The notes below the pieces were generated by a model, which was not told the DNA's origin, did not search any database, and was given only the letters and a program-made list of their open reading frames with translations. The position numbers and the translations under genes were made by a program. A stretch of DNA of 64,000 nucleotides, from positions 277,661 through 341,660 of the forward strand of contig CAWAUC010000020.1 of NCBI GenBank assembly GCA_963785045.1, written 5' to 3'. Below are positions 1 through 64,000 of this stretch, one piece after another (within the stretch, counting starts at the first letter, position 1; each line of letters starts with the position of its first letter). Origin of the DNA: an uncultured delta proteobacterium. Its GTDB lineage: Bacteria; Desulfobacterota; Desulfobacteria; Desulfobacterales; SpSt-501.

Positions 1-1
1 T

Positions 2-742
2 AGGCGGATTTACCAGTTTCTCATCATCTACCTGTTGGGAATCGCCCTGCTGTTTGCGCTGAAATACACGCTGGGGCTCTCGAATTACGTCATCCCCAGC
101 CCCTATGAGATCTGGCGGACCGGCCGCGCCTATGCCGGCCCGTATCTTTTGGCCGTGCTGAACACGCTGGCGGTGGCGATTCTCGGACACCTATTGTCCA
201 TCTGCCTGGCAACGGCAGTGGCGGTTCTCGGCCGCCTGACCGCCTGGTTCGGCTCCTTCATCCGCACGGCGGCCTACAACATCCAGGCCTATCCGATCGT
301 GGCGATCGCACCGATCATCTTCATTCTGCTGGGCGACGGTCTGGCCTCGCGGCTGCTGATCGCCGCCATGATCTGCTATTTCCCGTTGCTGCTGTCCTTC
401 ATCGGAATTTTCTCCGAACCGGTGACCGACATCGAGCATTTCTACGAGTCGACCGGACGGATCAACTGGCGGCTGCAGGTGAAGATCCGGGCCTTTGAAA
501 ACATGCACAAGCTCACCACCGTGATTGTGGGCAGCGCCACCATGGCCATGGTCGGCACCATCGTAGCGGAGTTCATCGCCGCCACGGCCGGCATCGGCTA
601 CAGCATCCGCATCGCCCTCTACCAGAGCGACCTGGCCAAGATCCTCGTCGCGCTGTTCCTGATCGGCATCGGCACCTCGCTTTACCTGGTGAGTCTCGAG
701 GGGATCGGCAATGCGCTTCAAGCTCGCTTGAAGCGCAGGTAG
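2..742 (+). CDS. ABC transporter permease (NitT/TauT, SsuC-like family); 5' end probably outside window
   Basis: The frame stays open to the window edge (..RRIYQFLIIYLLGIALLF..). The ORF-track start at 35 is a TTG. It is a multi-TM protein of binding-protein-dependent permease type, directly upstream of an NMT1/THI5-like binding protein. Confidence 0.8.
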   Translation, partial: RRIYQFLIIYLLGIALLFALKYTLGLSNYVIPSPYEIWRTGRAYAGPYLLAVLNTLAVAILGHLLSICLATAVAVLGRLTAWFGSFIRTAAYNIQAYPIVAIAPIIFILLGDGLASRLLIAAMICYFPLLLSFIGIFSEPVTDIEHFYESTGRINWRLQVKIRAFENMHKLTTVIVGSATMAMVGTIVAEFIAATAGIGYSIRIALYQSDLAKILVALFLIGIGTSLYLVSLEGIGNALQARLKRR

Positions 743-813
743 ACGGGTTTTGAGATTGGCGCTATGAGTGTGCGGTATAGGAACAATCCACTGCACGACG
801 GGCTCTTCGTCAG

Positions 814-1821
814 GTGGCGGAAGCGAGGGGACTGGATTTGCGAACGAAGCGAGCATATTTACTGTTAGCCGGTCTACTTTTTATTTTTGCGTGCGGGCAA
901 AAAGAAAAAGTGGAGGAGGTGAACTACCGCCTCAAGTGGCTTTACAACGTGAGCGTCGTCGGCGACCTGTACGCCGATGCGTACGGGTATTTCGCGAAAA
1001 ACGGCTTGAAGGTCAACGTGAAACCCGGCGGTCCCGAGCTCGACGCCTTAAAAGAGCTGGAACTCGGCCACGCCCAGTTTGGGGTCGCCTCGGCCGACCA
1101 GGTTTTGCGGGCCGTGGCCAAAGGGTCGCCGATCGTGGTGCTGGCGCAGCTCTTCCAGATCAATCCGCTGCAGTGGATCTTTCGGCCGGACAAGACCCCT
1201 TTTTCCGGCCCGGCGGACTGGAAGGGCAAGGTGATCGGGGTCACTTTCGGCGGCAACGACGAGACCATCATGCGGGCCCTGCTCGCCCGGTATGGCATCG
1301 CCGAAAACGAGGTGAGCCTCTTCAGCGTGCGCTACGACTACACTCCGTTTTATGAAGGCCGGGTGGACTTCTGGCCGATTTATGTGAACGCCGAAGCGGT
1401 CATCATCGGCGCCAAGCTCGGCCAGGCCGGCGAGAGGTACGCCTTCGTGAGCCCGGATGCGCTCGGGGTCCGCTTCGTGGCCAACTCCGTGGTGACCAGC
1501 CGGGAGATGTTGGAAAAGCATCCCGGCACCGTAAAGCGCTTCCTCGCCGCCCTGCGCCAGGGCTGGCAGGATGCCCTGGACCCGCAGAACGAAGAGAAGG
1601 CCGTGCAGGTGCTGCTTCAAATGGATCGGGAAACCCCGGCGGCGATCGTCCGCCGCCAGCTTCCGGTGACCCGCAAGCTAATGCTGCCCGCGCCGGGCGC
1701 CGTGTTCGGCCGGATCGACGTTGACGCCTGGAAGCAGACCGCGCAGATCATGGCGGCCCAAAAGCTCATACCGGCGCACCTGAACGTCGCATCCGTGCTG
1801 ATGACCGATCTAAAAAAATAA
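814..1821 (+). CDS. ABC transporter substrate-binding lipoprotein, NMT1/THI5-like (SsuA/ThiY-like)
   Basis: GTG start at 814, with an alternative TTG at 838. Lipobox-like signal LLAGLLFIFAC. NMT1/THI5-type blocks are present (YRLKWLYNVSVVGDLYADAYGYF, FGVASADQVLRA). Confidence 0.75.
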   Translation: MAEARGLDLRTKRAYLLLAGLLFIFACGQKEKVEEVNYRLKWLYNVSVVGDLYADAYGYFAKNGLKVNVKPGGPELDALKELELGHAQFGVASADQVLRAVAKGSPIVVLAQLFQINPLQWIFRPDKTPFSGPADWKGKVIGVTFGGNDETIMRALLARYGIAENEVSLFSVRYDYTPFYEGRVDFWPIYVNAEAVIIGAKLGQAGERYAFVSPDALGVRFVANSVVTSREMLEKHPGTVKRFLAALRQGWQDALDPQNEEKAVQVLLQMDRETPAAIVRRQLPVTRKLMLPAPGAVFGRIDVDAWKQTAQIMAAQKLIPAHLNVASVLMTDLKK

Positions 1822-1842
1822 CCTGAGAGAGGAGTATCGAAA

Positions 1843-3516
1843 ATGGCTAAACGCAGCGATTTGATGACCAAAGGCCCGGAGCGGGCGCCGCACCGCTCGC
1901 TGTTGCGGGCGGAAGGCTTCACGGACTGGGAAATGCAACAGCCGATGATCGGCATCGCCAATTCGTTCAACGAGATCATTCCCGGCCACTCCCACCTCGA
2001 CAAACTGGTGGACGCCGTCAAGGCGGGGGTTTACGCCGCCGGCGGGACCCCGGTGGTCTTCAACACCATCGGTGTCTGCGACGGGATTGCCATGAACCAC
2101 GTGGGCATGAAGTACTCGCTGCCCAGCCGGGAGCTCATCGCCGACTCGATCGAGATCATGGCCATGGCCCACCCGTTTGACGGACTGGTGCTGATGGCCT
2201 CCTGCGACAAGATCATTCCGGGCATGCTGATCGCGGCCGCACGGCTGAACATCCCGTCGATCTTCCTGCCCGGCGGGCCCATGCTGCCGGGCCGGCTGCA
2301 CGGCAAGGACACCGGGCTCGACAAGGTCTTCGAGGCCGTCGGCAGGTTCAAGGGGGGCAGGCTCTCGGCCGGCGAGCTCAAGAAATACGAGTGTGCCGCC
2401 TGTCCCGGCGCCGGCTCCTGCGCCGGCATGTTCACCGCCAACACCATGAGCAACCTCTCGGAGGCCCTGGGCATGACGCTGCCCTTCGGCGGCAGCGCCC
2501 CGGCCGTTTACGCCGACCGCACCTGGATCGCCAAGCAGACCGGACGTGCGGCGGTCGAGCTCGTGAAAAACAAGATCCGGCCACGGGACATCCTGACCCG
2601 CGCGGCTTTCCACAACGCCATCGCAACCGACATGGCCCTCGGCGGGTCCACCAACAGCGCCCTGCACCTTCCGGCCATTGCCTACTATGCCGAGGTGGAT
2701 GTCACGCTGGCGGATTTCGGAAAGTTCACGGACAAGACCCCGCATCTCACCTCGCTCGCGCCGGCCGGCCCGCACCACGTCGTGGATTTCTTCCACGCCG
2801 GCGGCATCCCGGCCATCCTCTCCGAACTGCGCAAGGCCGGCCTCATTAACGAGAAGGCCATGACCGTCTTCGGCAAACCCGTGGGAAAGATGCTCGATGC
2901 CATCAAAGCCGGCATCAAGGACCCGGCGGTCATCCGCCCGCTGAAAAACCCGGTGCACCCTACAGGCGGCCTGGCCGTGCTGACCGGCAATCTCGCCCCG
3001 CAGGGGGCGGTCGTGAAGCAGGCGGCAGTGTCCGAAGAAATGCTCAAGCACAGCGGACCGGCGCGGATCTTCAACTCGGAGGAGGAGGCGTTCAAGGCCA
3101 TCGTGGCCGGCAAGGTCCGCCAGGGGGACGTGGTGGTCGTGCGCTACGAGGGCCCACGGGGCGGACCCGGCATGCAGGAGATGCTCTCCCCCACCGCGGC
3201 CCTGGCCGGAATGGGGCTTGACAAGCAGGTGGCGCTGATCACCGACGGCCGGTTCTCGGGGGCGAGCCGCGGGGCCGCCATCGGCCACATTTCACCGGAG
3301 GCCGCCGCACGGGGGCCGATCGCGGCACTTCAGGAAGGCGATACCATCGCGATCGACATCCCCGCCAAAACACTCAGCGTCCGGCTCTCTGCGAAAGAGA
3401 TCAAGAAGCGTTTGGCGGCGCTGCCGGAATTCAAGGCCAAGATCGGAAGCGGCTACCTGGCCCGCTACGCGGCGATCGTCTCCAGCGCGGACAAAGGTGC
3501 AGTGTTTCCGCGTTAG
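1843..3516 (+). CDS. ilvD: dihydroxy-acid dehydratase
   Basis: 557 aa with IlvD/Edd signature blocks: [68 protein letters not shown]. Confidence 0.92.
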
Positions 3517-3529
3517 CGTTAGCAGGGTG

Positions 3530-3656
3530 TTGAAAAACAAGTATCAGGCTGTCAGCCAAGGCGTGCGGCGTTTTGGAAAGCGCAGCATATGCGGTCATAT
3601 GTGAGCATTTGCAAAAGCCGCACAACGCCGGATCACAGACTTAGACGCCGTTTTTC
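3530..3656. repeat. MITE-like intergenic repeat, copy A (both terminal inverted repeats, short or alternative core)
   Basis: Starts GGTGTTGAAAAACAAGTATCAGGCTGTCAGCCAAGGCG and ends GCCGCACAACGCCGGATCAC..GACGCCGTTTTTCAACATC. The arms match copies at 10331, 44284 and 44564. It lies between convergent ilvD and the J-domain gene. Confidence 0.65.
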
Positions 3657-3665
3657 AACATCCTG

Positions 3666-4415
3666 TCAATCCTCTTTTCGGATTCTGCGCACCGGGGCGG
3701 GCTGGGTCCAGCGATCGAGGCCGCCCTCGTAGAACCATTTGTCCGGAAAGCCCCGGCGCGTGGTGAAGGTGGGGTTTTCCGCCCAGCGGATGAGCTGTTC
3801 GTAGGCATCGCGCAGTTTGCGGAACAGGGTCGCATCCCCGCCTTGGTCGGGGTGGTGCCGTTTCGCCTGCCGCCGGAACGCCCGCTTGATGATCTGCTGC
3901 AGGTTGGCCGAATATAGGTCCTTCTGCCGGAGTTTGAGGTGCGTCATGGATCTGGCCATGCGCGCCGGCTCCCGCACCTCCATCGGCCGCACGGAGTTGA
4001 TGCCCCCGTCTTTCGGGCTGGCCTTGGCAAGAATGCTGCGGGTGGCGAGGTAGCGCTTCTTGGTCCTGCGCACCTCTTCCCACCAGGCGTTGCCGAGCAG
4101 GTTGAACATGCGGCAGAAGTCGTCCACCGGCTTCTGGCCGTTGGCTCGGGGATAAATGAAGCTGAAAAGATCCGTCGACCCGTAGGTCAGGATGTCCAGG
4201 GCGATGATGGTATCGGTGAAATAGAAGGTCGCGTAGCGGGTCTGCAGGACCTGGAGCAGGCCGGTGCGCATGTTGAGGTTGTGGCGCAGCTTCTGGCGGC
4301 ATTCGATGGAGCAGTACCGCCGCCGCTTCATGTTCGCGGTGGTACCGCAGGACAAGCAGCGCCGGATGTGGCCGTTGTCCTTGATCAACGAATATGTGGG
4401 ACGATGGTGACTCAT
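3666..4415 (-). CDS. J-domain protein with N-terminal CxxC..CxxxC zinc-ribbon-like motif
   Basis: The C-terminal J-domain signature is KRAFRRQAKRHHPDQGGDATLFRKLRDAYEQL, including the HPD tripeptide. The N-terminus carries CLSCG..(13)..CSIEC. The ORF extends to 4463, but the Met at 4415 (MSHHRP) is my preferred start. Confidence 0.7.
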   Translation of the reverse strand: MSHHRPTYSLIKDNGHIRRCLSCGTTANMKRRRYCSIECRQKLRHNLNMRTGLLQVLQTRYATFYFTDTIIALDILTYGSTDLFSFIYPRANGQKPVDDFCRMFNLLGNAWWEEVRRTKKRYLATRSILAKASPKDGGINSVRPMEVREPARMARSMTHLKLRQKDLYSANLQQIIKRAFRRQAKRHHPDQGGDATLFRKLRDAYEQLIRWAENPTFTTRRGFPDKWFYEGGLDRWTQPAPVRRIRKED

Positions 4416-4616
4416 GACCGGATCAATAAATTTTAAGGTTAATGCAAGGCGCCATGATAGCATGCCGGATGCCCGCAGGTCAAAGACCGCAGGGCGGGCA
4501 CGTCCGATTTTCGCTTGCCTTGGGGGGATCCCGCATTACGTTTAGCATCGATGAAGGCAACCCGTCCACGAAACCGCCGCTACGAAAGGAGATGAAGCCC
4601 TTCAAAGCGCTTCACC

Positions 4617-5798
4617 ATGTTGAGGCCCATGATCTTTGTCTCCGTTTTCTTTTTGGTCAGCGTCACTACCCATTTCTTTCTTTACCGGTTTGCCGTGCGT
4701 GGCCTGGGCGTCACCCACCCGGCCCTGCGGGTGCTCATGCTGGGCGCCTTCGCGCTGCTGGCCGTAAGCTTCATGGCGGCCTTTTTTCTCATCCGCTGGG
4801 ATGAAAACCCTTTCACAATAGGCTTCTACAAGATCTCCGCGGTGTGGTTCGCCCTTTCCATCAACCTGGTCCTGGCGGCGGCAGCGACCTGGCTGCTCTA
4901 CGGCAGCCTGCGGGCCTGCGGTGTTTCGGCGGCAAGCTTCCGGGTGCTTGGGGCGGCCTGCGTGCTGCTTGGGCTAACCGGGTCGGCCTGGGGTTTCTGG
5001 AGCGCCTTTCACCCCGTCATCACACCGGTCGAGGTGCATCTGGAAAACCTGCCCGAATCCTGGCGGGATAAAACCATCGTGCAGATCTCCGACCTGCATC
5101 TCGGGCACTTCCACACCGCGGCCGGGGCGGCAAGGCTGGTGGAGCGCGTCAATGCCCTCGCGCCGGACATGGTCGTGATCACCGGAGACCTGTTCGACGG
5201 CATGATCGACGGCCTGCCGGCCTTTGCGGAGCCCCTCGAGCGCCTTTCGGCGCGCAAGGGCGTCTACTTCGTGACCGGCAACCACGAAGTGTATGCCGGC
5301 CTGCAGCGGTGCCTGGATGTCGTCGCCCGGGCCGGTATCCGGGTGCTTTTCAACGAGGTCGTTGATGTCGATGGGCTGCACCTGATGGGGGTCGCCTATC
5401 CGGGGGTCGCGGACGAACGGCAGATCCGCGGGGTTGAACGGCTGACCCGGCCTGGCCCTGATCACCGGCCGTGCATCCTGCTGTTTCATACGCCGACCGA
5501 CATTCGTCACGACGCGACCCTGGACCGCCGCACGGCCACCTACTGGCGGCCGGACACCTCTTTCGCCCTGAGCAAAAAACTGGGAGTTTCACTGCAGCTC
5601 TCCGGCCACACGCACCGCGGTCAGATCTTCCCATTCGGCCTGCTGACCCGTTGGATCTTCAACGGGTATGATTACGGCCTGCACCGCGAGAAGGGCTTCG
5701 CCATCTATACCTCGAGCGGTGTCGGCACCTGGGGGCCGCCCATGCGCACGGGAACATCGCCGGAAATCGTGGTCTTCACCCTCAGAGCGGCTTCGTAA
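4617..5798 (+). CDS. membrane-anchored metallophosphoesterase (calcineurin-like, YkuE-type)
   Basis: N-terminal TM helices are followed by phosphoesterase motifs: ISDLHLGH, ITGDLFDG, GNHE, SGHTHRGQ. Confidence 0.82.
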   Translation: MLRPMIFVSVFFLVSVTTHFFLYRFAVRGLGVTHPALRVLMLGAFALLAVSFMAAFFLIRWDENPFTIGFYKISAVWFALSINLVLAAAATWLLYGSLRACGVSAASFRVLGAACVLLGLTGSAWGFWSAFHPVITPVEVHLENLPESWRDKTIVQISDLHLGHFHTAAGAARLVERVNALAPDMVVITGDLFDGMIDGLPAFAEPLERLSARKGVYFVTGNHEVYAGLQRCLDVVARAGIRVLFNEVVDVDGLHLMGVAYPGVADERQIRGVERLTRPGPDHRPCILLFHTPTDIRHDATLDRRTATYWRPDTSFALSKKLGVSLQLSGHTHRGQIFPFGLLTRWIFNGYDYGLHREKGFAIYTSSGVGTWGPPMRTGTSPEIVVFTLRAAS

Positions 5799-5800
5799 CG

Positions 5801-6973
5801 ATGAGCGAATACATCGAACACGACCGGCAGCAGGTTTCGGTCGGCATCGTCGCAAAGAAGCACTTCGCCTTCGCGGCGCCGCCGAACGCGATGGAGCTCG
5901 AATGCGGCGCCCGGCTGGGGCCGGTCACCATCGCCTACGAAACCTACGGCCGCCTGGCCCCGGACCGCAGGAACGCGGTGCTGGTCCTGCACGCCCTCTC
6001 GGGGGATTCCCACGTGGCCGGCTACTATACAGCGGCGGATGAGAAGCCCGGGTGGTGGGACTGCATGGTGGGGCCCGGCAAGGGCATCGACACGGACACC
6101 TATTTCGTCGTCTGCGCCAATATCCTCGGCAGCTGCATGGGCTCGACCGGGCCTTCCAGCGTGAACCCCGCCACCGGCCGGGCGTACGGCCTGGACTTCC
6201 CGGTGGTCACCATCGGCGACATGGTCACCGCACAAAAGGCCCTCATTGACCACCTGGGCATCGAGAAGCTTTTGTGCGTGGTCGGGGGCTCCATCGGCGG
6301 CATGCAGGTGCTGGAGTGGAGCGCGCGCTACCCGGAGATGGTCTTTTCCGCCATTCCGCTTGCCACCACCATGCGGCACTCGGCGCTGGCCATCGCCTTC
6401 AACGAGGTCGCCCGGCAGTCGATCATGGCGGACCCGCACTGGAATCACGGCAACTATTACGGCGGCCAAAAACCGGGCCTCGGCCTGGCGGTGGCGCGGA
6501 TGATCGCTCACATCACCTATCTCTCCGATGAGTCCATGCGCCTGAAGTTCGGCCGCCGGCTCCAGGACAAAAACGATTTCTCCTTCAACTTCGACGCCGA
6601 CTTCCAGGTGGAGAGCTACCTGCGCTACCAGGGGACGAAATTCGTGGAGCGCTTCGACGCCAACTCGTTTCTCTATATCACCAAGGCGGCGGACTACTTC
6701 GACCTGGGCAAGCAGCACGGGGAGGGCTCTGCGGTCAAGGCCTGTTCCAAGGCCCAGGCTAAATTCCTGGTAATCTCCTTCACCTCGGACTGGCTTTACC
6801 CGACCTACCAGGCCAGGAAGATAGTGAAAGCCTTGAAGAAAAACGGTCGGGATGTGAGCTTCTGTGAAATCGAGGCCGAATGGGGCCACGACGCGTTTCT
6901 GATCCCCGGAGAACGCCTGAAGACGTTGATCCATGGATTTCTGGAGCGGGTGCACGATGAATTCGCCGCCTAA
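5801..6973 (+). CDS. metX: homoserine O-acetyltransferase
   Basis: 390 aa alpha/beta hydrolase with MetX-typical blocks (LECGARLGPVTIAYETYG, VLVLHALSGDSH, VVGGSIGGMQVLEW, GHDAFL). It is followed by an overlapping metW. Confidence 0.9.
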   Translation: MSEYIEHDRQQVSVGIVAKKHFAFAAPPNAMELECGARLGPVTIAYETYGRLAPDRRNAVLVLHALSGDSHVAGYYTAADEKPGWWDCMVGPGKGIDTDTYFVVCANILGSCMGSTGPSSVNPATGRAYGLDFPVVTIGDMVTAQKALIDHLGIEKLLCVVGGSIGGMQVLEWSARYPEMVFSAIPLATTMRHSALAIAFNEVARQSIMADPHWNHGNYYGGQKPGLGLAVARMIAHITYLSDESMRLKFGRRLQDKNDFSFNFDADFQVESYLRYQGTKFVERFDANSFLYITKAADYFDLGKQHGEGSAVKACSKAQAKFLVISFTSDWLYPTYQARKIVKALKKNGRDVSFCEIEAEWGHDAFLIPGERLKTLIHGFLERVHDEFAA

Positions 6974-7574
6974 CCTCATCCGCTACGACCTGCAGCGCAT
7001 CGCCTCCTGGATCGAACCTGGCTCGCGGGTGCTGGATCTAGGCTGCGGCGAGGGCGACCTGTTGCAGCACCTGATCGCCCGCAAGGGGGTGACCGGAACC
7101 GGCATCGAGCACAACGAGGAGAAGGTCGCCCGCTGCATCGAGAAGGGGCTTTCGGTCCTGCAGGGCGACATCAGCGAGGAGGTCCTCGACTATCCCGACA
7201 ACGCTTTCGACTACGTCATCCTGAGCCAGACCCTGCAGCAGGTCTACGAGCCGGCAGCCTTGATCCGCTCCATGCTGCGCATCGGCCACAAGGGCATCGT
7301 GAGCTTTCCGAACTTCAGCCACTGGGGAATCCGGCTGCAAGTGATCTTCACCGGCTACGCCCCGGTCTCCCGCCAGCTCCCCCACCAATGGTACGAAACA
7401 CCCAACATCCGGGTGATCACCCTGAAAGATTTCCGGAAGTTCGTCCATGAGGTGGGGCTGCGGGTCCTCAATGAGGTTGCCATCAACACCCACTCCCAGG
7501 ATCGCTACGGCCGCATCATCGCCTTCCTGCCGAACCTGAGGGCGACGTACGGGATTTATTTGATCGGAAAGTAA
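6957..7574 (+). CDS. metW: methionine biosynthesis protein MetW
   Basis: SAM-MTase-like motif VLDLGCGEGDLL and the typical metX-metW overlap. The preferred start is MNSPPN at 6957; the ORF track begins at 6933. Confidence 0.85.
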   Translation: MNSPPNLIRYDLQRIASWIEPGSRVLDLGCGEGDLLQHLIARKGVTGTGIEHNEEKVARCIEKGLSVLQGDISEEVLDYPDNAFDYVILSQTLQQVYEPAALIRSMLRIGHKGIVSFPNFSHWGIRLQVIFTGYAPVSRQLPHQWYETPNIRVITLKDFRKFVHEVGLRVLNEVAINTHSQDRYGRIIAFLPNLRATYGIYLIGK

Positions 7575-7587
7575 TGAGGTGACTCTC

Positions 7588-8037
7588 ATGAAAATCGTAT
7601 CCATTGCGGTGAGTAAGAAAAAGGGGACTCAAAAAACCCCGGTCGCAGAGGCGTTCTTGTCGAAAGACCACGGCCTCGCGGGCGACGCCCACGCCGGCCC
7701 ATGGCACCGCCAAGTGAGTTTTCTGTCCTCCGAGAGCATCGATCGGGCCCGCGAACAGGGGCTCGATGTCGGCTTCGGCGACTTTGCCGAGAACATCGCA
7801 ACTCTCGGGATCGATTGGAAAACAATTCCAATCGGCACCCGCGTCCGTCTCGGCGAAAAGGCGGTCGTGGAGATCACCCAAATCGGCAAAGAGTGCCACA
7901 ACCGCTGCGCGATCTATTACAAGGCCGGTGACTGTATCATGCCCCGCGAGGGGGTCTTTGCCCGGGTGCTCGAAGAGGGGGCCATTCGATGCAATGATCC
8001 GATCGAAATCATCGGGACCCCGTCCATGCCCGCCTAA
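7588..8037 (+). CDS. MOSC domain-containing protein
   Basis: About 150 aa with MOSC-like blocks (GLAGDAHAGPWHRQVS, GDFAENI, ITQIGKECH, CIMPREGVFARV). A GAGGTG RBS lies ahead of the ATG at 7588. Confidence 0.78.
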   Translation: MKIVSIAVSKKKGTQKTPVAEAFLSKDHGLAGDAHAGPWHRQVSFLSSESIDRAREQGLDVGFGDFAENIATLGIDWKTIPIGTRVRLGEKAVVEITQIGKECHNRCAIYYKAGDCIMPREGVFARVLEEGAIRCNDPIEIIGTPSMPA

Positions 8038-8247
8038 CCCGGAAAGCAGGGTCTCCGGCGCCGCAGCCGGCGGGGCATGACCCCTGCCCTCCCCAGACCG
8101 ATTCCGACCGGCTCCGGACCATCGCAGCCGCCGATAGTCCATTGTAATGGCAGAGGATATTTGTGCTTCCGCACTCCATCCCACCCCTCTGTGTCTGCCT
8201 TCGGCCAGCCCCTTTGCGGGAGCCACCCCACGCCGGCCAATTGCTGT

Positions 8248-8274
8248 TAAAGTTTCCGGCCTAACGACCGATAT
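8248..8274 (+). promoter_or_regulatory. sigma-28 (FliA)-type promoter upstream of motAB
   Basis: The sequence is TAAAGTTT-N11-ACCGATAT, against the enterobacterial FliA consensus TAAAGTTT-N11-GCCGATAA. It lies about 145 nt upstream of the motA start. Confidence 0.55.
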
Positions 8275-8418
8275 ACAAATAGTAGGTCATTTTCTGACGC
8301 AACCGCACCCTGATCCGCCTGGGGCGGGAGCAGGTCCGCGCTCCCGACACGGCAGTTGCAACCGCGCGCAAAGCCCGCGGGGTGGGGGCAAAAAAATCCA
8401 TCACACCAGAGGTCTCCA

Positions 8419-9273
8419 GTGTTTGTCATCATAGGGTTTGTAGTGGTCATCGCTTCGGTCCTCGGTGGATTCTGGGAGGCGGGCGGACCCTTCAGGGTTT
8501 TGATTCAGCCGGCCGAGATCATGATTATCTGCGGCGCGGGCCTGGGTGCCCTCCTGGCATCGGCGCCGAAAAGCGTCCTCCAGAGCCTGCTTCATAAATC
8601 CATCGGTGCCCTGACGGGTTCCACCGTTACCAAGCGCACCTACCTCTCGGTTCTGAAGCTCATGTACGAACTGCTCTACATGGCCCAGAAGGAGGGACTG
8701 ATCGCGCTGGAAAAACACATCGAATCCCCGGCGGAAAGCTCGATTTTTTCGAAATATGCCGACGTCCTCTCCCAGAGCACGCTGATCTCCTTCATGACCG
8801 ACACCTTCCGCATGGTCATTATCGGCGGCATCGCCTCCCATGACCTGGAAGCCCTCATGGAAGGGGACATCGACACCCAGCACAACGACATGAAGAAGCC
8901 GAGTGCAGTCCTATCGAAAATCGGCGACACCATGCCCGGTCTGGGGATCGTGGCGGCGGTCCTCGGCATCGTCATCACCATGCAGGCCATCGACGGCCCC
9001 GCCGGCGAGATCGGCAAGAAGGTCGCGGCCGCCCTGGTGGGGACCTTCCTGGGAATTTTCTTGTGCTACGGGTTCATCCAGCCTCTGGCATGCAATCTTG
9101 AGATCGCCGGCGAAACGGAAATGCAGGTCTTCGAGGTCGTCAAGTCCGCCATCGCCGCCTTCGCCCGGGGGTTCAGCCCGCTCGTCTGCGTGGAGTTCGC
9201 GCGACGCAGCATCCCGACCGAGACCCGGCCGGAATTCTCGGAAATGGAAGCCCACGTAAAGGATAAGCAGTGA
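8419..9273 (+). CDS. motA: flagellar motor stator protein MotA
   Basis: MotA/TolQ/ExbB-type channel of about 285 aa with 4 TM segments. The probable GTG start at 8419 has an upstream GAGG; the ORF track starts at 8356. It is translationally coupled to motB. Confidence 0.8.
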   Translation: MFVIIGFVVVIASVLGGFWEAGGPFRVLIQPAEIMIICGAGLGALLASAPKSVLQSLLHKSIGALTGSTVTKRTYLSVLKLMYELLYMAQKEGLIALEKHIESPAESSIFSKYADVLSQSTLISFMTDTFRMVIIGGIASHDLEALMEGDIDTQHNDMKKPSAVLSKIGDTMPGLGIVAAVLGIVITMQAIDGPAGEIGKKVAAALVGTFLGIFLCYGFIQPLACNLEIAGETEMQVFEVVKSAIAAFARGFSPLVCVEFARRSIPTETRPEFSEMEAHVKDKQ

Positions 9274-10166
9274 GCGACGGCGAAAAAATCACGATTATCA
9301 GGAAGGTCAATAAACGAGGCGCTCACGCGGGGCATCACGGCGGGGCCTGGAAGGTGGCGTATGCCGATTTTGTCACGGCCATGATGGCGCTCTTCATCGT
9401 GCTGTGGATCGTCGCCAATAACGTGACCGTCCGCGCCTCCGTGGCCGACTATTTCAGGGATCCGGGCGCCATGCACAAGAACTCCTCCGGCGTGATGAAC
9501 GGCGTCAACTCGATGAAACCCTTCTCCGACTCGAAACCAGCGGAAATGTCGGTGCCGAACCCCCACGCGCCCCAGCCCACCGGAACGGCGTCCCCGCCCC
9601 AGGAGGCGGAGGTGGAAAAGCTCCGGCAGGAAGGCGAACGGCTGATGAAGATGATCGCGGCCATACCCGACCTGAGCAGGTTCAAGGACCAGATTGAGAT
9701 CAAAATCACCAAAGAGGGTCTGCGGATCGAGCTGATCGAGCAGGCCGAGGGGCTTTTCTTCGACATCGGCAGCGCCCGGCTCAAGCCGGATGCTGCGCAG
9801 TTGCTCAAGCTGATCGCCTCCCGAATCGGCACCTTCCCGAACGACGTGGTCATCGAAGGCCACACCGACAGCCGCCCTTACACGCGCGCCGGGTACAGCA
9901 ACTGGGACCTCAGTTCCGACCGTGCCAATTCGGCGCGCCGGGTGCTTGAGGAGAACGGCATCCGTGAGCGGCAGATCGCCAGCGTCAACGGGTATGCCGA
10001 CCGACGCCTGAAAAACCCGGACAAGCCCTTGGACTATTCCAACCGACGCGTCACGATCCTGGTAGCCTTTTCCACCTCGCTGAGCAGCACGCCCAAAACC
10101 ATTGATCCGGCCACAGCACCACTGGTCCAGAAGCCGATCATCGTCGGCCGCGGCGGACCCGGTTGA
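9270..10166 (+). CDS. motB: flagellar motor protein MotB (OmpA-like C-terminal domain)
   Basis: N-terminal block WKVAYADFVTAMMALFIVLW and OmpA-like block VVIEGHTDSRPY..YSNWDLSSDRANSARRVL. The GTG start overlaps the motA stop. Confidence 0.85.
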   Translation: MSDGEKITIIRKVNKRGAHAGHHGGAWKVAYADFVTAMMALFIVLWIVANNVTVRASVADYFRDPGAMHKNSSGVMNGVNSMKPFSDSKPAEMSVPNPHAPQPTGTASPPQEAEVEKLRQEGERLMKMIAAIPDLSRFKDQIEIKITKEGLRIELIEQAEGLFFDIGSARLKPDAAQLLKLIASRIGTFPNDVVIEGHTDSRPYTRAGYSNWDLSSDRANSARRVLEENGIRERQIASVNGYADRRLKNPDKPLDYSNRRVTILVAFSTSLSSTPKTIDPATAPLVQKPIIVGRGGPG

Positions 10167-10261
10167 CTTTCGCCCTGCTTTGCCGTTAGACTGATTGCAA
10201 TTGTCACCATCGCCATCCGAGCTCACCCTGAGATAGGATTACCATAGTGTCGGACGATAAA

Positions 10262-10292
10262 AACCCCGTCGCGCCTGCGAGCGGGGTTTTTT
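10262..10292 (+). terminator. rho-independent terminator after motB
   Basis: GC-rich hairpin AACCCCGTCGCGCCTGCGAGCGGGGTT followed by TTTTTT. Confidence 0.55.
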
Positions 10293-10330
10293 GGTTGTCC
10301 CCCGGTAACTGCTCAAGTAGATAGACTGAA

Positions 10331-10476
10331 GGCTGGAGGCTCGGAGGCTGGAACGCCAGGAGGCTAAAAAAGAGCAGAAAAGGTTTTGCTTCAAGCTTCC
10401 CAGCTTCGGACATAAAACGCATTTACAATAGCCGCACAACGCCGGATCACGGCCTGAGGCGCGGTTTTTCAACACC
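10331..10476. repeat. MITE-like intergenic repeat, copy B (core plus right arm)
   Basis: GGCTGGAGGCTCGGAGGCTGGAACGCCAGGAGGCTAAAAAA...GCCGCACAACGCCGGATCAC...GTTTTTCAACACC. It is near-identical to the copies at 44284 and 44564. Confidence 0.65.
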
Positions 10477-10522
10477 TGAGTTACTTCCGCCGCCGCGCAG
10501 AGAGCAAGGAGGGCCCCGAACC

Positions 10523-12391
10523 ATGATGCCGAAGACGATGAACACCTACCTGCGTGATCTGGTTCCCGAAGCGGTCCTGGGGCAGCGCACGCAGCACCGG
10601 GAGGGCCGCTGTCATCTGGTGCTTGGCTACCGGGATGAGCATCTGTTGGCGAAAATGGGCATCAACTGCGACACGCTCGGCCCCAAGCTGGTCGCCTGCA
10701 TGTGGGACGAGGATCCGGTGCTCGAAATCGGCGGCTACCTGGTGGTGGACAATCTGGCCATGGGCTCACCCTCCATGGGCGGCATCCGAATGCTGCCCGA
10801 CCTCACCCCGGCCGACGTTCACAACCTCGCCCGCGGCATGACCCTCAAGAACGCCGCGGCCAACCTGCCGTTCGGCGGGGGCAAAGCCGGTATCGTGGCC
10901 GCCGCGGACCTGTCGCCGGAGGCGCACACGGAGGTGATCCGCCGGTTCGCCCGCCTGATTCGCCGCTATCGGGACATTTACGTGCCGGGGCCGGACGTCG
11001 GATCCAACGATGCCGACATGAAGACCATCGCCATCGAAAACGGCCTGGAGGGCGCCGTGTCCAAGCCGGCGGAAATGGGCGGCAACCGCATCGACGAACT
11101 GGGCGCGGCCGGCGGCGGGGTGGTCATTGCCCTGGAGCGGCTGATAGAGACCATGCCCCGTCTCAGCGTCCTGCCGCAGTTTGCCCGGCTGCGGATGCCG
11201 GCACCGCAGGAACTTACCGTCATCATCCAGGGCTTTGGGGCCGTCGGCGCTCACGCCGCCCGCATTCTGCACGAACGGCTGCCGGACGCCCGGGTCATCG
11301 GCATCAGCGACCGGGAGGGCTACCTCTTCGACACCTCCGGGCTGGGCGTGGAGGAATTGTTCGCGCGCTGGCAGAAGCACGGCACGGTGACCGGGGGCTG
11401 TTACCAGGAGCAGATCAAAGTCGGCGGGCAGCGCCCTGCCATGCACTTTTCCACCGCAGCCGACAACCTGCTGCGGGAATCGGCCTTCTGCCTCATCCCG
11501 GCGGCCCCGGTGTTCAACTACCTGGGGGTGCTGCCCTCGGACGCAAGCTCCATGAGTGTCGACCGAATGGGCGCCTGGTCGCTGATCGTCGAGGGGGCCA
11601 ACACCTACTCGCCGGATCCGAACCGCAAGGCCGCGCGTACCCGCATGGAGCAGGTGGTCTATCGCTTGAAAGGCGTCATGATCGCCAATGACTATCTCGT
11701 CAATTCCGGAGGCGTCATCTTTGCCGCCCAGGAGCAGATCGTCCCGACGCCGGAAGCGCTCCGGGTCCCCGAGCGCATGCTCGGCGACCGGGAGGCGGTG
11801 GAGGCGTGGCTGCGGCAGCACGCGGCGGGTTTTGCCGACCTTTCCGAAAAGCGCCTGGAGGCCGGCCGTGCCGGCCGCGAAAAAGTCATCCGCCACAACA
11901 TGACCGAATTGGTCGACCTGCTCGCATCCAGCCCCGAGCTGCTGCCCTGCCAGGCGGCCGAACGCATCAGCGTGCGCCGCCTGGCGGCCCGGGAGAGCGA
12001 ACGCACGGCGAAGGACGTCATGGAACCGATCCCGACGGTACGGATCGATGCGTTGCTGCCGGAGGCCGCGGGCCTGATCGTTCAGAGCCGCAGCAACATC
12101 ATCGCCGTTCTGGATCCGGACGGGGCCATTGCGGGAGTCGTGACCACCTGGGATATCACCCGCGCCATCGCCGAAGGGGTCTGCGAAGGCAGTCTGGACA
12201 AGATCATGACGCGGAAGGTGATCTCGGCCGCACCCGCATCACGCATCCTGGACATCCTGCGCGAGCTCGAACAGAACCGCATCTCGGCCATGCCGGTCGT
12301 GGAGGCCGGCCGGGTGCTGGGGATGGTCAACTCGGATCTTCTGGCCCAGCGCTACCTGACGCGGCTGCTGCGCACGCAGGAGGCGGGCTGA
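10523..12391 (+). CDS. Glu/Leu/Phe/Val dehydrogenase family protein fused to a C-terminal CBS-domain pair
   Basis: The catalytic-Lys block is KNAAANLPFGGGKAGI and the Rossmann motif is IQGFGAVGAH. The C-terminal ~130 aa hold two CBS repeats (DVMEPIPTVRID..., IMTRKVISAAP...ISAMPVV). Confidence 0.8.
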   Translation: MMPKTMNTYLRDLVPEAVLGQRTQHREGRCHLVLGYRDEHLLAKMGINCDTLGPKLVACMWDEDPVLEIGGYLVVDNLAMGSPSMGGIRMLPDLTPADVHNLARGMTLKNAAANLPFGGGKAGIVAAADLSPEAHTEVIRRFARLIRRYRDIYVPGPDVGSNDADMKTIAIENGLEGAVSKPAEMGGNRIDELGAAGGGVVIALERLIETMPRLSVLPQFARLRMPAPQELTVIIQGFGAVGAHAARILHERLPDARVIGISDREGYLFDTSGLGVEELFARWQKHGTVTGGCYQEQIKVGGQRPAMHFSTAADNLLRESAFCLIPAAPVFNYLGVLPSDASSMSVDRMGAWSLIVEGANTYSPDPNRKAARTRMEQVVYRLKGVMIANDYLVNSGGVIFAAQEQIVPTPEALRVPERMLGDREAVEAWLRQHAAGFADLSEKRLEAGRAGREKVIRHNMTELVDLLASSPELLPCQAAERISVRRLAARESERTAKDVMEPIPTVRIDALLPEAAGLIVQSRSNIIAVLDPDGAIAGVVTTWDITRAIAEGVCEGSLDKIMTRKVISAAPASRILDILRELEQNRISAMPVVEAGRVLGMVNSDLLAQRYLTRLLRTQEAG

Positions 12392-12402
12392 TGGCTTTCC
12401 CC

Positions 12403-14241
12403 TCAGCCCGCCAGATCGACCTTGACGACGACCAGGGTCGCATCGTCCTCGAATTTGACAGCTTGCTGAAAGCCCTTCAGGTCCGTGAAGACGGCTTGCA
12501 GAATGCCCTCGGCCGGCAGCGCCGCATGGGCTCGGATGAGGTCCAACACGCGGGCCTTGCCGTACATCGCGCCGGATGGGCTGCGCGCCTCCCACACGCC
12601 GTCGGTGGCGAGCACGACGACCTCACCGTCCATAACGCTTTTAACCTGCGACTGATAGACGTGGCCCGCATCGACCCCAATGGCCAAGCCCGGCCCGGTC
12701 AGCTCCTCGAACCGATCCTGATCCGGGTGGAAGACGAGCGCTGGCTCATGGCCCGCCCGCACCCACCGCAGCTGCCGCGCCCCGGGGTCGATTTCCAGAA
12801 CAAAGAGCGTCATGAATCGGCCTGAATCCTTCACGTCCCTTGTCAGCTCACGGTTGACGTCGGAGACGACCCGTTCGATCGCCCCGGCCTGAAGCGAGTG
12901 GCTGCGCAAAAGCGCCCGGACGGTCGTCATGAGCAGGGCGGCGGCCGTCCCGTGCCCGCAGACGTCCCCCACCGCAACGCGCAGCGCCCCGCCGGCGCCG
13001 TCGGGTCCGTCGAGAAAGTCGTAATAGTCCCCGCCGATCGCATCGCAGTAAATGCTCGCCCCGGCAATGTCCAGGTGCCTGATCTGCGGCGGTCCGGCCG
13101 GAAGCAGGTTGCGCTGGACCTCTTCGGCCATCAACAGCGACTGGCGCATCTTTTCCCGCTCGATCAGCCCGTCCTGCATGCGGTTGAACGAAGCGGCGAG
13201 CTGGGCGAACTCATCCCGGCTCTTCACGCGGACGGCTTGGCTGAAATCGATCACCTCCACCCGCCGCAGCGCCGCCTGAAGCGTACGGATGGGCCGCGAG
13301 ATGCCCAAGGCCAGCGCATAGCTTACGGCAAACCCGAGCAGAATTCCTCCGATGCCCAACCGCACCAGCCAGAGCCGCACCTGGTTGAGGAATTCGAGCT
13401 GACGATCCAGGGAGCGCGCCACCATGTATGAGGGTGAAACGGTTGGCGGTTCAACGATCTTGATCATGATGAAGCGCTCCGGGCCGGCCTGTACCGTGGC
13501 CGGATGGGCGGCCGAGAGGCTCACCAGGTCCTCCCAAGCGGCGGGCGTCCCATGGCTTTTCCCGGCGCCGGATTCAAAGGGGAACCCGCTGGACAGGAAA
13601 ACACCCCGATCTTCGAAAAAAGCGATATCCGCCTGGCTCAGATCCCGGATGGTTTGAAGGTCCTGCTTCAGCCAAGGAGACCCCACCACCACCGCGCCGA
13701 TCACCTCCCGTGCGTCGGGCGGGCCGATGCTCAGCGGAATCGCCATGAGCTGCAGGAAGGCACCTTCTTGTCGGATGAACCCGAGGGTCGCCCGGCCTTG
13801 GAGACTGCTGCGCACCGCCGGGTGCGCCAACAGGCGCGGCCCGAGGCTCCGGGCCGAATCGCTCAGGCCGCGGGCGGCACCGTTCACGTCCATCACGGCC
13901 AGGAGCTTCAGCTGGGGGAAGTTGGGCAGGATTTCGGTTTCGACGATGTCGTCCCGGGTCGGGCCGTCCAGACTCTTGTCGGTCAGCAGGGTGCGGGTCA
14001 GGGAATCGCCGGCCAGCCCCTGGGCAAGCTCACCCAGGTGCAGGCGGCGCTCCTCGATCAGGCGGCTGACCAACTGCCGCGCACGGAGGAGATCCCGCTC
14101 GATCTCGTCCGCGACATTGCGTTCGATCAGATTCTGGATCAGCAGGAAGGCCCCGCCCAACAGCCCAAAAATGATCACCGCAATGCACAGCGACAGCTTA
14201 TATTTAAAAGGAAACCGCCAGCCGGACATGTCAATAGGCAT
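12403..14241 (-). CDS. membrane sensor protein phosphatase, HAMP + SpoIIE/PP2C (RsbU-like)
   Basis: One TM helix, then a ~270-aa extracytoplasmic region, a second TM helix and a HAMP domain (RPIRTLQAALRRV..FAQLAASFNRMQDGL). The PP2C/SpoIIE blocks follow (GGDYYDF, VAVGDVCGHG, LATDGVWEA). The start is ambiguous: 14241, 14229, or the ORF-track 14337. Confidence 0.8.
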   Translation of the reverse strand: MPIDMSGWRFPFKYKLSLCIAVIIFGLLGGAFLLIQNLIERNVADEIERDLLRARQLVSRLIEERRLHLGELAQGLAGDSLTRTLLTDKSLDGPTRDDIVETEILPNFPQLKLLAVMDVNGAARGLSDSARSLGPRLLAHPAVRSSLQGRATLGFIRQEGAFLQLMAIPLSIGPPDAREVIGAVVVGSPWLKQDLQTIRDLSQADIAFFEDRGVFLSSGFPFESGAGKSHGTPAAWEDLVSLSAAHPATVQAGPERFIMIKIVEPPTVSPSYMVARSLDRQLEFLNQVRLWLVRLGIGGILLGFAVSYALALGISRPIRTLQAALRRVEVIDFSQAVRVKSRDEFAQLAASFNRMQDGLIEREKMRQSLLMAEEVQRNLLPAGPPQIRHLDIAGASIYCDAIGGDYYDFLDGPDGAGGALRVAVGDVCGHGTAAALLMTTVRALLRSHSLQAGAIERVVSDVNRELTRDVKDSGRFMTLFVLEIDPGARQLRWVRAGHEPALVFHPDQDRFEELTGPGLAIGVDAGHVYQSQVKSVMDGEVVVLATDGVWEARSPSGAMYGKARVLDLIRAHAALPAEGILQAVFTDLKGFQQAVKFEDDATLVVVKVDLAG

Positions 14242-14938
14242 CTCCCAAGGGCGAGGGGTCTGGGTAGCTTTGGCCGGCTTTGCCCAGGTGTTCCAGGACC
14301 TCCTCGGTGGTCTGGGAACTGCGGATCGTGAAATCAACCGTCAGACTATCCTTCCCGACGCGAATCGGGGTCCGGTCCTCGCCGCCGAAGATGTGCCAGA
14401 CCCGCAGGACGTAGTTGCCCTCCGGAGGCGCATCGATGCGGTAGCGGCCGTTTTCATCGGTTACGCCGAAATAGCGGTTGGGCAGGACGAAAATATCAGC
14501 CACCATGCTCTTGTGGATCATGCAGTAAACCTTGTGGCGCTTCAGCACCTGAAGATGCACGGATTTGGACTCCCCGGCCGGGTAAAGACCCAGGTCGAAC
14601 GGTTCCTGGTCGTGGGGGGAGAAGACGTTGTGCTGTACCTTGTCCGAGTTCAAGATCCGGATCTCCTGTCCCTTGACCACGGGCAAAAGACGTGGAACGA
14701 ACTCCTTGTTCCTCTGGTCCATGACGGCAGACTCGCCGGGCGGGGGTGTTTCCAGTCCCTCAATGAAAACCACTGCATGGTCGAAGCGCGCAAGCGGCTG
14801 CTGACCGTCCTTGCTCAAGACGGTGACGCGGCCGGTAATCTCGGCGGCACCCGCCGCAAGAGAGGTTGCCAGCAGGATCGCCAAGACAATGACTGCCGGC
14901 CGCAGCCGTCTGGCATCGGCGGTGAGGTTGCGGTTCAT
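14231..14938 (-). CDS. secreted cupredoxin-like protein with carboxypeptidase-regulatory-like C-terminal domain
   Basis: A signal peptide (AVIVLAILLATSLAAGAA) is present. The plastocyanin-like block is VKGQEIRILNSDKVQHNVFS...YCMIHKSM, followed by a TDENGRYRIDAPPEGNYVLRVW beta-sandwich motif. The stop abuts or overlaps the phosphatase start. Confidence 0.55.
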   Translation of the reverse strand: MNRNLTADARRLRPAVIVLAILLATSLAAGAAEITGRVTVLSKDGQQPLARFDHAVVFIEGLETPPPGESAVMDQRNKEFVPRLLPVVKGQEIRILNSDKVQHNVFSPHDQEPFDLGLYPAGESKSVHLQVLKRHKVYCMIHKSMVADIFVLPNRYFGVTDENGRYRIDAPPEGNYVLRVWHIFGGEDRTPIRVGKDSLTVDFTIRSSQTTEEVLEHLGKAGQSYPDPSPLGDAY

Positions 14939-15100
14939 GTCTCAAGCCCTCCGATCGGGTATCGGCCACGGGCGCAGCGCTTGGCTTTGACGCTGCACGG
15001 CCGCTCGGGTGATACGAGTCCCCGCAATGAGGGTATCCTCGAATGGCTCAAATATGCGACCGCTTATCGGCGGCGTCAAACCGGACGGACCGCCTCAGCC

Positions 15101-16192
15101 TCAGACCCCGGCCAGCGACCTGACCGACTGGACGCACGAGGTGCTGAAGCCGATGAGGGCATCCAGTTTCTGATTCGCCTTTCCCGAGTCGATAGAAGCC
15201 GCCGCCCGGTCGATTCCCGCCCGGAAATCGCCATCCAGCCCCGCCGCCACGAAGGAGGCCGCGGCGTTCAACAGCACGACATCCCGGCGCGGCCCTTTCT
15301 CTCCCGCCAGAAGACTGCGAACGATGCGGGCATTCTCCCGGGCATTGCCGCCGCGGATCGCCTCCTTTGCGGCCCGGCGCAGACCGAGCTCTTCGGGGGT
15401 GAGCTCGAAGGTGCTCGTTGCCCCGTGCTTCAGGTGGGATACGCGGGTCGGCCCGCAGATGCTGATCTCATCAAACGTGCCCTCCCCGTGAACGACGAAG
15501 GCCTCCCGTGTGCCGAGGTTCTTCAGCACCAGCGCCATCTTTTCCGTCAGGCCCGGCTCATAGACCCCCAGGACCTGGATGGTCGCCCCCGCCGGGTTGG
15601 TGAGCGGGCCCAGCAGATTGAACAGGGTTCGCAGGCCGAGCTCCTGCCGTGCGCGGGCGACATGGGCGAGTGCCGTGTTGAACATGGGCTCGTAGAGAAA
15701 GCCGATCCCGATCTCCCGGATGCAGCTCTCCACGGTGGTCGGCGGCACATCCAGATTGACTCCCAGCTGCACCAGGACATCGGCGCTGCCGCAAGCGCTG
15801 GATACGCAGTGGCTGCCGTGTTTGGCCACCCGGATGCCGGCCCCGGCGGCCACAAAAGCGGTGGCGGTGGAGATGTTGAAGGTGTGGGTGCCGTCGCCGC
15901 CGGTTCCGCAGGTGTCCAGGATGGTCTCATCGTCCGCATTGATCTCCTCCCGGTCGAGGTTGACCAGGTGGTCGCTCACATCGATCTTGCGGGCCTTTGT
16001 GCGCATGACGCGGGCGGCGGCCGTGATCTCTTCGACGGTCTCACCCTTCATGCGCAGCGCGGCGAGAAACGCCCCGACCTGGGCCGAGGTGGTGTTGCCG
16101 GTCAGAATCTCTTCCATCGTGGCTTGCATTTCCGGCTCGCTGAGATTCTCGCGGTTGATCGCTTTGATCGTGGCTTTTTTAATCATGCTCAT
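15101..16192 (-). CDS. trpD: anthranilate phosphoribosyltransferase
   Basis: TrpD blocks are present: GAFLAALRMKGET, DTCGTGGDGTHTFNISTA, AKHGSH, GPLTNPAG. A strong AGGAGGAG RBS precedes the ATG. Confidence 0.9.
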   Translation of the reverse strand: MSMIKKATIKAINRENLSEPEMQATMEEILTGNTTSAQVGAFLAALRMKGETVEEITAAARVMRTKARKIDVSDHLVNLDREEINADDETILDTCGTGGDGTHTFNISTATAFVAAGAGIRVAKHGSHCVSSACGSADVLVQLGVNLDVPPTTVESCIREIGIGFLYEPMFNTALAHVARARQELGLRTLFNLLGPLTNPAGATIQVLGVYEPGLTEKMALVLKNLGTREAFVVHGEGTFDEISICGPTRVSHLKHGATSTFELTPEELGLRRAAKEAIRGGNARENARIVRSLLAGEKGPRRDVVLLNAAASFVAAGLDGDFRAGIDRAAASIDSGKANQKLDALIGFSTSCVQSVRSLAGV

Positions 16193-16251
16193 CTCCTCCT
16201 GGGGTCGATCCCAAAAACAATGCGGCCGCGGGGGATGCGCCCCACGGCCTC

Positions 16252-16290
16252 AAATAAAAAACCGCGGGGCCTTGGGAGAGGGCCTCGCGG
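16252..16290 (-). terminator. attenuator-type intrinsic terminator in the trpD leader
   Basis: The minus-strand RNA is CCGCGAGGCC-CUCUCCCAA-GGCCCCGCGG followed by UUUUUUAUUU, about 40 nt after the leader-peptide stop. A second 10-bp hairpin (16224-16249) followed by UUGUUUUU lies between it and the trpD RBS. Confidence 0.6.
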
Positions 16291-16330
16291 TTTTGGATTT
16301 CAGCTGTTCACGGCAGGCGCACCCCCCCCC

Positions 16331-16384
16331 TCAGGTGATGCACCACCACCAGTTGCCCAATGAAAACGTATGATCCAGCGGCAT
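16331..16384 (-). CDS. Trp-rich leader peptide (17 aa, MPLDHTFSLGNWWWCIT)
   Basis: The minus-strand reading is ATG CCG CTG GAT CAT ACG TTT TCA TTG GGC AAC TGG TGG TGG TGC ATC ACC TGA. It has three consecutive Trp codons, lies upstream of trpD, and is followed by a terminator. Confidence 0.6.
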   Translation of the reverse strand: MPLDHTFSLGNWWWCIT

Positions 16385-16406
16385 AACGGTGTTCCATGAT
16401 AGATTT

Positions 16407-16435
16407 TTAGTATCCTCCGGGTCAGACGATGTCAA
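16407..16435 (-). promoter_or_regulatory. possible sigma-70 promoter for the trp leader
   Basis: On the minus strand the sequence is TTGACA-N17-TACTAA, about 20 nt upstream of the leader ATG. The -10 element is weak. Confidence 0.35.
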
Positions 16436-16599
16436 GCATTATTCGTGCAACACCGTCGGCGACGTGAGCAGGCCTTCTATCCCGCCGGCCCCATTGAACC
16501 GCATTTCCCATGCCCTCTTAGGGCAATAATTAAAGGCCTGCAGGAAAAACCCATTGCACGGTTAAGAATAATGCCCCCTACAACTCCCATTATCGCATC

Positions 16600-16997
16600 A
16601 TGACCGCCTGCTTTTCCCAACCGGATATCGACCAGGCTCCCTGTGTGGCAAAGGCTGAAGGGTTGGATGCCGATTTGCTCAGGGCACGGGTTGCCGAGGG
16701 TCGGATCGTATTGCCGATGAATAGAAACCGAAAGGCGAATCCGGTGGGGATCGGAATGGGTTTGCAAACCAAGGTTAATGCCTCCATCGGCACCTCGACG
16801 GACATTGTCGATCTAGATGCGGAAATCCGCAAGGCCAATTCAATACCGCTCTTTTTGCTCAGGATGCGATGAGGATTCGCAACCGGCGATTGCCCGACTG
16901 TGATTCGAAAGTGTGCACCATGTGCGGGGCATTTTGCGCAAACCGAGCCTCCAACAAGCTGTTTGCCGCTGCACTGGAACATGGCCAGAAGACATAG
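16600..16997 (+). pseudogene. thiC: phosphomethylpyrimidine synthase ThiC remnant (large internal deletion)
   Basis: The N-terminal piece VAKAEGLDADLLRARVAEGRIVLPMNRNRKANPVGIGMGLQTKVNASIGTS matches the ThiC N-region. In a second frame, AQDAMRIRNRRLPDCDSKVCTMCGAFCANRASNKLF matches the ThiC C-terminus with its CxxCG motif. About 300 aa of the catalytic core is absent. Confidence 0.75.
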
Positions 16998-17162
16998 TCA
17001 GATTTCCCTGGCCGTTCGAGCTTGACCAAACGGCATGTGAAACCGAAGGCGATCGCCTAGGATTTGGCCAATCGAATTTGCGGCCTATTTTCTTTGACTT
17101 GATCGATGGCCGTGACTGTTATATTGTATATACACTGTCATCAATCGAGTCGGAGATGCATC

Positions 17163-17408
17163 ATGAGCAACCAAATGATCGTCCGGATTCAACCGGAGCT
17201 GAAAGCCAAGGTGAACACCCTTGCCAAGGCGGAGGGCAAAAGCGTCAGTGAGGTCGTTCGGGAACTGCTCGACGGTTACGTAAAAAATCGCGATATTAGC
17301 TCCTATATCGACGACCTGTGGGATCGTGTCGGAAGCAACCTGAAAACGCGCGGAGTCCGGCGTTCCGACATTCAGCGCGCCATAAAAGACGCGAGGATAA
17401 AAAGGTGA
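17163..17408 (+). CDS. ribbon-helix-helix (CopG-like) antitoxin
   Basis: 81 aa. MIVRIQPELKAKVNTLAKAEGKSVSEVVRELL is a typical RHH strand-helix-helix. Its stop overlaps the GTG start of the downstream PIN gene. Confidence 0.75.
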   Translation: MSNQMIVRIQPELKAKVNTLAKAEGKSVSEVVRELLDGYVKNRDISSYIDDLWDRVGSNLKTRGVRRSDIQRAIKDARIKR

Positions 17409-17821
17409 CCCGCGTCGTCATCGACACGAATGTGTTTGTTTCGTCTTTTTTCGGCGGCAACCCGCGCAAAATTATCGATCGGTGGAAAACGGGCAAAATC
17501 ACCCTGTGCCTTTCAAGGCCCATCATCGATGAATATGTTGATGTCCTTCGCCGCCTCGGGCTGCAGAACGAGAAGGAACTGGATGATTTGCTTTCGCTCT
17601 TTGCACAAGGTTTTCATGTCCTCTTTTCCGCCCGGACCCCGAAATTAAATGTCGTCCTGGAGGACCCGGACGATAACAAATTCATCGAATGTGCCGTAGC
17701 CCTGAAAGCGACATTTTTAGTGTCCGGGGACAAATATCTCATCGGTATCAAGGATTATATGAGAATTAAGATCGTTTCCCTTAAAGATTTTCTTGGCCTT
17801 GCCCGAAATGCTGAAGACTGA
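17405..17821 (+). CDS. PIN-domain toxin (TIGR00305-like)
   Basis: VVIDTNVFVSSFF..., DPDDNKFIECAVA and FLVSGDKYL are the acidic PIN motifs. The GTG start at 17405 overlaps the antitoxin stop. Confidence 0.8.
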   Translation: MTRVVIDTNVFVSSFFGGNPRKIIDRWKTGKITLCLSRPIIDEYVDVLRRLGLQNEKELDDLLSLFAQGFHVLFSARTPKLNVVLEDPDDNKFIECAVALKATFLVSGDKYLIGIKDYMRIKIVSLKDFLGLARNAED

Positions 17822-17882
17822 ACCGCCATCATTTAGAAAAAATAAGAAAAACAAAAGGAAAACGCCAAACCGGAGGCCGGCC

Positions 17883-18275
17883 ATGACCAGGGATGAGCAA
17901 ATCGCCTACTGGGTCGAGGAATCAGAGAGGGACATGGCGGTCATGCATAGCCTGCTTGAAAACCGGCATTACACATGGGCGCTTTTTGTTGGCCACCTGG
18001 TTCTGGAAAAACTGCTGAAGGCGCTCTACGTAAAAAATGTCGGGCTGCAGGTGCCGCAGGTCCACAACCTTCTCAAGATAGCAAGAACATGCGGCTTGCG
18101 GATGTCCGACGAACAGGAGGAGTTTTTCTTGGAGGTGACGACATACAACATCAAGACGCGATATCCCGACTACAAAAAAAGCTTTCTACGCAAGGCAAAC
18201 GAAAAATTTACCTTGGATAGGATCGCACGGATCGAGGAGATGCAAAAATGGCTCAGAGAAATAATAGCCGGATAA
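17883..18275 (+). CDS. HEPN domain protein (HEPN-MNT toxin-antitoxin component)
   Basis: About 130 aa, helical (AYWVEESERDMAVMHSLLENRHYTWALFVGHLVLEKLLKALY, HNLLKI). It overlaps the downstream nucleotidyltransferase gene. Confidence 0.72.
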   Translation: MTRDEQIAYWVEESERDMAVMHSLLENRHYTWALFVGHLVLEKLLKALYVKNVGLQVPQVHNLLKIARTCGLRMSDEQEEFFLEVTTYNIKTRYPDYKKSFLRKANEKFTLDRIARIEEMQKWLREIIAG

Positions 18276-18571
18276 TCAACGACACGATCACGGAATACGT
18301 CCAAACACTTCAGGATAATCGGATTCCGGTCTGGCGCTTGTATCTGTTTGGCTCCCACGCTAAAGGAACTGCGAAGGCGGACAGCGACATTGACCTGGCA
18401 GTTTTTCTAGACCGGGACGAAATTGACGGCTTTAACGAAGATGTTCAGTTGATGCGCCTCACCCGCAAGGTGGATTTAAGTATAGAACCCCACTGTTTTT
18501 CCCGAAAGGATTTCGAGGATCCCGATCCGTTTGTCCAGGGAATCCTCGCCAACGGTGAGCGCGTATTGTGA
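18248..18571 (+). CDS. minimal nucleotidyltransferase (MNT) domain protein
   Basis: LYLFGSHAKGTAKADSDIDLAVFL is the GS-x(n)-DxD pol-beta-type NTase motif. It is paired with the HEPN gene. Confidence 0.8.
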   Translation: MAQRNNSRIINDTITEYVQTLQDNRIPVWRLYLFGSHAKGTAKADSDIDLAVFLDRDEIDGFNEDVQLMRLTRKVDLSIEPHCFSRKDFEDPDPFVQGILANGERVL

Positions 18572-18597
18572 AACAATTTGGGAAGCAGAATAAATAA

Positions 18598-18626
18598 CGG
18601 TTCATCCCTGCGCGTGCGGGGAACGC
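18598..18626 (-). CRISPR. solitary type I-E-like CRISPR repeat (no array)
   Basis: CGGTTCATCCCTGCGCGTGCGGGGAACGC (29 nt) is very close to the reverse complement of the E. coli-type I-E repeat (CGGTTTATCCCCGCTGGCGCGGGGAACAC). Only one copy is present. AT-rich DNA lies on the side where a leader would be. Confidence 0.6.
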
Positions 18627-18882
18627 TTTTCCGTCAGACGCCAGAATTTCAAGGGGGGGTACAAATTGTACCCCAGTAGGAATTCAGTTCAGAATTGCGC
18701 TGTCTCATTTTCTTGATATATTGCTTCGGGTCGGAACTATCAGTTAACACTCCACGACATCCGAGACCGAAAACCACCACTTATCCTGGTGAAGCACCTT
18801 TCTGATTCCCTTACCTTGGAATACAGCTATTTTCGTCTCCATCATTCCTCCCATCTACCCAGTGCAACCTTCTTATCGCTGC

Positions 18883-19885
18883 CTAAGACAAAACGCGCCT
18901 TTCACTAGATGCGATGGATCGCCGCGAGGGTTTCAGCTCGCGCAGGTGCTGCACTACCAGCCCCTCCAGCGCCGCCCCTTCAAAGCCCCCGCGCACATCG
19001 ACGGGGCCCTTGGGCCGCAGGGTGCGGAAGACCCCGACGTCGAAGAAATAGAACTTCGGATGGGGGCCGTCTGGCGTTTGGCACGCCGGGTAAAGATCGG
19101 CACCCGGAACCCCAGGAGCAAATCTTCAAAGATCTCCACATAAGCGGCGGCGGTCTTCCGCTCGATCTGGCATTCGCGCGGACGTTGTTCACGCTTAGGA
19201 CAGCGCCGTGGACAGGCTGATGGATTCCAGAAAACGCGCGAAATTGCCTATGTTTCGGGCCCACCCCTCGAGTTGGACCTCCTGTTTCGAGGTAGAGAGC
19301 GGCATATCCGCGCAGCGTGTCCTCCGGATCGCCCGCGGCGACAACCAAGGGCAGCAGGCCGAAACGCAAGGCCTCGTCGAGACGAAACCGGGGGAGTTCC
19401 GCGGCCATGAACGGGTGCAGGGTCCCCGGCAGCACCCGACCGGCCAACAGGTCGACACCGCCGCGCCGGAGTTTCCGGGCGCTGGAGCCCGTGAGCACAA
19501 ACCGCAGCAATCCCGGCCGCTCCAAGACTTCGTGCGCCACATTGAGGAGCCCGCACCCGCTGGACTTCGTCGACGACAACGGTCCGCTTGCCGCTTAAAC
19601 CCAGGGCGATCTCCCGCAACCGCTCCGGCCGCGCCTGCAGCTCCCGATGACTTCGGGCTTCAGCAGATCGACAAAAACCCCATCGGGCAACTCATGGTGC
19701 AGCCACGTTGACTTCCCGGTGCCCCGCCGGCCGAAAAAAAGAAGACCTCCCACACCTTCCGTTATCACCTCTTGACCCCCTGCTTTTCTCACATCGACAG
19801 GTAACGCATTAAAACAAGACCGTCCCTGCCCCCCGCACCGTTTCAACGTCCGCTGCCGGGGCCTCTGTCGGGATAAGACCGACAC
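18883..19885 (-). pseudogene. AAA ATPase (AAA_14/DUF4143-type), multiply frameshifted and C-terminally truncated
   Basis: Pieces in at least 4 frames can be concatenated: LLFFGRRGTGKSTWL (Walker A), VVVDEVQRV (Walker B), FVLTGSSARKLRRGGVDLLAGR, AAAYVEIFEDLLLGFRVP, HPKFYFFDVG. Confidence 0.65.
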
Positions 19886-20009
19886 CTATTGTGACCAAAG
19901 TCCTACAGCAAAATCAGATAACGCCAAATTGAATTCATTCCGACCAGTGGTTACGATACCTGGGTATATCACCGAACCGGCGGAATCGTATCCGTGAGGA
20001 AGAGAGATC

Positions 20010-21290
20010 GTGGACACCAACGGCGAAAACCATGACACAAGAGCACAACCATCTGAGCAGCAAGCCGCCAACGCTGACCTCGATGAAAGCTTGGATTCCG
20101 AAAGCACTTCCCGACCGGGATTTCATCTGAAGTCTTTCAAGGCAGTTGTCCTGCTGGTAGTGGTTTTGTGTCTGGCTGCAGGCGGTGGCATTTACTGGTG
20201 GCGTTCGACGTTCTGGGTGTCCACCGACGATGCGCAGGTGGACGGCAATATTATTCCCGTCAGTGCGCGCATTTCCGGACACATCCTACATGTCAACGTC
20301 AAAGAGAACGATGCCGTCAAGGCGGACACCGTCCTGGTGGAAATCGATCCCTCCGACTACAAAATCGCCTACGAACGTGCGCGCGCGGCCTACGCCGACG
20401 CCGTTGCCAAGGCGCAAGCGGCAACTGTGAACGTACAGCTGGTGTCCACCGACACCGCCAGTGCGCTGTCTGAGGCCCGGGCCGCCTTTGACAATGCCCA
20501 AATCGGTGTCCAGGTAGCCCGAAAACAACTGACGGCTGCCGAAGCGGACCTCCGGGAAGCCGAGGCTCAAAACCAGAAAGCGCAGAAGGATTTCGAGCGA
20601 TTCAGGGTTTTGGTGAAGGACAAGGCCGTCTCCGTCCATACCTACGATCAGTATGCCGCGGCCGCCAAAACCGCGGCTGCAACTGTCGAAGCCGCCCGTG
20701 CCCATGTGAAGGCATTCAAGGAGCAGGTTCACCAGGCCGAGGGCCAGCTGGTGCAGGCCAAAGCACGCTTGCAGGCAGCCCGGAGCGGTCCCGACCAGGT
20801 CGCCGTTGCACGGGCGCAGGCTGAAAGCGCGGCAGCGACCGTCAAAGAGCTCAAAGCGGATCTGAACCAGGCGCGGCTCGATCTTACGTATACAAAAGTC
20901 GTCGCTCCGGTCAGCGGAATCGTCGGCCCGAAGCCCGTCGATGTCGGCCCGAACGTCCAGCCGGGCCAACTGCTCCTATACATCGTTCCGCTCGATGAGA
21001 TCTGGGTCACTGCTGATTTCCGAGAGACCGACCTGAGGCGCGTCAGGCCCGGGCAGCCGGCCAGGATTCATGTGGACACCTATGACCGGGATTACAACGG
21101 CCGTGTGGCGAGCATCGGGGGGGCCACCGGTGAGCAGTTCAGCCTGTTTCCGCCTGAAAACGCTACCGGCAACTACATCAAGGTCGTTCAACGGATCCCG
21201 GTCAAAATCGTTTTCGACAAAGGACAGGATCCCAAACACCTCCTGCGGCCGGGAATGTCGGTTGAAGTCGAGATAAGAGTGAAAAAATGA
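20010..21290 (+). CDS. HlyD-family membrane fusion protein (EmrA-like)
   Basis: One TM helix, then STDDAQVDGNIIPVSARISGHI, a long coiled-coil region, and LDLTYTKVVAPVSGIV. Its stop overlaps the start of the MFS gene. Confidence 0.85.
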   Translation: MDTNGENHDTRAQPSEQQAANADLDESLDSESTSRPGFHLKSFKAVVLLVVVLCLAAGGGIYWWRSTFWVSTDDAQVDGNIIPVSARISGHILHVNVKENDAVKADTVLVEIDPSDYKIAYERARAAYADAVAKAQAATVNVQLVSTDTASALSEARAAFDNAQIGVQVARKQLTAAEADLREAEAQNQKAQKDFERFRVLVKDKAVSVHTYDQYAAAAKTAAATVEAARAHVKAFKEQVHQAEGQLVQAKARLQAARSGPDQVAVARAQAESAAATVKELKADLNQARLDLTYTKVVAPVSGIVGPKPVDVGPNVQPGQLLLYIVPLDEIWVTADFRETDLRRVRPGQPARIHVDTYDRDYNGRVASIGGATGEQFSLFPPENATGNYIKVVQRIPVKIVFDKGQDPKHLLRPGMSVEVEIRVKK

Positions 21291-22870
21291 CGCGGGCCAA
21301 GGATTCCGACAACCGTCCTGAAGACCAATGGGAGCCTTCGGTCAACCCCTGGCTGATCACCCTGGCCGTGATGCTGGCCACATTTATGGAGGTCCTGGAC
21401 ACCTCCATCTCATCCGTCGCTCTGCCTCATATTGCCGGCAATCTTTCAGCCACTACCGACGAAGCCACCTGGGTGCTGACCAGCTACCTGGTTTCCAATG
21501 CCATCATCCTGCCGGCCAGCGCCTGGCTGAGCGGCTTTTTCGGCCGCAAGCGATTTCTCATGACCTGCGTGGTGATCTTTACGGTATCTTCCTTTGCTTG
21601 CGGGGCGGCCACCAGCCTCGGAATGCTCATCGCGGCGCGCGTCGTGCAGGGCGCCGGCGGCGGTGCCCTGCAGCCACTTTCTCAGGCCATCCTGCTGGAG
21701 AGCTTCCCACCGGAAAAGAGAGGCGCTGCCATGGCGGCATTTGCCCTCGGCGTGGTTGTGGCTCCGATTATCGGGCCCACCCTGGGAGGCTGGCTGACGG
21801 ACAACTACTCCTGGCGCTGGGCTTATTACATGAATCTGCCCGTGGGGGTCCTGGCGCTCGTGCTGATGCGAGTCTTCATCGAGGATCCGCCCTATATCAA
21901 GCAAGACAGGTCCAAGAAGATCGACATCATCGGTTTCGGGCTGATGGCCATCGGCCTGGCTGCTCTGCAGATCATGCTGGACAAAGGTCAACAAAAAGAC
22001 TGGTTCGCTTCGGACTGGATTCGGTTTCTGGCGGCAACGTGCGGGATCTCGCTGGCGGCCTTTATCATCTGGGAGCTTTATGTCGCAGAACCGATCGTGC
22101 ACCTGACGGTTTTCCGCAATCGGAATTTTCTGATAGGCACATCTTTGGTGGCCCTGCTGGGAGTTGTTCTGTATAGTGCCATCACCCTCCAGCCGCTCTT
22201 TTTGCAGACCCTGATGGGCTATACGGCGCTCGAGGCCGGTTGGGCGGTGAGCCCGCGGGGTGCCGGCGCCCTGATGGTCATGCCCATTATCGGATACCTT
22301 TCTTCGCGGTCCGACAGCCGCTTGCTGATCAGCGCCGGATTCGTCGTGCTCGGAGCTGCGATGTATATCTTCGGCAGCCTGAATCTGGAAATCTCGATAT
22401 GGGCCTTCGTCTGGCCCAGCTTTTGGACCGGCGTGGGCATCGGATGTGTTTTCGTACCGCTCGCAACCGTAACCATGGGAACCCTGCCCAAGCGTGAAAT
22501 GGGAAATGCCAGCGGTTTGTTTAATCTTCTGCGCAACATCGGCGGAAGCGCCGGGATTTCGATTCTCACCACGTTCCTGGCACGTGGCGCGCAGAGGGCG
22601 CAGGCGCTGCTCGTTTCAGATTTGACCCCCAGCGACCCCACCTATCAGTTGCGCTTGCATGAATTGCTCCAATACCTGCAGACTCACTTCGGTACGATCG
22701 AAGGGTTGCGCAAAGCCCTCGGCATGGTCAACCAGGCGCTCTTAAAGCAGTCCATGCTGGTCGCGTTTGTCAATGATTTCAGTTTGCTGGCTGTGATCTG
22801 CGCCGTTTGCATCCCCCTGGTTTTTATTCTCAAGCACGTCAAGGCCCAAGGCTCGGCTACGGTTCATTGA
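21287..22870 (+). CDS. DHA2-family MFS efflux transporter (EmrB/QacA-like, 14 TM)
   Basis: 527 aa with MFS motifs (FMEVLDTSI, GFFGRKRFL, VVQGAGGGAL). It is coupled to the EmrA-like gene. Confidence 0.85.
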   Translation: MTRAKDSDNRPEDQWEPSVNPWLITLAVMLATFMEVLDTSISSVALPHIAGNLSATTDEATWVLTSYLVSNAIILPASAWLSGFFGRKRFLMTCVVIFTVSSFACGAATSLGMLIAARVVQGAGGGALQPLSQAILLESFPPEKRGAAMAAFALGVVVAPIIGPTLGGWLTDNYSWRWAYYMNLPVGVLALVLMRVFIEDPPYIKQDRSKKIDIIGFGLMAIGLAALQIMLDKGQQKDWFASDWIRFLAATCGISLAAFIIWELYVAEPIVHLTVFRNRNFLIGTSLVALLGVVLYSAITLQPLFLQTLMGYTALEAGWAVSPRGAGALMVMPIIGYLSSRSDSRLLISAGFVVLGAAMYIFGSLNLEISIWAFVWPSFWTGVGIGCVFVPLATVTMGTLPKREMGNASGLFNLLRNIGGSAGISILTTFLARGAQRAQALLVSDLTPSDPTYQLRLHELLQYLQTHFGTIEGLRKALGMVNQALLKQSMLVAFVNDFSLLAVICAVCIPLVFILKHVKAQGSATVH

Positions 22871-22906
22871 CGCCAGGCAGTCGATCACCAGAAGATCACA
22901 GATGAA

Positions 22907-23378
22907 CTAATGATGTTCGCAAAGCCGCCTCAATTTCTCATCGAATGCCACTTCTTCACCCCGCCGGGTTTTCCCGTAAAACAATGCCCCCGCAGGGACG
23001 GAGAGCCCGGTCATCTCCTCCAGGCACATCGCCTGTGCGCAAAGCTGAACCCGGTCGCAATCCTTCTGTTTCGGGCGGCCGTGCTTGCGCTCGACCGGGA
23101 AGGGCATCCAGTTTCCGTCGCCATCGCGCTCAAACGCCACCACGTCCGCCTTGCCAACCAACCATAGCCGAAGTGAGCGAAGGGGCAGGCCAAAAACAGT
23201 TGCGCCCTGCTCGCGCTTCCGCTCCACCTTGGTCCACTTTTTCGTGCCCAATGCGCCCCTCCGCCGTCAGCCTGTTTTCCACCCACGCCTGCTCGATATG
23301 GATCAAAACACATTGGCGCGGGCAGAACAGCAAATGCTGAAGAGCGGATATCGGCAGAAGTTGGTCTTCATTGTACAT
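22907..23378 (-). pseudogene. cas4: CRISPR-associated exonuclease Cas4, frameshifted and 3'-truncated
   Basis: The N-terminal frame reads [48 protein letters not shown]. The second frame reads [20 protein letters not shown]...PVERKHGRPK...DRVQLCAQAMCLEEMTG...ALFYGKTRR. The C-terminal Fe-S cysteine cluster is missing. Confidence 0.75.
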
Positions 23379-23399
23379 GTCCGGAAAGCTCCAGTCCCA

Positions 23400-23878
23400 A
23401 AGGTGCGCTTTAAGGGGTTGTCGATGGCAACAAGTTGCTCCAAATGGGTATAGGATAATCTGGCAAGAAGGTTACACTCCGGGGTTTTCAATTTTGCGGT
23501 CACTGACCGCACTTTTGGCTCAGCCGCAGATTTGTGAGTCTCAGCGGGCTGCAGTTCCTTCAAATTCGCGGTCACTGACCGCGCAATTCCCGTATAAGTG
23601 CGGTAGAAGGCCAAATACCCATAAAGCTGACGTGCCCCGCTGCCGCTGATCGCGAATTTGCGCAACTCAGCCGAAAGCGCTCTAAGCAGTCCCTCTCCAT
23701 AAGCTGCACGGTCGGCACCGCTCAATTCGAATTCGGCGATATGACGACCGATCATCCAATTTCGCAAGGTCAGGCTGACATTGATTGCTTGGCCGGCTTG
23801 AGCCGCGCACTGCTCATGGGTCTTCCGAATAGCGTCAACCAAATCCGCGAAGCCCCGCCTATGCTTTTTGTCTCTCAT
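23400..23878 (-). pseudogene. DUF1016 (YhcG-like) protein, N-terminal remnant only
   Basis: QAINVSLTLRNWMIGRHIAEFEL...YGEGLLRALSAELRK...[20 protein letters not shown] resembles the N-terminal domain of YhcG-family proteins. The PD-(D/E)xK nuclease half is absent, and the ORF reads through into the cas4 region. Confidence 0.5.
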
Positions 23879-24306
23879 ACCCTATACTTTCCTTGGGCAT
23901 TCCAAACGATATGCCGACAGCCGAAGGGTTAGCTCTGTGTATCAACCTTCCCAGGCTACCTACTTTTGTAAAATCATTCTGCCATCTATGCGTTGCAATG
24001 AGAGATTTCCTCCCATTCACCCCGGCGAAATGGCCTCAACTTCAGCCGAATATTGCTGCACAGCAATACGGGCAAGTTTTTGAGCGTCCTTCGCCAGTGC
24101 TCCAATTTGTTTGACGAGATCATCTTTGCGTGATTTCGTTTCGCTTTTCATCTGCGCCCGATTCTTGTGCTTGGTTTTTCATTCCCTGTTGGCCCGGTTT
24201 TTGTCCGGATAAGGCGGCGATTTCATCCTTCACCGCATCTGCTAAACTTTTTTTGGCCTGTGTTCAGTTTGAACTTAATACGCCGTTTTGACAGATCCGG
24301 TCAAAG

Positions 24307-24765
24307 TTATTGCGAACGCTTCCGCAGGGGATGATCCGGCGGAAGTTTTTCCAGGAGTTCTTGTTGAAATTCACCGGCCCTTTTCCCTGCATCGTATTGC
24401 CACCGCGTTTTATCGTTCAAATGCCGCTGGCCTTTGATCTCAGAGTTCTGCAGGTAATCCGCCCAGCCACGCAATTGGCGCGAGCAATTCTCAGAAGTGG
24501 ATTTCAAATTTGAGATTTGAAATTGGCAAAGGCAGGTCGGCGTTCGATGAAGCACAGCATGGAACGAACTTCGCCGGCTGAGCCACGCGCAATATAGATA
24601 AAAGCCAAAAGTTCATTTGTGGTGCCGCGTTCGAAACCCTCGGCGATGTTGACCCTAACACACCTTTGTGACAGATCGGGTCTCAGTTGAAAAAAAATGA
24701 ACTTATGAGCGCCATGGCAGCATCGCTGTAAGATGCCGCTCCCGCAAGAACGATCAGATTTCATT
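24307..24765 (-). pseudogene. four-helix-bundle protein (23S rRNA intervening-sequence protein family), frameshifted
   Basis: The core block is NIAEGFERGTTNELLAFIYIARGSAGEVRSML. The reading frame breaks at an 8-nt homopolymer run (~24690) and again near 24510-24550, and then continues as SNLKSTSENCSRQLRGWADYLQ. Confidence 0.5.
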
Positions 24766-24837
24766 TCCCGCGCGCTGCTGATAATCCCCTGCCGCACGGC
24801 TTTGAAATGCGCGGTTCGATCATCCGGGGCGAGGCTA

Positions 24838-24945
24838 AAATTTGGGGGTCTGGGTGAGGTTAAATCGCTCGAAGTCGAAGGCCGACGGCTCGCCCGGGCC
24901 GCCGGAAAGTAGGTTCCGCAAGGGCTGCTTCAACCTCTCTGGGGT
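24838..24945 (-). pseudogene. DinB-family gene fragment (paralogous to 25260-25755)
   Basis: ERLKQPLRNLLSGGPGEPSAFDFERFNLTQTPKF aligns with ERSMHRLFTNILAGGPGAPPDFDFERFNLSQTRKY of the neighbouring DinB gene. DNA similarity is also visible. Confidence 0.45.
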
Positions 24946-25259
24946 CGCTGTTCATGATCACCCTGGAGCGTTTTCATTTTCTCCAGAAGTTTACCTGCAA
25001 GAATCTTGAAGTCCTTAAAAGCCTCTTGGACGGCTTGGGCGTGGCTGCCGATGGCTCCATCGGCGGGAGTGAGGTGAAAGATCGGTTTCCGGGCTTCCTG
25101 ACCCATTGGGATCAGGCTGCGACAATGCTTCAAGGTAGCAAGACAAGCGGGGTCTTGTAAAGGGGGGGGAGCGGTCGTGGAATCTTGAAGCACGGCATCG
25201 CGGCAAAATACCTTCCCCTAAGAGGGGCCCGGAGCTGCAAATGCACGCAGGTTCAGGCA

Positions 25260-25755
25260 TCAGAGGCTGCCGGTCGGGGTTTTCCCCAGTCTTTTACGGA
25301 TGTCCTCCTCGTGAATACGCACGTGCTCGTACGCCCAGCGGATGAAGCGGTCGAGCCGGCCGTGGCCGTGAAAGGCGTGCATGCCTTCGCGGTCGAGGTC
25401 CTCTTCCTTCATCTCGCGGACGATGCGGATGGTTTCTTGTCGCACCGCCTGGAAGCGTTCGATCAGCTCATCCAGCGTGAGGCCGTCGTATTTTCGGGTC
25501 TGGGAGAGGTTAAAGCGTTCGAAATCGAAATCCGGCGGCGCACCCGGCCCGCCGGCGAGGATGTTCGTGAAGAGCCTGTGCATCGACCGCTCGATGGCGG
25601 CGAAGTGGGCCAGCACCTGCTGCACCGTCCACTGCGCCCCGTCCTGGTAAAGCTGCGTCCGAAGCTCCTGCGGACTGAGGGATCTGAAAAAGCGACACGG
25701 TCTCCGTCAAGTTTTTTTCGAGCTCGGCTGAAATTGCATCCCTGCGATCCGTCAT
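25260..25755 (-). pseudogene. DinB-family (DinB_2) protein with one apparent frameshift
   Basis: The N-terminal frame is MTDRRDAISAELEKNLTETVSLF. After a T5 run (~25685) the sequence continues in another frame as RSLSPQELRTQLYQDGAQWTVQQVLAHFAAIERSMHRLF...HGHGRLDRFIRWAYEHVRIH. This could instead be a sequencing error. Confidence 0.6.
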
Positions 25756-25785
25756 GGCTGCTCCTTTGTCAATACTGGACATTCT

Positions 25786-28700
25786 TCACGAAATGTCCGG
25801 GTTCGGGGCCTGGCCGGCGGGCTCCACCTTGGCAGCGATAGGCTTGGAGCGGAATTTTTTCTGGAAGGAGTCCATGTAGAGATAGAAAACCGGCGTCACG
25901 AAGAGGGTCAGCATCTGGGAGAAGAGCAGCCCGCCCACCACGGCCAGGCCCAGCGGCTGGCGCGACTCGCCGCCGGCCCCCCAGCCGATCGCGATCGGCA
26001 GGGTGCCCACCAGGGCGGCGCAGGTGGTCATCATGATGGGTCTGAAACGTACGACACAAGCTTCGAAAATCGCCTCCATCGGCTGCTTGCGCTCGACCCG
26101 CTGGGCTTCAAGGGCGAAGTCGATCATGATGATGCCGTTTTTCTTGACCAGCCCCACCAGCAGAATCAGTCCCACAAAGGAATAGATGTCCAGTTGCGCC
26201 TTGAAGATCAAAAGTGTGACCAGCGCCCCCACCCCGGCGAGCGGCAGGGCCGAGAGGATGGTGAGGGGGTGGATGAAGCTCTCGTACAGGATTCCGAGCA
26301 CGATGTAGATCACCAAAATGGCGACCACCAGGAGCAGGCCCAGGTTGCGGATCGAGGACTCGAACACCTGGGCCGTGCCCTGGAAGTTTGCCGTGATGGT
26401 AGCCGGCAGCAGCTTGCGGGCCAGGGCGTTCAAGCTGGACACGGCATCTCCCAGGGCAAAACCGGGTCCCAAGTTGAAGGAGACGGTGACGGACGGCAGC
26501 TGGCCGCTGTGGTTGACGGTCAGGGGTCCGAAGCCCCGTGTGATTTTCACAACGGCATCGAGGGGCACCAGCGCGCCGTTGGAGGAGCGCACGTAGAGCA
26601 GGGAGAGAACCGAGGCATCGAGCTGGTACTCGGGCTTCAGCTCCAAAATCACCTGAAACTGGTTGGTGTCGGCGAAGATCGTGGAGATCTGACGCGTGCC
26701 GTAAGCGCTGTAGAGGGCGTCCTCGATCTGCGTTGCGCTGATGCCCAGCGAGGCCGCCTTGTCCCGGTCGATATCGATGTTGATCTGGGGGTTTTTGATC
26801 TGCAGGTCGGTCGTCACGTCCTGGAAGCCGGGCAGCGCCTGAATGCCGGCGGCCAGCTGCGGGGCTACGCGGTAAAGTTCGCCCACATCCGGGCCCTGCA
26901 GCGTGTACTGGTACTGGCTCTTGCTCAGCCGCCCGCCCAGCGAAATGGCCGGCGGGTTCTGCAGGAAGGCTCGGATTCCGGGCACCTGGGACATCTTCTG
27001 CCGCAGCCGTTGGACGATCTCGTCGGCCGACAGCTTGCGCTCCGCGCGGGGCTTGAGCCGGATGACCAGAACACCGCTGTTGCTGCCGGTGATGCTGCCG
27101 GCGCGGGCGCCGGCACTGGACATGAACGCCGCGACGTTTGGCTCCTGCTGGGTGATCGCCCCGAGTTCCTGCTGCTGGCGTTTCATGGCATCCCAGGAGA
27201 TGCCCTCCGCGGCCTCGGTCAGACCGTAGATCAGCGATCGGTCCTCATTGGGGATGAACCCCTTGGGCACCACCCGAAACAGCCAGACCGTGGCGGCCAG
27301 GACCAGCACCAGAAAGACCATGGTGAGGCGGCGATGCTCCAGAAACCAGCGCAGGCTGTGCTTGTACAGCCCCAGCATCCCGTCGTAGATCTTTTCGGAG
27401 GCTTCGTAGAGCCTGCCCGGAGGCTTTTCTGCATGCGGGCGAAGGAAACGGCTGCAGAGCATGGGCGTGAGAGTGAGGGAAATTATCCCTGAAATGAGAA
27501 TCGCCACACCGATGGTGACGGCGAACTCGCTGAAGAGCCGGCCCAGGATGCCGCCCATGAACAGGATGGGGATGAAAACCGCCACGAGCGATAGCGTCAT
27601 GGACACGATGGTGAAGCCGATTTCTCTGGATCCGTTCAGAGCCGCCTTGACCGGCCCTTCGCCCATCTCGATGTGCCGGACGATGTTCTCCAGCATGACG
27701 ATGGCATCATCCACGACGAAGCCGACCGCCAGGATCAACGCCATGAGCGACAGGTTGTCGATGTTGAATCCCAGCAGGTACATCACCATGAAGGCGCCCA
27801 CCACGGACATCGGCATCGCCAGGCTGGGGATCAACGTATAGGACAGCCGTCGCAGGAAAAGGAAGATGACCAGTACTACGAGCGCCAGCGTGAACAGAAG
27901 GGTGAACTGCACGTCGTGCACCGACTCCCGGATGGAGGTCGAGGAGTCATACAAAATATTGAGGGAGACCGAGGCGGGCAGCTGGGCCTGAAACACCGGC
28001 AAAAGCTTTTTGATCGCCGAGGCCACCTCCACCGTGTTGGTCCCCGGCTGGCGCTGCACCGCCAGGATGATGGCACGCTGGTCGCCGGACCACGCCGCGG
28101 TCTTGTCGTTCTCGACGCTGTCGAAGACGACGCCGAGGTCGCCCAGCCTCACCGGCCGGCCGTCGCGGTAAGTGACGATGATGGAACGGTAGGGTTGGGC
28201 TTCCAGGAGCTGGCCGCTCGCTTGGACGGTGAAGGCCTGCTGGGGGCCATAGAGGGTTCCGGTGGGCAGGTTGACGTTGGCCTGGCTCACGGCGTCGGCC
28301 ACTTGATCGATCCCGATGCCGCGGGCGGCCATCTCCTTGGGGTCGAGCTGGATGCGCACCGCGAATTTCTGGGCCCCGTACACCTGCACCTGGGCGACCC
28401 CGCTGACCATCGAGATGCGTTGGGCCATCAGGGTTTCGCCGTATTCGTCCAACGTGTAGAGCGGAAGCGTGGGCGAGGTCAAGGCAATGCGCAAAATCGA
28501 CTGTTCGGCCGGGTTGACCTTGCGGAAGTACGGCGGAACGGGCATGTCCTTGGGCAGATTGCGGGCCGCGCGCGCGATGGCGACTTGCACGTCCTGGGCC
28601 GCGGCATCGATGTCGCGGTGCAGGGCGAACTGCAGCGTAACCTGGGTGCTGCCCAGGGAGCTGGTGGAGGTCATGGAATCCAAGCCGGCAATCGCCGAGA

Positions 28701-28911
28701 ACTCCCGCTCCAGGGGGGTGGCAACGGCCGAGGCCATCGTGTTGGAGTTGGCCCCCGGCAGCGAGGCCGTAACCAGGATCGTCGGGAAATCCACGTTGGG
28801 CAGGTCGCTCACGGGAAGCTTGGTATAGGCGAGGATGCCGAAGATGAGGATGGACAGCATCACCAGGGTCGTCATGACCGGCCGGCGAATGAAGAGTTCG
28901 GAGATGTTCAT
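25786..28911 (-). CDS. RND efflux transporter permease (AcrB/MdtB/MdtC family)
   Basis: 1041 aa starting from MNISELFIRRPVMTTLVML, with a 12-TM RND architecture. The ORF track extends a spurious N-terminus to 29181. An ATGA overlap joins it to the adaptor gene. Confidence 0.9.
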   Translation of the reverse strand: MNISELFIRRPVMTTLVMLSILIFGILAYTKLPVSDLPNVDFPTILVTASLPGANSNTMASAVATPLEREFSAIAGLDSMTSTSSLGSTQVTLQFALHRDIDAAAQDVQVAIARAARNLPKDMPVPPYFRKVNPAEQSILRIALTSPTLPLYTLDEYGETLMAQRISMVSGVAQVQVYGAQKFAVRIQLDPKEMAARGIGIDQVADAVSQANVNLPTGTLYGPQQAFTVQASGQLLEAQPYRSIIVTYRDGRPVRLGDLGVVFDSVENDKTAAWSGDQRAIILAVQRQPGTNTVEVASAIKKLLPVFQAQLPASVSLNILYDSSTSIRESVHDVQFTLLFTLALVVLVIFLFLRRLSYTLIPSLAMPMSVVGAFMVMYLLGFNIDNLSLMALILAVGFVVDDAIVMLENIVRHIEMGEGPVKAALNGSREIGFTIVSMTLSLVAVFIPILFMGGILGRLFSEFAVTIGVAILISGIISLTLTPMLCSRFLRPHAEKPPGRLYEASEKIYDGMLGLYKHSLRWFLEHRRLTMVFLVLVLAATVWLFRVVPKGFIPNEDRSLIYGLTEAAEGISWDAMKRQQQELGAITQQEPNVAAFMSSAGARAGSITGSNSGVLVIRLKPRAERKLSADEIVQRLRQKMSQVPGIRAFLQNPPAISLGGRLSKSQYQYTLQGPDVGELYRVAPQLAAGIQALPGFQDVTTDLQIKNPQINIDIDRDKAASLGISATQIEDALYSAYGTRQISTIFADTNQFQVILELKPEYQLDASVLSLLYVRSSNGALVPLDAVVKITRGFGPLTVNHSGQLPSVTVSFNLGPGFALGDAVSSLNALARKLLPATITANFQGTAQVFESSIRNLGLLLVVAILVIYIVLGILYESFIHPLTILSALPLAGVGALVTLLIFKAQLDIYSFVGLILLVGLVKKNGIIMIDFALEAQRVERKQPMEAIFEACVVRFRPIMMTTCAALVGTLPIAIGWGAGGESRQPLGLAVVGGLLFSQMLTLFVTPVFYLYMDSFQKKFRSKPIAAKVEPAGQAPNPDIS

Positions 28912-30056
28912 GAGTTGGCGACCTGGACCTTGGCGCCGGGTACGAGCCGCAGCTGCCCCTCGGTGACCACCTGCTCGCCGGCGGCAAGCCCCTTGTCGAT
29001 CACGACACCGTCCCCGATGTTCATCCCGGTCACCACGGGCCGGGACTCCACGGTCATATCCGGTTTCACGACAAAGACGAACTGGCCCTCCTGGCCCACC
29101 TGAATGGCTACGGCCGGAATGACGATGGCGTTGGGCTGCGTGGTCAGCGTCAAAACCACCGTCGCGAACTGGCCGGGCCACAGGCGCCGCTCGGTGTTGG
29201 CAAAACTGCCCTTGAGCATGACCGTGCCCGTCTGGCTGTTCACCTTGTTGTCCAAAAAGCTGAGCGTTCCCGTCTCGGGCCTATCGCGGCTATCCGGAAT
29301 GATCGCCTCCACTTTCAACTGCCCCCCGGCCATGTGGGTCTTGATCTGCGGGAGATACTGCTGGGGCACCGCAAAGGCCACATAAATCGGCATGATCTGG
29401 GCAATGTCCACCATGTCGACCTTGTCGTCGTTGGCCTTGATCTGGGTGCCCTCGTCCACCAGGAGCCGGCCGGTCCGGCCGGTCATCGGGGACTTGATAA
29501 AGCAGTATTCCAGCTGCAGCTTGGCGCGGTCGACGACAGCCCGGTCGGCGTCGACCGAGGCCCGCAGCGCCTCGGAGTTGGCGCGGAACTGTTCGTACTT
29601 GTCGCTGCTGACGAAATTCTTGGCGACCAGCTCGGCATAGCGCCGGGCATCCATGTCCGCCTTGCCGGCGAGTGCGATGTCGCGCTCGAGTCGGGCCTGG
29701 GCCTCCTTGAGGGCCACCTCGAACGGCCGCGGGTCGATCGTAAAGAGCATCTCCCCCTTCTTGACATCCTGGCCCTCGCGGAAATGGATGCCCATCAACT
29801 GGCCGTCGACCCGCGACTTGATCGAGACCGTCGCATAGGCTTCGACCGTTCCGACCGCCTGAAGCTGCACGGGGACCGCCTTCTCGATCGCGGCGGCCAC
29901 CTTCACCGGCACGAGGGGTTCGCGCTTCTCGCGCTGGGGCCGGCCGTCGGTGCGGGTCATCAGGATGATGACCAAGGCACCCGCCACCAGGGTCAGGGCG
30001 ATCGCAAGCGCCTTCAGGGGGTTGCGCCTGGGGGGATTGGGATGATCGTTTGCCAT
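28908..30056 (-). CDS. RND efflux periplasmic adaptor (MFP, AcrA/MdtA-like)
   Basis: One TM or signal anchor, then AYATVSIKSRVDGQL, a coiled-coil hairpin, LEYCFIKSPMTGRTG and a beta-barrel tail. Confidence 0.85.
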   Translation of the reverse strand: MANDHPNPPRRNPLKALAIALTLVAGALVIILMTRTDGRPQREKREPLVPVKVAAAIEKAVPVQLQAVGTVEAYATVSIKSRVDGQLMGIHFREGQDVKKGEMLFTIDPRPFEVALKEAQARLERDIALAGKADMDARRYAELVAKNFVSSDKYEQFRANSEALRASVDADRAVVDRAKLQLEYCFIKSPMTGRTGRLLVDEGTQIKANDDKVDMVDIAQIMPIYVAFAVPQQYLPQIKTHMAGGQLKVEAIIPDSRDRPETGTLSFLDNKVNSQTGTVMLKGSFANTERRLWPGQFATVVLTLTTQPNAIVIPAVAIQVGQEGQFVFVVKPDMTVESRPVVTGMNIGDGVVIDKGLAAGEQVVTEGQLRLVPGAKVQVANS

Positions 30057-30121
30057 GGGGACTTCTTTCAGGGCGTTTTTCGCGCCGTAGGGGCCCGCCC
30101 TGCGGTGGTTGTCGCACTACA

Positions 30122-30133
30122 ATACTATAGTAT
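30122..30133. promoter_or_regulatory. perfect 12-bp palindrome (candidate operator) in the RND operon promoter region
   Basis: ATACTATAGTAT lies about 65 nt upstream of the adaptor start. It overlaps a minus-strand TTGAAA-N16-TATTGT promoter-like pair. Confidence 0.35.
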
Positions 30134-30301
30134 CGAGCTTTTTCAACCGAAATTCAATAATATTCCTTCCCGTTGCGTCGGCTCCGGAAGGTGCGGGAAG
30201 ACCGTTGGCCGTCGTGTGCTCCACGACCGGAACGCCTGGCAGGCAGCGCCGTTGGCCATGGCGGCCGCCGCACCCGGGGGATCGGCGGCCGGCGTTCGGC
30301 G

Positions 30302-30973
30302 TCAACGTTGAACGCACTCAAAGCCGGGGATGCTGGCGTAGCGCTCCAGGCGGTTTAGCCCCCATGAGGCCAGCGACACCAGCGCCAGGTAGATTACTCC
30401 GACGACGAAGAAAACCTGCAGGTATTTGAAATACATCGACGCCAGGATCTTGGCTTCGCCCGTCAGTTCGATGCACGTCACCATGTAGGCCAGGGAGGAG
30501 TACTTGATCAGGTAGATGAGCTCGTTGCCGCAGCCCGGCAATGCCCGGCGGATGGCTTGGGGCAGCAGGATGAAAAAGACGGCCCGCGCCCGGCTGAAAC
30601 CCAGCGATCGGGCGGCCTGCAACTGGCCCTGCTTAATCGAGCGCAGCGCCCCGCGCACGTACTCGGCATGATAGGCGCCGCTGCAAAGGGAAAAGCCCAG
30701 GACCGCCGCCGCGAAGGGGCTCAGGTAAATACCCAGCTGGGGAAGACCGAAATACCAGAGGTAGAGCTGGACCAGCAGTGGAAAGCCGCGGAACAGCAGA
30801 CCGTAAATCTCGGACAGTCGTTTCCAGAAAGGACGCCCGTAGACACGCAGGGTGCCGGCCAGGATCCCGAGGGCCAGGCCGAACACCGCCGAGGGCAGGA
30901 TCAGACTGATGCTGACCCCCAGACCCCGCAACATGGCGGGTGCAACCTCCTGAGTGTAAAACGACAGGTCCAT
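30302..30973 (-). CDS. polar amino-acid ABC transporter permease (HisM/GlnP-like)
   Basis: 223 aa with 5 TM segments and the EAA-type loop SIKQGQLQAARSLGFSRARAVFFILLPQAIRRALP. Confidence 0.85.
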   Translation of the reverse strand: MDLSFYTQEVAPAMLRGLGVSISLILPSAVFGLALGILAGTLRVYGRPFWKRLSEIYGLLFRGFPLLVQLYLWYFGLPQLGIYLSPFAAAVLGFSLCSGAYHAEYVRGALRSIKQGQLQAARSLGFSRARAVFFILLPQAIRRALPGCGNELIYLIKYSSLAYMVTCIELTGEAKILASMYFKYLQVFFVVGVIYLALVSLASWGLNRLERYASIPGFECVQR

Positions 30974-30978
30974 GCCGA

Positions 30979-31752
30979 TTACGCCGTCTCCGAGGGCCTG
31001 TGGTGCAGGCGCGCGATCTTGGAGCAGAACTCCCGGGTGCGCTCCTGCTGAGCGTGGTTGAGGACCCGATCCGGCGGGCCCTGCTCGAGGATAACCCCGT
31101 TTTCCATGAAAAGAATCTCGTTGGCCAGGGTCGCGGCAAAGCCGATCTCGTGGGTCACGAGCGCCATGGTCATCCCGCCGGCGGCCAAGTCGCGGATCAC
31201 CGCGAGCACCTCGCCGATCAGCTCCGGGTCCAGAGCCGAGGTCGGCTCGTCGAGCAGCATCACCTCCGGGTCCATGGCCAGAGCGCGGGCGATGGACACG
31301 CGCTGCTTCTGTCCGCCGGAAAGCTCAGCCGGGTACTTGGACACATGCTCCGCCAACCCCACGCGGGCAAGCTCCGCCAGGGCCCGTTCGCGGGCCTTGG
31401 GCTTGGGGATTTTCTTGACCTGCACCAGGCCGATCTGCACGTTTTCCAGTGCCGTGAGGTGGTCAAAGAGGTTGAAGTCCTGGAAGATCATGCCGATTTT
31501 CTGCCGGTAGGCGTAAAGCTCAGGTTTGTCTGCAGGGTTGATCGCCTGCTCCCGGAGCAAGACGCGGCCCTGCTCGAAGCTCACCAGAAAATTGATGCAG
31601 TGCAACAGCGTGCTCTTGCCGCTGCCCGACGGCCCGAGGATGACCTTGATGTCCCCCTTGAACAGCTCGAGCGACACCCCCTTGAGCACCTCGGCATCCC
31701 CATAGCGCTTGTGGATATTTTCCAGTCGGAGAATCGGTTGTGTGTGGGTCAT
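30979..31752 (-). CDS. polar amino-acid ABC transporter ATP-binding protein (GlnQ/HisP-like)
   Basis: Walker A is GPSGSGKST, the signature is LSGGQKQRVSIARAL, and Walker B is MLLDEPTSALD. Confidence 0.9.
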   Translation of the reverse strand: MTHTQPILRLENIHKRYGDAEVLKGVSLELFKGDIKVILGPSGSGKSTLLHCINFLVSFEQGRVLLREQAINPADKPELYAYRQKIGMIFQDFNLFDHLTALENVQIGLVQVKKIPKPKARERALAELARVGLAEHVSKYPAELSGGQKQRVSIARALAMDPEVMLLDEPTSALDPELIGEVLAVIRDLAAGGMTMALVTHEIGFAATLANEILFMENGVILEQGPPDRVLNHAQQERTREFCSKIARLHHRPSETA

Positions 31753-31765
31753 GGCGGTGCGCCCC

Positions 31766-32440
31766 TCACCGGATATAGCCGGGCATCGCGACTCTGTCTT
31801 CCAGAACGCGCAAGGCCTTGGTTCCCAGGTAGGTCAGCAGCAGGTAGATGAACCCCACCATGATGTATAGCCATAAGTGCTGGTAGGTGCGGGAGGCCAC
31901 GTGGTTGGCCCGAGCCATAAGCTCCGCCACCCCCAGGGCGTAGGTCACGGCCGAGTCCTTCATGATAACCGTGTACTCGTTGGACCAGCCCGGGATGGCC
32001 AGGCGCAGGGCCTGGGGAAGGATGATGAAAGTAATCGCCCGGGCGTCGCTCATGCCGATGGCCCGGGCGGCCTTCATCTGCCCGGACGGCACGGCGAGGA
32101 TGGCCCCGCGCAGGATCTGGGACTGGTAGGCTGAACTGATCAGGCCTAATACGACGATGGCGATGGTGAACGGGGATAGCTCGATTTGGAGGGCGGCCAG
32201 GATGCCGAAGTAAAAAAGGAAGAGCAGCACCAGCAACGGAATGCCCCGAAAAAACCACACGTAAATACCCGTCAGCCGGCGCAGCCAGCGGGGACCGTAG
32301 ACCTGGGCCAGGGCCAGCTGAAGGCCCAGTGCCAGCCCCATGGCCAGGGCGCCGCCCACCACCGCGAGGGTGACGCCGACGCCCCCCAGCACGTAAGGCA
32401 GGCCTTCAACGACCGCAGTCATCCCGGCTTGAATGCCCAT
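31766..32440 (-). CDS. polar amino-acid ABC transporter permease (HisQ/GlnP-like)
   Basis: The EAA loop is AVPSGQMKAARAIGMSDARAITFIILPQALRLAIP. The preferred start is MGIQAG at 32440; the ORF track begins at 32548. Confidence 0.8.
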   Translation of the reverse strand: MGIQAGMTAVVEGLPYVLGGVGVTLAVVGGALAMGLALGLQLALAQVYGPRWLRRLTGIYVWFFRGIPLLVLLFLFYFGILAALQIELSPFTIAIVVLGLISSAYQSQILRGAILAVPSGQMKAARAIGMSDARAITFIILPQALRLAIPGWSNEYTVIMKDSAVTYALGVAELMARANHVASRTYQHLWLYIMVGFIYLLLTYLGTKALRVLEDRVAMPGYIR

Positions 32441-32655
32441 CTCCGGTGCGCCTTGAAAAAGCAATGGAAGGCTGAAGCGGCCGCTCCAGCCTTCCAACCT
32501 AATATTGGCGGTTAGGCTGAAGGGCAATAATGACCTTCCATGACGCAATCACTTGCCAACACATCGAAACGATTTTGGCGTTATGTGATCGCGCGTGTCT
32601 TTTCCTTCAGCCTATCTACCTTCAATGAAGGGTACCGTGTCTCACCCGCACCCGT

Positions 32656-33417
32656 TCATTTCAATTGCCACTTCTTCACGAGTTCTTGAAACTTGGGTGA
32701 GGCCTTGAGCTTCTTCCAGCCCTCGTTCAGCGTTTTCAGGAACGCGGTCTCATCCTTGCGCACGGCATACCCGTAGTTGGTGTCAGGCTGGCCGTAGTTG
32801 CCGATAGCCTTGACTTTCAGTCCCTTGTCCTGGGCATCTTTCAGTGCCGTGTTCGATACGGCGGCGCAGTCCGCCCGGCCGTTGAAAACGTCCTCGATGG
32901 CGAGCGGGGTCGTGTCGTAAGCTTTCAACTCGAAACTGTAACCCTTCTTCAGAAGGTTTTCGGTCATCCACTTGGACTCGGCGCTGCCCCGCAGCAGGGC
33001 GATTTTGCGGCCGGATTCCAGGCACTGCTTGGCCGTGAGCTTGGAATCGCTTTTCACCACCAGCAGCTGCTTGACCGTCCAGTAAGGCTCGGTGAAATTG
33101 ACCGCCGCCTGGCGTTCCGGGGTGATGCTCATGCCGGAGGCAATGACGTCGATCTTCTTGGCCTGCAGGCTCGGCACGATGGCCGCCCAGTCGGTGGGCT
33201 GATGCTTGACCTTGAATTTCATCTCCTTGGCGATCCAATTCAACGCATCGATGTCGAAGCCTGTCGGCTTTCCGTCCTTGTCGATAAACGTAAACGGCGG
33301 GTAGTCGGCGTCGAAGCCGTTGATGTAAACCTTATCCTGGGCCAAACCCGCGACCGCCCCCAGTCCTATCATGACCGCCACAGCCAACAGACACAGAACA
33401 CCAGACTTTTTCAACAT
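32656..33417 (-). CDS. polar amino-acid ABC transporter substrate-binding protein
   Basis: The signal peptide is MLKKSGVLCLLAVAVMIGLGAVAG. Family-3 SBP blocks are present: GFDIDALNWIAKEM and DVIASGMSITPER. Confidence 0.85.
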   Translation of the reverse strand: MLKKSGVLCLLAVAVMIGLGAVAGLAQDKVYINGFDADYPPFTFIDKDGKPTGFDIDALNWIAKEMKFKVKHQPTDWAAIVPSLQAKKIDVIASGMSITPERQAAVNFTEPYWTVKQLLVVKSDSKLTAKQCLESGRKIALLRGSAESKWMTENLLKKGYSFELKAYDTTPLAIEDVFNGRADCAAVSNTALKDAQDKGLKVKAIGNYGQPDTNYGYAVRKDETAFLKTLNEGWKKLKASPKFQELVKKWQLK

Positions 33418-33628
33418 ACCCCCCTCTCCTTTCGTTTTGAATGAGGCCTCACCTTTCACGCGGTGGTCCGTCGGCGCCAAGCGACCATTGTCGGCTGCAG
33501 CCACCTCGCCTCGTTGGATGTCCGGGTTAGGCAGCGGCCGAACCGGCGGGTCGCGGAAGAGCCACGACCTGTATCTATAATCTAATCCAAAACCCTTTAC
33601 AAGCGCTATCGCCGCCCGCGGCCGGCCC

Positions 33629-34948
33629 TCACGCGTCCACGGGCGGCGGGGTCTCGATGGCCTTGATCAGGACCTTGTCCACGCGGTGACCGTCCATGTC
33701 CACCACTTCGAACCGGAAACCGCCCCAGTCAAAATGTTCGCCGGCGGTGGGAATCCGGCCCATGCAGGCCATCACCAGGCCGCCCAACGTCTGGTAGACC
33801 CGCTCCTCTTCAAAAGGCAGCACATTTACATCCAGCAAGTCCTTCAGGTCGTCCGAGAGCACCTTGCCGGCCACCAGCCAGGAGCCGTCCTCGCGCCGGA
33901 CGATATCGGCCTCCGGGGGATCCCCCGGCATCGGCATGTCGCCGACGATGGCCTCGAGGATATCGCTGGTGGTGACCAGCCCCTGGAAGCCGCCGTACTC
34001 GTCGATGACGATGGCAACATGTGAGCGTTTCACCTTGAGACGCTCAAGTGCGTCCAACGCCGACATGCTCTCCGGCACGAACATGGCCGGCCGGAGCACG
34101 GCCCGCAGATCGATCGGACCACAGGTTAAGTTCTGGGACAGCAGGTCTTTCACGTTCACCAGGCCGATGATCTTGTCGATCTGCCCCTCGGCGACGGGAT
34201 AATGGGAGTGGCTGGTGGCCGTGATTTCGCGCTGAAGCTCCTCGGCGGAGTCATCCGGATCCAGCCAGATCACAACCGGCCGTGGGGTCATGAGAGCACT
34301 CACGGACAGGTCGCCCAGGCGGAATACCCGCTCAACCATCTCCTGCTCGGTGGGTTCGAACAGCCCCACCCGGGTCCCCTGTTCGATCATCAGCCTGATC
34401 TCCTCCTCGGTGACCGGGGTCGTGGAAGCAAGGTTGATCCCGAAGCGCCGCAGGACCAGATCGGTGGAACGGCTGAGCAGGTAAACGACCGGAGACATCA
34501 CCCGGGACAGGATACGCATGGCGGGAGCGAGGGCTGCGGAGATGCGCTCCGCATGGTACAGGGCGATCCGCTTGGGGACCAGCTCGCCGACGACGAGCGA
34601 CAGGTAGGTGATGCCCAGCACGACCAGGCCGACGCTCACGATCCCGGCGTGGGGTGCCAGCCAGGTAACGAGGCGCAGCTTCGCGGCAAGCCTTTCGGCG
34701 ATGGTCGCTCCGCCGAAGGCGCCGGCCAGGACACCGACCAACGTGATACCGATCTGAATCGTGGAGAGAAACCGGTTGGGGGAATTCGCCAGGTCGAGGG
34801 CGATTTGCGCCCCCGCGTGGCCTGCTTCCGCCTTTTGCTGGAGCCGCGCCCGCCGGGATGCGACCAGGGCGATCTCCGACATGGCGAGCACGCCGTTGAC
34901 GATGATCAGGGCCAGGATGATGACGATCTCAATTGCTAGTGAATTCAT
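33629..34948 (-). CDS. hemolysin-family / CNNM protein (DUF21-CBS pair-CorC_HlyC)
   Basis: The N-terminal DUF21 TM region (NGVLAMSEIALVSSRR-like: IVNGVLAMSEIALVASRRARL) is followed by two CBS repeats and the C-terminal CorC/HlyC block FEVVDMDGHRVDKVLI. Confidence 0.85.
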   Translation of the reverse strand: MNSLAIEIVIILALIIVNGVLAMSEIALVASRRARLQQKAEAGHAGAQIALDLANSPNRFLSTIQIGITLVGVLAGAFGGATIAERLAAKLRLVTWLAPHAGIVSVGLVVLGITYLSLVVGELVPKRIALYHAERISAALAPAMRILSRVMSPVVYLLSRSTDLVLRRFGINLASTTPVTEEEIRLMIEQGTRVGLFEPTEQEMVERVFRLGDLSVSALMTPRPVVIWLDPDDSAEELQREITATSHSHYPVAEGQIDKIIGLVNVKDLLSQNLTCGPIDLRAVLRPAMFVPESMSALDALERLKVKRSHVAIVIDEYGGFQGLVTTSDILEAIVGDMPMPGDPPEADIVRREDGSWLVAGKVLSDDLKDLLDVNVLPFEEERVYQTLGGLVMACMGRIPTAGEHFDWGGFRFEVVDMDGHRVDKVLIKAIETPPPVDA

Positions 34949-34952
34949 GCTG

Positions 34953-35774
34953 TTAGAACATCTTCCAGAGCATCCGCGTGGCGATAACGATGATGAAAGC
35001 GGCAAACACCCGTTTGAGGGTCAGGACCGGCAGGTTGTGGGCAAGCCTTGCGCCCAGGGGCGCCATGAGCATACTGAACACGGCAATTCCAGCCAGTGCC
35101 GGCAGATCCAGAAACCCGAGGCTCATGGCCGGAAGGCCGGCAACTCCCAGACCGTTGACGAGGTAGCCCAGTGTTCCGGCGACCGCGATCGGGAAGCCGA
35201 TGGCGGCCGAGGTGCCGATCGCATGGTGCACGGGCACGTTGCACCAGGACATGAAAGGCACTGAAAGCGAGCCGCCCCCGATGCCCACCAGGCTCGAAAC
35301 CCCACCGATCACCCCGCCGACACCGGACATACCGACCGGTCCCGGCAGTTGGCGGGTCGGTTTGGGTTTGAAGTTGAGCAGCATCTGCAAGCCGACGTAA
35401 TAAAGAAAGCAGACAAAGAAGCCCTTGAGAAAAGTGGTGGAGAGCCTCGCGGCCACCCAGGAGCCGGCGAAGGTGCCGATGAGGATCCCCGGCGTGATGC
35501 TCTTGACGATGTCCCAGTGCACCGCCCCGCGTTTGTGGTGCGCCCGGAAGCTGGACACGGAGGTGAACATGATGCTGCCGAGGGATGTCCCAAGGGCCAG
35601 CTGCATGATGTGCTCCGGCGGGAACCCCTGCGCCGTAAAAAGAAACACCAGCATCGGCACGATGACGACCCCCCCGCCGACGCCGAGCAGCCCGGCGATG
35701 AGACCGGCAATCGATCCGAATACGGGGTAAAGAATCCACAGAACCATACTTGATTTCTCCTCAATCCATGTCAA
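34953..35774 (-). CDS. TauE/SafE family sulfite/anion exporter
   Basis: An 8-TM protein with the duplicated GxGGG motifs (LGVGGGVV, VGIGGGSL). An alternative start lies at 35747. Confidence 0.8.
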   Translation of the reverse strand: MTWIEEKSSMVLWILYPVFGSIAGLIAGLLGVGGGVVIVPMLVFLFTAQGFPPEHIMQLALGTSLGSIMFTSVSSFRAHHKRGAVHWDIVKSITPGILIGTFAGSWVAARLSTTFLKGFFVCFLYYVGLQMLLNFKPKPTRQLPGPVGMSGVGGVIGGVSSLVGIGGGSLSVPFMSWCNVPVHHAIGTSAAIGFPIAVAGTLGYLVNGLGVAGLPAMSLGFLDLPALAGIAVFSMLMAPLGARLAHNLPVLTLKRVFAAFIIVIATRMLWKMF

Positions 35775-35902
35775 AATTGAAAACCTAAAGCGCCAAAACG
35801 GAGTTGATTATAACCGCGTTCGTCAGATATGAAAAGGCCAAGGACAATATTCCGGGATTTCAGCGGCGCCGACCTTGCACCCTGCATGCAAAGGAGCACG
35901 CC

Positions 35903-36490
35903 ATGCCGCAGACTGCCAAAGCATATAGCCCGAAACTCTACGATGCCATCGAACTGGCCGCCAAAGCCCATCATCGCCAGGTGCGCAAGGGCACCGAGAT
36001 CCCCTACCTCGTGCACCCCCTGGCGGTGGCCGGCCTCCTGATCCATGCCAACTGTGCAGAACATCTGGTCATCGCCGGCATCCTGCACGACACGCTCGAA
36101 GATACACCGCTAACGTTGGACGAAATCCGGTCGCAATTCGGCCGGGAGGTGGCCGAGCTGGTCCTCACCCTGTCGGAACCCGACAAGAAGGCTCCCTGGG
36201 AGAAGCGCAAGGCGCACACCATCGATCACCTGGAGCAGGTGGCAACGCCGGAGGCGCTCGTGGTGGCTGTGGCCGACAAGTTGGACAACGTGCGCGCCAT
36301 CCGCGAGGGGCTCGCAAGCGATGGCGAGGCGTTTTGGCAACGTTTCAACCGGCCGCGCGAAAACCAGAAGTGGTACTATCAGCGCCTGGCCGGCGTGTTC
36401 GAACGCCGCATCTCGGCGGGTGCGGGCGTTGCACTGGCTCACGCCTTTAAGCTCGAAGTCGTGAAGGTCTTTGGGGCGAGCCCTGCCTGA
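35903..36490 (+). CDS. HD-domain protein, RelA/SpoT-type (p)ppGpp hydrolase-like (small alarmone hydrolase candidate)
   Basis: AAKAHHRQVRKGTEIPYLVHPLAVAGLL...AGILHDTLEDTPLTLDEIRSQFGREVAELV matches the Rel/SpoT HD hydrolase block. There is no synthetase domain. Confidence 0.7.
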   Translation: MPQTAKAYSPKLYDAIELAAKAHHRQVRKGTEIPYLVHPLAVAGLLIHANCAEHLVIAGILHDTLEDTPLTLDEIRSQFGREVAELVLTLSEPDKKAPWEKRKAHTIDHLEQVATPEALVVAVADKLDNVRAIREGLASDGEAFWQRFNRPRENQKWYYQRLAGVFERRISAGAGVALAHAFKLEVVKVFGASPA

Positions 36491-36789
36491 GCGGTCCTGC
36501 ATCCCCAAAACATGCCCAAGCTGCGCGATGGGTCGGCATTTTCTTTCGAACATATTGACACCCTGTTGAGGTTTGCACAGTCGTATCCACACGGACGCCC
36601 CCTCGCACAAAACCTATCGGGGTTATTGGATATTGACATTTCTGAGCATATTCACTACAGACAAAGTTCACGTTACCATGAAGTGGCATCTATCCCGGGA
36701 GCCGTTCCATCACTCCGGGCCGGCATCGCGCAGACGATCAATCGCCAACATAACGTGTTTCAACCCTTACCCGACAAGGAGGCGTAATC

Positions 36790-37800
36790 ATGAAAACCTC
36801 AAAATGGCTGGTGTTGCCCCTCGTTCTTCTGGCCGCTGTTTTTTTGACATCCCATGTTGCTCACGCAAAGACCATTCTGAAAGTCTCGACCTCCACCCAG
36901 CCCTCGCATATTTACAACCTGGGCGTTGAATACTTCAAAAAGATCGTAGAGGAGAAGACCAAGGGCGAGATCGAAGTCCAGCTCTTCCCTGCCGCGCAGC
37001 TTGGCTCCGAGCGGGATGCCGTGGAAGGCCTGCAATTGGGGACGCTCGAGATGACCCTCACCTCCACCGGACCGCTCGGCAACTTTGTGCCCCAGGTGAA
37101 GCTGTTCAACCTGCCTTTCCTCTTTAAGGATCGGCAGACCTGCTACAAGGTTCTGGACGGCAAAATCGGAACCGACATCGCCAACCTGTTTCCCAAAGTC
37201 GGCATCCGCTCCCTCGGTTGGTACGAAAACGGGTTCCGCAACATCACCAACTCCAAACGGCCCATCGAGAAGCCCGCGGATATGGACGGCCTGAAAATCC
37301 GGGTCATGGAGGACGACGTGTTCATCATGACCATGAAAGCGCTCGGCGCCAGCCCCCTGCCCATGGCGTTCGGCGAGCTGTACACCGCTTTGGAGCAAAA
37401 GACCGTGGACGCCCAGGAGAACCCCCTGGCCGTCATTTTTTCCTCGCGCTTCTTCGAAGTCCAGAAGTACCTGGCGATGACCGGCCATTTCTACTCACCG
37501 GCCGTGTTCCTGATCAGCGAACAGGTCTGGAAAAAATTCACCCCCGCGCAGCAGAAGATCATCCAGGACGCGGCCACCCAGGCCCGGGACTACGAACGCA
37601 AGATCTCCATGGAAGCCGACCAAAAGCTTGAGGCGGAGCTGGCCAAAGCCGGTATGCTGGTGTCCCATCCGGACAAGGCCCCCTTTATTAAAGCCGTGGC
37701 CGGAATCTACCAAGAACCCAAGATCGTCAAGGCCATCGGCGGCGGCAACGAAGCCGAGGGGAAAAAGTTGATTGAAGCCGTGCGCGCAGAGGCGAAATAG
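36790..37800 (+). CDS. dctP: TRAP transporter substrate-binding protein (DctP family)
   Basis: A signal peptide is followed by DctP-type blocks (FPAAQLGSERDAVEGLQLGTLEM, GLKIRVMEDDVF). It is followed by dctQ and dctM. Confidence 0.85.
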   Translation: MKTSKWLVLPLVLLAAVFLTSHVAHAKTILKVSTSTQPSHIYNLGVEYFKKIVEEKTKGEIEVQLFPAAQLGSERDAVEGLQLGTLEMTLTSTGPLGNFVPQVKLFNLPFLFKDRQTCYKVLDGKIGTDIANLFPKVGIRSLGWYENGFRNITNSKRPIEKPADMDGLKIRVMEDDVFIMTMKALGASPLPMAFGELYTALEQKTVDAQENPLAVIFSSRFFEVQKYLAMTGHFYSPAVFLISEQVWKKFTPAQQKIIQDAATQARDYERKISMEADQKLEAELAKAGMLVSHPDKAPFIKAVAGIYQEPKIVKAIGGGNEAEGKKLIEAVRAEAK

Positions 37801-37863
37801 CGTTCAATGGCGATCAACGATCCCGCCGCAAGCGGCGGGGAATAATACCCCCACGCAGTTCAA

Positions 37864-37902
37864 GGTCCGGCCGGGAGACGCTCCGGCCGGACCCTCGTTT
37901 TT
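37864..37902 (+). terminator. intra-operon stem-loop / partial terminator between dctP and dctQ
   Basis: GGTCCGGCCGG-AGACGCT-CCGGCCGGACC (11-bp stem) is followed by CTCGTTTTT. A second short hairpin, CCCGCCGCAAGCGGCGGG, lies at 37822-37839. Confidence 0.45.
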
Positions 37903-37941
37903 CAACACCCTTATACAGAGTATTCGGGAAAGGGTTCGGCG

Positions 37942-38430
37942 ATGGCAAAAACGTTTCGGGTCATGGACCGGGGGATCAACTGGCTATTGGCCGTTCTGAT
38001 GGCCGTGATGGTGGTGGTCATCGCTTTGCAGGTCTGGTACCGGTTCATCCTGAACAATCCCCTGGACTGGTCCGAAGAGCTGGGCCGCTACCTTTTCGTT
38101 TGGATCTCCTTCCTGGGTGCCGCGGCCGGCGTGCGTTACCAGGTTCATTTGGGAATCGACGCCTTGGAAAAAATAATCGGCCGGGACGCCTTTCGCTACG
38201 TGCTCGTGCTGATCAATATCGTCATCCAGATTTTTCTGCTCTTCATCATCTACTGGGGGTTCACGCTGCTGACCGTCGTGCGGTTTCAGACGTCCCCTTC
38301 CATGCTGATCCCCATGACCTACCCGTATGCCGCCGTCCCCGTCGGGGCTATCTTCATGCTCATTAACTCCCTGCGGATCGCCCATGCCTCCCTGAAAGGC
38401 AAACCTATCGATTTAGAGATCACGCTATGA
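37942..38430 (+). CDS. dctQ: TRAP transporter small permease (DctQ)
   Basis: 162 aa with 4 TM segments. It overlaps the dctM start. Confidence 0.8.
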   Translation: MAKTFRVMDRGINWLLAVLMAVMVVVIALQVWYRFILNNPLDWSEELGRYLFVWISFLGAAAGVRYQVHLGIDALEKIIGRDAFRYVLVLINIVIQIFLLFIIYWGFTLLTVVRFQTSPSMLIPMTYPYAAVPVGAIFMLINSLRIAHASLKGKPIDLEITL

Positions 38431-39704
38431 GCCTCATCCTGTTCGGCTCCCTCGCCCTGTGTTTCATCATCGGCATGCCCATTGCCTTTTCGTTGGGCGT
38501 GGCCTCCCTGGCAACGCTCCTGCTCGGGATGAAAATTCCTCTGACCGTCATGGCCCAGCGAATGTTCACCGGCGCGGATTCTTTTCCACTGATGGCGATC
38601 CCTTTCTTCATGCTGGCAGGAGAGCTCATGGAGTCCGGCGGCATCTCCCGCCGGCTGGTGGACTTCGCCCACTCGCTTGTGGGGTTTGTCTATGGCGGTT
38701 TGGCCATGGTGGCGGTGGTGGCCGCCATGTTCTTCGCCGGCATCTCCGGCGCGGCAGCGGCGGATACGGCGGCCGTCGGTTCGGTGTCCATCCCGGCCAT
38801 GATCCGCAAGGGATACGCCCGGGGTTTCGCGGCCGCCGTCCAGGCATCGGGCGGCTCCATCGGCGTCGTCATACCCCCTTCGATCCCGATGATCATCTTC
38901 GGTGTCGTGGCCGGGGTGTCCATCGGCAAGATGTTCATGGGCGGATTCATCCCCGGGCTGCTGATCGGGCTGGCCCTGATGACGGTGAGTTATTTCAAAG
39001 CCAAACAGTACAAGTACCCGAAGGATCCTTTCGTCGGCGTCCGGCAGATTTACCGGACCTTTTTTGGCGCGGTGTGGGCCCTGATGATGCCCGTCATCAT
39101 CCTCGGTGGAATTCTGGGGGGCGTCTTCACTCCCACCGAGGCCGCGGTCATCGCCGCGGTTTACGCCGTCCTCGTCGGGTTTCTGATTTACCGTGAACTG
39201 CGGATCAAGGATCTTCCCAGGCTTCTGACCCGTGCGGCCGTCTCCACCTCGACCGTCATGCTGCTGATCACCACGGCGAACGTCTTCGGCTGGCTGCTGA
39301 CGGCCGGCCGCATTCCCCAGACCGTCACCGCCTACATGCTGACCCTCACCAGCTCCCAAACGGTTCTCTACACCTTGATTCTGGTTATCCTTCTTATTGT
39401 CGGAACCTTCATGGAGACCTCGGCCTCCATCATCATTCTGACACCGGTGTTCATGCCGGTGATCGAGCAGTTCGGAATCGACCCGGTGCATTTCGGCGTG
39501 GTGATGGTCGTCGCACTGGCGATCGGCATGCTGACGCCGCCCCTGGGCATCTGTCTGTTCATTGCCTGCAACATCGCGCGCATCCCCATGACCGAAATCC
39601 TGAAATTCATCACTCCCTTCCTGGTGGTCATGATTGGGATTCTGCTTCTCATCACCTATGTGCCCGGGATCGTGATGTTCATCCCAAACCTATTCTCCCA
39701 TTAG
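38427..39704 (+). CDS. dctM: TRAP transporter large permease (DctM)
   Basis: 425 aa with about 12 TM segments and DctM-typical blocks (FTGADSFPLMAIPFFMLAGELM). Confidence 0.9.
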   Translation: MSLILFGSLALCFIIGMPIAFSLGVASLATLLLGMKIPLTVMAQRMFTGADSFPLMAIPFFMLAGELMESGGISRRLVDFAHSLVGFVYGGLAMVAVVAAMFFAGISGAAAADTAAVGSVSIPAMIRKGYARGFAAAVQASGGSIGVVIPPSIPMIIFGVVAGVSIGKMFMGGFIPGLLIGLALMTVSYFKAKQYKYPKDPFVGVRQIYRTFFGAVWALMMPVIILGGILGGVFTPTEAAVIAAVYAVLVGFLIYRELRIKDLPRLLTRAAVSTSTVMLLITTANVFGWLLTAGRIPQTVTAYMLTLTSSQTVLYTLILVILLIVGTFMETSASIIILTPVFMPVIEQFGIDPVHFGVVMVVALAIGMLTPPLGICLFIACNIARIPMTEILKFITPFLVVMIGILLLITYVPGIVMFIPNLFSH

Positions 39705-39744
39705 AAATTGAGCGATTCTGTGGATTCACATTTGCAAGACCTTC

Positions 39745-40389
39745 TCAGGCCGTCTGGGCCTTCACCGACACCACATACTTGACCCAGTGGCTGCCGTAGT
39801 GGTCCTCCGCCACAACCCGCAGCGGAAAACCGTGCGCCTCCGGGAGCGGTTCACCGTTCACGGCATAGGCCAGGAACACTTTCTCCTGCCGGACCTCTTC
39901 GATCGTAAACACCTCCTTCTTTTCAAGCAAATCGTCCGAGCTGCGGATTTCAACCCGGGCAACCCCCTCGCGCACCCGCGCGGCCTCCAGAATTTTTCTC
40001 AGCGAAACCCCTTTCCAATCCGCAACAAAAGAGAAGACACCCGGGCAGACCAGCAGCACGCGGCGTTGCATGCTCGGAAGCGCCGCGATGTCTTCATAGC
40101 TTAGTGCCAGCGGCCGATCCACTTCACCGGAGACCTGCAGGCGCCACGTTGCCAGGTCCGCCGTATGCATCGTCTGGCCCATCGTACCGAAGAGCCGGAT
40201 GGGCGTGGCCTCCAGATTGCGGATGTCGAGCTTGGCCGGGTCCTCCTGGAAAAGGGTCGTGGTCCGCGTTCCTTTCGGCAGGATCCTGCGGATCTGGGCC
40301 CTGACGATTCGAACCGCGGGTGAAAGCAGCATGAAAATGGAAGCACACCCACCGAGGAAGCGTTTGACGAAATGCCGTCGCGTATACAT
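39745..40389 (-). CDS. molybdopterin-dependent oxidoreductase (sulfite-oxidase / MsrP-like fold) with Tat-like signal
   Basis: The N-terminus MYTRRHFVKRFLGG resembles a twin-arginine signal. Oxidoreductase_molybdopterin-like blocks are present: WRLQVSGEVDRPLALSYEDI, AYAVNGEPLPEAHGFPLRVV, HWVKYV. Confidence 0.7.
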   Translation of the reverse strand: MYTRRHFVKRFLGGCASIFMLLSPAVRIVRAQIRRILPKGTRTTTLFQEDPAKLDIRNLEATPIRLFGTMGQTMHTADLATWRLQVSGEVDRPLALSYEDIAALPSMQRRVLLVCPGVFSFVADWKGVSLRKILEAARVREGVARVEIRSSDDLLEKKEVFTIEEVRQEKVFLAYAVNGEPLPEAHGFPLRVVAEDHYGSHWVKYVVSVKAQTA

Positions 40390-40541
40390 TGATGTTCCCC
40401 CTTTCGATCGCTTGCCTCTCAAGATAAATCAGGCGCCGTCCAATGAACAGTCCCAGGGGATTTTTTGTGCAGGATATCCGATTCTTGACATCACGCGCGG
40501 TTTGGCTTAGACAAACGCGTCTATCAATTAAGGATGAAACC

Positions 40542-42236
40542 ATGCCAAGCCCAAAAAGTTCACGCGGCCCCCTGCGATCCTCCGAGATGACCAAGGGTGT
40601 AGACCGCGCCACGCATCGCTCCCTGCTCTATTCCATGGGCTGGCGGCCGGAGCACCTCGACAAGCCACTGGTGGCCGTGGTGAACTCGTTCAACGAGCTC
40701 ATGCCGGGCCACATCCACCTGAACGCCCTGTGCCAGGCCATCAAGCTCGGCATCGCCGAGGCTGGCGGCACCCCGCTCGAGTTCCCCACCATCGCGGTCT
40801 GCGATGGGCTCGCCACCGGCCACACGGGTATGCGCATGCCCATGCCCAGCCGCGAGCTCATCGCGGACTCGATCGAGATCATGATCACCGCTCACGCCTT
40901 CGACGCCATGGTGCTCTTGACCAACTGCGACAAGGTTACCCCCGGAATGCTGATGGCGGCCGCCCGGCTGAACATCCCGGCCCTGCTCGTTTCCGGCGGG
41001 CCCATGGACACCGGCTGCTTCCGCGGCAAGCGCGTCTGCTACAACGACCTGATGGAGGCCGAAGGCCTGGTGGAACGGGGCAAGATGCCGCCCGAGGAGC
41101 TGGCGGCCTTTGAGGAAGTGGCCGTCTGGGGGCCGGGCGCCTGCGCCATGATGGGCACGGCCAACAGCATGAACATCCTGGCCGAGGCCCTGGGAATGAC
41201 CGTGACCGACAACGCTCTCACCCCGGCCACCTCCGGAGCCCGGATGGCGATCGCCCGGAGGGCCGGCCGGCAGATCATGGAGCTTCACCACCGGAACATC
41301 CTGCCCCGGGACATCTTAACCCGTGCTGCCTTCGAAAACGCGCTGGCCGTAGACATGGCCGTGGGCGGCTCCACCAACACCTGCCTGCACCTTCCGGCCA
41401 TCGCCGCCGAAGCCGGGCTGCGGCTCGATCTGGCGGAGTTCTCCCAGGCCGCCGCGCGGGTACCACACCTGGTCCTGCTCAAGCCCGCCGGCCGGCACTT
41501 CCCGCTGGACTTCTACAACGCCGGCGGGGTCGCCGGCCTGATGAAGGAGCTCCTCGACAACGGCAAGATCCACGGGGAGTGCCTGACGGTGACCACCCGG
41601 AGCATGGGCGAGAACCTGGCCACCCGCCGAATTCTCGACGAAGACGTGATCCGGCCGGTCAAAAACCCGCTCAGCCCGACCGGCGGCCTGGCCATCCTCT
41701 CCGGCAGCCTGGCGCCCGAGGGGGCGGTGGTCAAGAAGGCGGCGGTCGCGCCCGAAATGCTCAGGCACAGCGGCCCGGCGCGGGTCTTCGAGCAGGAGGA
41801 GGCGGCGCTCGCAGCCATTTTCGGCAGCAAGATCCAGCCGGGGGACGTGGTGGTGATCCGCTACGAGGGGCCCAAGGGCGGGCCGGGCATGCGCGAGCAG
41901 CTCCTGCCCACCTCGGCCATCATCGGCATGGGGTTGGGCAAGTCCGTGGCGCTGGTCACCGACGGCCGCTTCTCCGGCGCCACCCAGGGAGCCTGCGTCG
42001 GCCACGTGACGCCGGAGGCTTACCTCGGCGGGCCGATTGCCTTCGTGGAGGAAGGCGACACCATCGTTATCGACATCCCCGCCGGGAAAATCGACTTGGC
42101 CGTGTCGCCGGAGGTGATCGAGCGGCGGAGAAAGAACTGGCGTGTTCCCGAGCGCACCATCCTGGAAAAAGGGAGCCTGCTCGAGCGCTACCGGCGCCTG
42201 GTCGGCCCGGCCACACGGGGTGCCACCTTCGAGTAG
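40542..42236 (+). CDS. IlvD/Edd-family dehydratase, second paralog
   Basis: 564 aa and collinear with ilvD ([50 protein letters not shown]). The CPGxGSC block is replaced by [13 protein letters not shown]. The start is the ATG at 40542, preceded by an AAGGA RBS. Confidence 0.85.
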
Positions 42237-43045
42237 ACCAGATCTCCCAAGGGTTTTTTCGCCCCCGTCCCATAGCCTTTCTGCTCTATCAGCGCCTCTA
42301 GATGGGAAATCCGGCGCTGGTTTTCCGGGTGCGATGCAAAGTAGTGCCCGAAGCGGCCCGGATCCTGGGAAGTGAGGATTTTTCGGAAAAAATCGGTTGC
42401 CCCGGCCGAATGTCCATAAGCGCACTGCAGCACCTCCAGCCCGAACTCGTCGGCTGCCGTCTCCTGGCCGCGCGAGAAGCTCAACTCCGTGATGTTGAGG
42501 ATCTGGCCGAGCGCTGCGCTGATGCCGCTGTTCGGCCCGAACAGCGCCGCTGAAATCGTCATCAAAACGAGTGCTCGCCCCGCCGCCCGCAGGTGGTCCC
42601 GGTGTTTGAAGTGCCCCATCTCGTGCGCCAGAATAAAGGCGAGCTCGTTCTCGGAGGTGACCGTTTTCAAAAGCCCGCTGAAGACCACCACGTGCCCGCC
42701 GGGCAGGGCGAGGGCATTGACGGCCGGGCTCTCCTGCACGTGGACCTTCAGGCGGTAGGGAAGGTCCGCGCAGCGGGTCTGGAGACGGTCCGTCAGCGCT
42801 TGAACCCACCGTTCGTGTTCCATGCCGCCCGGCTTGGATTCCAGGTCGGAGAAAAACCCGCCGGCGAGTTTCTTTTCGAAATCCACCGAAAGGCGCGGCA
42901 CGATCAGATCGACCGCCAGGCCCAGGGCCAGGTAAATCCCCACGGCGATGCCGGTCAGGGCGCCCGCGAGGAGAACGAACTCCTTCAGCGCGGAGCGCGG
43001 GGTGACGTTCACCTCCGATACAGGCAGGCGCGGGGTGTATTTCAT
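42188..43045 (-). CDS. M48-family zinc metallopeptidase
   Basis: One or two N-terminal TM helices and the zinc motif [11 protein letters not shown] (HExxH). An ATGA overlap joins it to the upstream YbjQ gene. Confidence 0.8.
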
Positions 43046-43494
43046 TGGGGTCTAAGCCACAGGGCGGTCCCGTAGGCCACGGCTTCCACGCAGCTGACAT
43101 TTCCCTTGCGGGCTTTCTTGCCGATCGACGCGGTTTCGAGCCGGAGGTTGACGATCACGACGGCATCCCCTGCCACTTCCTTCATGCGCAGGATGGCCTC
43201 GCGCCGGGCGCGGTCGAGGAGCGTCTCGTAGGAATGAACCGTCCCGCCGAAAATCTTGCGCAGTGTGGCGACAAATTGCTTGAAAAAATCGACTGAAATC
43301 ACCGCACTGCCGAGCACCAGTTCGGCCGCTTCGATCTGCGCCTCGCTGTAATGGGACGTTCGGGTGGTAACGGCCGGAAGGCGCAGCAGCGCCTTTTCGC
43401 GTGCGCGGATGGACCGATAGTGGCGCTTCTCCGCGATCGTTCCGGCCGTGTAGCCGACCCCCATCAGGATGCAAAAAATAAGAAGGCTCTCCAT
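43042..43494 (-). CDS. YbjQ (UPF0145) family protein with N-terminal TM helix
   Basis: 150 aa. MESLLIFCILMGVGYTAG is the TM segment, followed by a YbjQ-like region (VLGSAVISVDFFKQFVATLRKIFGG...YETLLDRARREAILRMKEVA..AVAYGTA). The longer ORF-track product to 43929 is a shadow extension. Confidence 0.7.
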   Translation of the reverse strand: MESLLIFCILMGVGYTAGTIAEKRHYRSIRAREKALLRLPAVTTRTSHYSEAQIEAAELVLGSAVISVDFFKQFVATLRKIFGGTVHSYETLLDRARREAILRMKEVAGDAVVIVNLRLETASIGKKARKGNVSCVEAVAYGTALWLRPQ

Positions 43495-43505
43495 GGCCGG
43501 CTCTC

Positions 43506-44138
43506 TTACTCGACCCGCACCGCCGTGCCGTACGCATACAGCTCGGCCGCACCCTGTGCGATGGAGGAGGTGGAGTAGCGGACGTTGACGACGGCATTCG
43601 CACCCAGCTGGCGCGCCTGCTCCACCATGCGATCGGTGGCCTCCTGCCGGGATTCCTGCAGCAGTTCGGTGTAGCTCTTGATCTCCCCGCCGACGAGGTT
43701 CCGGAAACTGGCCATGATGTCCCGGCCGATGTGCTTGGCCCGGATGGTGCTGCCCGCCACCAGCCCGAAGTGCTCGACAATGGTCTGGCCGGGAATGTTC
43801 TCGACGTTGGTGAGAATAATGTTCCCGGCCGACAGGCGGCTTTTCTTCGGAGCGGCCGACGGGGTTGCGGCAGCCATCTGCAGGCCGGACGGTGGTTCGC
43901 CGGCGCCGGCGACCGGCTTCAGGACGCAAATCGCCCCGGCCGATTCGAATTTGGATTTAAACTTTTCAGCCGTCTCGCCCGCCACCTGCTTGCGCAGAGT
44001 GAAGGGCCGGCCGGAAAACAGCGTCTCCACCGTGCTGGGGTCTTTTTTCAAAACGGACGCGAGCGCCTTTCTGACCTCCCCAGGGTCTTTACCCGGAAGG
44101 ATTTTGCCCTCGAAAACAATATCATAATAGGTTCCCAT
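43506..44138 (-). CDS. YbjQ (UPF0145) family protein with extra N-terminal ~75-aa domain
   Basis: The C-terminal block is VEHFGLVAGSTIRAKHIGRDIMASFRNLVGGEIKSYTELLQESRQEATDRMVEQARQLGANAVVNVRY. By eye, the N-terminal domain YYDIVFEGKILPGKDPGEVRKALASV...AEKFKSKFESAGAICVLK resembles an L7/L12 C-terminal-like fold. Confidence 0.7.
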   Translation of the reverse strand: MGTYYDIVFEGKILPGKDPGEVRKALASVLKKDPSTVETLFSGRPFTLRKQVAGETAEKFKSKFESAGAICVLKPVAGAGEPPSGLQMAAATPSAAPKKSRLSAGNIILTNVENIPGQTIVEHFGLVAGSTIRAKHIGRDIMASFRNLVGGEIKSYTELLQESRQEATDRMVEQARQLGANAVVNVRYSTSSIAQGAAELYAYGTAVRVE

Positions 44139-44283
44139 GCCGCCTCCTGCCTGGCCGATCCGGAATTTTGTTACACCCGAGGGTGAATGTTGAATTAGTA
44201 TCGGTCTTTTCAAAAAAAGGTTTAACCCGAACATTTCATGAAATGTCCGGGTTGACCGGGTGATGAAAGACACGCATCCGACC

Positions 44284-44463
44284 GTCCGCCAAGGCGACTA
44301 TTGGCTGGAGGCTCGGAGGCTGGAACGCCAGGAGGCTAAAAAAAGGCAGAAAAGGTTTTGCTTCAAGCTTCCCAGCTTCCCAGCCTTCTATCTTCGGACC
44401 TAAAACGCATTTACAAAAGCCGCACAACGCCGGATCACGACCTGCGATGCGGTTTTTTTACCC
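44284..44463. repeat. MITE-like intergenic repeat, copy C (core plus degenerate right end)
   Basis: GCCAAGGCGACTATTGGCTGGAGGCTCGGAGGCTGGAACGCCAGGAGGCTAAAAAAA...GCCGCACAACGCCGGATCAC...GGTTTTTTTACCC. It sits about 100 bp upstream of copy D, in tandem orientation. Confidence 0.65.
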
Positions 44464-44563
44464 TGTTAGAAGCATATTCGCTTGACTGAAACACCTGCGA
44501 CCGGCATTATGATCGGCACTCACCGTCGATGGGGCGTAAATGTCGTTTTCGAACCCTCAACAA

Positions 44564-44761
44564 GGTGTCGAAAAACAAGTATCCGGCTGTCAGCCAAGGC
44601 GACTATTGGCTGGAGGCTCGGAGGCTGGAACGCCAGGAGGCTAAAAAAAGCCAGCAAAGGTTTTGCTTCAAGCTTCCCAGCCTTCTATCTTCGGACATAA
44701 AACGCATTTGCAAAAGCCGCACAATGCCGGATCACGGCCTTAGACGCCGTTTTTCAACACC
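44564..44761. repeat. MITE-like intergenic repeat, copy D (full length, 198 bp)
   Basis: It starts GGTGTCGAAAAAC and ends GTTTTTCAACACC, giving 13-bp terminal inverted repeats with 1 mismatch. It contains all segments seen in copies A-C and ends 17 nt before the first ABC ATPase gene. Confidence 0.7.
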
Positions 44762-44777
44762 CTATGTTAAAGAATGG

Positions 44778-45767
44778 ATGGTCTCCGCGCGCATGCTCAG
44801 CATTCGCAACCTCAAGACCTATTTCCGCACCCCCAAGGGTTTGGCCCGGGCCGTGGACGGCGTCAGCCTGGATATCGGTGCAGGCGAGGTCGTGGGCGTG
44901 GTGGGCGAATCCGGGTGCGGCAAATCGGTCATGGCGCTCTCCATCCTGGGCCTCCTGCCCCGCCCGCCCGCCTTTTTCGCCGGCGGCGAGATTATGTTCA
45001 ACGATCAGGACCTTCTGAAATTCACGCCCGATGAGATGCGCCGACTGCGGGGCAATCAGATCAGCATGATCTTCCAGGAGCCCATGTCGGCGCTGAACCC
45101 GGTCTTTACGGTGGGCAACCAGCTGCAGGAGGTATTTCAGGTCCACCGCAACCTCGGCCGGGCCGCAGCGCTGCAGCACGCCATCGACATGCTCGCCAAG
45201 GTGGGGGTCCCCGCCCCGGAACGCCGGGTGCGGGAATACCCGTACCAGCTCTCCGGCGGCATGCGCCAGCGGGTCATGATCGCCATGGCGCTTGCCTGCC
45301 GGCCGGCCCTGCTTTTAGCCGACGAGCCCACCACGGCGCTCGACGTGAGCATCCAGGCCCAGATCCTCGAACTCATGGCGGCGTTGAAAGAAGAGCTCAA
45401 CACCGCGATCCTCCTGATCACCCACGACCTCGGTGTCGTGGCCGAAATCACCCGGCGCGTGGCCGTCATGTACACGGGCAGGATCATGGAGGAGGCGCCG
45501 ACGCTCGATCTCTTCGACGCCCCGCTGCACCCCTACACCCGCGGGCTTTTAACCTCCATCCCGCGCGCCGATGCCTCCTTTGAAACCGAGAGCCTGACGG
45601 AGATCAAGGGGGTCGTGCCCAGTGCGGCGGAGCTTCCGCCGGGCTGCCACTTCGAACCTCGCTGCCCGCAGGCGATCGGCGTCTGCCGGGCCCAGGCGCC
45701 CGCGCTGGAGGAGGCCCGGCCCGGTCATTGGGTGGCCTGCTGGTGCTGGAGGGCGGCCCATGCCTGA
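44778..45767 (+). CDS. peptide/nickel/opine-type ABC transporter ATP-binding protein (OppD/DppD-like)
   Basis: Walker A is GESGCGKS, the signature is [15 protein letters not shown], Walker B is [11 protein letters not shown], and there is a C-terminal oligopeptide-type extension. The start is chosen at [12 protein letters not shown], because the ORF-track 5' part lies inside the repeat. Confidence 0.85.
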
Positions 45768-46815
45768 GCTGCTCACGGTGCGAAACCTGGTCAAGCACTT
45801 TCCGGTGCGGGGGGGATTCCTGGGCCGGCAAAGGGCCGTGGTGCACGCCGTGGACGACGTCTCCTTCAGCCTCGGGGAAAACGAAACCCTGGGGCTCGTA
45901 GGCGAGTCAGGCTGCGGCAAGACCACCACCGGATTCAGCATTCTGCGCCTGATCGAGCCCACCTCGGGCGAGGTTTGGTTTCAGGGCGAGAACCTCCTGG
46001 CGCTTGCGCCGGAACGGATGCGCCACCTGCGGCGCCACATGCAGATCGTCTTCCAGGACCCGTTCGGCTCGCTCAACCCGCGCCTGACCGTGGAGCGGCT
46101 CATCGAGGAGCCGCTGCTCAACCACGAGAACCTGAGCGGGGCGGAGCGCCGCAGCCGAGTGGAGGAGGCGCTCGTCATGGTGGGCCTGCTGCCGGAGCAC
46201 ATGACCCGCTTCCCGCACGAGTTCTCCGGCGGGCAGCGCCAGCGCATCTGTGTGGCCCGGGCGCTCGTACTGCGGCCGCGGCTGGTAATCGGCGACGAGC
46301 CCGTCTCGGCCCTGGACGTCTCCGTGCGCGCCCAGGTCCTGAATCTCATGATCAGGCTCCAGCGCCAGCTCAACCTCTCCTATCTCTTCATCTCGCACGA
46401 CCTGGCGGTCGTCCGCTACGTCAGCCACCGCGTCGGGGTGATGTACCTGGGCCTGATGGTGGAGCTGGCCGCGTCCAAGGAGCTGTATACCCGGCCGCTG
46501 CACCCCTACACCTGGGCCCTGCTCTCCGCCGTGCCCGTGCCCGATCCGCGCCGCGCCCGCCAGCGCATCATCCTCGAGGGCGATGTACCCTCGCCCATGA
46601 ACCCTCCGGCGGGGTGCCGCTTCCACCCCCGCTGCTCGGAGGTCATGCCCATCTGCCGGGAGCAAGCCCCGATCATGCGGGTGGTGGAGAACAATCACGC
46701 AGTCAGATGCCATCTATATGATGAAGATGGCGAACCCTGGAACCCCGCGCCTCCGGTGGTTCGGAAATCTGCGACGGAGGCCGGGGACAAACAAATCGAA
46801 GGAGGACATGCATGA
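45760..46815 (+). CDS. peptide/nickel/opine-type ABC transporter ATP-binding protein (OppF/DppF-like)
   Basis: Begins [14 protein letters not shown]. Walker A is GESGCGKTT, the signature is [15 protein letters not shown], and Walker B is [11 protein letters not shown]. It overlaps the upstream gene by 8 nt. Confidence 0.85.
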
Positions 46816-48311
46816 AAAAGAAAACGGTTGCAACGATTCTGGGAATTTTGCTGGCGCTGGTCCTGGTCGCAGGGCCGGCCCTGGCCAGGGACAAGGGCAC
46901 TCTGGTCGTGGTGCAGGAAGCCGAGCCGGTGGGCCTGGACATCATGCAGAGCTCGATCCAGACCACCATGAGCGTCTGCTACAACATCCACGACACCATC
47001 CTGAAACCCCAGGAGGACGCGACGGTCAAACCGGGTCTGGTGGAAAAATGGCAGAAGGTGGACGATCTGACCTGGAAGTTCACCCTGGTCAAGGGGGCGA
47101 CCTTCCACAACGGCGAGCCGATCAATGCGGCCGCGGTCAAATTTTCCTTTGACCGGCTGATGAGCGATGCGCTCAAAAGCCCCCATAGGGGCAAACTCAA
47201 CCTCTTCAAAGGCGTCGAGGTCATCGACGACCGGACCTTCACGATGTCGACCTCCCAGCCTTATGCACCCGGCCTTTACATGCTCGCTCAGTACCTGTTC
47301 GTCGTGCCGCCGGAGTACATCAAAAAAGTGGGCGATGCCGAATACAACCTCCACCCCGTGGGATCCGGTCCCTACAAGCTGGACAAGTGGGAGAAGGGCC
47401 AGGAGATTGATTTGAGTGCGTATGACAAGTACTACGGTCCCAAGCCGGCTTATAAAAAACTGGTCTTCAAGGGCGTGCCCGAGGAGGCCTCCCGCATCGC
47501 GTCGCTGTTGACCGGCGAGGCGGACGTGATCAGCGGCGTGCCCGTCCAGCAGCGCAAGAAGATCGTGGATTCGGGCAAGGCCTACCTCACCGACCAGATG
47601 GGGTCCATGAACTATCTTGGCCTGAACACCTATGAGAAGCCCTTCAGCGACGTGAGGGTGCGGCAGGCGCTCAACTACGCCATCAACCGCCCGCTGATCA
47701 ACAAAGCCCTGTTCAATAACAAGGCCATCCTCTGCGCCGGCCCCATCAGCCCGCGCACTTTCGGGGCTGATAAAAGCCTGAAGCCCTATCCCTACGATCC
47801 GGCCAAAGCCAAAAAGCTGCTGGCCGCGGCCGGCTACCCGAACGGCTTCGAGACGCGGCTCGCCTACGGCACCTACATGCCCCAGATCCAGGAGCAGGCC
47901 GAGGTCATCGCCTCGGACCTCGCTAAGGTGGGGATCAAGGTGACGCTGGAGCCGTACGAACGCGCCGTCATGTGGGATAGATACAAGAAAAAAATGCACC
48001 AGATGTACATCTACTTCTGGGACGATGCGCCGGAGCCCGACCGCTACATGTACTCCCTGTTCAACTCCAAGAGCCGCGACTACTACTACAAGAACGAGAA
48101 GGTCGATGCGCTGCTGGACAAGGGGCGGAGCACCATGGACCCGGTCGCCCGGGCCAAGGTCTACAACGAGATCGACCGGGTCCTGTACCAGGACGCCCCG
48201 TGGGTTTATCTCTACGTAATCCCCGAGGTCTATGGGGTTGCAAACTCGGTGATCTACAAGGGGTCGCGGGACGGGTATCTGATCATGTGCACGGCCAAAC
48301 CGAGGAAGTAA
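46812..48311 (+). CDS. ABC transporter substrate-binding protein, family 5 (peptide/nickel/opine)
   Basis: 499 aa with the signal peptide [25 protein letters not shown]. Family-5 blocks are present: [42 protein letters not shown]. Confidence 0.85.
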
Positions 48312-48312
48312 A

Positions 48313-48431
48313 AGCCATCCTGCTGCGCAGGATGGCTATATAGGGTTCGAGGGGTCGAGGGGTCAAGGGTAAAAGAAAACAGATAGACCTTCTGTTCACT
48401 TGACCCCTGGAACCCTTGGACCCTTGAACCC
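48313..48431. repeat. stem-loop plus octamer-based inverted-repeat element inside the ABC operon
   Basis: An 11-bp perfect hairpin, AGCCATCCTGC-TGC-GCAGGATGGCT, sits right after the SBP stop. It is followed by GGTTCGAG GGGTCGAG GGGTCAAG ... CTTGACCCCTGGAACCCTTGGACCCTTGAACCC, which are imperfect inverted arms. Confidence 0.55.
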
Positions 48432-48504
48432 TTAAGCCTCAAGGCGCCAACTTCCGCCGGTGTATCGCTTTCTTTAACCACAAAGGCAGGCAACGAACTC
48501 CATC

Positions 48505-49431
48505 ATGGGCCGTTACCTACTCAAAAGACTGTGGCATACGGTCTACGTGGTCGTGGGCATCTCGATCATCAGCTTCTTCTTCATCCACCTGTCGGGGGAC
48601 CCGGTGATGCTCATGCTGCCGGGTGATGCCTCCATGGCGGAAGTCGAGACCTTGCGCCAGCAGCTGGGGTTCAACGACCCGCTCTATGTTCAGTATTGGC
48701 GCTTCGCCGGCCGGGCGCTGACGGGCGATCTCGGCGTATCTCTTTACCATCGCGTGCCTGCTATCAGCCTGATCATGGAGCGGCTGCCGGCAAGCCTCGA
48801 ACTCGCCGGCGCCGCCATGCTGATCGCGCTGGTCGTCGCCATCCCGCTGGGGATTATTTCAGCGGTCAAGCGCGGCTCGCTCTGGGACACGGGCTCGATG
48901 CTGGGGGCACTCTTCGGGCTCTCCATGCCCCATTTCTGGCTCGGGATCATGCTGATTTTGCTTTTTTCCGTGACCCTGGGATGGCTGCCCACCTCGGGCC
49001 GCGGCACGCTTGCCCAGCTCGTCATGCCCTCCATCGCGCTGGGCCTGAGCCTGATGGCCATGTTCGCGCGCCTCACCCGCTCGGTGATGCTGGAGGTCCT
49101 GAGCCAGGACTACGTGCGGACCGCCCGGGCCAAGGGACTGCGCGAAAAAATCGTCATCGGCAAGCATGCCCTCAAGAACGCCCTGATCCCGCTCGTGACC
49201 GTAGCCGGCATGCAGTTCGGGTTTCTCATCGGCGGCACCGTCATCATCGAAACCGTGTTCGCCTGGCCGGGCGTGGGCCGCCTGGTGGTGCAGGCCATCT
49301 TCAGCCGGGATTACCCCCTCGTGCAGGCGACGGTGCTGGTGCTCTCCGTGATTTTCGTGGCCGTCAATCTGCTGGTGGATCTGATTTATCTCTACCTCGA
49401 TCCCCAGATCAGCTACCTGGAGCAGAAATGA
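48505..49431 (+). CDS. ABC transporter permease (DppB/OppB-like)
   Basis: 308 aa beginning MGRYLLKRLWHTVYVVVGISIISFF. The EAA-type loop is DYVRTARAKGLREKIVIGKHALKNALIP. Confidence 0.85.
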   Translation: MGRYLLKRLWHTVYVVVGISIISFFFIHLSGDPVMLMLPGDASMAEVETLRQQLGFNDPLYVQYWRFAGRALTGDLGVSLYHRVPAISLIMERLPASLELAGAAMLIALVVAIPLGIISAVKRGSLWDTGSMLGALFGLSMPHFWLGIMLILLFSVTLGWLPTSGRGTLAQLVMPSIALGLSLMAMFARLTRSVMLEVLSQDYVRTARAKGLREKIVIGKHALKNALIPLVTVAGMQFGFLIGGTVIIETVFAWPGVGRLVVQAIFSRDYPLVQATVLVLSVIFVAVNLLVDLIYLYLDPQISYLEQK

Positions 49432-50345
49432 GCCGACCGGCCGCATCTTCCGAAAGATTCCGGCACCTGCGGGCCTCGCTCAGGCTGTGGGGGGAAACCC
49501 TGCGCGAGCTCGCCCGCTCCCCCGGCGCCGTGGCCGGTGGGATCCTGTTCGCGCTCATCATCGTCACGAGCCTTTGCTTCCAGCTTTTTTATACGAAGGA
49601 CCCCCTGGCCCAGGATCTGCTCGCCCGGTTGACGCCGCCGTTCTGGCAGACGGGGGGCAGCCTCGCCTATCCCCTGGGCACCGACAACCTCGGCCGGGAT
49701 GTGCTGGTGCGGATCCTCTACGGCAGCCGGGTCAGCCTGATGGTGGGTTTCTCCTCCGTGCTCGTCGCCTGCGGGGCGGGCATCGCCCTGGGCCTTATCT
49801 CGGGCTACTATGGCGGCCGGGTGGACAATGTCATCATGCGCCTGGCCGACGTCTTCATGGCCTATCCCTTCATGCTGCTCACCATCTCCATCATCGCCGT
49901 GCTGGGCAACTCCATATTCAACCTCATCCTCGTGCTGGGCCTTTCGGACTGGGTCACCTACGCCCGCACCATCCGCGGCAGCGTGCTCAGCATCAAGAAA
50001 AAAGAGTTCGTGCTGGCCGCCCGCAGTGTGGGCACCCGCAACCGGGTGATCCTGCTGCGGCACGTCTTCCCCAATGTGCTCTCCCCCATCCTGGTGCTCG
50101 GCACCGTGCGGGTCGCCAACATCATCATCTGGGAAAGCGGCCTGTCGTTTCTCGGCATGGGGGTGCCCCCGCCCATGCCCACCTGGGGCCGCATGCTGGC
50201 CGAGGGCCGGGTGTACATCACGGATGCCTGGTGGCTGGTAACGCTGCCGGGGCTGGCCATCATGCTGACCATTCTCTCGATCAACCTCCTGGGCGACGGC
50301 CTGCGGGATGCGCTGGACCCGCGCCTCAGGAACATACCCCGGTAA
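49428..50345 (+). CDS. ABC transporter permease (DppC/OppC-like)
   Basis: The start is MSRPAASSERF at 49428, with an ATGA overlap. The blocks GTDNLGRDVLVRILYG and EFVLAARSVGTRNRVILLRHVFPN are present. The ORF-track 5' extension to 48696 is an out-of-frame shadow over the previous gene. Confidence 0.85.
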   Translation: MSRPAASSERFRHLRASLRLWGETLRELARSPGAVAGGILFALIIVTSLCFQLFYTKDPLAQDLLARLTPPFWQTGGSLAYPLGTDNLGRDVLVRILYGSRVSLMVGFSSVLVACGAGIALGLISGYYGGRVDNVIMRLADVFMAYPFMLLTISIIAVLGNSIFNLILVLGLSDWVTYARTIRGSVLSIKKKEFVLAARSVGTRNRVILLRHVFPNVLSPILVLGTVRVANIIIWESGLSFLGMGVPPPMPTWGRMLAEGRVYITDAWWLVTLPGLAIMLTILSINLLGDGLRDALDPRLRNIPR

Positions 50346-50366
50346 CACAGGAAAGGAACCCGTATA

Positions 50367-51536
50367 ATGAAAGTGCTTGTTTTGGGTCTCGGGCTTCAAG
50401 GCAAAGCCGCCATCCACGATCTCGAACAAAGTGATGCGGTATCGGAAATTGTGGCGGCGGACGCGGCGGTGGAACAGGCGCGGGCCTATGTCGACCGCAA
50501 AGCCTACCGCAAGGTCCGGGTGGTGCACGTGAACGCCTCCGAACCGGCGCTCATGGAGCAGCTGGTCCGGGAAAGCCGGCCGCAGGTCGTGGTCTGCATG
50601 CTGCCGGCGGACTTCCAGCCGCGGCTGGCCCGGGCGGCCCTCGACGCCGGCGTTTCCTACGTCAGTTCGAGCTACACCGGAGAGCTGGTCGAACTCGACC
50701 GTTTGGCCAAAGAGAGGGGGGTGACCATTTTGCCCGAGATGGGCATGGATCCGGGGATCGACCTGATGCTGGGCCGACTCGCCGTAGACGAGTTGGACGT
50801 GGTGCACGGCCTGCGTTCTTATGGAGCCGGGCTGCCGGAGCCGGGCTGCGCCGCCGACAACCCGATCGGCTACAAAATCACCTGGACCTTCGAAGGGGTC
50901 CTCAAGGCCTACATGCGGCCGGCCCGCTTCCTGCGGGACGGGAAGGAGGCGGCCATCCCCGCCGGGCAGATCTTCCGCCCGGAAAACGGCCACCCGCTGG
51001 AGGTGCCGGGAGTCGGCACCATGGACGCCTACTACAACGGGGACGCCATCCGCTACATCGACATCTTCGGGCTTGGGCCGGAGCTCAAGGAGATGGGCCG
51101 CTTCGCCATGCGCTGGCCCGGCCACAACCAGTTCTGGAACGTGATGGCGGAGCTGGGCTTCCTGGACGAGGCCGCGGACCGGGTCGGCGGGGCCGAGATA
51201 TCGCCCCGCCGGTTCGTTGTCGAGCATCTCACTCCCCGCCTGCAGTTCCGCGACACCGAGCGCGACATGGTCATCATTCGCGTCGAGGCCTGGGGGTTAA
51301 AAAACAGCCGGCCGCTGCGGGTCGCCTATGAACTGATCGACTACCGGGATCTGGCTTCCGGTCTTTTCGCCATGAACCGCGCGGTCGGATTCACCACCAG
51401 CATCGGCGCCCAACTGATCCTGGCCGGCAAGATTCAAAAGGCAGGCGTGCTCACGCCGGTCCGCGACGTACCGGCCCTGGAGGTGGTGCGCGAGTTGGAG
51501 AAGCGCGGCATGAAGGTCCAGCGCCGGGTGGAATGA
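50367..51536 (+). CDS. saccharopine dehydrogenase family protein (SDH-domain-like)
   Basis: The Rossmann motif is MKVLVLGLGLQG. The protein is collinear with the C-terminal (SDH) half of eukaryotic AASS (GMDPGIDLML, GGLPEP-like AGLPEPGCAADNPIGYKITW, MVIIRVEAWG). Confidence 0.8.
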   Translation: MKVLVLGLGLQGKAAIHDLEQSDAVSEIVAADAAVEQARAYVDRKAYRKVRVVHVNASEPALMEQLVRESRPQVVVCMLPADFQPRLARAALDAGVSYVSSSYTGELVELDRLAKERGVTILPEMGMDPGIDLMLGRLAVDELDVVHGLRSYGAGLPEPGCAADNPIGYKITWTFEGVLKAYMRPARFLRDGKEAAIPAGQIFRPENGHPLEVPGVGTMDAYYNGDAIRYIDIFGLGPELKEMGRFAMRWPGHNQFWNVMAELGFLDEAADRVGGAEISPRRFVVEHLTPRLQFRDTERDMVIIRVEAWGLKNSRPLRVAYELIDYRDLASGLFAMNRAVGFTTSIGAQLILAGKIQKAGVLTPVRDVPALEVVRELEKRGMKVQRRVE

Positions 51537-52897
51537 AGAGGGTTCAAGTGGAGAGGCCCGGGACGTTCACCACTGAAATTCTCGCAGACTATACCCTGCG
51601 CCTGCGCGCCGAGGATCTGCCGGCGGCAACCGTGGAGACGGTGCAGCGCTGTGTGCTGGATCTGCTGGGGGCCGCCGCGGCCGGCACGCCGTCGGAGGCG
51701 GCCTCGATGGCGCGGACCGTTGCGGCTCGGCTGGGCGGCGCGGGCAGTGCGGATATCTGGTTCGGCGGCGACCGGCGCCAGGCCGCTGCTGCCGCGTTCG
51801 CCAACAGCGCGGCAGCGAGCGCACTGGACCTGGACGACGGTCACCGCGCCGCCGGCGGGCATCCGGGTGCCGCCGTCATCCCGGCCGTGTTCGCCATGGC
51901 GGAGGAGGAAGCCGCCGGATGGCCTGAGATCCTGGCAGCGGTGGTAGCCGGCTACGAGGTGGGCGTACGCGTGGCCGCCGCACGGGATTTCTCCGCCCTC
52001 GACACCCTCGCAACCGGCCGTTGGTGCGGTTACGGGGTGGCGGCGGCGGCAAGCCGCTTGCGCCGGCTCTCGACCCGGCAGACCGCCGAAGCCATGGCGC
52101 TGGCCGGAGTCCTGTCCCCGGGGCTTTCCGCCGCCGGCTACAGCCGGGTGATGGGCAATCACGCCAAGGAGGGCATCCCCTGGGCGACGCTGACCGGTCT
52201 TTTGGCGGTCGAACTTGCCGCGCAGGGCTTCACCGGCCCGCTGGACATCCTGGACCATCGCGGGTATTACGATGCGGAACAAATCCGGGCGGGGCTCGGG
52301 GAAAACTTTGCCGTGGACGGTGTCTATTTCAAACCCTACGCGTGCTGCCGCTGGATCCACGCTGCCATCGACGGGCTGTGCAGCCTGGTGCAGCAGAACC
52401 GCATCCAGGTGGCCGATATTCGCTCAATCGAGGTGCACACGTTTGGAAGAGCGCTGCGGCTGAACAACTACCCTGACCCCGCGAATCTCGAGTCCGCCCA
52501 GTACAGCGTGCCCTTCTGCCTGGCGGCTGCCGCGGTGGAAGGGAAAAACGGGCTTCTGCCGATGCGGGCAAGCCTGCTGCACCGGTCGGACATCGTGACG
52601 CTGGCAGGCCGGGTGTCCCTGCACATGGATGCCGGGCTGGACCGGATGTTCCCGGAGTGCACCGCCGCACGGGTGGTTATCGGGACCGAGCGGCAGCGAC
52701 TTGAAGGCTACTGCCCTCACCCGCTGGGCGATCCGGCCAACCCCATGGACTGGGCGATGCTGGTGGGAAAATTCCAGCATCTGACGCAGGGGCTTCTGCC
52801 GGAAGCACGGCAAAAAGATATAATCAGGGCCGTTCAGTCGCTGCCGAGCCAGGGGCTGGCGTCGCTCCAAAATTATCTATCCGAACCTTTCGGCTGA
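51533..52897 (+). CDS. MmgE/PrpD family protein
   Basis: 454 aa with the family blocks VLDLLGAAAAG and ALDLDDGHRAAGGHPGAAVIPAVFAMAE, plus a C-terminal PrpD-type domain. An ATGA overlap joins it to the upstream gene. Confidence 0.8.
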   Translation: MKRVQVERPGTFTTEILADYTLRLRAEDLPAATVETVQRCVLDLLGAAAAGTPSEAASMARTVAARLGGAGSADIWFGGDRRQAAAAAFANSAAASALDLDDGHRAAGGHPGAAVIPAVFAMAEEEAAGWPEILAAVVAGYEVGVRVAAARDFSALDTLATGRWCGYGVAAAASRLRRLSTRQTAEAMALAGVLSPGLSAAGYSRVMGNHAKEGIPWATLTGLLAVELAAQGFTGPLDILDHRGYYDAEQIRAGLGENFAVDGVYFKPYACCRWIHAAIDGLCSLVQQNRIQVADIRSIEVHTFGRALRLNNYPDPANLESAQYSVPFCLAAAAVEGKNGLLPMRASLLHRSDIVTLAGRVSLHMDAGLDRMFPECTAARVVIGTERQRLEGYCPHPLGDPANPMDWAMLVGKFQHLTQGLLPEARQKDIIRAVQSLPSQGLASLQNYLSEPFG

Positions 52898-52941
52898 ACG
52901 CGTGGTGGTATCGATAAATTTTGAAAGGGGAGAGGGAATCG

Positions 52942-54264
52942 ATGAAAGTGGGTGTCAGAAACGAAGACAAAAGCAAATGGGAGCGCAGGGTGCCGCTGGT
53001 GCCCGCCGACCTTACGGCCCTGAGAGATGCCGGCGTCGACGCCGTGGTGCAGACCAGCGCCCACCGGGCCTTTACCGATGACGAATTCGACCAGGCCGGG
53101 GTGCTCATCCAAAAAGACCTGGGCGACTGCGATATCATCATCGGCATCAAGGAAATTCCTCCTGCCAAGCTGGAGGCCGGCAAGGTGTATCTCTTCTTTC
53201 CCCACGTCATCAAGGGCCAACCGGCCAACATGCCCATGCTGCAGCGCCTGATGGAGCTTAAGTCCACCCTGGTGGACTACGAGCGCATCGTGGACGAGAA
53301 AAACCGCCGCCTGATTTTTTTCGGCCGCCACGCCGGCCTGGCCGGCATGATCAACACGCTGTGGTCGCTCGGCCGACGCCTGGACGTCGAAGGCATCCCA
53401 TCGGCCTTCGGCCGCCTGAAACAGGCCCGGGCCTATGCCGACCTGTCGGGTGCACGGGAGGATCTGGGAAGAATCGCCGAGCGTATCGTTGCCGACGGGG
53501 TCCCCGAGGCGATCCACCCCCTGGTGGTGGGCTTTACCGGGTACGGCAACGTGTCCCAGGGCGCCCAGGAGATCCTGGACCTGCTGCCCGTCCAAACGAT
53601 TTCACCCCTTGAGCTTAAAAACCTGGCGCATGACCGCACCCAGGATGCTCGGGTAATCTACAAGGTCGTGTTCAAGGAGTCCGACCTGGTGGAACGGATA
53701 GAGGCGGGCAAGGGCTTCGATCTGGATGATTACTTTCGCCGGGGGGCCGGCGGCTATCGGAGCGTTTTCGACCGCTACCTGAACGATCTCTCCGTTTTGG
53801 TCAACTGCATCTACTGGGATCCGCGCTACCCGCGGTTGATTACCCTGCCCCAGTGCCGCGCCCTTTGGGCGGACGGCCAAAGCCCCAAGCTCAAGGTCAT
53901 CGGCGACATCAGCTGCGACGTCAACGGCTCGGTCGAATGCACCGTCAAGCCTACCGGCCCGGGAAACCCGGTGTACGTCTATGATCCCGCTACCGGCAAG
54001 GAGCAGGACGGCTTCGAGGGCCACGGCCCGGTCATGATGGCCGTGGAAATCCTGCCCTCTGAAATCCCCCGCGAATCCTCCATCGACTTCAGCCGTGTTC
54101 TAAAGGAGTTCCTGCCGCACCTGGCAACGGCCGATATGTCGAAGAGCTTCACCGAGCTCGCGCTGCCTCCGGAACTCAAGCGCGCCGTGATCGTTTACCG
54201 GGGCGAGCTGACACCCGACTATGCCTACTTGAAATCATTTCTGGCACCTACTGCGCGGCCCTGA
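52942..54264 (+). CDS. lysine-ketoglutarate reductase-like protein (AlaDH/PNT N-terminal domain, LOR/SDH conserved region)
   Basis: Collinear with the N-terminal LKR half of AASS (RNEDKSKWERRVPLVP, YLFFPHVIKGQPANMPMLQRLMELKSTLVDYERIVDE, FFGRHAGLAGMIN, FTGYGNVSQGAQEI, NCIYWDPRYPRLIT, IGDISCDVNGSVE). Confidence 0.75.
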   Translation: MKVGVRNEDKSKWERRVPLVPADLTALRDAGVDAVVQTSAHRAFTDDEFDQAGVLIQKDLGDCDIIIGIKEIPPAKLEAGKVYLFFPHVIKGQPANMPMLQRLMELKSTLVDYERIVDEKNRRLIFFGRHAGLAGMINTLWSLGRRLDVEGIPSAFGRLKQARAYADLSGAREDLGRIAERIVADGVPEAIHPLVVGFTGYGNVSQGAQEILDLLPVQTISPLELKNLAHDRTQDARVIYKVVFKESDLVERIEAGKGFDLDDYFRRGAGGYRSVFDRYLNDLSVLVNCIYWDPRYPRLITLPQCRALWADGQSPKLKVIGDISCDVNGSVECTVKPTGPGNPVYVYDPATGKEQDGFEGHGPVMMAVEILPSEIPRESSIDFSRVLKEFLPHLATADMSKSFTELALPPELKRAVIVYRGELTPDYAYLKSFLAPTARP

Positions 54265-54328
54265 GAGCCCAGGGCCGCGTTCAGCATCGAGATGAACTTA
54301 CAATTTCGCTTTGATCTTTGCTGATATA

Positions 54329-54482
54329 AGAAGTGGTTTCACAACCTCGGATCACACCCGAGGGCAAGGCGCATGCCGATTCAAAAGCGCAGCAACCCTG
54401 GCAGGTTGTGGCATTTCGAGAGGCCTGCAATCCCGCCATGGCGGGACCATCCGGCGTCAGAAGGGGATATGAAACCACTTCT
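54329..54482. other. 154-nt element closed by 13-bp perfect inverted repeats (structured RNA or MITE; unclassified)
   Basis: AGAAGTGGTTTCA...TGAAACCACTTCT forms the closing pair. Internal hairpins are CCTCGG-ATCACAC-CCGAGG and CCCGCC-AT-GGCGGG, with a long-range CACAACCT/AGGTTGTG pairing. A third partial arm copy (AATAAGTGGTTCGCACCTGCC) lies at 54637-54657. Confidence 0.4.
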
Positions 54483-54673
54483 GTCCATGATCCGCTCGCT
54501 TTTCTAAACTGTCACTCTATCCTGCGCAGAATCCGGTTCTCCGATCATCCCGCAGCCCTCCCTGCAGCCTTCAACGAAAGGGAAAAATGCCTGAATCCAA
54601 CTTGATATCAAATTATCGGCGCAAAATGTCATGTTAATAAGTGGTTCGCACCTGCCACCACTCCATGAACAAC

Positions 54674-54703
54674 TTGACATGTACATACATATGTGCATAT
54701 CAT
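54674..54703 (+). promoter_or_regulatory. candidate brnTA promoter with palindromic spacer
   Basis: The sequence is TTGACA-N18-TATCAT. The spacer contains the palindromes ATGTACAT and ACATATGT, and the ATG lies 9 nt after the -10 element. Confidence 0.35.
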
Positions 54704-54711
54704 GAGGTACC

Positions 54712-54978
54712 ATGTTTGAATGGGATGAATCAAAAGCCAATTTGAATAAGTCCAAGCACGGGATTTCTTTTGCCGATACATTTGCAGTCTTCGAGGACCC
54801 AAATGCCGTGACTGTTGAGGAATTTCAAGGAGGTGAGCAACGTTACGTCACCATTGGCATGGATGCATTTGGCCGCGTACTCGTGGTGGTTTTCACATGG
54901 CGGGAGGACAACATTCGAATAATTTCTGCACGCAAGGCAGTGCGTTACGAGGTGAACCAATATGAAGGCGAGATATGA
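54712..54978 (+). CDS. brnT: BrnT-family ribonuclease toxin (DUF497)
   Basis: MFEWDESKANLNKSKHGISFADTFAVFEDPNAV...RIISARKA is the typical BrnT pattern. The toxin-first order with an overlapping brnA is also typical. Confidence 0.8.
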   Translation: MFEWDESKANLNKSKHGISFADTFAVFEDPNAVTVEEFQGGEQRYVTIGMDAFGRVLVVVFTWREDNIRIISARKAVRYEVNQYEGEI

Positions 54979-55216
54979 TTTTAGCAAAGGTAAGCGAGGT
55001 GCGGTAATTCCCGCAGCCGGCAATAAGGTTCGGATCACAATACGGCTTGATCGAGACATAATCGATTGGTTTCGATCCAAGGTCGAAGAACAAGGCGGAG
55101 GCAACTACCAAACGATGCTCAATGATGCCCTCCGAGCATATATGGAACATCAGGATCAGCCACTTGAAGAAGTAATTCGCCGTGTTGTCAGGGAGGAGTT
55201 ACACACTGCTCAATAA
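54962..55216 (+). CDS. brnA: BrnA antitoxin
   Basis: YDFSKGKRGAV...ITIRLDRDIIDWFRSKVEEQGGGNYQTMLNDALRAYM is the typical BrnA (RHH-like) pattern. Confidence 0.8.
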   Translation: MKARYDFSKGKRGAVIPAAGNKVRITIRLDRDIIDWFRSKVEEQGGGNYQTMLNDALRAYMEHQDQPLEEVIRRVVREELHTAQ

Positions 55217-55299
55217 TGGCAATTGCGAACACGCCGTTCAAGCGGACGCCAAACAGCAGGCGCCGCTTAACTTTCAGTTAGACCTCACTCGGATAACTC

Positions 55300-56178
55300 A
55301 TGCAAATCGAAGTTCAGATCGTGAATGCCTTCATTGACGGCGCAACCGGCGGCAACCCCGCCGGGGTTGTGGTTGATGCGAATGCGTTGACCACGGCGCA
55401 GAAGCTGAAAGTCGACCGACAGGTCGGGCTGTCTGAAACCGCCTTCGTTTCGGCGTCAAACACCGCGACCATCAAACTCGAGTTCTTCACTCCAACGCGA
55501 CAGATTGCCCACTGCGGGCACGCCACCATTGCCGCCTTTTCGCTCCTGCGACAACTTGGAGTCGTCGGTGAAGGCCACCTTTCCAAAGAAACGATCGATG
55601 GCAACAGGGACATCCTCGTAGAAGGTGAACTGGCCTTCATGGAGCAACGCGCCCCGAAGTACACCCCAGTTCCAGTTGCGTCCGAACTGTGCGGCCGAGT
55701 TGTCGCGTCTCTGGGCCTTGCGAAAACCCGGTTGCTGAGCGGAACCGGTCCGTTTGTGGTCAATACCGGGAACTCCTTCCTTCTCGTCCCGTTACTCGAC
55801 GAGCAGTCGGTGGCCGAACTGCGGCCACACTTTCGCTTGGTCGAGTCGCTCAGCGATGAGTTGGATCTGATCGGGTACTTCGTGTTCTCTATGACGACGA
55901 AAGTACGGGGCCGTCACGCAGGAGCACGAATGTTTGCTCCACGGTTTGGAATATCAGAGGAAGCAGGAACAGGAATGGCGGCAGGACCACTTGCGTGTTT
56001 TCTCCACGATCGCCTCGGGGTTGCGGAACGGGAGATACTCATTGAACAGGGCTGGTTGATGAATCCACCGTCGCCCAGTGTCATCAAGGTTGTTCTCGAA
56101 CTTGCCGATGGCGAGATCTCGCGCCTTATGGCTGGAGGCACTGCCCGTGCAATGTCGTCTTTGCGGGTTGAGGTCTAA
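55300..56178 (+). CDS. PhzF-family isomerase
   Basis: 292 aa with VNAFIDGATGGNPAGVV, GLSETAFV, FFTPTRQIAHCGHATIA and ISEEAGTGMAAGPLACFL. Confidence 0.8.
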   Translation: MQIEVQIVNAFIDGATGGNPAGVVVDANALTTAQKLKVDRQVGLSETAFVSASNTATIKLEFFTPTRQIAHCGHATIAAFSLLRQLGVVGEGHLSKETIDGNRDILVEGELAFMEQRAPKYTPVPVASELCGRVVASLGLAKTRLLSGTGPFVVNTGNSFLLVPLLDEQSVAELRPHFRLVESLSDELDLIGYFVFSMTTKVRGRHAGARMFAPRFGISEEAGTGMAAGPLACFLHDRLGVAEREILIEQGWLMNPPSPSVIKVVLELADGEISRLMAGGTARAMSSLRVEV

Positions 56179-56237
56179 CAGCCGTTTCCAACGGACGGCG
56201 CTGCGCGCCACCGCTGAACCGGATCGTTATGTTTTCT

Positions 56238-57577
56238 GGTTCTTCTCCGGATTAGTTGTAGAAAGCCTGGTAAATTTTCAGTGTAAAGTAGCGTAAGTCA
56301 TGGAAGCCATAGGCCTTGCGTTTGATGACTTTGATCTTGTTATTCACCCCTTCCAGTTTGCCTGTGTGGATGGGGTAATCACAGTGGTTTAGGATGCCAT
56401 AGCGATGGCGCTCCAGCATCTTGGCAAACCTGTTTAGGGCACGGTGATTCAGTGAACGGGCCAGCGCACACCACTCATCCAGCGATTTACCGGCCCAAGT
56501 GCGGGATTGGTAAGACCAGATAGCTTGAGTTGGTCTTTTAAAATCATCACCGTGTTGATAACCTCGTTTAGATTCAGCAGTTCTTTGAGTTGCTCACGGT
56601 GCTTCTTGCGGCGCACATTGGCTCGGTTCTTCAACAACAGATACTTGGAGCCTTTAAAGACCTGCTTGTTGTGTGCGGCCGCTTTGCGGTACTCGCTGTT
56701 TCGGATTTTATCGATAACCCGGCTGAAGGCGGCCACGACATGGAACTGGTCAAAGACGATGAAGGCCTGGGGCAGTTTTTTTTAACGGCGTTTATATACG
56801 GGTCCCACATGTCCATGACGACAGCCTCAATTGCTTTTCGCTGCTTGGCCGTCAACTGCTTGAAGAATCGGTTCAACGTCTTGGCCTTGCGATGCCGGCC
56901 GACATAAACAACACGGCCGGTCTGGTAGTCCAAGCACCACGGTCAGGTAACTGTGCCCTTTGCGGATGGAGATCTCATCCACCGCCAGGATACGAAGCCC
57001 ATTGAGATCCGGCTGGCCGTAGTGGGCCTCCAGATACTGCTTGTCGATGTCTTTGACCGTTTTCCAGTCCAGCTGAAAGTGCCGGGCGACATCGGTAACC
57101 GTCATCACCTTGCACAGCTTATGGATCTCGGCGGCCAAGTCTCCGAGTAACCCGCAGATACGGGTGAAAAAGCTCCAGATCCTCGATGCTGATTTTTTGG
57201 CAATGGGCACAGAGAAGCTTGCGGTACTCGCAACGCAGCCAGACCTGGGTACTGGCCAGGTTCAGATCCCGTACCGAGCGTTGGGCCCAGCTATGGACAC
57301 TGGAGGAGCCTTCTTCCCACAAATATGACAGACAGGTTGGAACCGCTGGTCGGGTACCACATCGATAACCGCTTTTGTGGCAGCGGGGTCCACGGCCTGT
57401 TTGGTAATTTTGATTCGACGAAAGGGGAAATACGGTGATATAGAGATTCCGGACATCGCAGGCCTCCTTCTTAGGATATGGTTTTTCTTAGCCGATCAAC
57501 CTATATCCTCGGAGATACCGGATGTCCATTCTGTTTGATATCACACCATATTGCCCACTTTCGTTTCAGCTAACCTG
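56238..57577 (-). mobile_element. ISL3-family insertion sequence, degenerate (1340 bp) with 8-bp target-site duplication
   Basis: The terminal inverted repeats are GGTTCTTCTCCGGATTAG and CTAACCTGGAGAAGATCC (15/18 match). The element is flanked by the direct repeat TGTTTTCT (56230-56237 and 57578-57585). Confidence 0.8.
56252..57456 (-). pseudogene. ISL3-family transposase, at least 5 frameshifts
   Basis: Collinear pieces lie in different frames: PDQRFQPVCHICG (zinc finger), VRDLNLASTQVWLRCEYRKLLC, LAVDEISIRKGHSYLTVV, GRHRKAKTLNRFFKQL, MDMWDPYINAVKK, HRALNRFAKMLERHRYGILNHCDYPIHTGKLEGVNNKIKVIKRKAYGFHDLRYF. Confidence 0.8.
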
Positions 57578-57629
57578 GAGAAGATCCTGTTTTCTAAATT
57601 GGGTTGGATGTAATCATGTCAAAATGTGA

Positions 57630-58949
57630 TTGTGTTTTTGCCGGAATAATCATGAATTTGAGAATCATCCGGATCTAATATCAGATTTCGCAACCGGAAG
57701 AGTTACTATCTTTGTAGGCTCCGGAATAAGCACCGAGTCCAGGAATGTTTTGAAATTTACGCTCTACGATGATGTTGCTGCAGAATTAAATTTAGCAGGT
57801 AGCCCTCCCTCTTTCCCTGATTTAATGGAGCAGTATTCTGCCCAACCAAATGGACGGTTAAAGCTCCTTTCAAAGATTAGGGATCGATTTAAGCATATTA
57901 ATTCATTTCCTGAACTTAAAAACATTGCAACAAGGTTCCACCGTGAATTATCAACACTGTATCTCGTAAATACTATAGTTACGACTAATTGGGATATGTA
58001 CTTTGAAGAATGTTGTGCGGCAACACCTTTCGTCTCGGACCAAGATCTCGCTTTTTGGGAAAACGAAGATCGAAGAGTTTTAAAAATCCATGGGTCCATA
58101 AACAACTACGGATCTATAGTAGCCACCGCATCAGATTATTCAAAATGCCAACAGCGATTGAATTCCGGCTTAATTGGCGGGATTTTAAAGGGTTTGTTTG
58201 CCACACAAACAATAGTATTTATAGGCTATTCTCTAAGCGATTCTGATTTTCTAAATATCTGGAAATTTGTTTCCGAACAAATGAAAGGTTTGCAAAGACA
58301 AGCATATGTTATTACACCGTTTGAAAATGAGAGAGATAAAATTCGAAGACTTGATCTCATCCCAATCATAACTGATGGTTCGTTCTTTATCTCACAATTA
58401 AAGGAACATTTTATTTCCAAAGGCCTTATGCTGGCAGACAGCATATATTCAGAAGCTGAGGAGTTGCTTTCAATTGTCACTGATCAACATAATGCTTTAT
58501 ATGATCACTACAAATGTTCGGATCACCCTCAATTGATAATTACTGCCTCTTATCAAGATGGAATGATCCATGCTCTTGAACGCCTAATCAACCTGAGAAG
58601 CACGGGTGAAAGCTCTCAGCCCTTTAGAATAAAGGGGGTTTTTAGGCCTTATGAGAAATGGAAAAAAGAAAAATTAAAGGAAAGGAAATACGAAGACGTC
58701 GCCTATATCGAAGGATACTTAAACGGATTGTTTTTTTTACTATTGACAGAAGAGGAAAAGGACGAATTTAAACATCCGCCTCTCTATTTCGCTTTTGGGG
58801 CAGATATTATTCCTGAGTTCAAAGATTTTAAAAAGATGATTAAGAAATTACCAGACCTGCATAAAGCTTCGTATTTAAGGTCAAAAAGAATGGTTAACAA
58901 ACTATCAGAAAGTGAGGGAATGGTTTTCCATCATCCTCCTTGGTTGTAA
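57630..58949 (+). CDS. SIR2-like (SIR2_2 type) NAD-utilising domain protein with unrecognised C-terminal half
   Basis: The SIR2_2 blocks are VTIFVGSGIS, IVTTNWDMYFEE (catalytic Asn position), VLKIHGSINNYGSIVATASDY (catalytic His position) and TIVFIGYSLSDSDF. Residues ~240-439 have no motif I recognise. The start is a TTG; an upstream ATG at 57616 would need a +1 indel in a T5 run. Confidence 0.8.
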   Translation: MCFCRNNHEFENHPDLISDFATGRVTIFVGSGISTESRNVLKFTLYDDVAAELNLAGSPPSFPDLMEQYSAQPNGRLKLLSKIRDRFKHINSFPELKNIATRFHRELSTLYLVNTIVTTNWDMYFEECCAATPFVSDQDLAFWENEDRRVLKIHGSINNYGSIVATASDYSKCQQRLNSGLIGGILKGLFATQTIVFIGYSLSDSDFLNIWKFVSEQMKGLQRQAYVITPFENERDKIRRLDLIPIITDGSFFISQLKEHFISKGLMLADSIYSEAEELLSIVTDQHNALYDHYKCSDHPQLIITASYQDGMIHALERLINLRSTGESSQPFRIKGVFRPYEKWKKEKLKERKYEDVAYIEGYLNGLFFLLLTEEEKDEFKHPPLYFAFGADIIPEFKDFKKMIKKLPDLHKASYLRSKRMVNKLSESEGMVFHHPPWL

Positions 58950-59049
58950 ACATAACCATTTCCTGCACCAGACCGGTGTTCCGCTGCCGCCACACACCGG
59001 CAGGTGAGAAATAGCGTTAGCCAAAAAAAATGACCGATAGAGGAAGAAT

Positions 59050-59313
59050 ATGCTATCGTTAATTATTAATGCCCCAAGGCTACAGGAGATCGAACGAGAT
59101 GCGCAGAGCTTTGAAAAAACATTCAGCACCGGTATTGGGAAAAATTTCGCGGTTAACAGTAACCTGTTCCAACATATCCATCCCGGCTGTAAAGTCGTAT
59201 TGCTTAGCAAAGACCGCAAACTTAGAGCCGAGGGTGAACTCATAAGACTTGTTGCGACCTATAAGTCAAAAAATGGAATTCAGAGATACGTTGTTCAATT
59301 AGGGGATTTCTGA
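59050..59313 (+). CDS. hypothetical 87-aa protein downstream of the SIR2 gene
   Basis: A good RBS (GAGGAAG, 6 nt spacing) precedes the ATG. It is on the same strand 100 nt after the SIR2 stop. No motif is recognised. The frame-shifted continuation (KVEYRSERLNRNGVAL...) suggests it may once have been longer. Confidence 0.5.
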   Translation: MLSLIINAPRLQEIERDAQSFEKTFSTGIGKNFAVNSNLFQHIHPGCKVVLLSKDRKLRAEGELIRLVATYKSKNGIQRYVVQLGDF

Positions 59314-59351
59314 AAGTTGAATATCGCTCGGAGCGCCTAAATCGGAACGGA

Positions 59352-60080
59352 GTGGCGCTTAAGGATGAACTAAACCCCGATAGCATGCCGCCAAAACAGA
59401 TCTCTAAACCTCACCGCTTACCAGAAGGCTTGTCGACCAAGCGCCATATCTCGTTAGCTGAGGGCGTCAGGAAGTATGAGATAATCAACCGTAATATCGA
59501 TCTGATACTTGCAATAAGGACGAAGATGTCGACATTCGCACTTATTTGACCTTACTGAGCAGATTCTGCAATGTTGACGTAACTCGGGACACTGAATTTC
59601 AGAAAAAATACTGTCGCTATTGGCGGCTATTTGGGGCTGGGTTAAGCCAGGACTTTCGTTTAGCATATTTCGAACTCATGGAAGGGTTAAAAGGCAGGGC
59701 CCTCCTGAGTATTCGGAAAGTAACTCTTATCCTTTCTAAGGTTCCAAGCAACAGCAGTGGCAGAAGGAATCCAGTTTTCTTTCGCCAGCAAACTTCTGCA
59801 TATGCTCGACCCCACAGACCGATTTATGAAGCATAGTTGCAACATTTTACCGATTTAGTGTTCCCAGTTTAACCAAGAGTTTTGAAGAGACTCCAGTCTT
59901 TTTATCTTTCTATATTTTCTGGTGGCGGAGTACAAAATGGTTATAACGACTCGGCTGCTTGAAAAGCCGATTGCAATCTTCCGAAACCACTTCTCAGTAT
60001 CGGACGAATATACGGATCAAAAGATAGTAGATACGCTCATTTGGCGCGTAATGGATCTTCAGAAAAAAGGCATCCTATGA
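59352..60080 (+). pseudogene. fragmented hypothetical gene (pieces in three frames)
   Basis: The collinear fragments are ...EGVRKYEIINRNIDLILAIRTK, then TEFQKKYCRYWRLFGAGLSQDFRLAYFELMEGLKG, then IQFSFASKLLHMLDP, then RPIY, then SIVATFYRFSVPSLTKSFEE, then MVITTRLLEKPIAIFRNHFSVSDEYTDQKIVDTLIWRVMDLQKKGIL. A hairpin follows at ~60100-60140. Confidence 0.4.
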
Positions 60081-60428
60081 CTTGTTCAGTGCACATCGCT
60101 AATAACCGCCTCAACCCGACCCAGTAACTTCGGCGGGTTATGCGTTTCTCTATTTTAAACTTGCACAACCATAGCATTCAGTGGATCGGTGCAACTTCCG
60201 GGACACCCATAAAAATATAAAATTAGCAGGTATAAAAGGAAGAATATATTTAATAGGATTCCCCGCTACAGGCCTACAAGAAACGGGCTCGCACCTGCCG
60301 GTGATAACGAACCGGAGCAATCTATAAAAAGTGACCACAATGACAGATCTGACTATCGGCTGCACCGGATCTCCGATGTACAAGGTTCCCGTCCTGTCTT
60401 AACGTTATGCATCCCATAGCGAGTATTG

Positions 60429-60740
60429 ATGATTGAAAGAATATTCCAACTATCCGAGAGCATTCGCTACGTCGCCGTCTACAAGGATGGTCAGCTCGAA
60501 TCGCGGTCAAAGTCGAATGCTTCGGACGCAAGCAGCTCAGAGAGCGATCGGTACGAGGAGTTGTTGGTCAACCCCACTTTGCTCAAACTGGCCATGCAGC
60601 GCGGCAACATCGACTGCGGTGGTCTGGAATATTTGCTCGTGCGGTACGGAAGCTTTTTTCAGTTCGTGCTGCTTGTAAGTTGGGGGCATGTGTCTGTGTG
60701 CATAGAGGCGGGTGCAGACCCAATTCAGATTGGTGCGTAG
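60429..60740 (+). CDS. conserved-looking hypothetical protein (103 aa)
   Basis: An intact ORF: MIERIFQLSESIRYVAVYKDGQLESRSK...YEELLVNPTLLKLAMQRGNIDCGGLEYLLVRYGSFFQFV. I cannot name the family. Confidence 0.5.
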   Translation: MIERIFQLSESIRYVAVYKDGQLESRSKSNASDASSSESDRYEELLVNPTLLKLAMQRGNIDCGGLEYLLVRYGSFFQFVLLVSWGHVSVCIEAGADPIQIGA

Positions 60741-60847
60741 GTCAAGGCCGTCGTGGCTGCCGAACGATGAGCATGACTTTTCATTCCAGCGGATGCCTCA
60801 CGGCGCCTCTGGATTCAGGCTTTGCCAATTCCATGAACACTTCTCTC

Positions 60848-61253
60848 ATGCGATCTAATCGTAGAAAGTTTCTACGCTGACATCTGGAATCGACACGACA
60901 AGTCGAAAATTCCTGCCTTGCTTTGTGAGAACTTCACTTTTCGCGGCTCCCTTGGCCAAGCCAAAGTCGGGCACGACGGCTTTGCGTCATACGTTGACTT
61001 CGTCCACACGGCCCTGGCCGATTACCGCTGCGACATACTCGACCTTGTTGTCGAGGGTTCCAAAGCGTTCGCCCGTATGCGCTTTTCTGGCATTCATCGG
61101 GGCGATTTTTTCGGTTACCAACCGACTGGTCAGCCTGTTGAATGGCTGGGATCTGCCCTCTTCACCTTCAACGGTGAGAAAGTTGCCGATTTGTGGGTTC
61201 TCGGTGACGTTCACGGATTGCTCCAGTTGCTCGAACGAAACGCCAACGGCTGA
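60848..61253 (+). pseudogene. SnoaL-like ester cyclase, frameshift just after the start codon
   Basis: ATG at 60848 (MRSN..) is in one frame. VESFYADIWNRHDKSKIPALLCENFTFRGSLG...GYQPTGQPVEWLGSALFTFNGEKVADLWVLGD follows in another frame with no in-frame canonical start. The ORF track uses a TTG at 60918. Confidence 0.6.
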
Positions 61254-61455
61254 CCTCTCAGTCACTCCCCCACCTGCATGCTGCGCTTGGAGCCGCCCTT
61301 CGCCTTTCGGGCTGCTACGGCCGGTTGACCTTTGGCCTTTAGTGGCCTGGGCGGCTGGAACGCGGTAAAGTCCATGCGCAGATTGCGAGATCATGTCAAA
61401 ATGGTTAGTTTGCTACAATTGACTTCCAGCCAATTACAAACGAAAGGGGAAACAA

Positions 61456-62973
61456 ATGAAACTCAGCTTCACGAAATGCCTTCTCTCGGTTGCTCTACCT
61501 TGCCTGTTATGGGCAACCACCCTGTACGCAGACGACCCGCCGCAAATGAAAATGACCACACCCATCGCGCCTGGCGTCATGGTTCCGAACAGGGTCGAAA
61601 CATCCATCGGTACCCTTAACTTGAACTACGGTTATCCCGATGACCCGACTACGCAGAAAGTCTATGACAACCTGGATGCCTCGCGAGCGCTACAGGCCTA
61701 CCTGCTGGCCATCCCGATAGTGAACCAGGCCGGCATGCGTGCCACGCTCCGCAAGTTCGGACCGGTAAACCAGACAGATGTGATCTGGGAAGACCTCGTG
61801 GATTCGAAAACCGTAGAACTGACGGCGAACGACAACACCGTCTACAGCTTCGTTTGGCTTGATACGAAGAAGGGGCCGCTGGTCGTGGAAGTTCCACCCA
61901 TGGTCCTGGGCCTCATTGATGACTTCTGGTATCGCTGGGTTGCCGACGTTGGTATCACAGGCGCAGACAAGGGCAAAGGCGGCAAGTATCTAATCCTGCC
62001 TCCGGGCTACAAGGGTAAAGTGCCGAAAGGGTATTTCGTTGTGCGGCCGAGTACCTATGGCAACTGGATGCCCTTCCGCTCCTTTCTAGTCCATGGCTCA
62101 ACCAAACCCGGCGTTGAGGCGGTCAAGAAACATCTGAAGATCTATCAGCTCTCCGATGCGGCCAATCCGCCCGAGATAAAGCTCGTCAATGCCTCCGGCA
62201 TTCCTTCGAACTTTGTCCCACCCGGCGACTACGCCTTCTGGGGTCTCCTGAACGAAGTCATTCAGGAGGAACCCAGCGGGGGAAGTGATCCCACCACGCT
62301 CGGTCTGTTTGCCTCCATCGGTATCGAAAAAGGAAAGCCCTTCAATCCGGATGATCGAATGAAAAAGATCCTGACGGACGCCGCGAATATCGGCGCTGTG
62401 ACCGCGCGGGCAATCGCCTTCAGAATTCGCGACAAGGACGCCTACTTCTATACAGGCAGCTCGTGGCGTCTGCCCTTCTTTGGCGGCTACAAGTTCGAGA
62501 GTTCACCCGGTGTGGCCAACCTGGACGGGGCCGCCTTCTTTTACTATATCGCCACCGGCGTCACACCGGCCATGGCGGAAAAAATGGTCGGCAAAGGTTC
62601 CCAGTATCCATGGTCCGCACAGGACGCGCACGGCAGCCCGTTCGCTGGAGGAAGCAACTACAAGTTGCACCTGCCGCCGAATATTCCGGTCAAAGACTTC
62701 TGGTCAGTCATCGTCTATGACAACCAGACACGCTCGATGATCCAAACCGACCAGCGCTTCCCCAGCATCAGCAGCCAGAACAAGGGTGTGCTCGTCAACA
62801 AGGACGGCTCGGTCGATGTCTATTTCGGCCCCAAAGCTCCAGCAGGCAAGGAAAGCAACTGGGTGCAGACGATCCCCGGCAAGGGCTGGTTCATGATTCT
62901 GCGCCTGTACGGGCCGCTTGAGCCCTGGTTCAACAAGACGTGGAGGCCGGGCGAGATTGAGTTGGTTAAATAG
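61456..62973 (+). CDS. secreted DUF1254/DUF1214 domain protein
   Basis: A signal peptide is followed by typical blocks: NDNTVYSFVWLDTKKGPLVVEVP, DDFWYRWVADVG, GGKYLILPPGYKG, KDFWSVIVYD, GWFMILRLYGP. Confidence 0.8.
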   Translation: MKLSFTKCLLSVALPCLLWATTLYADDPPQMKMTTPIAPGVMVPNRVETSIGTLNLNYGYPDDPTTQKVYDNLDASRALQAYLLAIPIVNQAGMRATLRKFGPVNQTDVIWEDLVDSKTVELTANDNTVYSFVWLDTKKGPLVVEVPPMVLGLIDDFWYRWVADVGITGADKGKGGKYLILPPGYKGKVPKGYFVVRPSTYGNWMPFRSFLVHGSTKPGVEAVKKHLKIYQLSDAANPPEIKLVNASGIPSNFVPPGDYAFWGLLNEVIQEEPSGGSDPTTLGLFASIGIEKGKPFNPDDRMKKILTDAANIGAVTARAIAFRIRDKDAYFYTGSSWRLPFFGGYKFESSPGVANLDGAAFFYYIATGVTPAMAEKMVGKGSQYPWSAQDAHGSPFAGGSNYKLHLPPNIPVKDFWSVIVYDNQTRSMIQTDQRFPSISSQNKGVLVNKDGSVDVYFGPKAPAGKESNWVQTIPGKGWFMILRLYGPLEPWFNKTWRPGEIELVK

Positions 62974-63345
62974 TGTCCATCCATAAACAGCATCTTTCGG
63001 TCCATGCCGGCGTTCTCGCTCTTCGCAATCCTCGGCAAAGCCTCACTTTGCCTGCGGTTGCGAAATCGCTGCGGCCTTGGCCTGAACCGCAATCCACCAT
63101 TTCTGGATGGGCACTAAATTGGAGCGTCGTCAGCTAACCGGTGGTTTAAGCGAATCGCGAGGACCGTGCGTCCCTTGAAACGGGTCGTTGGTTAAGAGAT
63201 GAAACCCTTAAAAATATGGAGGCCCCCATTCTCACCAAAATTAGGCCGCAAGAATCGGGTCGACTCCGACTTTCTTGAACATTAATTTATAAGCGCAAAA
63301 GCTTAGAGTTAGGGAAACGACCGACGACGATTAGGATAAAAGAAA

Positions 63346-64000
63346 TGACTGTATGGAAACAACTTATTGATGAAATAGACGGATTCACCAACGAGGTGCG
63401 CGACCTTCCCATATCCCGACACGTCACCCCGGCAGAAATCCGCTCCGAATTGGAGAACCGCTACAACTTCGACAAGCCCATCCCCCTTGAAACGCTCACG
63501 GCGGACGTCAGCCTACTGCTTCGCAACTGGAACCTGCACGTTACCCATCCACGGTATTTCGGTCTGTTCAACCCAAGCGTCCGACAGGCGGGTATCGTGG
63601 CTGATACGTTCGTCGCTCTTTACAATCCGCAGCTGGCGGCCTGGTCCCATGCACCAGCGGCCAATGAGATTGAACGCCTGACGCTGCACGCTTTCGCAAG
63701 AGCAATGGGCCATGACCCTGAAACCATGTTGGCGAATTTCACCAGCGGGGGTGCCGAAGCGAATCTTTCAGCGGTTCTTGCGGCACTGATCCAGCACTTT
63801 CCCGGTGCAGCGGAATTCGGACTGGCAGGTCTGCCGTTGCGCCCGGCCATCTATCTGACGAGCGAGAGCCATCATTCTTTTGTCAAAATCGCGCGCATGA
63901 CAGGGCTGGGTACAAATGCCTTGCATGAAATTGCAACCACGAAAGCCTATACCTTTGACGTTGAATCGCTGATTCAGCGAATCGAGGCTGATCGCAAAGC
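63346..64000 (+). CDS. PLP-dependent (group II-like) decarboxylase, 3' partial at window end
   Basis: My own translation from the ATG at 63346 is MTVWKQLIDEIDGF...HVTHPRYFGLFNPSVRQAGIVADTFVALYNPQLAAWSHAPAANEIE...FTSGGAEANLSAVLAA...YLTSESHHSFVKIARMTG. It is not in the ORF track because it runs off the window. Confidence 0.75.

Follow-up and report, generated by a model that had tools for sequence, protein, structure and literature searches.

Genes and leader features at the trpD locus

The window, the whole 64,000-nt stretch of DNA that was analysed, comes from an uncultured member of the Desulfobacterales, in a sulfate-reducer lineage, and carries on its minus strand a trpD gene for anthranilate phosphoribosyltransferase (16186-15101; PF00591 and PF02885; NCBIfam TIGR01245, 385 bits against a cut-off of 199), the product of which is 93-94% identical to TrpD of MAGs labelled Desulfobacterales or Deltaproteobacteria. 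The ribosome-binding site assigned to trpD in an earlier note on this DNA was found as the Shine-Dalgarno sequence AGGAGGAG at 16200-16193 (minus strand). Comparison of start codons placed the conserved start at ATG 16186, 8 nt after GGAGG, rather than at ATG 16192, where locus L001 has GTG and L003 lacks the codon. A tblastn search of the 64-kb window with the TrpE, TrpG, TrpC, TrpF and TrpB ORFs of related operons matched only trpD, indicating that trpD is solitary within 64 kb, as the same note had claimed in finding no other trp gene. Downstream of trpD are genes for a HAMP-SpoIIE phosphatase and for a protein of 235 aa that matches CarboxypepD_reg weakly; the stretch upstream has a lower G+C content and carries an N-terminal fragment of ThiC (90 aa) together with an RHH antitoxin gene and PIN and HEPN genes. 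No tRNA genes were found near the leaders described below.

Upstream of trpD, a putative leader promoter was recognized on the minus strand, with the -35 hexamer TTGACA (16435-16430) separated by a 17-nt spacer from the -10-like hexamer TACTAA (16412-16407), which is weak and has A as its final base. The TTGACA-N17-TACTAA pair noted earlier as promoter-like is thus present at 16435-16407, with a poor -10. A simple promoter scan omitted this pair because its -10 ends in A, and listed CTGACC (16425-16420) and TATCAT (16401-16396), also on the minus strand with an N18 spacer, as an alternative. TTGACA is unchanged in all clade A relatives, where it stands inside the conserved block AATGCTTGACATTC, and it likewise occurs upstream of the leader in L009, L014 and L004. 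TTGACA/TACTAA is probably the leader promoter and would set the transcription start.

The leader ORF (16384-16331, minus strand) comprises 17 codons and a UGA stop (16333-16331) and reads MPLDHTFSLGNWWWCIT-stop. It contains three consecutive Trp codons, UGG UGG UGG (TGGTGGTGG, 16351-16343), the proposed sensing site, and a run of nine G (16330-16322) directly follows its stop; both the 17-codon WWW ORF and the G9 run had been described at these minus-strand coordinates. A Trp-clustered short ORF is therefore found upstream of a trp gene, as in the trp leader-peptide class. By itself TGGTGGTGG is not unique, with 6 copies in the window against 0.48 expected. Among 31 terminator-like sites in the window, only the trpD leader has a matching mini-ORF before the terminator, that is, one in which the run of regulatory amino acids fits the gene downstream.

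The 5' end of this ORF differs from that of all close relatives. In the alignment, a 1-nt insertion in the window puts the relatives' leader start (MERH...) out of frame; the homologous 5'-proximal ATG of the window (16397-16395, minus strand) opens a 29-codon Trp-free frame that ends at UGA 16310-16308. The in-frame ATG at 16384 is new, lies 13 nt downstream of 16397, and has no Shine-Dalgarno sequence. A ribosome starting at 16397 would read a Trp-free frame through the antiterminator strand (segment 2, below), which would result in constitutive termination. In relatives, only about 3-10 nt separate the -10 element from the leader ATG, implying near-leaderless initiation.

Between the leader ORF and trpD, the hairpin T1 (AAAACCGCGAGGCC-CUCUCCCAA-GGCCCCGCGGUUUU, 16294-16258, minus strand) begins 37 nt past the leader stop and has a U6AUUU tail ending at 16252, in agreement with the GC-rich hairpin with this tail that had been placed about 40 nt after the stop. 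T1 is thus an intrinsic terminator (16294-16252) between the leader ORF and the gene. The second strong hairpin that had been noted is the stem-loop UGAGGCCGUGGGGC-GCAU-CCCCCGCGGCCGCA (16252-16221, minus strand), which is followed by the tail UUGUUUUU (16220-16213; whole element 16252-16211), indicating that it is additionally a second intrinsic terminator, T2. Since T2 sits 20-40 nt upstream of the gene start, expression requires that polymerase get past it; the interval between T2 and the gene shows no space for a promoter.

At gathering thresholds, Rfam gave no match in the window or in six relatives. The earlier note had proposed a check against Rfam leader models, and RF00513 (Trp_leader) indeed matched 16354-16252 over its full length (E = 0.02-0.04), but at 21.7 bits against a gathering score of 41, short of membership in the family. 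In the sub-threshold list, it was among the best weak matches, beside the unrelated, hairpin-driven mir-553 and Scr3202. This match below threshold points to an uncurated lineage of a known mechanism.

Alternative pairings in the leader RNA

The antiterminator, which the earlier note could not define, was examined by folding RNA that ends immediately upstream of the T1 3' arm, the ribosome-covered nucleotides being forced unpaired. In these masked folds, its 5' strand is segment 2 (the G9 run, UGC and GCCUGCCGU; 16330-16310, minus strand) and its partner is segment 3, the T1 5' arm plus loop (AAAACCGCGAGGCCCUCUCCC, 16294-16274), which can pair with either segment 2, giving the antiterminator, or segment 4 (the T1 3' arm), giving the terminator. 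In the window, 16329-16322 pairs with 16281-16274, 16318-16315 (GCCU) with 16285-16282 (AGGC), 16314-16313 with 16288-16287 and 16311-16310 with 16291-16290, all on the minus strand. A candidate in which the G-run pairs with the T1 loop only was rejected as too narrow, since the masked folds pair GCCUGCCGU with the T1 5' arm as well. The idea that the T1 loop CCUCUCC acts as an anti-Shine-Dalgarno element on the ribosome-binding site of trpD was also dropped, because the loop varies in clade B (ACUCC, GCUCC, CAUCC).

With the ribosome on the Trp codons, the 2:3 helix of the window reached -21.9 kcal/mol, compared with -19.6 to -21.3 for T1, and segments 2 and 3 paired in a long helix in every clade (-16 to -28 kcal/mol) when the Trp codons were masked. 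With the ribosome at the window's stop codon, the G-run was covered and 2:3 pairing dropped to -7.7 kcal/mol; in the remaining clades, whose stop codon is located within segment 2 or beyond it, stop-codon masking left -0.2 to -8.4 kcal/mol. Segment 1 (GGUGGUGCAUCACCU, 16347-16333, minus strand) pairs in RNAfold with 16326-16312 to give a 1:2 hairpin of about -20 kcal/mol without a ribosome. The leader thus has a 1:2 hairpin over the regulatory codons and a stop placed to mask segment 2. Across the family, helix 1 is 87-88% paired, mainly through one-sided changes.

Single-sequence energies were unexceptional. The 2:3 energy was no better than that of shuffles of the same G-rich 35 nt (z = -0.43) and fell only within the top 5-8% of genomic 35-mers, and thus the argument for the antiterminator rests on comparative data. 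The alternative-structure prediction suggested earlier produced an antiterminator, and folding of the leader as a whole was of weak significance (z = -1.81). At equilibrium, T1 and T2 win even with a stalled ribosome, which means that the switch must be kinetic; in classical trp attenuation the terminators are likewise favoured at equilibrium. Direct-path barriers from the 2:3 fold to the T1 fold were 11-23 kcal/mol.

The comparative data were obtained from a 20-sequence MAFFT alignment and from 29 model-aligned sequences. In these two sets, the 2:3 helix was 82.3% and 82.7% paired, respectively, against 49-57% when slid, and 7 of its 16 pairs were doubly changed, with a covariation score reached by none of 500 shuffles. 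The terminated fold (1:2, T1 and T2) was 91.9% and 91.8% paired, against 42-58% for slid controls, with changes on both sides in 21/43 and 24/43 pairs, a level that 0/500 shuffles attained. T1 and T2 each have compensatory changes in 10-11 of 16 pairs, and RNAalifold predicted both unaided (17/27 pairs compensatory). In segment 3, five columns covary with their partners in segment 2 and in segment 4 alike, as would be expected if the two helices exclude each other. The covariation as a whole stems from about five clades and hence from few independent events. These results indicated an antiterminator built with the T1 5' arm and incompatible with T1, while its energy in the single sequence is not significant. 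The absence of a plausible antiterminator had been named earlier as grounds for rejecting attenuation, and the compensatory changes across clades instead favour pairing of 16330-16310 with 16294-16274.

Distribution of the module and origin of the solitary arrangement

Related loci were gathered by TrpD from genome and metagenome contigs and by exact-protein look-ups, and two detection routes agreed: a scan for a W-W mini-ORF plus terminator, and a covariance model, R1, built from 20 sequences. In the window, R1 detected a single copy (16357-16215, 125 bits), and each of 33 related Desulfobacterales and Syntrophobacteria loci likewise had one (82-148 bits), with no further strong matches in these loci except reverse-strand hairpin echoes. 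TrpD identity among the module-bearing loci goes down to 47%. The alignment of upstream regions proposed in the earlier note thus revealed a module retained, together with its compensatory changes, in 33 loci.

Directly before a solitary trpD, the module was found in 18 related loci. These include the window's own clade (L001, L002, L027, L028, L030-L033 and L065), with the peptide MERH(R/K)PL..NWWWHIT-stop; a sister group with 77-80% TrpD identity (L003, L066/L067, L068 and L071), with ..RNWWWRIS-stop, ..RNWWWRCS-stop, ..RNWRWRVS-stop and ..RNWRRIS-stop; and L009, L046, L060 and L014, the last with WWCW in its leader. In 15 loci, the module precedes trpE of intact or decayed trpE-G-D-C-F-B-A operons. 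There the peptide ends ..YWWWHSSNREVCPAALI-stop in L004-L006 and ..NNWWWWQNSREGFVRR-stop in L007, L008, L010, L013, L038, L040, L058 and L059, whereas in L069/L070 of the Syntrophobacteria it ends ..GNWWWLTS-stop, followed by UGA and a G-run exactly like the window; the module also precedes trpE in L073 and L074.

Lack of conservation of the mini-ORF in relatives would have spoken against attenuation. Every module-bearing related locus keeps an open W-rich frame with in-frame start and stop and without frameshifts, while the non-Trp residues, N-terminal ones included, vary (examples are MERHRPLGHTFSLGNWWWHIT, MVRISLKHTITASLGNWWWLTS, MRSTSISINNWWWWQNSREGFVRR and MKMKSNLKPIINLWWCWEK...). At the position of the Trp codons, relatives have WWW, WWWW, WWCW or WCW. 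T2 follows T1 in 31 of the 34 copies and in all clades, and L058 and L059 lack it through a deletion between the two U-rich tails. Weakened variants were also seen: L003 has one Trp codon and poor U-tracts, L030 lacks the T1 5' arm, and L072 lacks the entire leader. A second attenuator, with an FYYFYYW leader, precedes aroK in relatives, which shows that this group uses attenuation for aromatic-pathway genes and speaks for the same mechanism at trpD.

The statement that the leader precedes only trpD is correct for the window's lineage. Because relatives carry the same type of leader before complete trpEGDCFBA operons, the solitary arrangement is derived. In L009, T2 is followed by DNA homologous to the 3' end of L007 trpG; L038 and L040 have a TrpE N-terminus (MFTPDF..) after T2, with trpD beginning about 490 nt later; and L007 retains partial trpE and trpG. 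These remnants indicate that loss of trpEG repeatedly brought the leader next to trpD. Judged by comparison of these loci, the module is ancestral to trpE-led operons in the group, and the window's arrangement is a derived operon leader rather than a separate invention.

Attenuation model, competing readings and known systems

Considering these features together, the leader is most probably a ribosome-mediated leader-peptide transcription attenuator that would make trpD expression dependent on charged tRNA-Trp. The ribosome-mediated trp attenuator claimed in the earlier note is thus supported, because of the comparison across loci and not because of single-sequence energetics, and Trp-dependent termination itself is a prediction. 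Transcription would begin just downstream of the TTGACA promoter, with a ribosome translating the mini-ORF as polymerase proceeds. When Trp is plentiful, the ribosome would reach UGA 16333-16331 and cover the G-run that starts one base later; segment 2 would be blocked from the T1 5' arm, T1 would form, and transcription would stop at about 16252. When Trp is scarce, the ribosome would stall at 16351-16343, hiding segment 1 and leaving segment 2 (16330-16310) free to pair with 16294-16274 before the T1 3' arm is made, so that T1 would not form and polymerase would read through. In RNA that is not translated, the 1:2 hairpin would sequester segment 2 and T1 would again form. Translation of the mini-ORF, kinetic competition and passage of T2 are steps that we infer.

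T2 would most likely be passed through base-pairing between its 5' arm and the T1 3' arm, once the latter is released. In its full form, this would be a relay of six segments with two real terminators in series, in which one stall flips 1:2, 3:4 and 5:6 to 2:3 plus 4:5: the freed T1 3' arm and U-tract would capture the T2 5' arm and A-tract, disarming both terminators at once. We put the relay forward tentatively, as a proposal that could well be right but that we lean slightly against. In its favour, all sequences allow the T1 3' arm and U-tract to pair with the A-tract and T2 5' arm; 4:5 pairing potential was 97.7% and 95.8%, against 52-63% when slid; the 4:5 hairpin has -16 to -26 kcal/mol, compared with -20 to -30 for T2 (window, -24.9 versus -23.3); and barriers from 4:5 to T2 were 8-15 kcal/mol. 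Hardly any covariation was seen in 4:5 (3 pairs, 3-6 doubly changed cells). The conserved core CCG(U/C)G...C(A/G)CGG is common to T1 and T2, so that 4:5 complementarity would be expected anyway, which argues against the relay. L058 and L059 manage without T2, an observation that also counts against it. If true, the relay would allow very tight repression without loss of inducibility.

Other readings of the locus have to account for the same comparative data. T1 and T2 could be ordinary terminators or insulators for upstream transcription, beside a WWW mini-ORF that arose by chance; in its favour, gene ends often carry tandem terminators, the window has 6 copies of TGGTGGTGG, and gene fragments and toxin-antitoxin genes are found in the upstream region. 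However, no credible minus-strand gene ends just upstream, 33 loci share the mini-ORF, the Trp codons and the T1 spacing, in every case ahead of trpD or trpE, and segment 2 covaries with the T1 5' arm, all of which makes this reading extremely improbable. We also consider it very unlikely that T1 is controlled without a translating ribosome, by a TRAP-like protein, by uncharged tRNA (T-box) or by a small-molecule riboswitch. TRAP, T-boxes and riboswitches are the other known terminator/antiterminator controls of trp genes, and this is what speaks for such a route. Rfam, however, returned no family at threshold in the window or six relatives, T-box included, and no (G/U)AG repeat run was found under the TRAP criterion of at least 5 repeats spaced by 2-3 nt. 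The sole strictly conserved coding feature is a cluster of Trp codons in an open frame with its stop positioned against segment 2, as expected if a ribosome does the sensing.

A different alternative accepts the family as a real attenuator and regards the window's copy as a decaying relic, in which the 1-nt insertion has uncoupled the Trp codons from an efficient start codon near the 5' end; T1 and T2 would then terminate most transcripts irrespective of Trp supply, or trpD would depend on transcription from another site. In each of the ten close relatives, the leader begins at the ATG whose counterpart in the window is out of frame, ATG 16384 lacks a Shine-Dalgarno sequence, and related lineages show decay of the module (the single Trp codon and weak tails of L003, the missing T1 5' arm of L030, the leaderless L072). 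Nevertheless, an in-frame ATG has been kept or created 13 nt downstream, nothing is damaged in the ORF, its three Trp codons and stop, segment 2 or either terminator, the family model gives the window 125 bits, and CTGACC-N18-TATCAT would start transcription a few bases before ATG 16384. Decay of the window's copy is thus unlikely, and a working leader-peptide attenuator is the reading that we favour, with Trp sensing by this copy as its least certain part.

Under the attenuator reading, classical Trp attenuation extends to uncultured Desulfobacterales and Syntrophobacteria, which no curated RNA model covers, and the covariance model with its 34 sequences is now usable for annotation. The family also offers natural experiments, in variants that lack T1, T2 or the leader and in those where WWW is cut to WCW, WRW or a single W. 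That the leader persists upstream of trpD although trpEG has been lost or moved is relevant to the survival of regulatory modules when operons break up, and its retention may hint at anthranilate salvage under Trp control. The two-terminator relay, if true, would be a compact, low-leak attenuation design reusable in synthetic circuits.

Our literature search found no description of a trp attenuator in delta-proteobacteria or Desulfobacterota, and the word 'tryptophan' has 0 occurrences in Rodionov et al. 2004 (PMC545781). Tandem terminators have been reported for the rimP leader (PMC2965389), and the search on tandem terminators found no report for amino-acid leader peptides.

As in E. coli trpL (RF00513), tandem Trp codons stand in a short leader ORF ahead of a gene for trp biosynthesis, the stop of this ORF falls just before segment 2, and the 1:2, 2:3 and 3:4 logic has an intrinsic terminator at its end. 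E. coli trpL has two Trp codons where the window has three. The present leader also differs in that T1 is succeeded by T2, in that most relatives have their leader start within a few bases of the predicted transcription start, and in that it would control trpD alone rather than trpEDCBA. In the his attenuator of Salmonella and E. coli, six segments form A:B, C:D and E:F alternating with B:C and D:E, and only the last hairpin terminates. The trpD leader resembles it in having six mutually complementary segments and a single stall proposed to propagate through two alternative pairings (2:3, then 4:5), but here 3:4 and 5:6 both carry U-tracts, the codons are for Trp and not His, and the 4:5 step is a putative one.

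In Deinococcus deserti, the trpEGD mRNA has a leaderless Trp-attenuator leader peptide (PMC4007540). This is a precedent for near-leaderless initiation, in that the start codon of the leader peptide is at or next to the transcription start, although D. deserti belongs to a different phylum, has no sequence relation to the present leaders, and in the window about 16 nt separate the in-frame ATG from the predicted start. In Sinorhizobium meliloti, a trpL attenuator precedes trpE(G), trpDC and trpFBA are separate operons, and trpDC is reached in trans by the released attenuator RNA (PMC6614838). The present locus likewise has its trp genes split, one transcription unit carrying a leader-peptide attenuator, whereas the window's attenuator would act in cis on trpD. 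Compared with these systems, what is new here is the uncurated lineage, the two terminators in series, the near-leaderless leader ORF and the placement on trpD alone; the mechanism is classic.

Natural variants of the trp leader module

Comparison of the module formed by the Trp-rich mini-ORF and terminators T1 and T2 with its counterparts at related trpD loci (designated by L numbers) revealed that the Trp cluster has been worn down in some lineages, namely at L003, L071, L031, L038, L046, L060, and L014. The L003 peptide (2800-3000) ends in NWRRIS*, with a single Trp codon, and at this locus the T1 U-tract is interrupted and T2 has no U-tract. The cluster reads WRW in L071, WCW in L031, and WWCW in several other loci of this set, a Cys codon (UGC) turning up repeatedly within the Trp run.

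Deletion variants of the module also occur naturally. Leader, T1, and T2 are all gone from L072 (3800-4012), which retains TTGACA approximately 45 nt 5' of the trpD RBS, while the 26 nt missing from L030 (about 1200-1285) comprise the T1 5' arm and loop, the segment that pairs either in T1 or in the proposed antiterminator. The L058 and L059 loci (1152-1300) have no T2, apparently through deletion between the two U-rich tails.

Genes between the leader and trpD

In several metagenome contigs (L038 and L040, 860-1480; L007, 1600-3000; L009, 2950-3000), the trpE and trpG genes located between leader and trpD are incomplete or absent. These contigs retain trpD, and L040 and L007 also retain the genes 3' of it. 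The gaps in trpE and trpG could represent repeated loss of anthranilate synthase, or they could be assembly errors. In some contigs trpD carries frameshifts as well.

Surroundings of trpD in the window and in relatives

Upstream of the leader, window positions 16600-18275 (plus strand) hold a ThiC fragment (90 aa, matching only residues 17-82 of ThiC, PF01964) followed by RHH antitoxin, PIN, and HEPN genes, with a G+C content of 47-53% versus about 65% in trpD. Because toxin-antitoxin genes are found at the same spot in the relatives L068 and L071, this region appears to be a hotspot for insertions.

A 622-aa protein that joins a Glu/Leu/Phe/Val dehydrogenase to CBS domains (window 10523-12391, plus strand) is encoded near the solitary trpD throughout the clade of the window and the sister group of that clade, including L066, L068, and L071, with variable genes in between. 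L014 carries a second TrpD-like ORF (6220-7077, plus strand), 48% identical to the window TrpD, approximately 2 kb downstream of its leader-controlled trpD.

The window contains six copies of the sequence TGGTGGTGG versus 0.48 expected from shuffles, and the five copies other than that in the leader (6363, 10740, 13683, 38009, and 53522) fall inside the spans of long ORFs.

A divergent second attenuator in relatives

Although absent from the window, a second attenuator is present in the relatives L008 (about 570-360, minus strand), L046, L009, L013, L006, L069, and L070, where it is transcribed divergently from the trp leader and located 150-300 nt upstream of it. It has a separate TTGACA promoter of its own and a Phe-, Tyr-, and Trp-rich leader peptide, MISRQSQQDFYYFYYWPGTRLLMD*, followed by a single terminator and then a shikimate kinase gene, which in L009 matches PF01202 at 135 bits.

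Follow-up and report, generated by a model that had tools for sequence, protein, structure and literature searches.

What compound could require a peptide-type ABC importer, two separately encoded relatives of the saccharopine-pathway enzymes and, between these, an MmgE/PrpD-family protein? This question is raised by positions 44778 to 54264 of a 64,000-nucleotide stretch of DNA (the window) from an uncultured, sulfate-reducing delta proteobacterium. Inspection of open reading frames, Pfam domains, starts, stops and spacers showed eight tightly packed genes in this interval, all on the + strand, in the 5' to 3' order ATPase D, ATPase F, binding protein A, permeases B and C, and the genes for a saccharopine-dehydrogenase-family oxidoreductase (SDH-like), a divergent MmgE/PrpD-family protein (PrpD-like) and a lysine-ketoglutarate-reductase-like dehydrogenase (LKR-like). 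They are joined by overlaps of 8, 4, 4 and 4 nt and short spacers of 21 and 44 nt, the sole long spacer being one of 193 nt that lies 3' of the binding-protein gene. The initial annotation had described the same eight genes, and its gene identities agree with the reading frames, the Pfam domains and the PDB comparison. Our best reading, to which we give a probability of roughly 0.45, is that the eight genes constitute a single operon with which the cell takes up a polycarboxylated secondary amine of the saccharopine, opine or aminopolycarboxylate type and cleaves it oxidatively at a C-N bond.

The unit is taken to be bounded by 44778 and 54264, because the flanking genes of the window (PhzF-like, YbjQ, IlvD and M48) are conserved in none of the 80 related loci with which it was compared, a sample kept from 164 confirmed relatives of the PrpD-like protein. 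A consensus scan of the 504 nt that precede gene D found a candidate sigma-70-type promoter (44482..44513, + strand), in which TTGACT-17-CATTAT overlaps CTGAAA-16-TATGAT; it has 9 of 12 consensus matches and is a candidate by consensus match only. Two copies of a dispersed repeat flank this site. The long spacer between genes A and B contains a palindromic hairpin of 11 pairs (48313..48337) directly 3' of the binding-protein gene. Hairpins in such a position usually stabilise the upstream transcript, and by analogy this one may do so as well. The operon of the window includes no regulator gene.

ATPase D (44778..45767, 329 aa) is of the DppD/OppD/GsiA N-half type, with Pfam ABC_tran and oligo_HPY domains, and its top NCBIfam matches, OppD and DppD, are each under their cut-offs. 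ATPase F (45760..46815, 351 aa; 8-nt overlap with D), assigned by Pfam and of the DppF/GsiA C-half type, scores 408.6 bits against the dipeptide ATPase subfamily NF008453 (cut-off 408) and shares 55% identity with the C-terminal half of Escherichia coli GsiA. The periplasmic family-5 solute-binding protein A (46812..48311, 499 aa; ATGA overlap with F) has a signal peptide and an SBP_bac_5 domain (E 2.7e-95). It reaches no NCBIfam cut-off, the best score being 196 bits for GsiB (cut-off 594), with 164 for NikA (cut-off 393) and 111 for CntA (cut-off 800). In the PDB its top matches are 5U4O, YliB/GsiB (1UQW) and AgaA (6HLX), a binder of agropinic acid, and NikA-type binders are also among the matches. 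With 30% identity to E. coli GsiB and no curated cut-off reached, peptide or glutathione-like ligands would be compatible with this protein. Permease B (48505..49431, 308 aa; BPD_transp_1 and BPD_transp_1_N) narrowly exceeds the cut-off of the NCBIfam model Opp2B, 'nickel ABC transporter permease' (354.8 against 350 bits), and permease C (49428..50345, 305 aa; BPD_transp_1 and OppC_N; ATGA overlap with B) stays under those of Opp4C, Opp2C and NikC. By sequence the system can be classed as a Gsi-like (glutathione-type) ABC importer. The initial annotation regarded its ATPases-first order as unusual; however, this order has a textbook precedent in E. coli iaaA-gsiABCD, where the ATPase is likewise followed by the binding protein and two permeases.

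The importer is followed, after the previously reported 21-nt gap, by the SDH-like gene (50367..51536, 389 aa; Sacchrp_dh_NADP and Sacchrp_dh_C), the only one with a Sacchrp_dh_C domain in this 97.8%-complete genome. The protein matches no NCBIfam model; in the PDB it matches yeast Lys9 (2AXQ, 1.1e-33), saccharopine reductase (1E5L), the SDH domain of AASS (5L76) and, over its full length, 3ABI. It is also 38% identical, full length, to an SDH that adjoins a stand-alone LKR in another genome and matches Lys9 and AASS SDH at the same level (~1e-33). Its proposed reaction is the cleavage of a secondary amine at the CH2-NH bond, which would yield an aldehyde and an amino acid. The LKR-like gene (52942..54264, 440 aa; AlaDh_PNT_N) most likely starts at ATG 52942 and not at the TTG that opens the reading frame at 52921, because a ribosome-binding site, GGGGAGAGGG, lies 8 nt upstream of the ATG. 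Over residues 4-433 its product aligns along the whole LKR domain of human AASS (8DDA 27-465, E 8.5e-67), which bears out the collinearity noted earlier, and every checkable feature of a true lysine-ketoglutarate reductase is kept, including R18, K77 and H96 of yeast Lys1 as R16, K70 and H88. The title of a reference on the yeast enzyme ascribes a catalytic role to Lys77 and His96. We propose that this protein, encoded in a single copy in the genome, forms or cleaves the N-C-alpha bond that links an amine to a 2-oxo acid.

The third enzyme, the PrpD-like protein (51533..52897, 454 aa; MmgE_PrpD_N and MmgE_PrpD_C), is encoded by a gene that overlaps the SDH-like gene at the expected ATGA and has many homologues of 50-98% identity. 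The nearest solved structure is iminodisuccinate (IDS) epimerase (2HP0, 5.7e-25), the substrate of which is an aminopolycarboxylate. Four of the seven canonical active-site residues of the family are replaced in its subfamily: the protein has no counterparts of His88, Tyr148, His152 and Lys202, presumed necessary in the family. According to PMC12290011, all characterised PrpD-family members perform enolate chemistry on dicarboxylates. We propose that the PrpD-like protein acts on the carboxylate part of its substrate through a carbanion (enolate), e.g. by epimerisation or elimination; with the four residues missing, epimerase chemistry is a weak inference and the protein could act quite differently.

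Comparison of the 80 loci separates a constant from a variable part of the operon. Upstream flank of 7 kb or longer is available for 61 loci. In 42 of them the PrpD-like gene is preceded by the importer, scored as the D-F-A-B-C order with at least four of the five genes at 50% identity or more, and in these 42 ATPase D is 53-80% identical. The arrangement is far beyond chance, and the claim that the enzymes are hard-wired to the importer holds in many genomes. In 48 of the 80 loci the PrpD-like gene has a same-strand SDH-like gene upstream (44 of 72 when only loci with 2.6 kb of flank or more are counted), and an LKR-like gene is found near it in 19. Where the flanks are long enough (62 loci), SDH-like occurs without LKR-like in 27 and with it in 12. 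The conserved and widespread core is hence importer, SDH-like and PrpD-like, with LKR-like as an accessory; the constant partner of the locus is PrpD-like, not LKR. Moreover, few genomes of the phylum have LKR-like (7 of 401 sampled), LKR-SDH pairs without PrpD also occur there, and three of five core-bearing genomes without an adjacent LKR have no match to this LKR query anywhere. The LKR-PrpD-SDH triad, which the initial annotation treated as a unit, is contiguous in no more than 7 of the 80 loci, each of them inside the window's own 8-member clade. Since the triad is limited to this clade, LKR-like is accessory and PrpD-less LKR-SDH pairs exist, we interpret the position of PrpD between the two enzyme halves as a local rearrangement and not a design principle.

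In 61 of the 80 loci the PrpD-like gene is accompanied by C-N-cleaving oxidoreductases (SDH-like in 48, DAO in 15, both in 2). The earlier view that the cluster is not plain peptide import is supported. The DAO proteins resemble the beta subunit of sarcosine/opine oxidases and in 9 of the 15 loci are partnered by an alpha-like Pyr_redox_2/SO_alpha_A3/BFD protein. In aerobic Alphaproteobacteria such opine/sarcosine-oxidase-like flavoenzymes adjoin the PrpD-like gene instead, and one 843-aa protein consists of a PrpD-like part (48% identical) fused to a DAO domain. In two loci (L058 and L076) a flavoenzyme pair occupies the LKR slot after PrpD-like, with SDH-like still upstream. The PrpD-like proteins of those alphaproteobacterial loci that carry oxidases, amidases, M24 hydrolases and hydantoinases are only 45-55% identical, and these loci may handle other substrates. 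One cultured carrier is Desulfacinum infernum DSM 9756 (locus L021). Regulators include an HTH_3 and DctP-domain fusion between the SDH-like and PrpD-like genes (32 of the 80 loci), which has no orthologue in the window's genome, and IclR proteins (23 of the 80). An aldehyde:ferredoxin oxidoreductase gene lies 3' of PrpD-like in 6 loci.

Could the locus serve ordinary lysine catabolism? The importer would then carry lysine or lysine-containing peptides, LKR-like would convert lysine and 2-oxoglutarate to saccharopine, SDH-like would turn this into glutamate and 2-aminoadipate semialdehyde, and PrpD-like would be unrelated or have a minor side job. The AASS collinearity and retained yeast residues of LKR-like, the match of SDH-like to Lys9 and AASS at the level of the SDH next to a stand-alone LKR, their status as sole family copies, the PrpD-less pairs and the Dpp/Opp/Gsi type of the ATPases and permeases all favour this account, and according to PMC4334477 the bacterial saccharopine pathway is established in Ruegeria pomeroyi. 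However, with LKR missing from most core loci and genomes checked, lysine could not feed SDH-like in most carriers; the partner that persists is PrpD-like, here coupled translationally to SDH-like by the ATGA overlap, and the rarity of LKR-like and the opine-oxidase-like pair that takes its place in L058 and L076 point the same way. We therefore consider simple lysine catabolism unlikely, although for this particular operon it keeps some probability. Farther still from probable is that PrpD-like is a 2-methylcitrate dehydratase or another central tricarboxylate enzyme with chance neighbours, in spite of its family Pfam domains and the JGI name '2-methylcitrate dehydratase PrpD' on many homologues. 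It scores 34.8 bits against the PrpD equivalog (cut-off 950), the PDB search found no 2-methylcitrate dehydratase chain at E 1e-5, and the nearest structure and the four replaced residues contradict this identity. Further, neither prpB nor prpC is nearby, the linkage to importer and SDH-like is kept in dozens of loci across families, and four other PrpD-family genes of the genome carry the canonical motifs; we give this account almost no weight.

A third account, improbable in our view, borrows the logic of the staphylopine cnt operon: an opine-type metal chelator would be made and re-imported, with SDH-like reductively joining aspartate semialdehyde and an amino acid, PrpD-like epimerising the product, LKR-like capping it with a 2-oxo acid and the family-5 importer retrieving the metal complex. 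Carboxynorspermidine dehydrogenase, a relative of SDH-like, performs such a joining of aspartate semialdehyde with amines, and the Lys9 and Lys1 families are reversible and biosynthetic in fungi. Nickel and opine metallophores are cargoes of family-5 importers, permease B is above the Opp2B nickel cut-off, NikA-type binders are among the structural matches of protein A, there are weaker matches to NikA, CntA, CntD and CntF, and the core has no obvious downstream catabolic enzyme. Against this, the operon has no exporter, no nicotianamine-synthase-like gene and no metal-sensing regulator, the regulators of its relatives being of the HTH-DctP and IclR types; protein A falls far short of the CntA and NikA cut-offs; in relatives LKR-like gives way to flavin oxidases, or PrpD-like is fused to one, and these enzymes cannot work in the biosynthetic direction; and an aldehyde oxidoreductase follows in 6 loci. 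The opine zincophore cluster map of PMC7438024 includes saccharopine dehydrogenase as a comparison enzyme only, and its main text has no word starting 'Deltaproteobacteria' or 'Desulfo'.

We thus favour uptake and splitting of a secondary amine rich in carboxylates. The general notion that the substrate resembles saccharopine, opines or aminopolycarboxylates, already part of the initial annotation, fits the oxidoreductase linkage and the kinship of PrpD-like with IDS epimerase, and is also supported by two PDB relatives of protein A, AgaA, which binds opines, and YliB, which binds glutathione. Of the earlier interpretation, the gene identities, the importer link and this substrate idea have stood, whereas the triad as a unit and the unusual gene order have not. 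Flavin amine oxidases work in the oxidative direction only, so that their presence in relatives favours breakdown. DctP domains bind carboxylates; the HTH-DctP and IclR regulators, as substrate-sensing proteins, fit catabolism, and by analogy with these relatives the operon may be inducible. Disposal of the aldehyde from an SDH-type cleavage would account for the aldehyde:ferredoxin oxidoreductases.

From these data we infer a catabolic order of steps. The Gsi-like importer would take the compound into the cell, where SDH-like, with NAD(P)+, would split its CH2-NH bond oxidatively to an amino acid and an aldehyde, as saccharopine dehydrogenase does. LKR-like would act on the other side of the secondary amine, where it would form or cleave the N-C-alpha bond to a 2-oxo acid, and could thereby offer a second cleavage route or feed lysine-like amines into the same path. 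In the case of saccharopine, LKR and SDH act on the same nitrogen, and a need for both on one imported compound is not self-evident. PrpD-like might remove and put back a proton adjacent to a carboxylate, either in the substrate or in an intermediate, leaving the compound epimerised, isomerised or with a group eliminated and so enabling the dehydrogenases to act. Literature searches for PrpD with saccharopine, or for LKR, SDH and operon in bacteria, found no relevant paper, and to judge by these searches the cluster is, as first surmised, an undescribed one. Its gene set is conserved in many anaerobes, with flavin amine oxidases in place of LKR-like in other lineages, and in the window's organism the operon would provide the import and first breakdown step of an N-(carboxyalkyl) amino acid.

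The forward-strand segment 44778-54264 is occupied by eight genes set at near-zero spacing, and ORF calls together with Pfam matches for every named family bear out the operon recognized in the initial annotation. The ABC ATPases D (44778-45767) and F (45760-46815, overlapping D by 8 nt) are followed by the family-5 binding protein A (46812-48311), which shares an ATGA overlap with F, and, after a 193-nt spacer containing a hairpin at 48313-48337, by the permeases B (48505-49431) and C (49428-50345), themselves joined by an ATGA overlap. The saccharopine-dehydrogenase-family gene (SDH-like; 50367-51536) begins 21 nt 3' of permease C and overlaps, again by ATGA, a divergent MmgE/PrpD-family gene (PrpD-like; 51533-52897), which is followed after a 44-nt gap by a lysine-ketoglutarate-reductase-like gene (LKR-like; 52942-54264) with a strong ribosome-binding site. 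The identity initially given to this last gene holds, and its start codon is most likely the one at 52942. The ATPases-first order had been regarded as unusual, but the same order is found in gsiABCD of Escherichia coli.

The sole promoter-like site ahead of the operon genes lies at 44482-44513. An Rfam scan of 43900-55300, with E-values up to 1, returned two chance-level matches and neither a lysine riboswitch nor any other known RNA, and no regulator gene was found beside the operon within the window. Three metatranscriptome runs yielded short contigs only (60-370 nt, 95-99% alike), covering the binding-protein gene, permease C and small pieces of the SDH-like and PrpD-like genes; coming from close relatives, and with possible DNA carry-over, these are at most a weak hint of transcription of the operon, and nothing is read into the parts left uncovered.

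The surroundings of the operon show several further features. Directly upstream are two direct copies (44259-44457 and 44564-44754, 90-92% alike) of an element of about 199 nt, with the promoter-like site between them. This is a dispersed intergenic repeat of the REP/MITE-like kind, with at least 40 scored copies of 85-95% identity in the same genome (from 190 first-look candidates), and contigs from metagenomes and metatranscriptomes contain it at very high depth. Immediately 3' of the LKR stop codon, at 54329-54482, is an element of about 160 nt with 36-nt terminal inverted arms, belonging to a second dispersed repeat family (at least 40 scored copies in this genome, 82-93% identity, from 148 candidates) that has no sequence relation to the upstream one. 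Straight after the operon G+C falls from about 0.63 to 0.41-0.55 (54265-64000), and the genes of this region include a PhzF-family isomerase (55300-56178), a SIR2_2-domain protein (57630-58949) and a DUF1254/DUF1214 protein (61456-62973); since none of its genes is kept beside the operon in relatives, the region may be a foreign or defence-related insert. On the other side, 5 kb upstream of the operon, a complete TRAP transporter (DctP, DctQ and DctM; 36790-39704) is followed by a molybdopterin-oxidoreductase-domain gene on the reverse strand (39745-40422) and ilvD (40443-42236), and no link of this stretch, 36790-42236, to the operon was seen in relatives. The PhzF-like, YbjQ, IlvD and M48 genes have no counterpart in the 80 related loci described below and were therefore left out of the system.

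The importer combines two oligo_HPY ATPases, an SBP_bac_5 binding protein with a signal-peptide-like N-terminus in its translation, and two BPD_transp_1 permeases, one of them with OppC_N, these domains being recognized by Pfam. At the finer level of NCBIfam models its components fall below the GsiABCD equivalog cut-offs (GsiB 196 bits against 594; GsiA 283.7 and 357.7 against 1077; GsiC 296.6 against 463; GsiD 241 against 484), and likewise below those of nickel and metallophore importers (NikA 164 against 393; Opp5A_nikA 164 against 600; CntA 111 against 800). Permease B alone exceeds a curated cut-off, that of the Opp2B nickel permease (354.8 bits against 350), the NikC/Opp2C scores being below theirs. 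Among NCBIfam models the binding protein scores highest with GsiB, far below the cut-off, and it is 30% identical to the E. coli protein; its relatives in the PDB are 5U4O, then YliB/GsiB, then the agropinic-acid binder AgaA (6HLX), and also DppA, HbpA, AccA and NikA. A full-text search for the ligand of 5U4O gave no relevant paper, the only one naming the entry being an unrelated vaccine study. We accordingly describe the importer as predicted to be of the Gsi/Dpp/Nik type. The binding protein is 66-88% identical to those of related loci and thus better conserved than the enzymes (50-69%), which suggests one shared ligand. As in the E. coli iaaA-gsiABCD locus, ATPase(s), a binding protein and two permeases adjoin an enzyme gene (iaaA precedes gsi), and the C-terminal half of GsiA is 55% identical to ATPase F; unlike in gsiABCD, the ATPase is present as two separate genes and other enzymes are attached.

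Of the two dehydrogenase-related proteins, the LKR-like one contains the AlaDh_PNT_N domain (83.7 bits in Pfam), and its residues 4-433 are collinear with 27-465 of the LKR half of human AASS, the animal bifunctional enzyme (8DDA, E 8.5e-67), an end-to-end alignment that confirms the collinearity first noticed from the DNA alone. Its R16, K70 and H88 align with R18, K77 and H96 of yeast Lys1 (3UGK), of which we take Arg18 to be the substrate-carboxylate arginine. The Lys77/His96 couple is named as the catalytic acid-base pair in the title of a reference in PMC9490328. In domain, collinearity and catalytic residues the protein would hence belong to the lysine-ketoglutarate reductase family. The SDH-like protein has both the Sacchrp_dh_NADP (59 bits) and Sacchrp_dh_C (173.5 bits) domains of Pfam, and matches yeast Lys9 (2AXQ, 1.1e-33), the fungal saccharopine reductase (1E5L, 3.9e-33) and the SDH half of AASS (5L76, 1.6e-32), these matches spanning just residues 2-287 of its 389.

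In the PrpD-like protein both MmgE/PrpD Pfam domains are recovered well above the gathering score (170 and 128.6 bits, against 32.1 each), and the closest solved structure is that of the iminodisuccinate (IDS) epimerase 2HP0 (E 5.7e-25, residues 12-435), with the IRG1/CAD structures behind it. An excerpt of PMC12290011 lists His88, Glu91, His102, Tyr148, His152, Lys202 and Lys266 as conserved in the family, in the numbering of the Pseudomonas aeruginosa methylsuccinate isomerase, and Tyr145 and His150 are named for IDS epimerase in an excerpt of PMC6789909. We aligned the active sites of seven subfamily members with those of three canonical paralogues from the same genome, in which the motifs have the published spacing. 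The equivalents of Glu91, His102 and Lys266 are kept as D99, H110 and K267, whereas S96 takes the place of His88, N209 that of Lys202 and L159 that of His152, the 'WH' motif being lost to a deletion; the position of Tyr148 has no tyrosine but S154 or L156, depending on the alignment. These replacements are common to all seven subfamily members aligned, two alphaproteobacterial ones included, and a pairwise alignment to 2HP3 agrees with them, Tyr145 and His150 of IDS epimerase facing Ser154 and Leu159. New invariant residues have appeared in the subfamily, among them H104, R105, R146, R151, D152, D157, R163, K212 and R273. As judged from these alignments, the canonical MmgE/PrpD catalytic set has not been retained in full, and the PrpD-like proteins form a branch of their own, in which the pocket has been rebuilt and is strongly basic.

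Two specific identities were considered for this protein and set aside. It scores 34.8 bits with the 2-methylcitrate dehydratase model of NCBIfam, which has a cut-off of 950, and no prpBC neighbours are present in the window. An assignment as IDS epimerase was not adopted, since the active site has diverged and the reaction cannot be read from homology. The enzyme of Agrobacterium tumefaciens BY6 (2HP0/2HP3) shares the two-domain architecture and acts in the breakdown of a secondary-amine polycarboxylate; unlike the situation there, the PrpD-like gene is accompanied in the window by no C-N lyase gene, its partners being NAD(P) dehydrogenases or, in relatives, flavin oxidases. An ESM Atlas look-up returned 'MmgE/PrpD family protein' clusters only. 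The folds of this protein and of the two dehydrogenases are evident from their sequences.

The assembly holding the window (5.46 Mb, 97.8% complete) has one LKR-like gene and one Sacchrp_dh_C gene, both within the operon, and four more full-length matches to the MmgE/PrpD family (one of them within an open frame of just 276 aa), namely L090-L093 at C23:60404-61117, C23:71636-72346, C18:22342-23067 and C8:309404-310147. The three of these paralogues that were read (L090, L092 and L093) have canonical active-site motifs, and the operon PrpD-like protein has the lowest Pfam-model score of the five family members of the genome. Two of the three, L092 and L093, immediately follow TctA-like tricarboxylate-transporter genes, a context that suggests further uncharacterised carboxylate pathways in this organism.

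The conservation of the cluster was studied by a PrpD-like profile search of contigs from one genome per species, which gave 164 confirmed relatives; the 80 best loci were retained together with flanks of up to 10 kb on either side, the eight window proteins were mapped on them by tblastn, and ORFs of at least 150 aa were clustered, recurring clusters being named by Pfam and NCBIfam. The nearest related loci among these best 80 of 164 come from Desulfobacteraceae and Desulfatibacillum genomes. In 61 loci the upstream flank is 7 kb or longer, and 42 of these have the D-F-A-B-C importer ahead of PrpD-like (at least four of its five genes, at 50% identity or more). An SDH-like gene precedes PrpD-like in the same orientation in 48 of these best 80 of 164 loci (44 of the 72 whose flank reaches 2.6 kb), and an LKR-like gene lies downstream in 19 of them, 12 adjacent on the same strand and seven convergent. 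Where flanks are adequate on both sides (62 loci), the SDH-LKR pairing of the window recurs in 12 and is absent from 27 with SDH only, two have LKR only, both adjoining a trp operon, and 21 have neither. A contiguous SDH-PrpD-LKR triad is present in seven of the best 80 of 164 loci (L002, L003, L004, L007, L008, L014 and L034). Phylogenetic placement, initially proposed for each enzyme, was made for the PrpD-like proteins by a quick maximum-likelihood tree of 78 of them (three fragments dropped, midpoint root), and puts the window in an eight-member clade (SH-aLRT 99) with an adjacent LKR gene in all members and an SDH gene in all that have enough flank. The triad, which the initial annotation proposed to check as a conserved unit, is thus such a unit only in the window's own clade, and the widespread core is importer, SDH-like and PrpD-like.

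Some of these loci deserve mention in their own right. In L003, recorded as a Hyphomicrobiales MAG, the permeases are 89-91% and the SDH-PrpD-LKR genes 67-74% identical to those of the window; its position inside the Desulfobacterales clade of the tree indicates either a recent transfer or a mis-binned contig. One MAG (loci L039 and L010) has two convergent PrpD-like/LKR-like pairs, one within a full importer-SDH cluster and the other on its own next to a trp operon and DAHP synthase, and the same stand-alone pair is found beside a trp operon in L026.

Further variation in gene content was seen around the core. A gene for an HTH_3 and DctP-domain protein (HTH-DctP), a cytoplasmic regulator whose sensor comes from a carboxylate-binding family, lies between SDH-like and PrpD-like in 32 of the best 80 of 164 loci, one example being L029:8796-9995; the window's own genome has no orthologue of it, only ordinary TRAP binding proteins. 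Tandem SDH-like pairs occur in five loci (L013, L024, L031, L036 and L044), and an aldehyde:ferredoxin oxidoreductase gene is found 3' of PrpD-like in six. Two alphaproteobacterial PrpD-like clades are both devoid of SDH-like. One (nine loci, e.g. Gemmobacter and Aquamicrobium) has the same importer with an IclR regulator and a hydantoinase/oxoprolinase; the other (16 loci) has IclR with a flavoprotein resembling the beta subunit of sarcosine/opine oxidases (DAO), to which many loci add an alpha-like partner, an ectoine-hydrolase-like M24 enzyme, an amidase, and TRAP or other transporters. Across the best 80 of 164 loci, DAO is present in 15 and SDH-like in 48, and both in only two (L058 and L076). 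In these two the order is SDH, PrpD, DAO and alpha-like partner, so that the flavoprotein pair occupies the exact slot of the LKR-like gene in the window. Moreover, a search for longer proteins recovered one fusion of 843 aa, with its first 440 residues PrpD-like (48% identical) and its last 370 a DAO domain; no fusions to SDH or LKR were found among 8000 scored candidates, which is weak evidence of their absence. The neighbour swaps and the PrpD-DAO fusion point to the PrpD-like protein acting in sequence with a C-N-bond-oxidising enzyme, this partner being NAD(P)-dependent in anaerobes and flavin-dependent in aerobes.

The two dehydrogenases are also found outside this context. Among 401 genomes sampled evenly across the phylum, seven, counting the window's own, have an LKR-like gene. 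Of the other six, each examined over 19 kb around this gene, two have an adjoining SDH-family gene and lack PrpD, one (L108) has PrpD-like in convergent orientation, and three have neither. The SDHs adjoining these stand-alone LKRs are 36-38% identical to the window's SDH-like protein; the one at L104, with 38% identity over the full length, shares its PDB matches, which are of equal strength. LKR and SDH hence constitute a mobile two-gene lysine module in some genomes. Among five core genomes without an adjacent LKR, two have an LKR-like gene elsewhere and three give no match to this query, which, along with the pairing counts, indicates that SDH-like mostly works without LKR. The window's enzymes resemble AASS of animals and plants in the presence of both Sacchrp_dh domains in SDH-like and in the catalytic Lys/His pair kept in LKR-like, and are separate genes as in Ruegeria pomeroyi. 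They differ from all saccharopine pathway enzymes compared (AASS, R. pomeroyi, Lys1/Lys9) in having a PrpD-family gene between the halves, in being joined to an importer operon, and in that the SDH-like gene of most relatives occurs with PrpD-like and without LKR. It is probable that the SDH half was recruited to some other substrate than saccharopine derived from lysine.

We favour the reading, at a tentative probability of about 0.45, that the operon encodes an uptake-and-cleavage system for a polycarboxylated secondary amine. SDH-like would cut a CH2-NH bond to give an aldehyde and an amino acid, LKR-like would handle the N-C-alpha bond to a 2-oxo acid, and PrpD-like would perform proton-abstraction chemistry on the carboxylate part, the pathway running in the catabolic direction. 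At that same strength the substrate class of the initial annotation, a saccharopine-, opine- or aminopolycarboxylate-like compound, is retained; the triad as a unit and the unusual gene order, which had accompanied it, are not. Its main competitor, ordinary lysine catabolism fed by peptide import, suits the window's own clade, where LKR is always adjacent, but not the majority of carriers, and we consider it unlikely. Synthesis and uptake of a metallophore on the cnt model would be in keeping with the importer family, yet there is no exporter and no metal regulator, and the flavin oxidases of relatives conflict with it, making it improbable. The staphylopine system of Staphylococcus aureus (cntKLM-cntABCDF-cntE) likewise combines a family-5 importer with three enzymes for an opine-type molecule, and CntA, CntC, CntD and CntF are among the NCBIfam matches, though weakly (CntD/CntF about 230 bits against 380-385); the window, in contrast, lacks nicotianamine-synthase-like, octopine-dehydrogenase-type and exporter genes, and its enzyme families are unrelated. 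Explanations beyond those named here keep a sizeable minority share of the probability.

The opine regions of Agrobacterium Ti plasmids couple an opine importer with the opine oxidases OoxAB/NoxAB. The cluster is alike in logic: an importer of its own goes with a regulator that senses the ligand and with enzymes that would split an N-(carboxyalkyl) amino acid oxidatively. In addition, the binding protein has AgaA (6HLX) as its third-best match in the PDB, and flavoproteins resembling OoxB/OoxA adjoin the PrpD-like relatives. In contrast to the Ti plasmid systems, the cleaving enzymes of the window come from two other families, both of NAD(P)-dependent dehydrogenases, and cleavage of this kind in place of a flavin oxidase suits an anaerobe. 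A full-text search found no PrpD-family enzyme in any described opine pathway, and we know of none that includes one. No publication on the cluster itself was found by full-text search, most subscription journals lying outside its scope, in agreement with the initial view that this is not a described pathway. The cluster brings known enzyme families together with a new PrpD branch, in a combination that is conserved and, by these searches, undescribed; in type it would be a substrate-specific importer with catabolic enzymes of the opine/aminopolycarboxylate kind.

A more specific proposal, which we offer as a long shot alongside the general secondary-amine reading, is that the operon serves the anaerobic breakdown or metal-stripping of nicotianamine- or opine-type chelators. 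Such compounds are tricarboxylates with CH2-NH-CH(COOH) links, some with a terminal opine cap, and enter cells via family-5 importers; candidates are nicotianamine, mugineic-acid-family phytosiderophores and staphylopine-like metallophores from neighbouring organisms. At each aminobutyrate link the SDH-type enzyme would release aspartate semialdehyde and an amino acid, and such repeated cuts would explain the tandem SDH-like genes of five loci. LKR-like, or in aerobes the opine-oxidase-like pair, would remove the 2-oxo-acid cap, whose presence in only some of these chelators would explain why this gene is optional, and PrpD-like might catalyze a new reaction on the tricarboxylate, such as an epimerisation or ring opening. 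No microbial degradation pathway for chelators of this type is known to us.

The cluster is present in at least 48 species-representative genomes, mostly of sulfate reducers and their relatives, with cultured carriers including Desulfacinum infernum, Gemmobacter megaterium, Aquamicrobium defluvii, Pelagibius litoralis and Mesorhizobium species, and is masked in annotation by the labels 'peptide transporter', 'saccharopine dehydrogenase' and '2-methylcitrate dehydratase'. Of these carriers, D. infernum DSM 9756 has the anaerobic core together with a convergent LKR, whereas G. megaterium DSM 26375 and A. defluvii DSM 11603 have importer and PrpD-like but lack SDH. It shows the two halves of AASS in use as separate, mobile modules in bacteria, and the large uncharacterised MmgE/PrpD branch at its centre, with a rebuilt active site and C-N-cutting partners, offers a clean start for the discovery of a new reaction. 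To the biology of its carriers, the cluster would mark a nutrient or chelator taken by anaerobes from sediments and wet soils.
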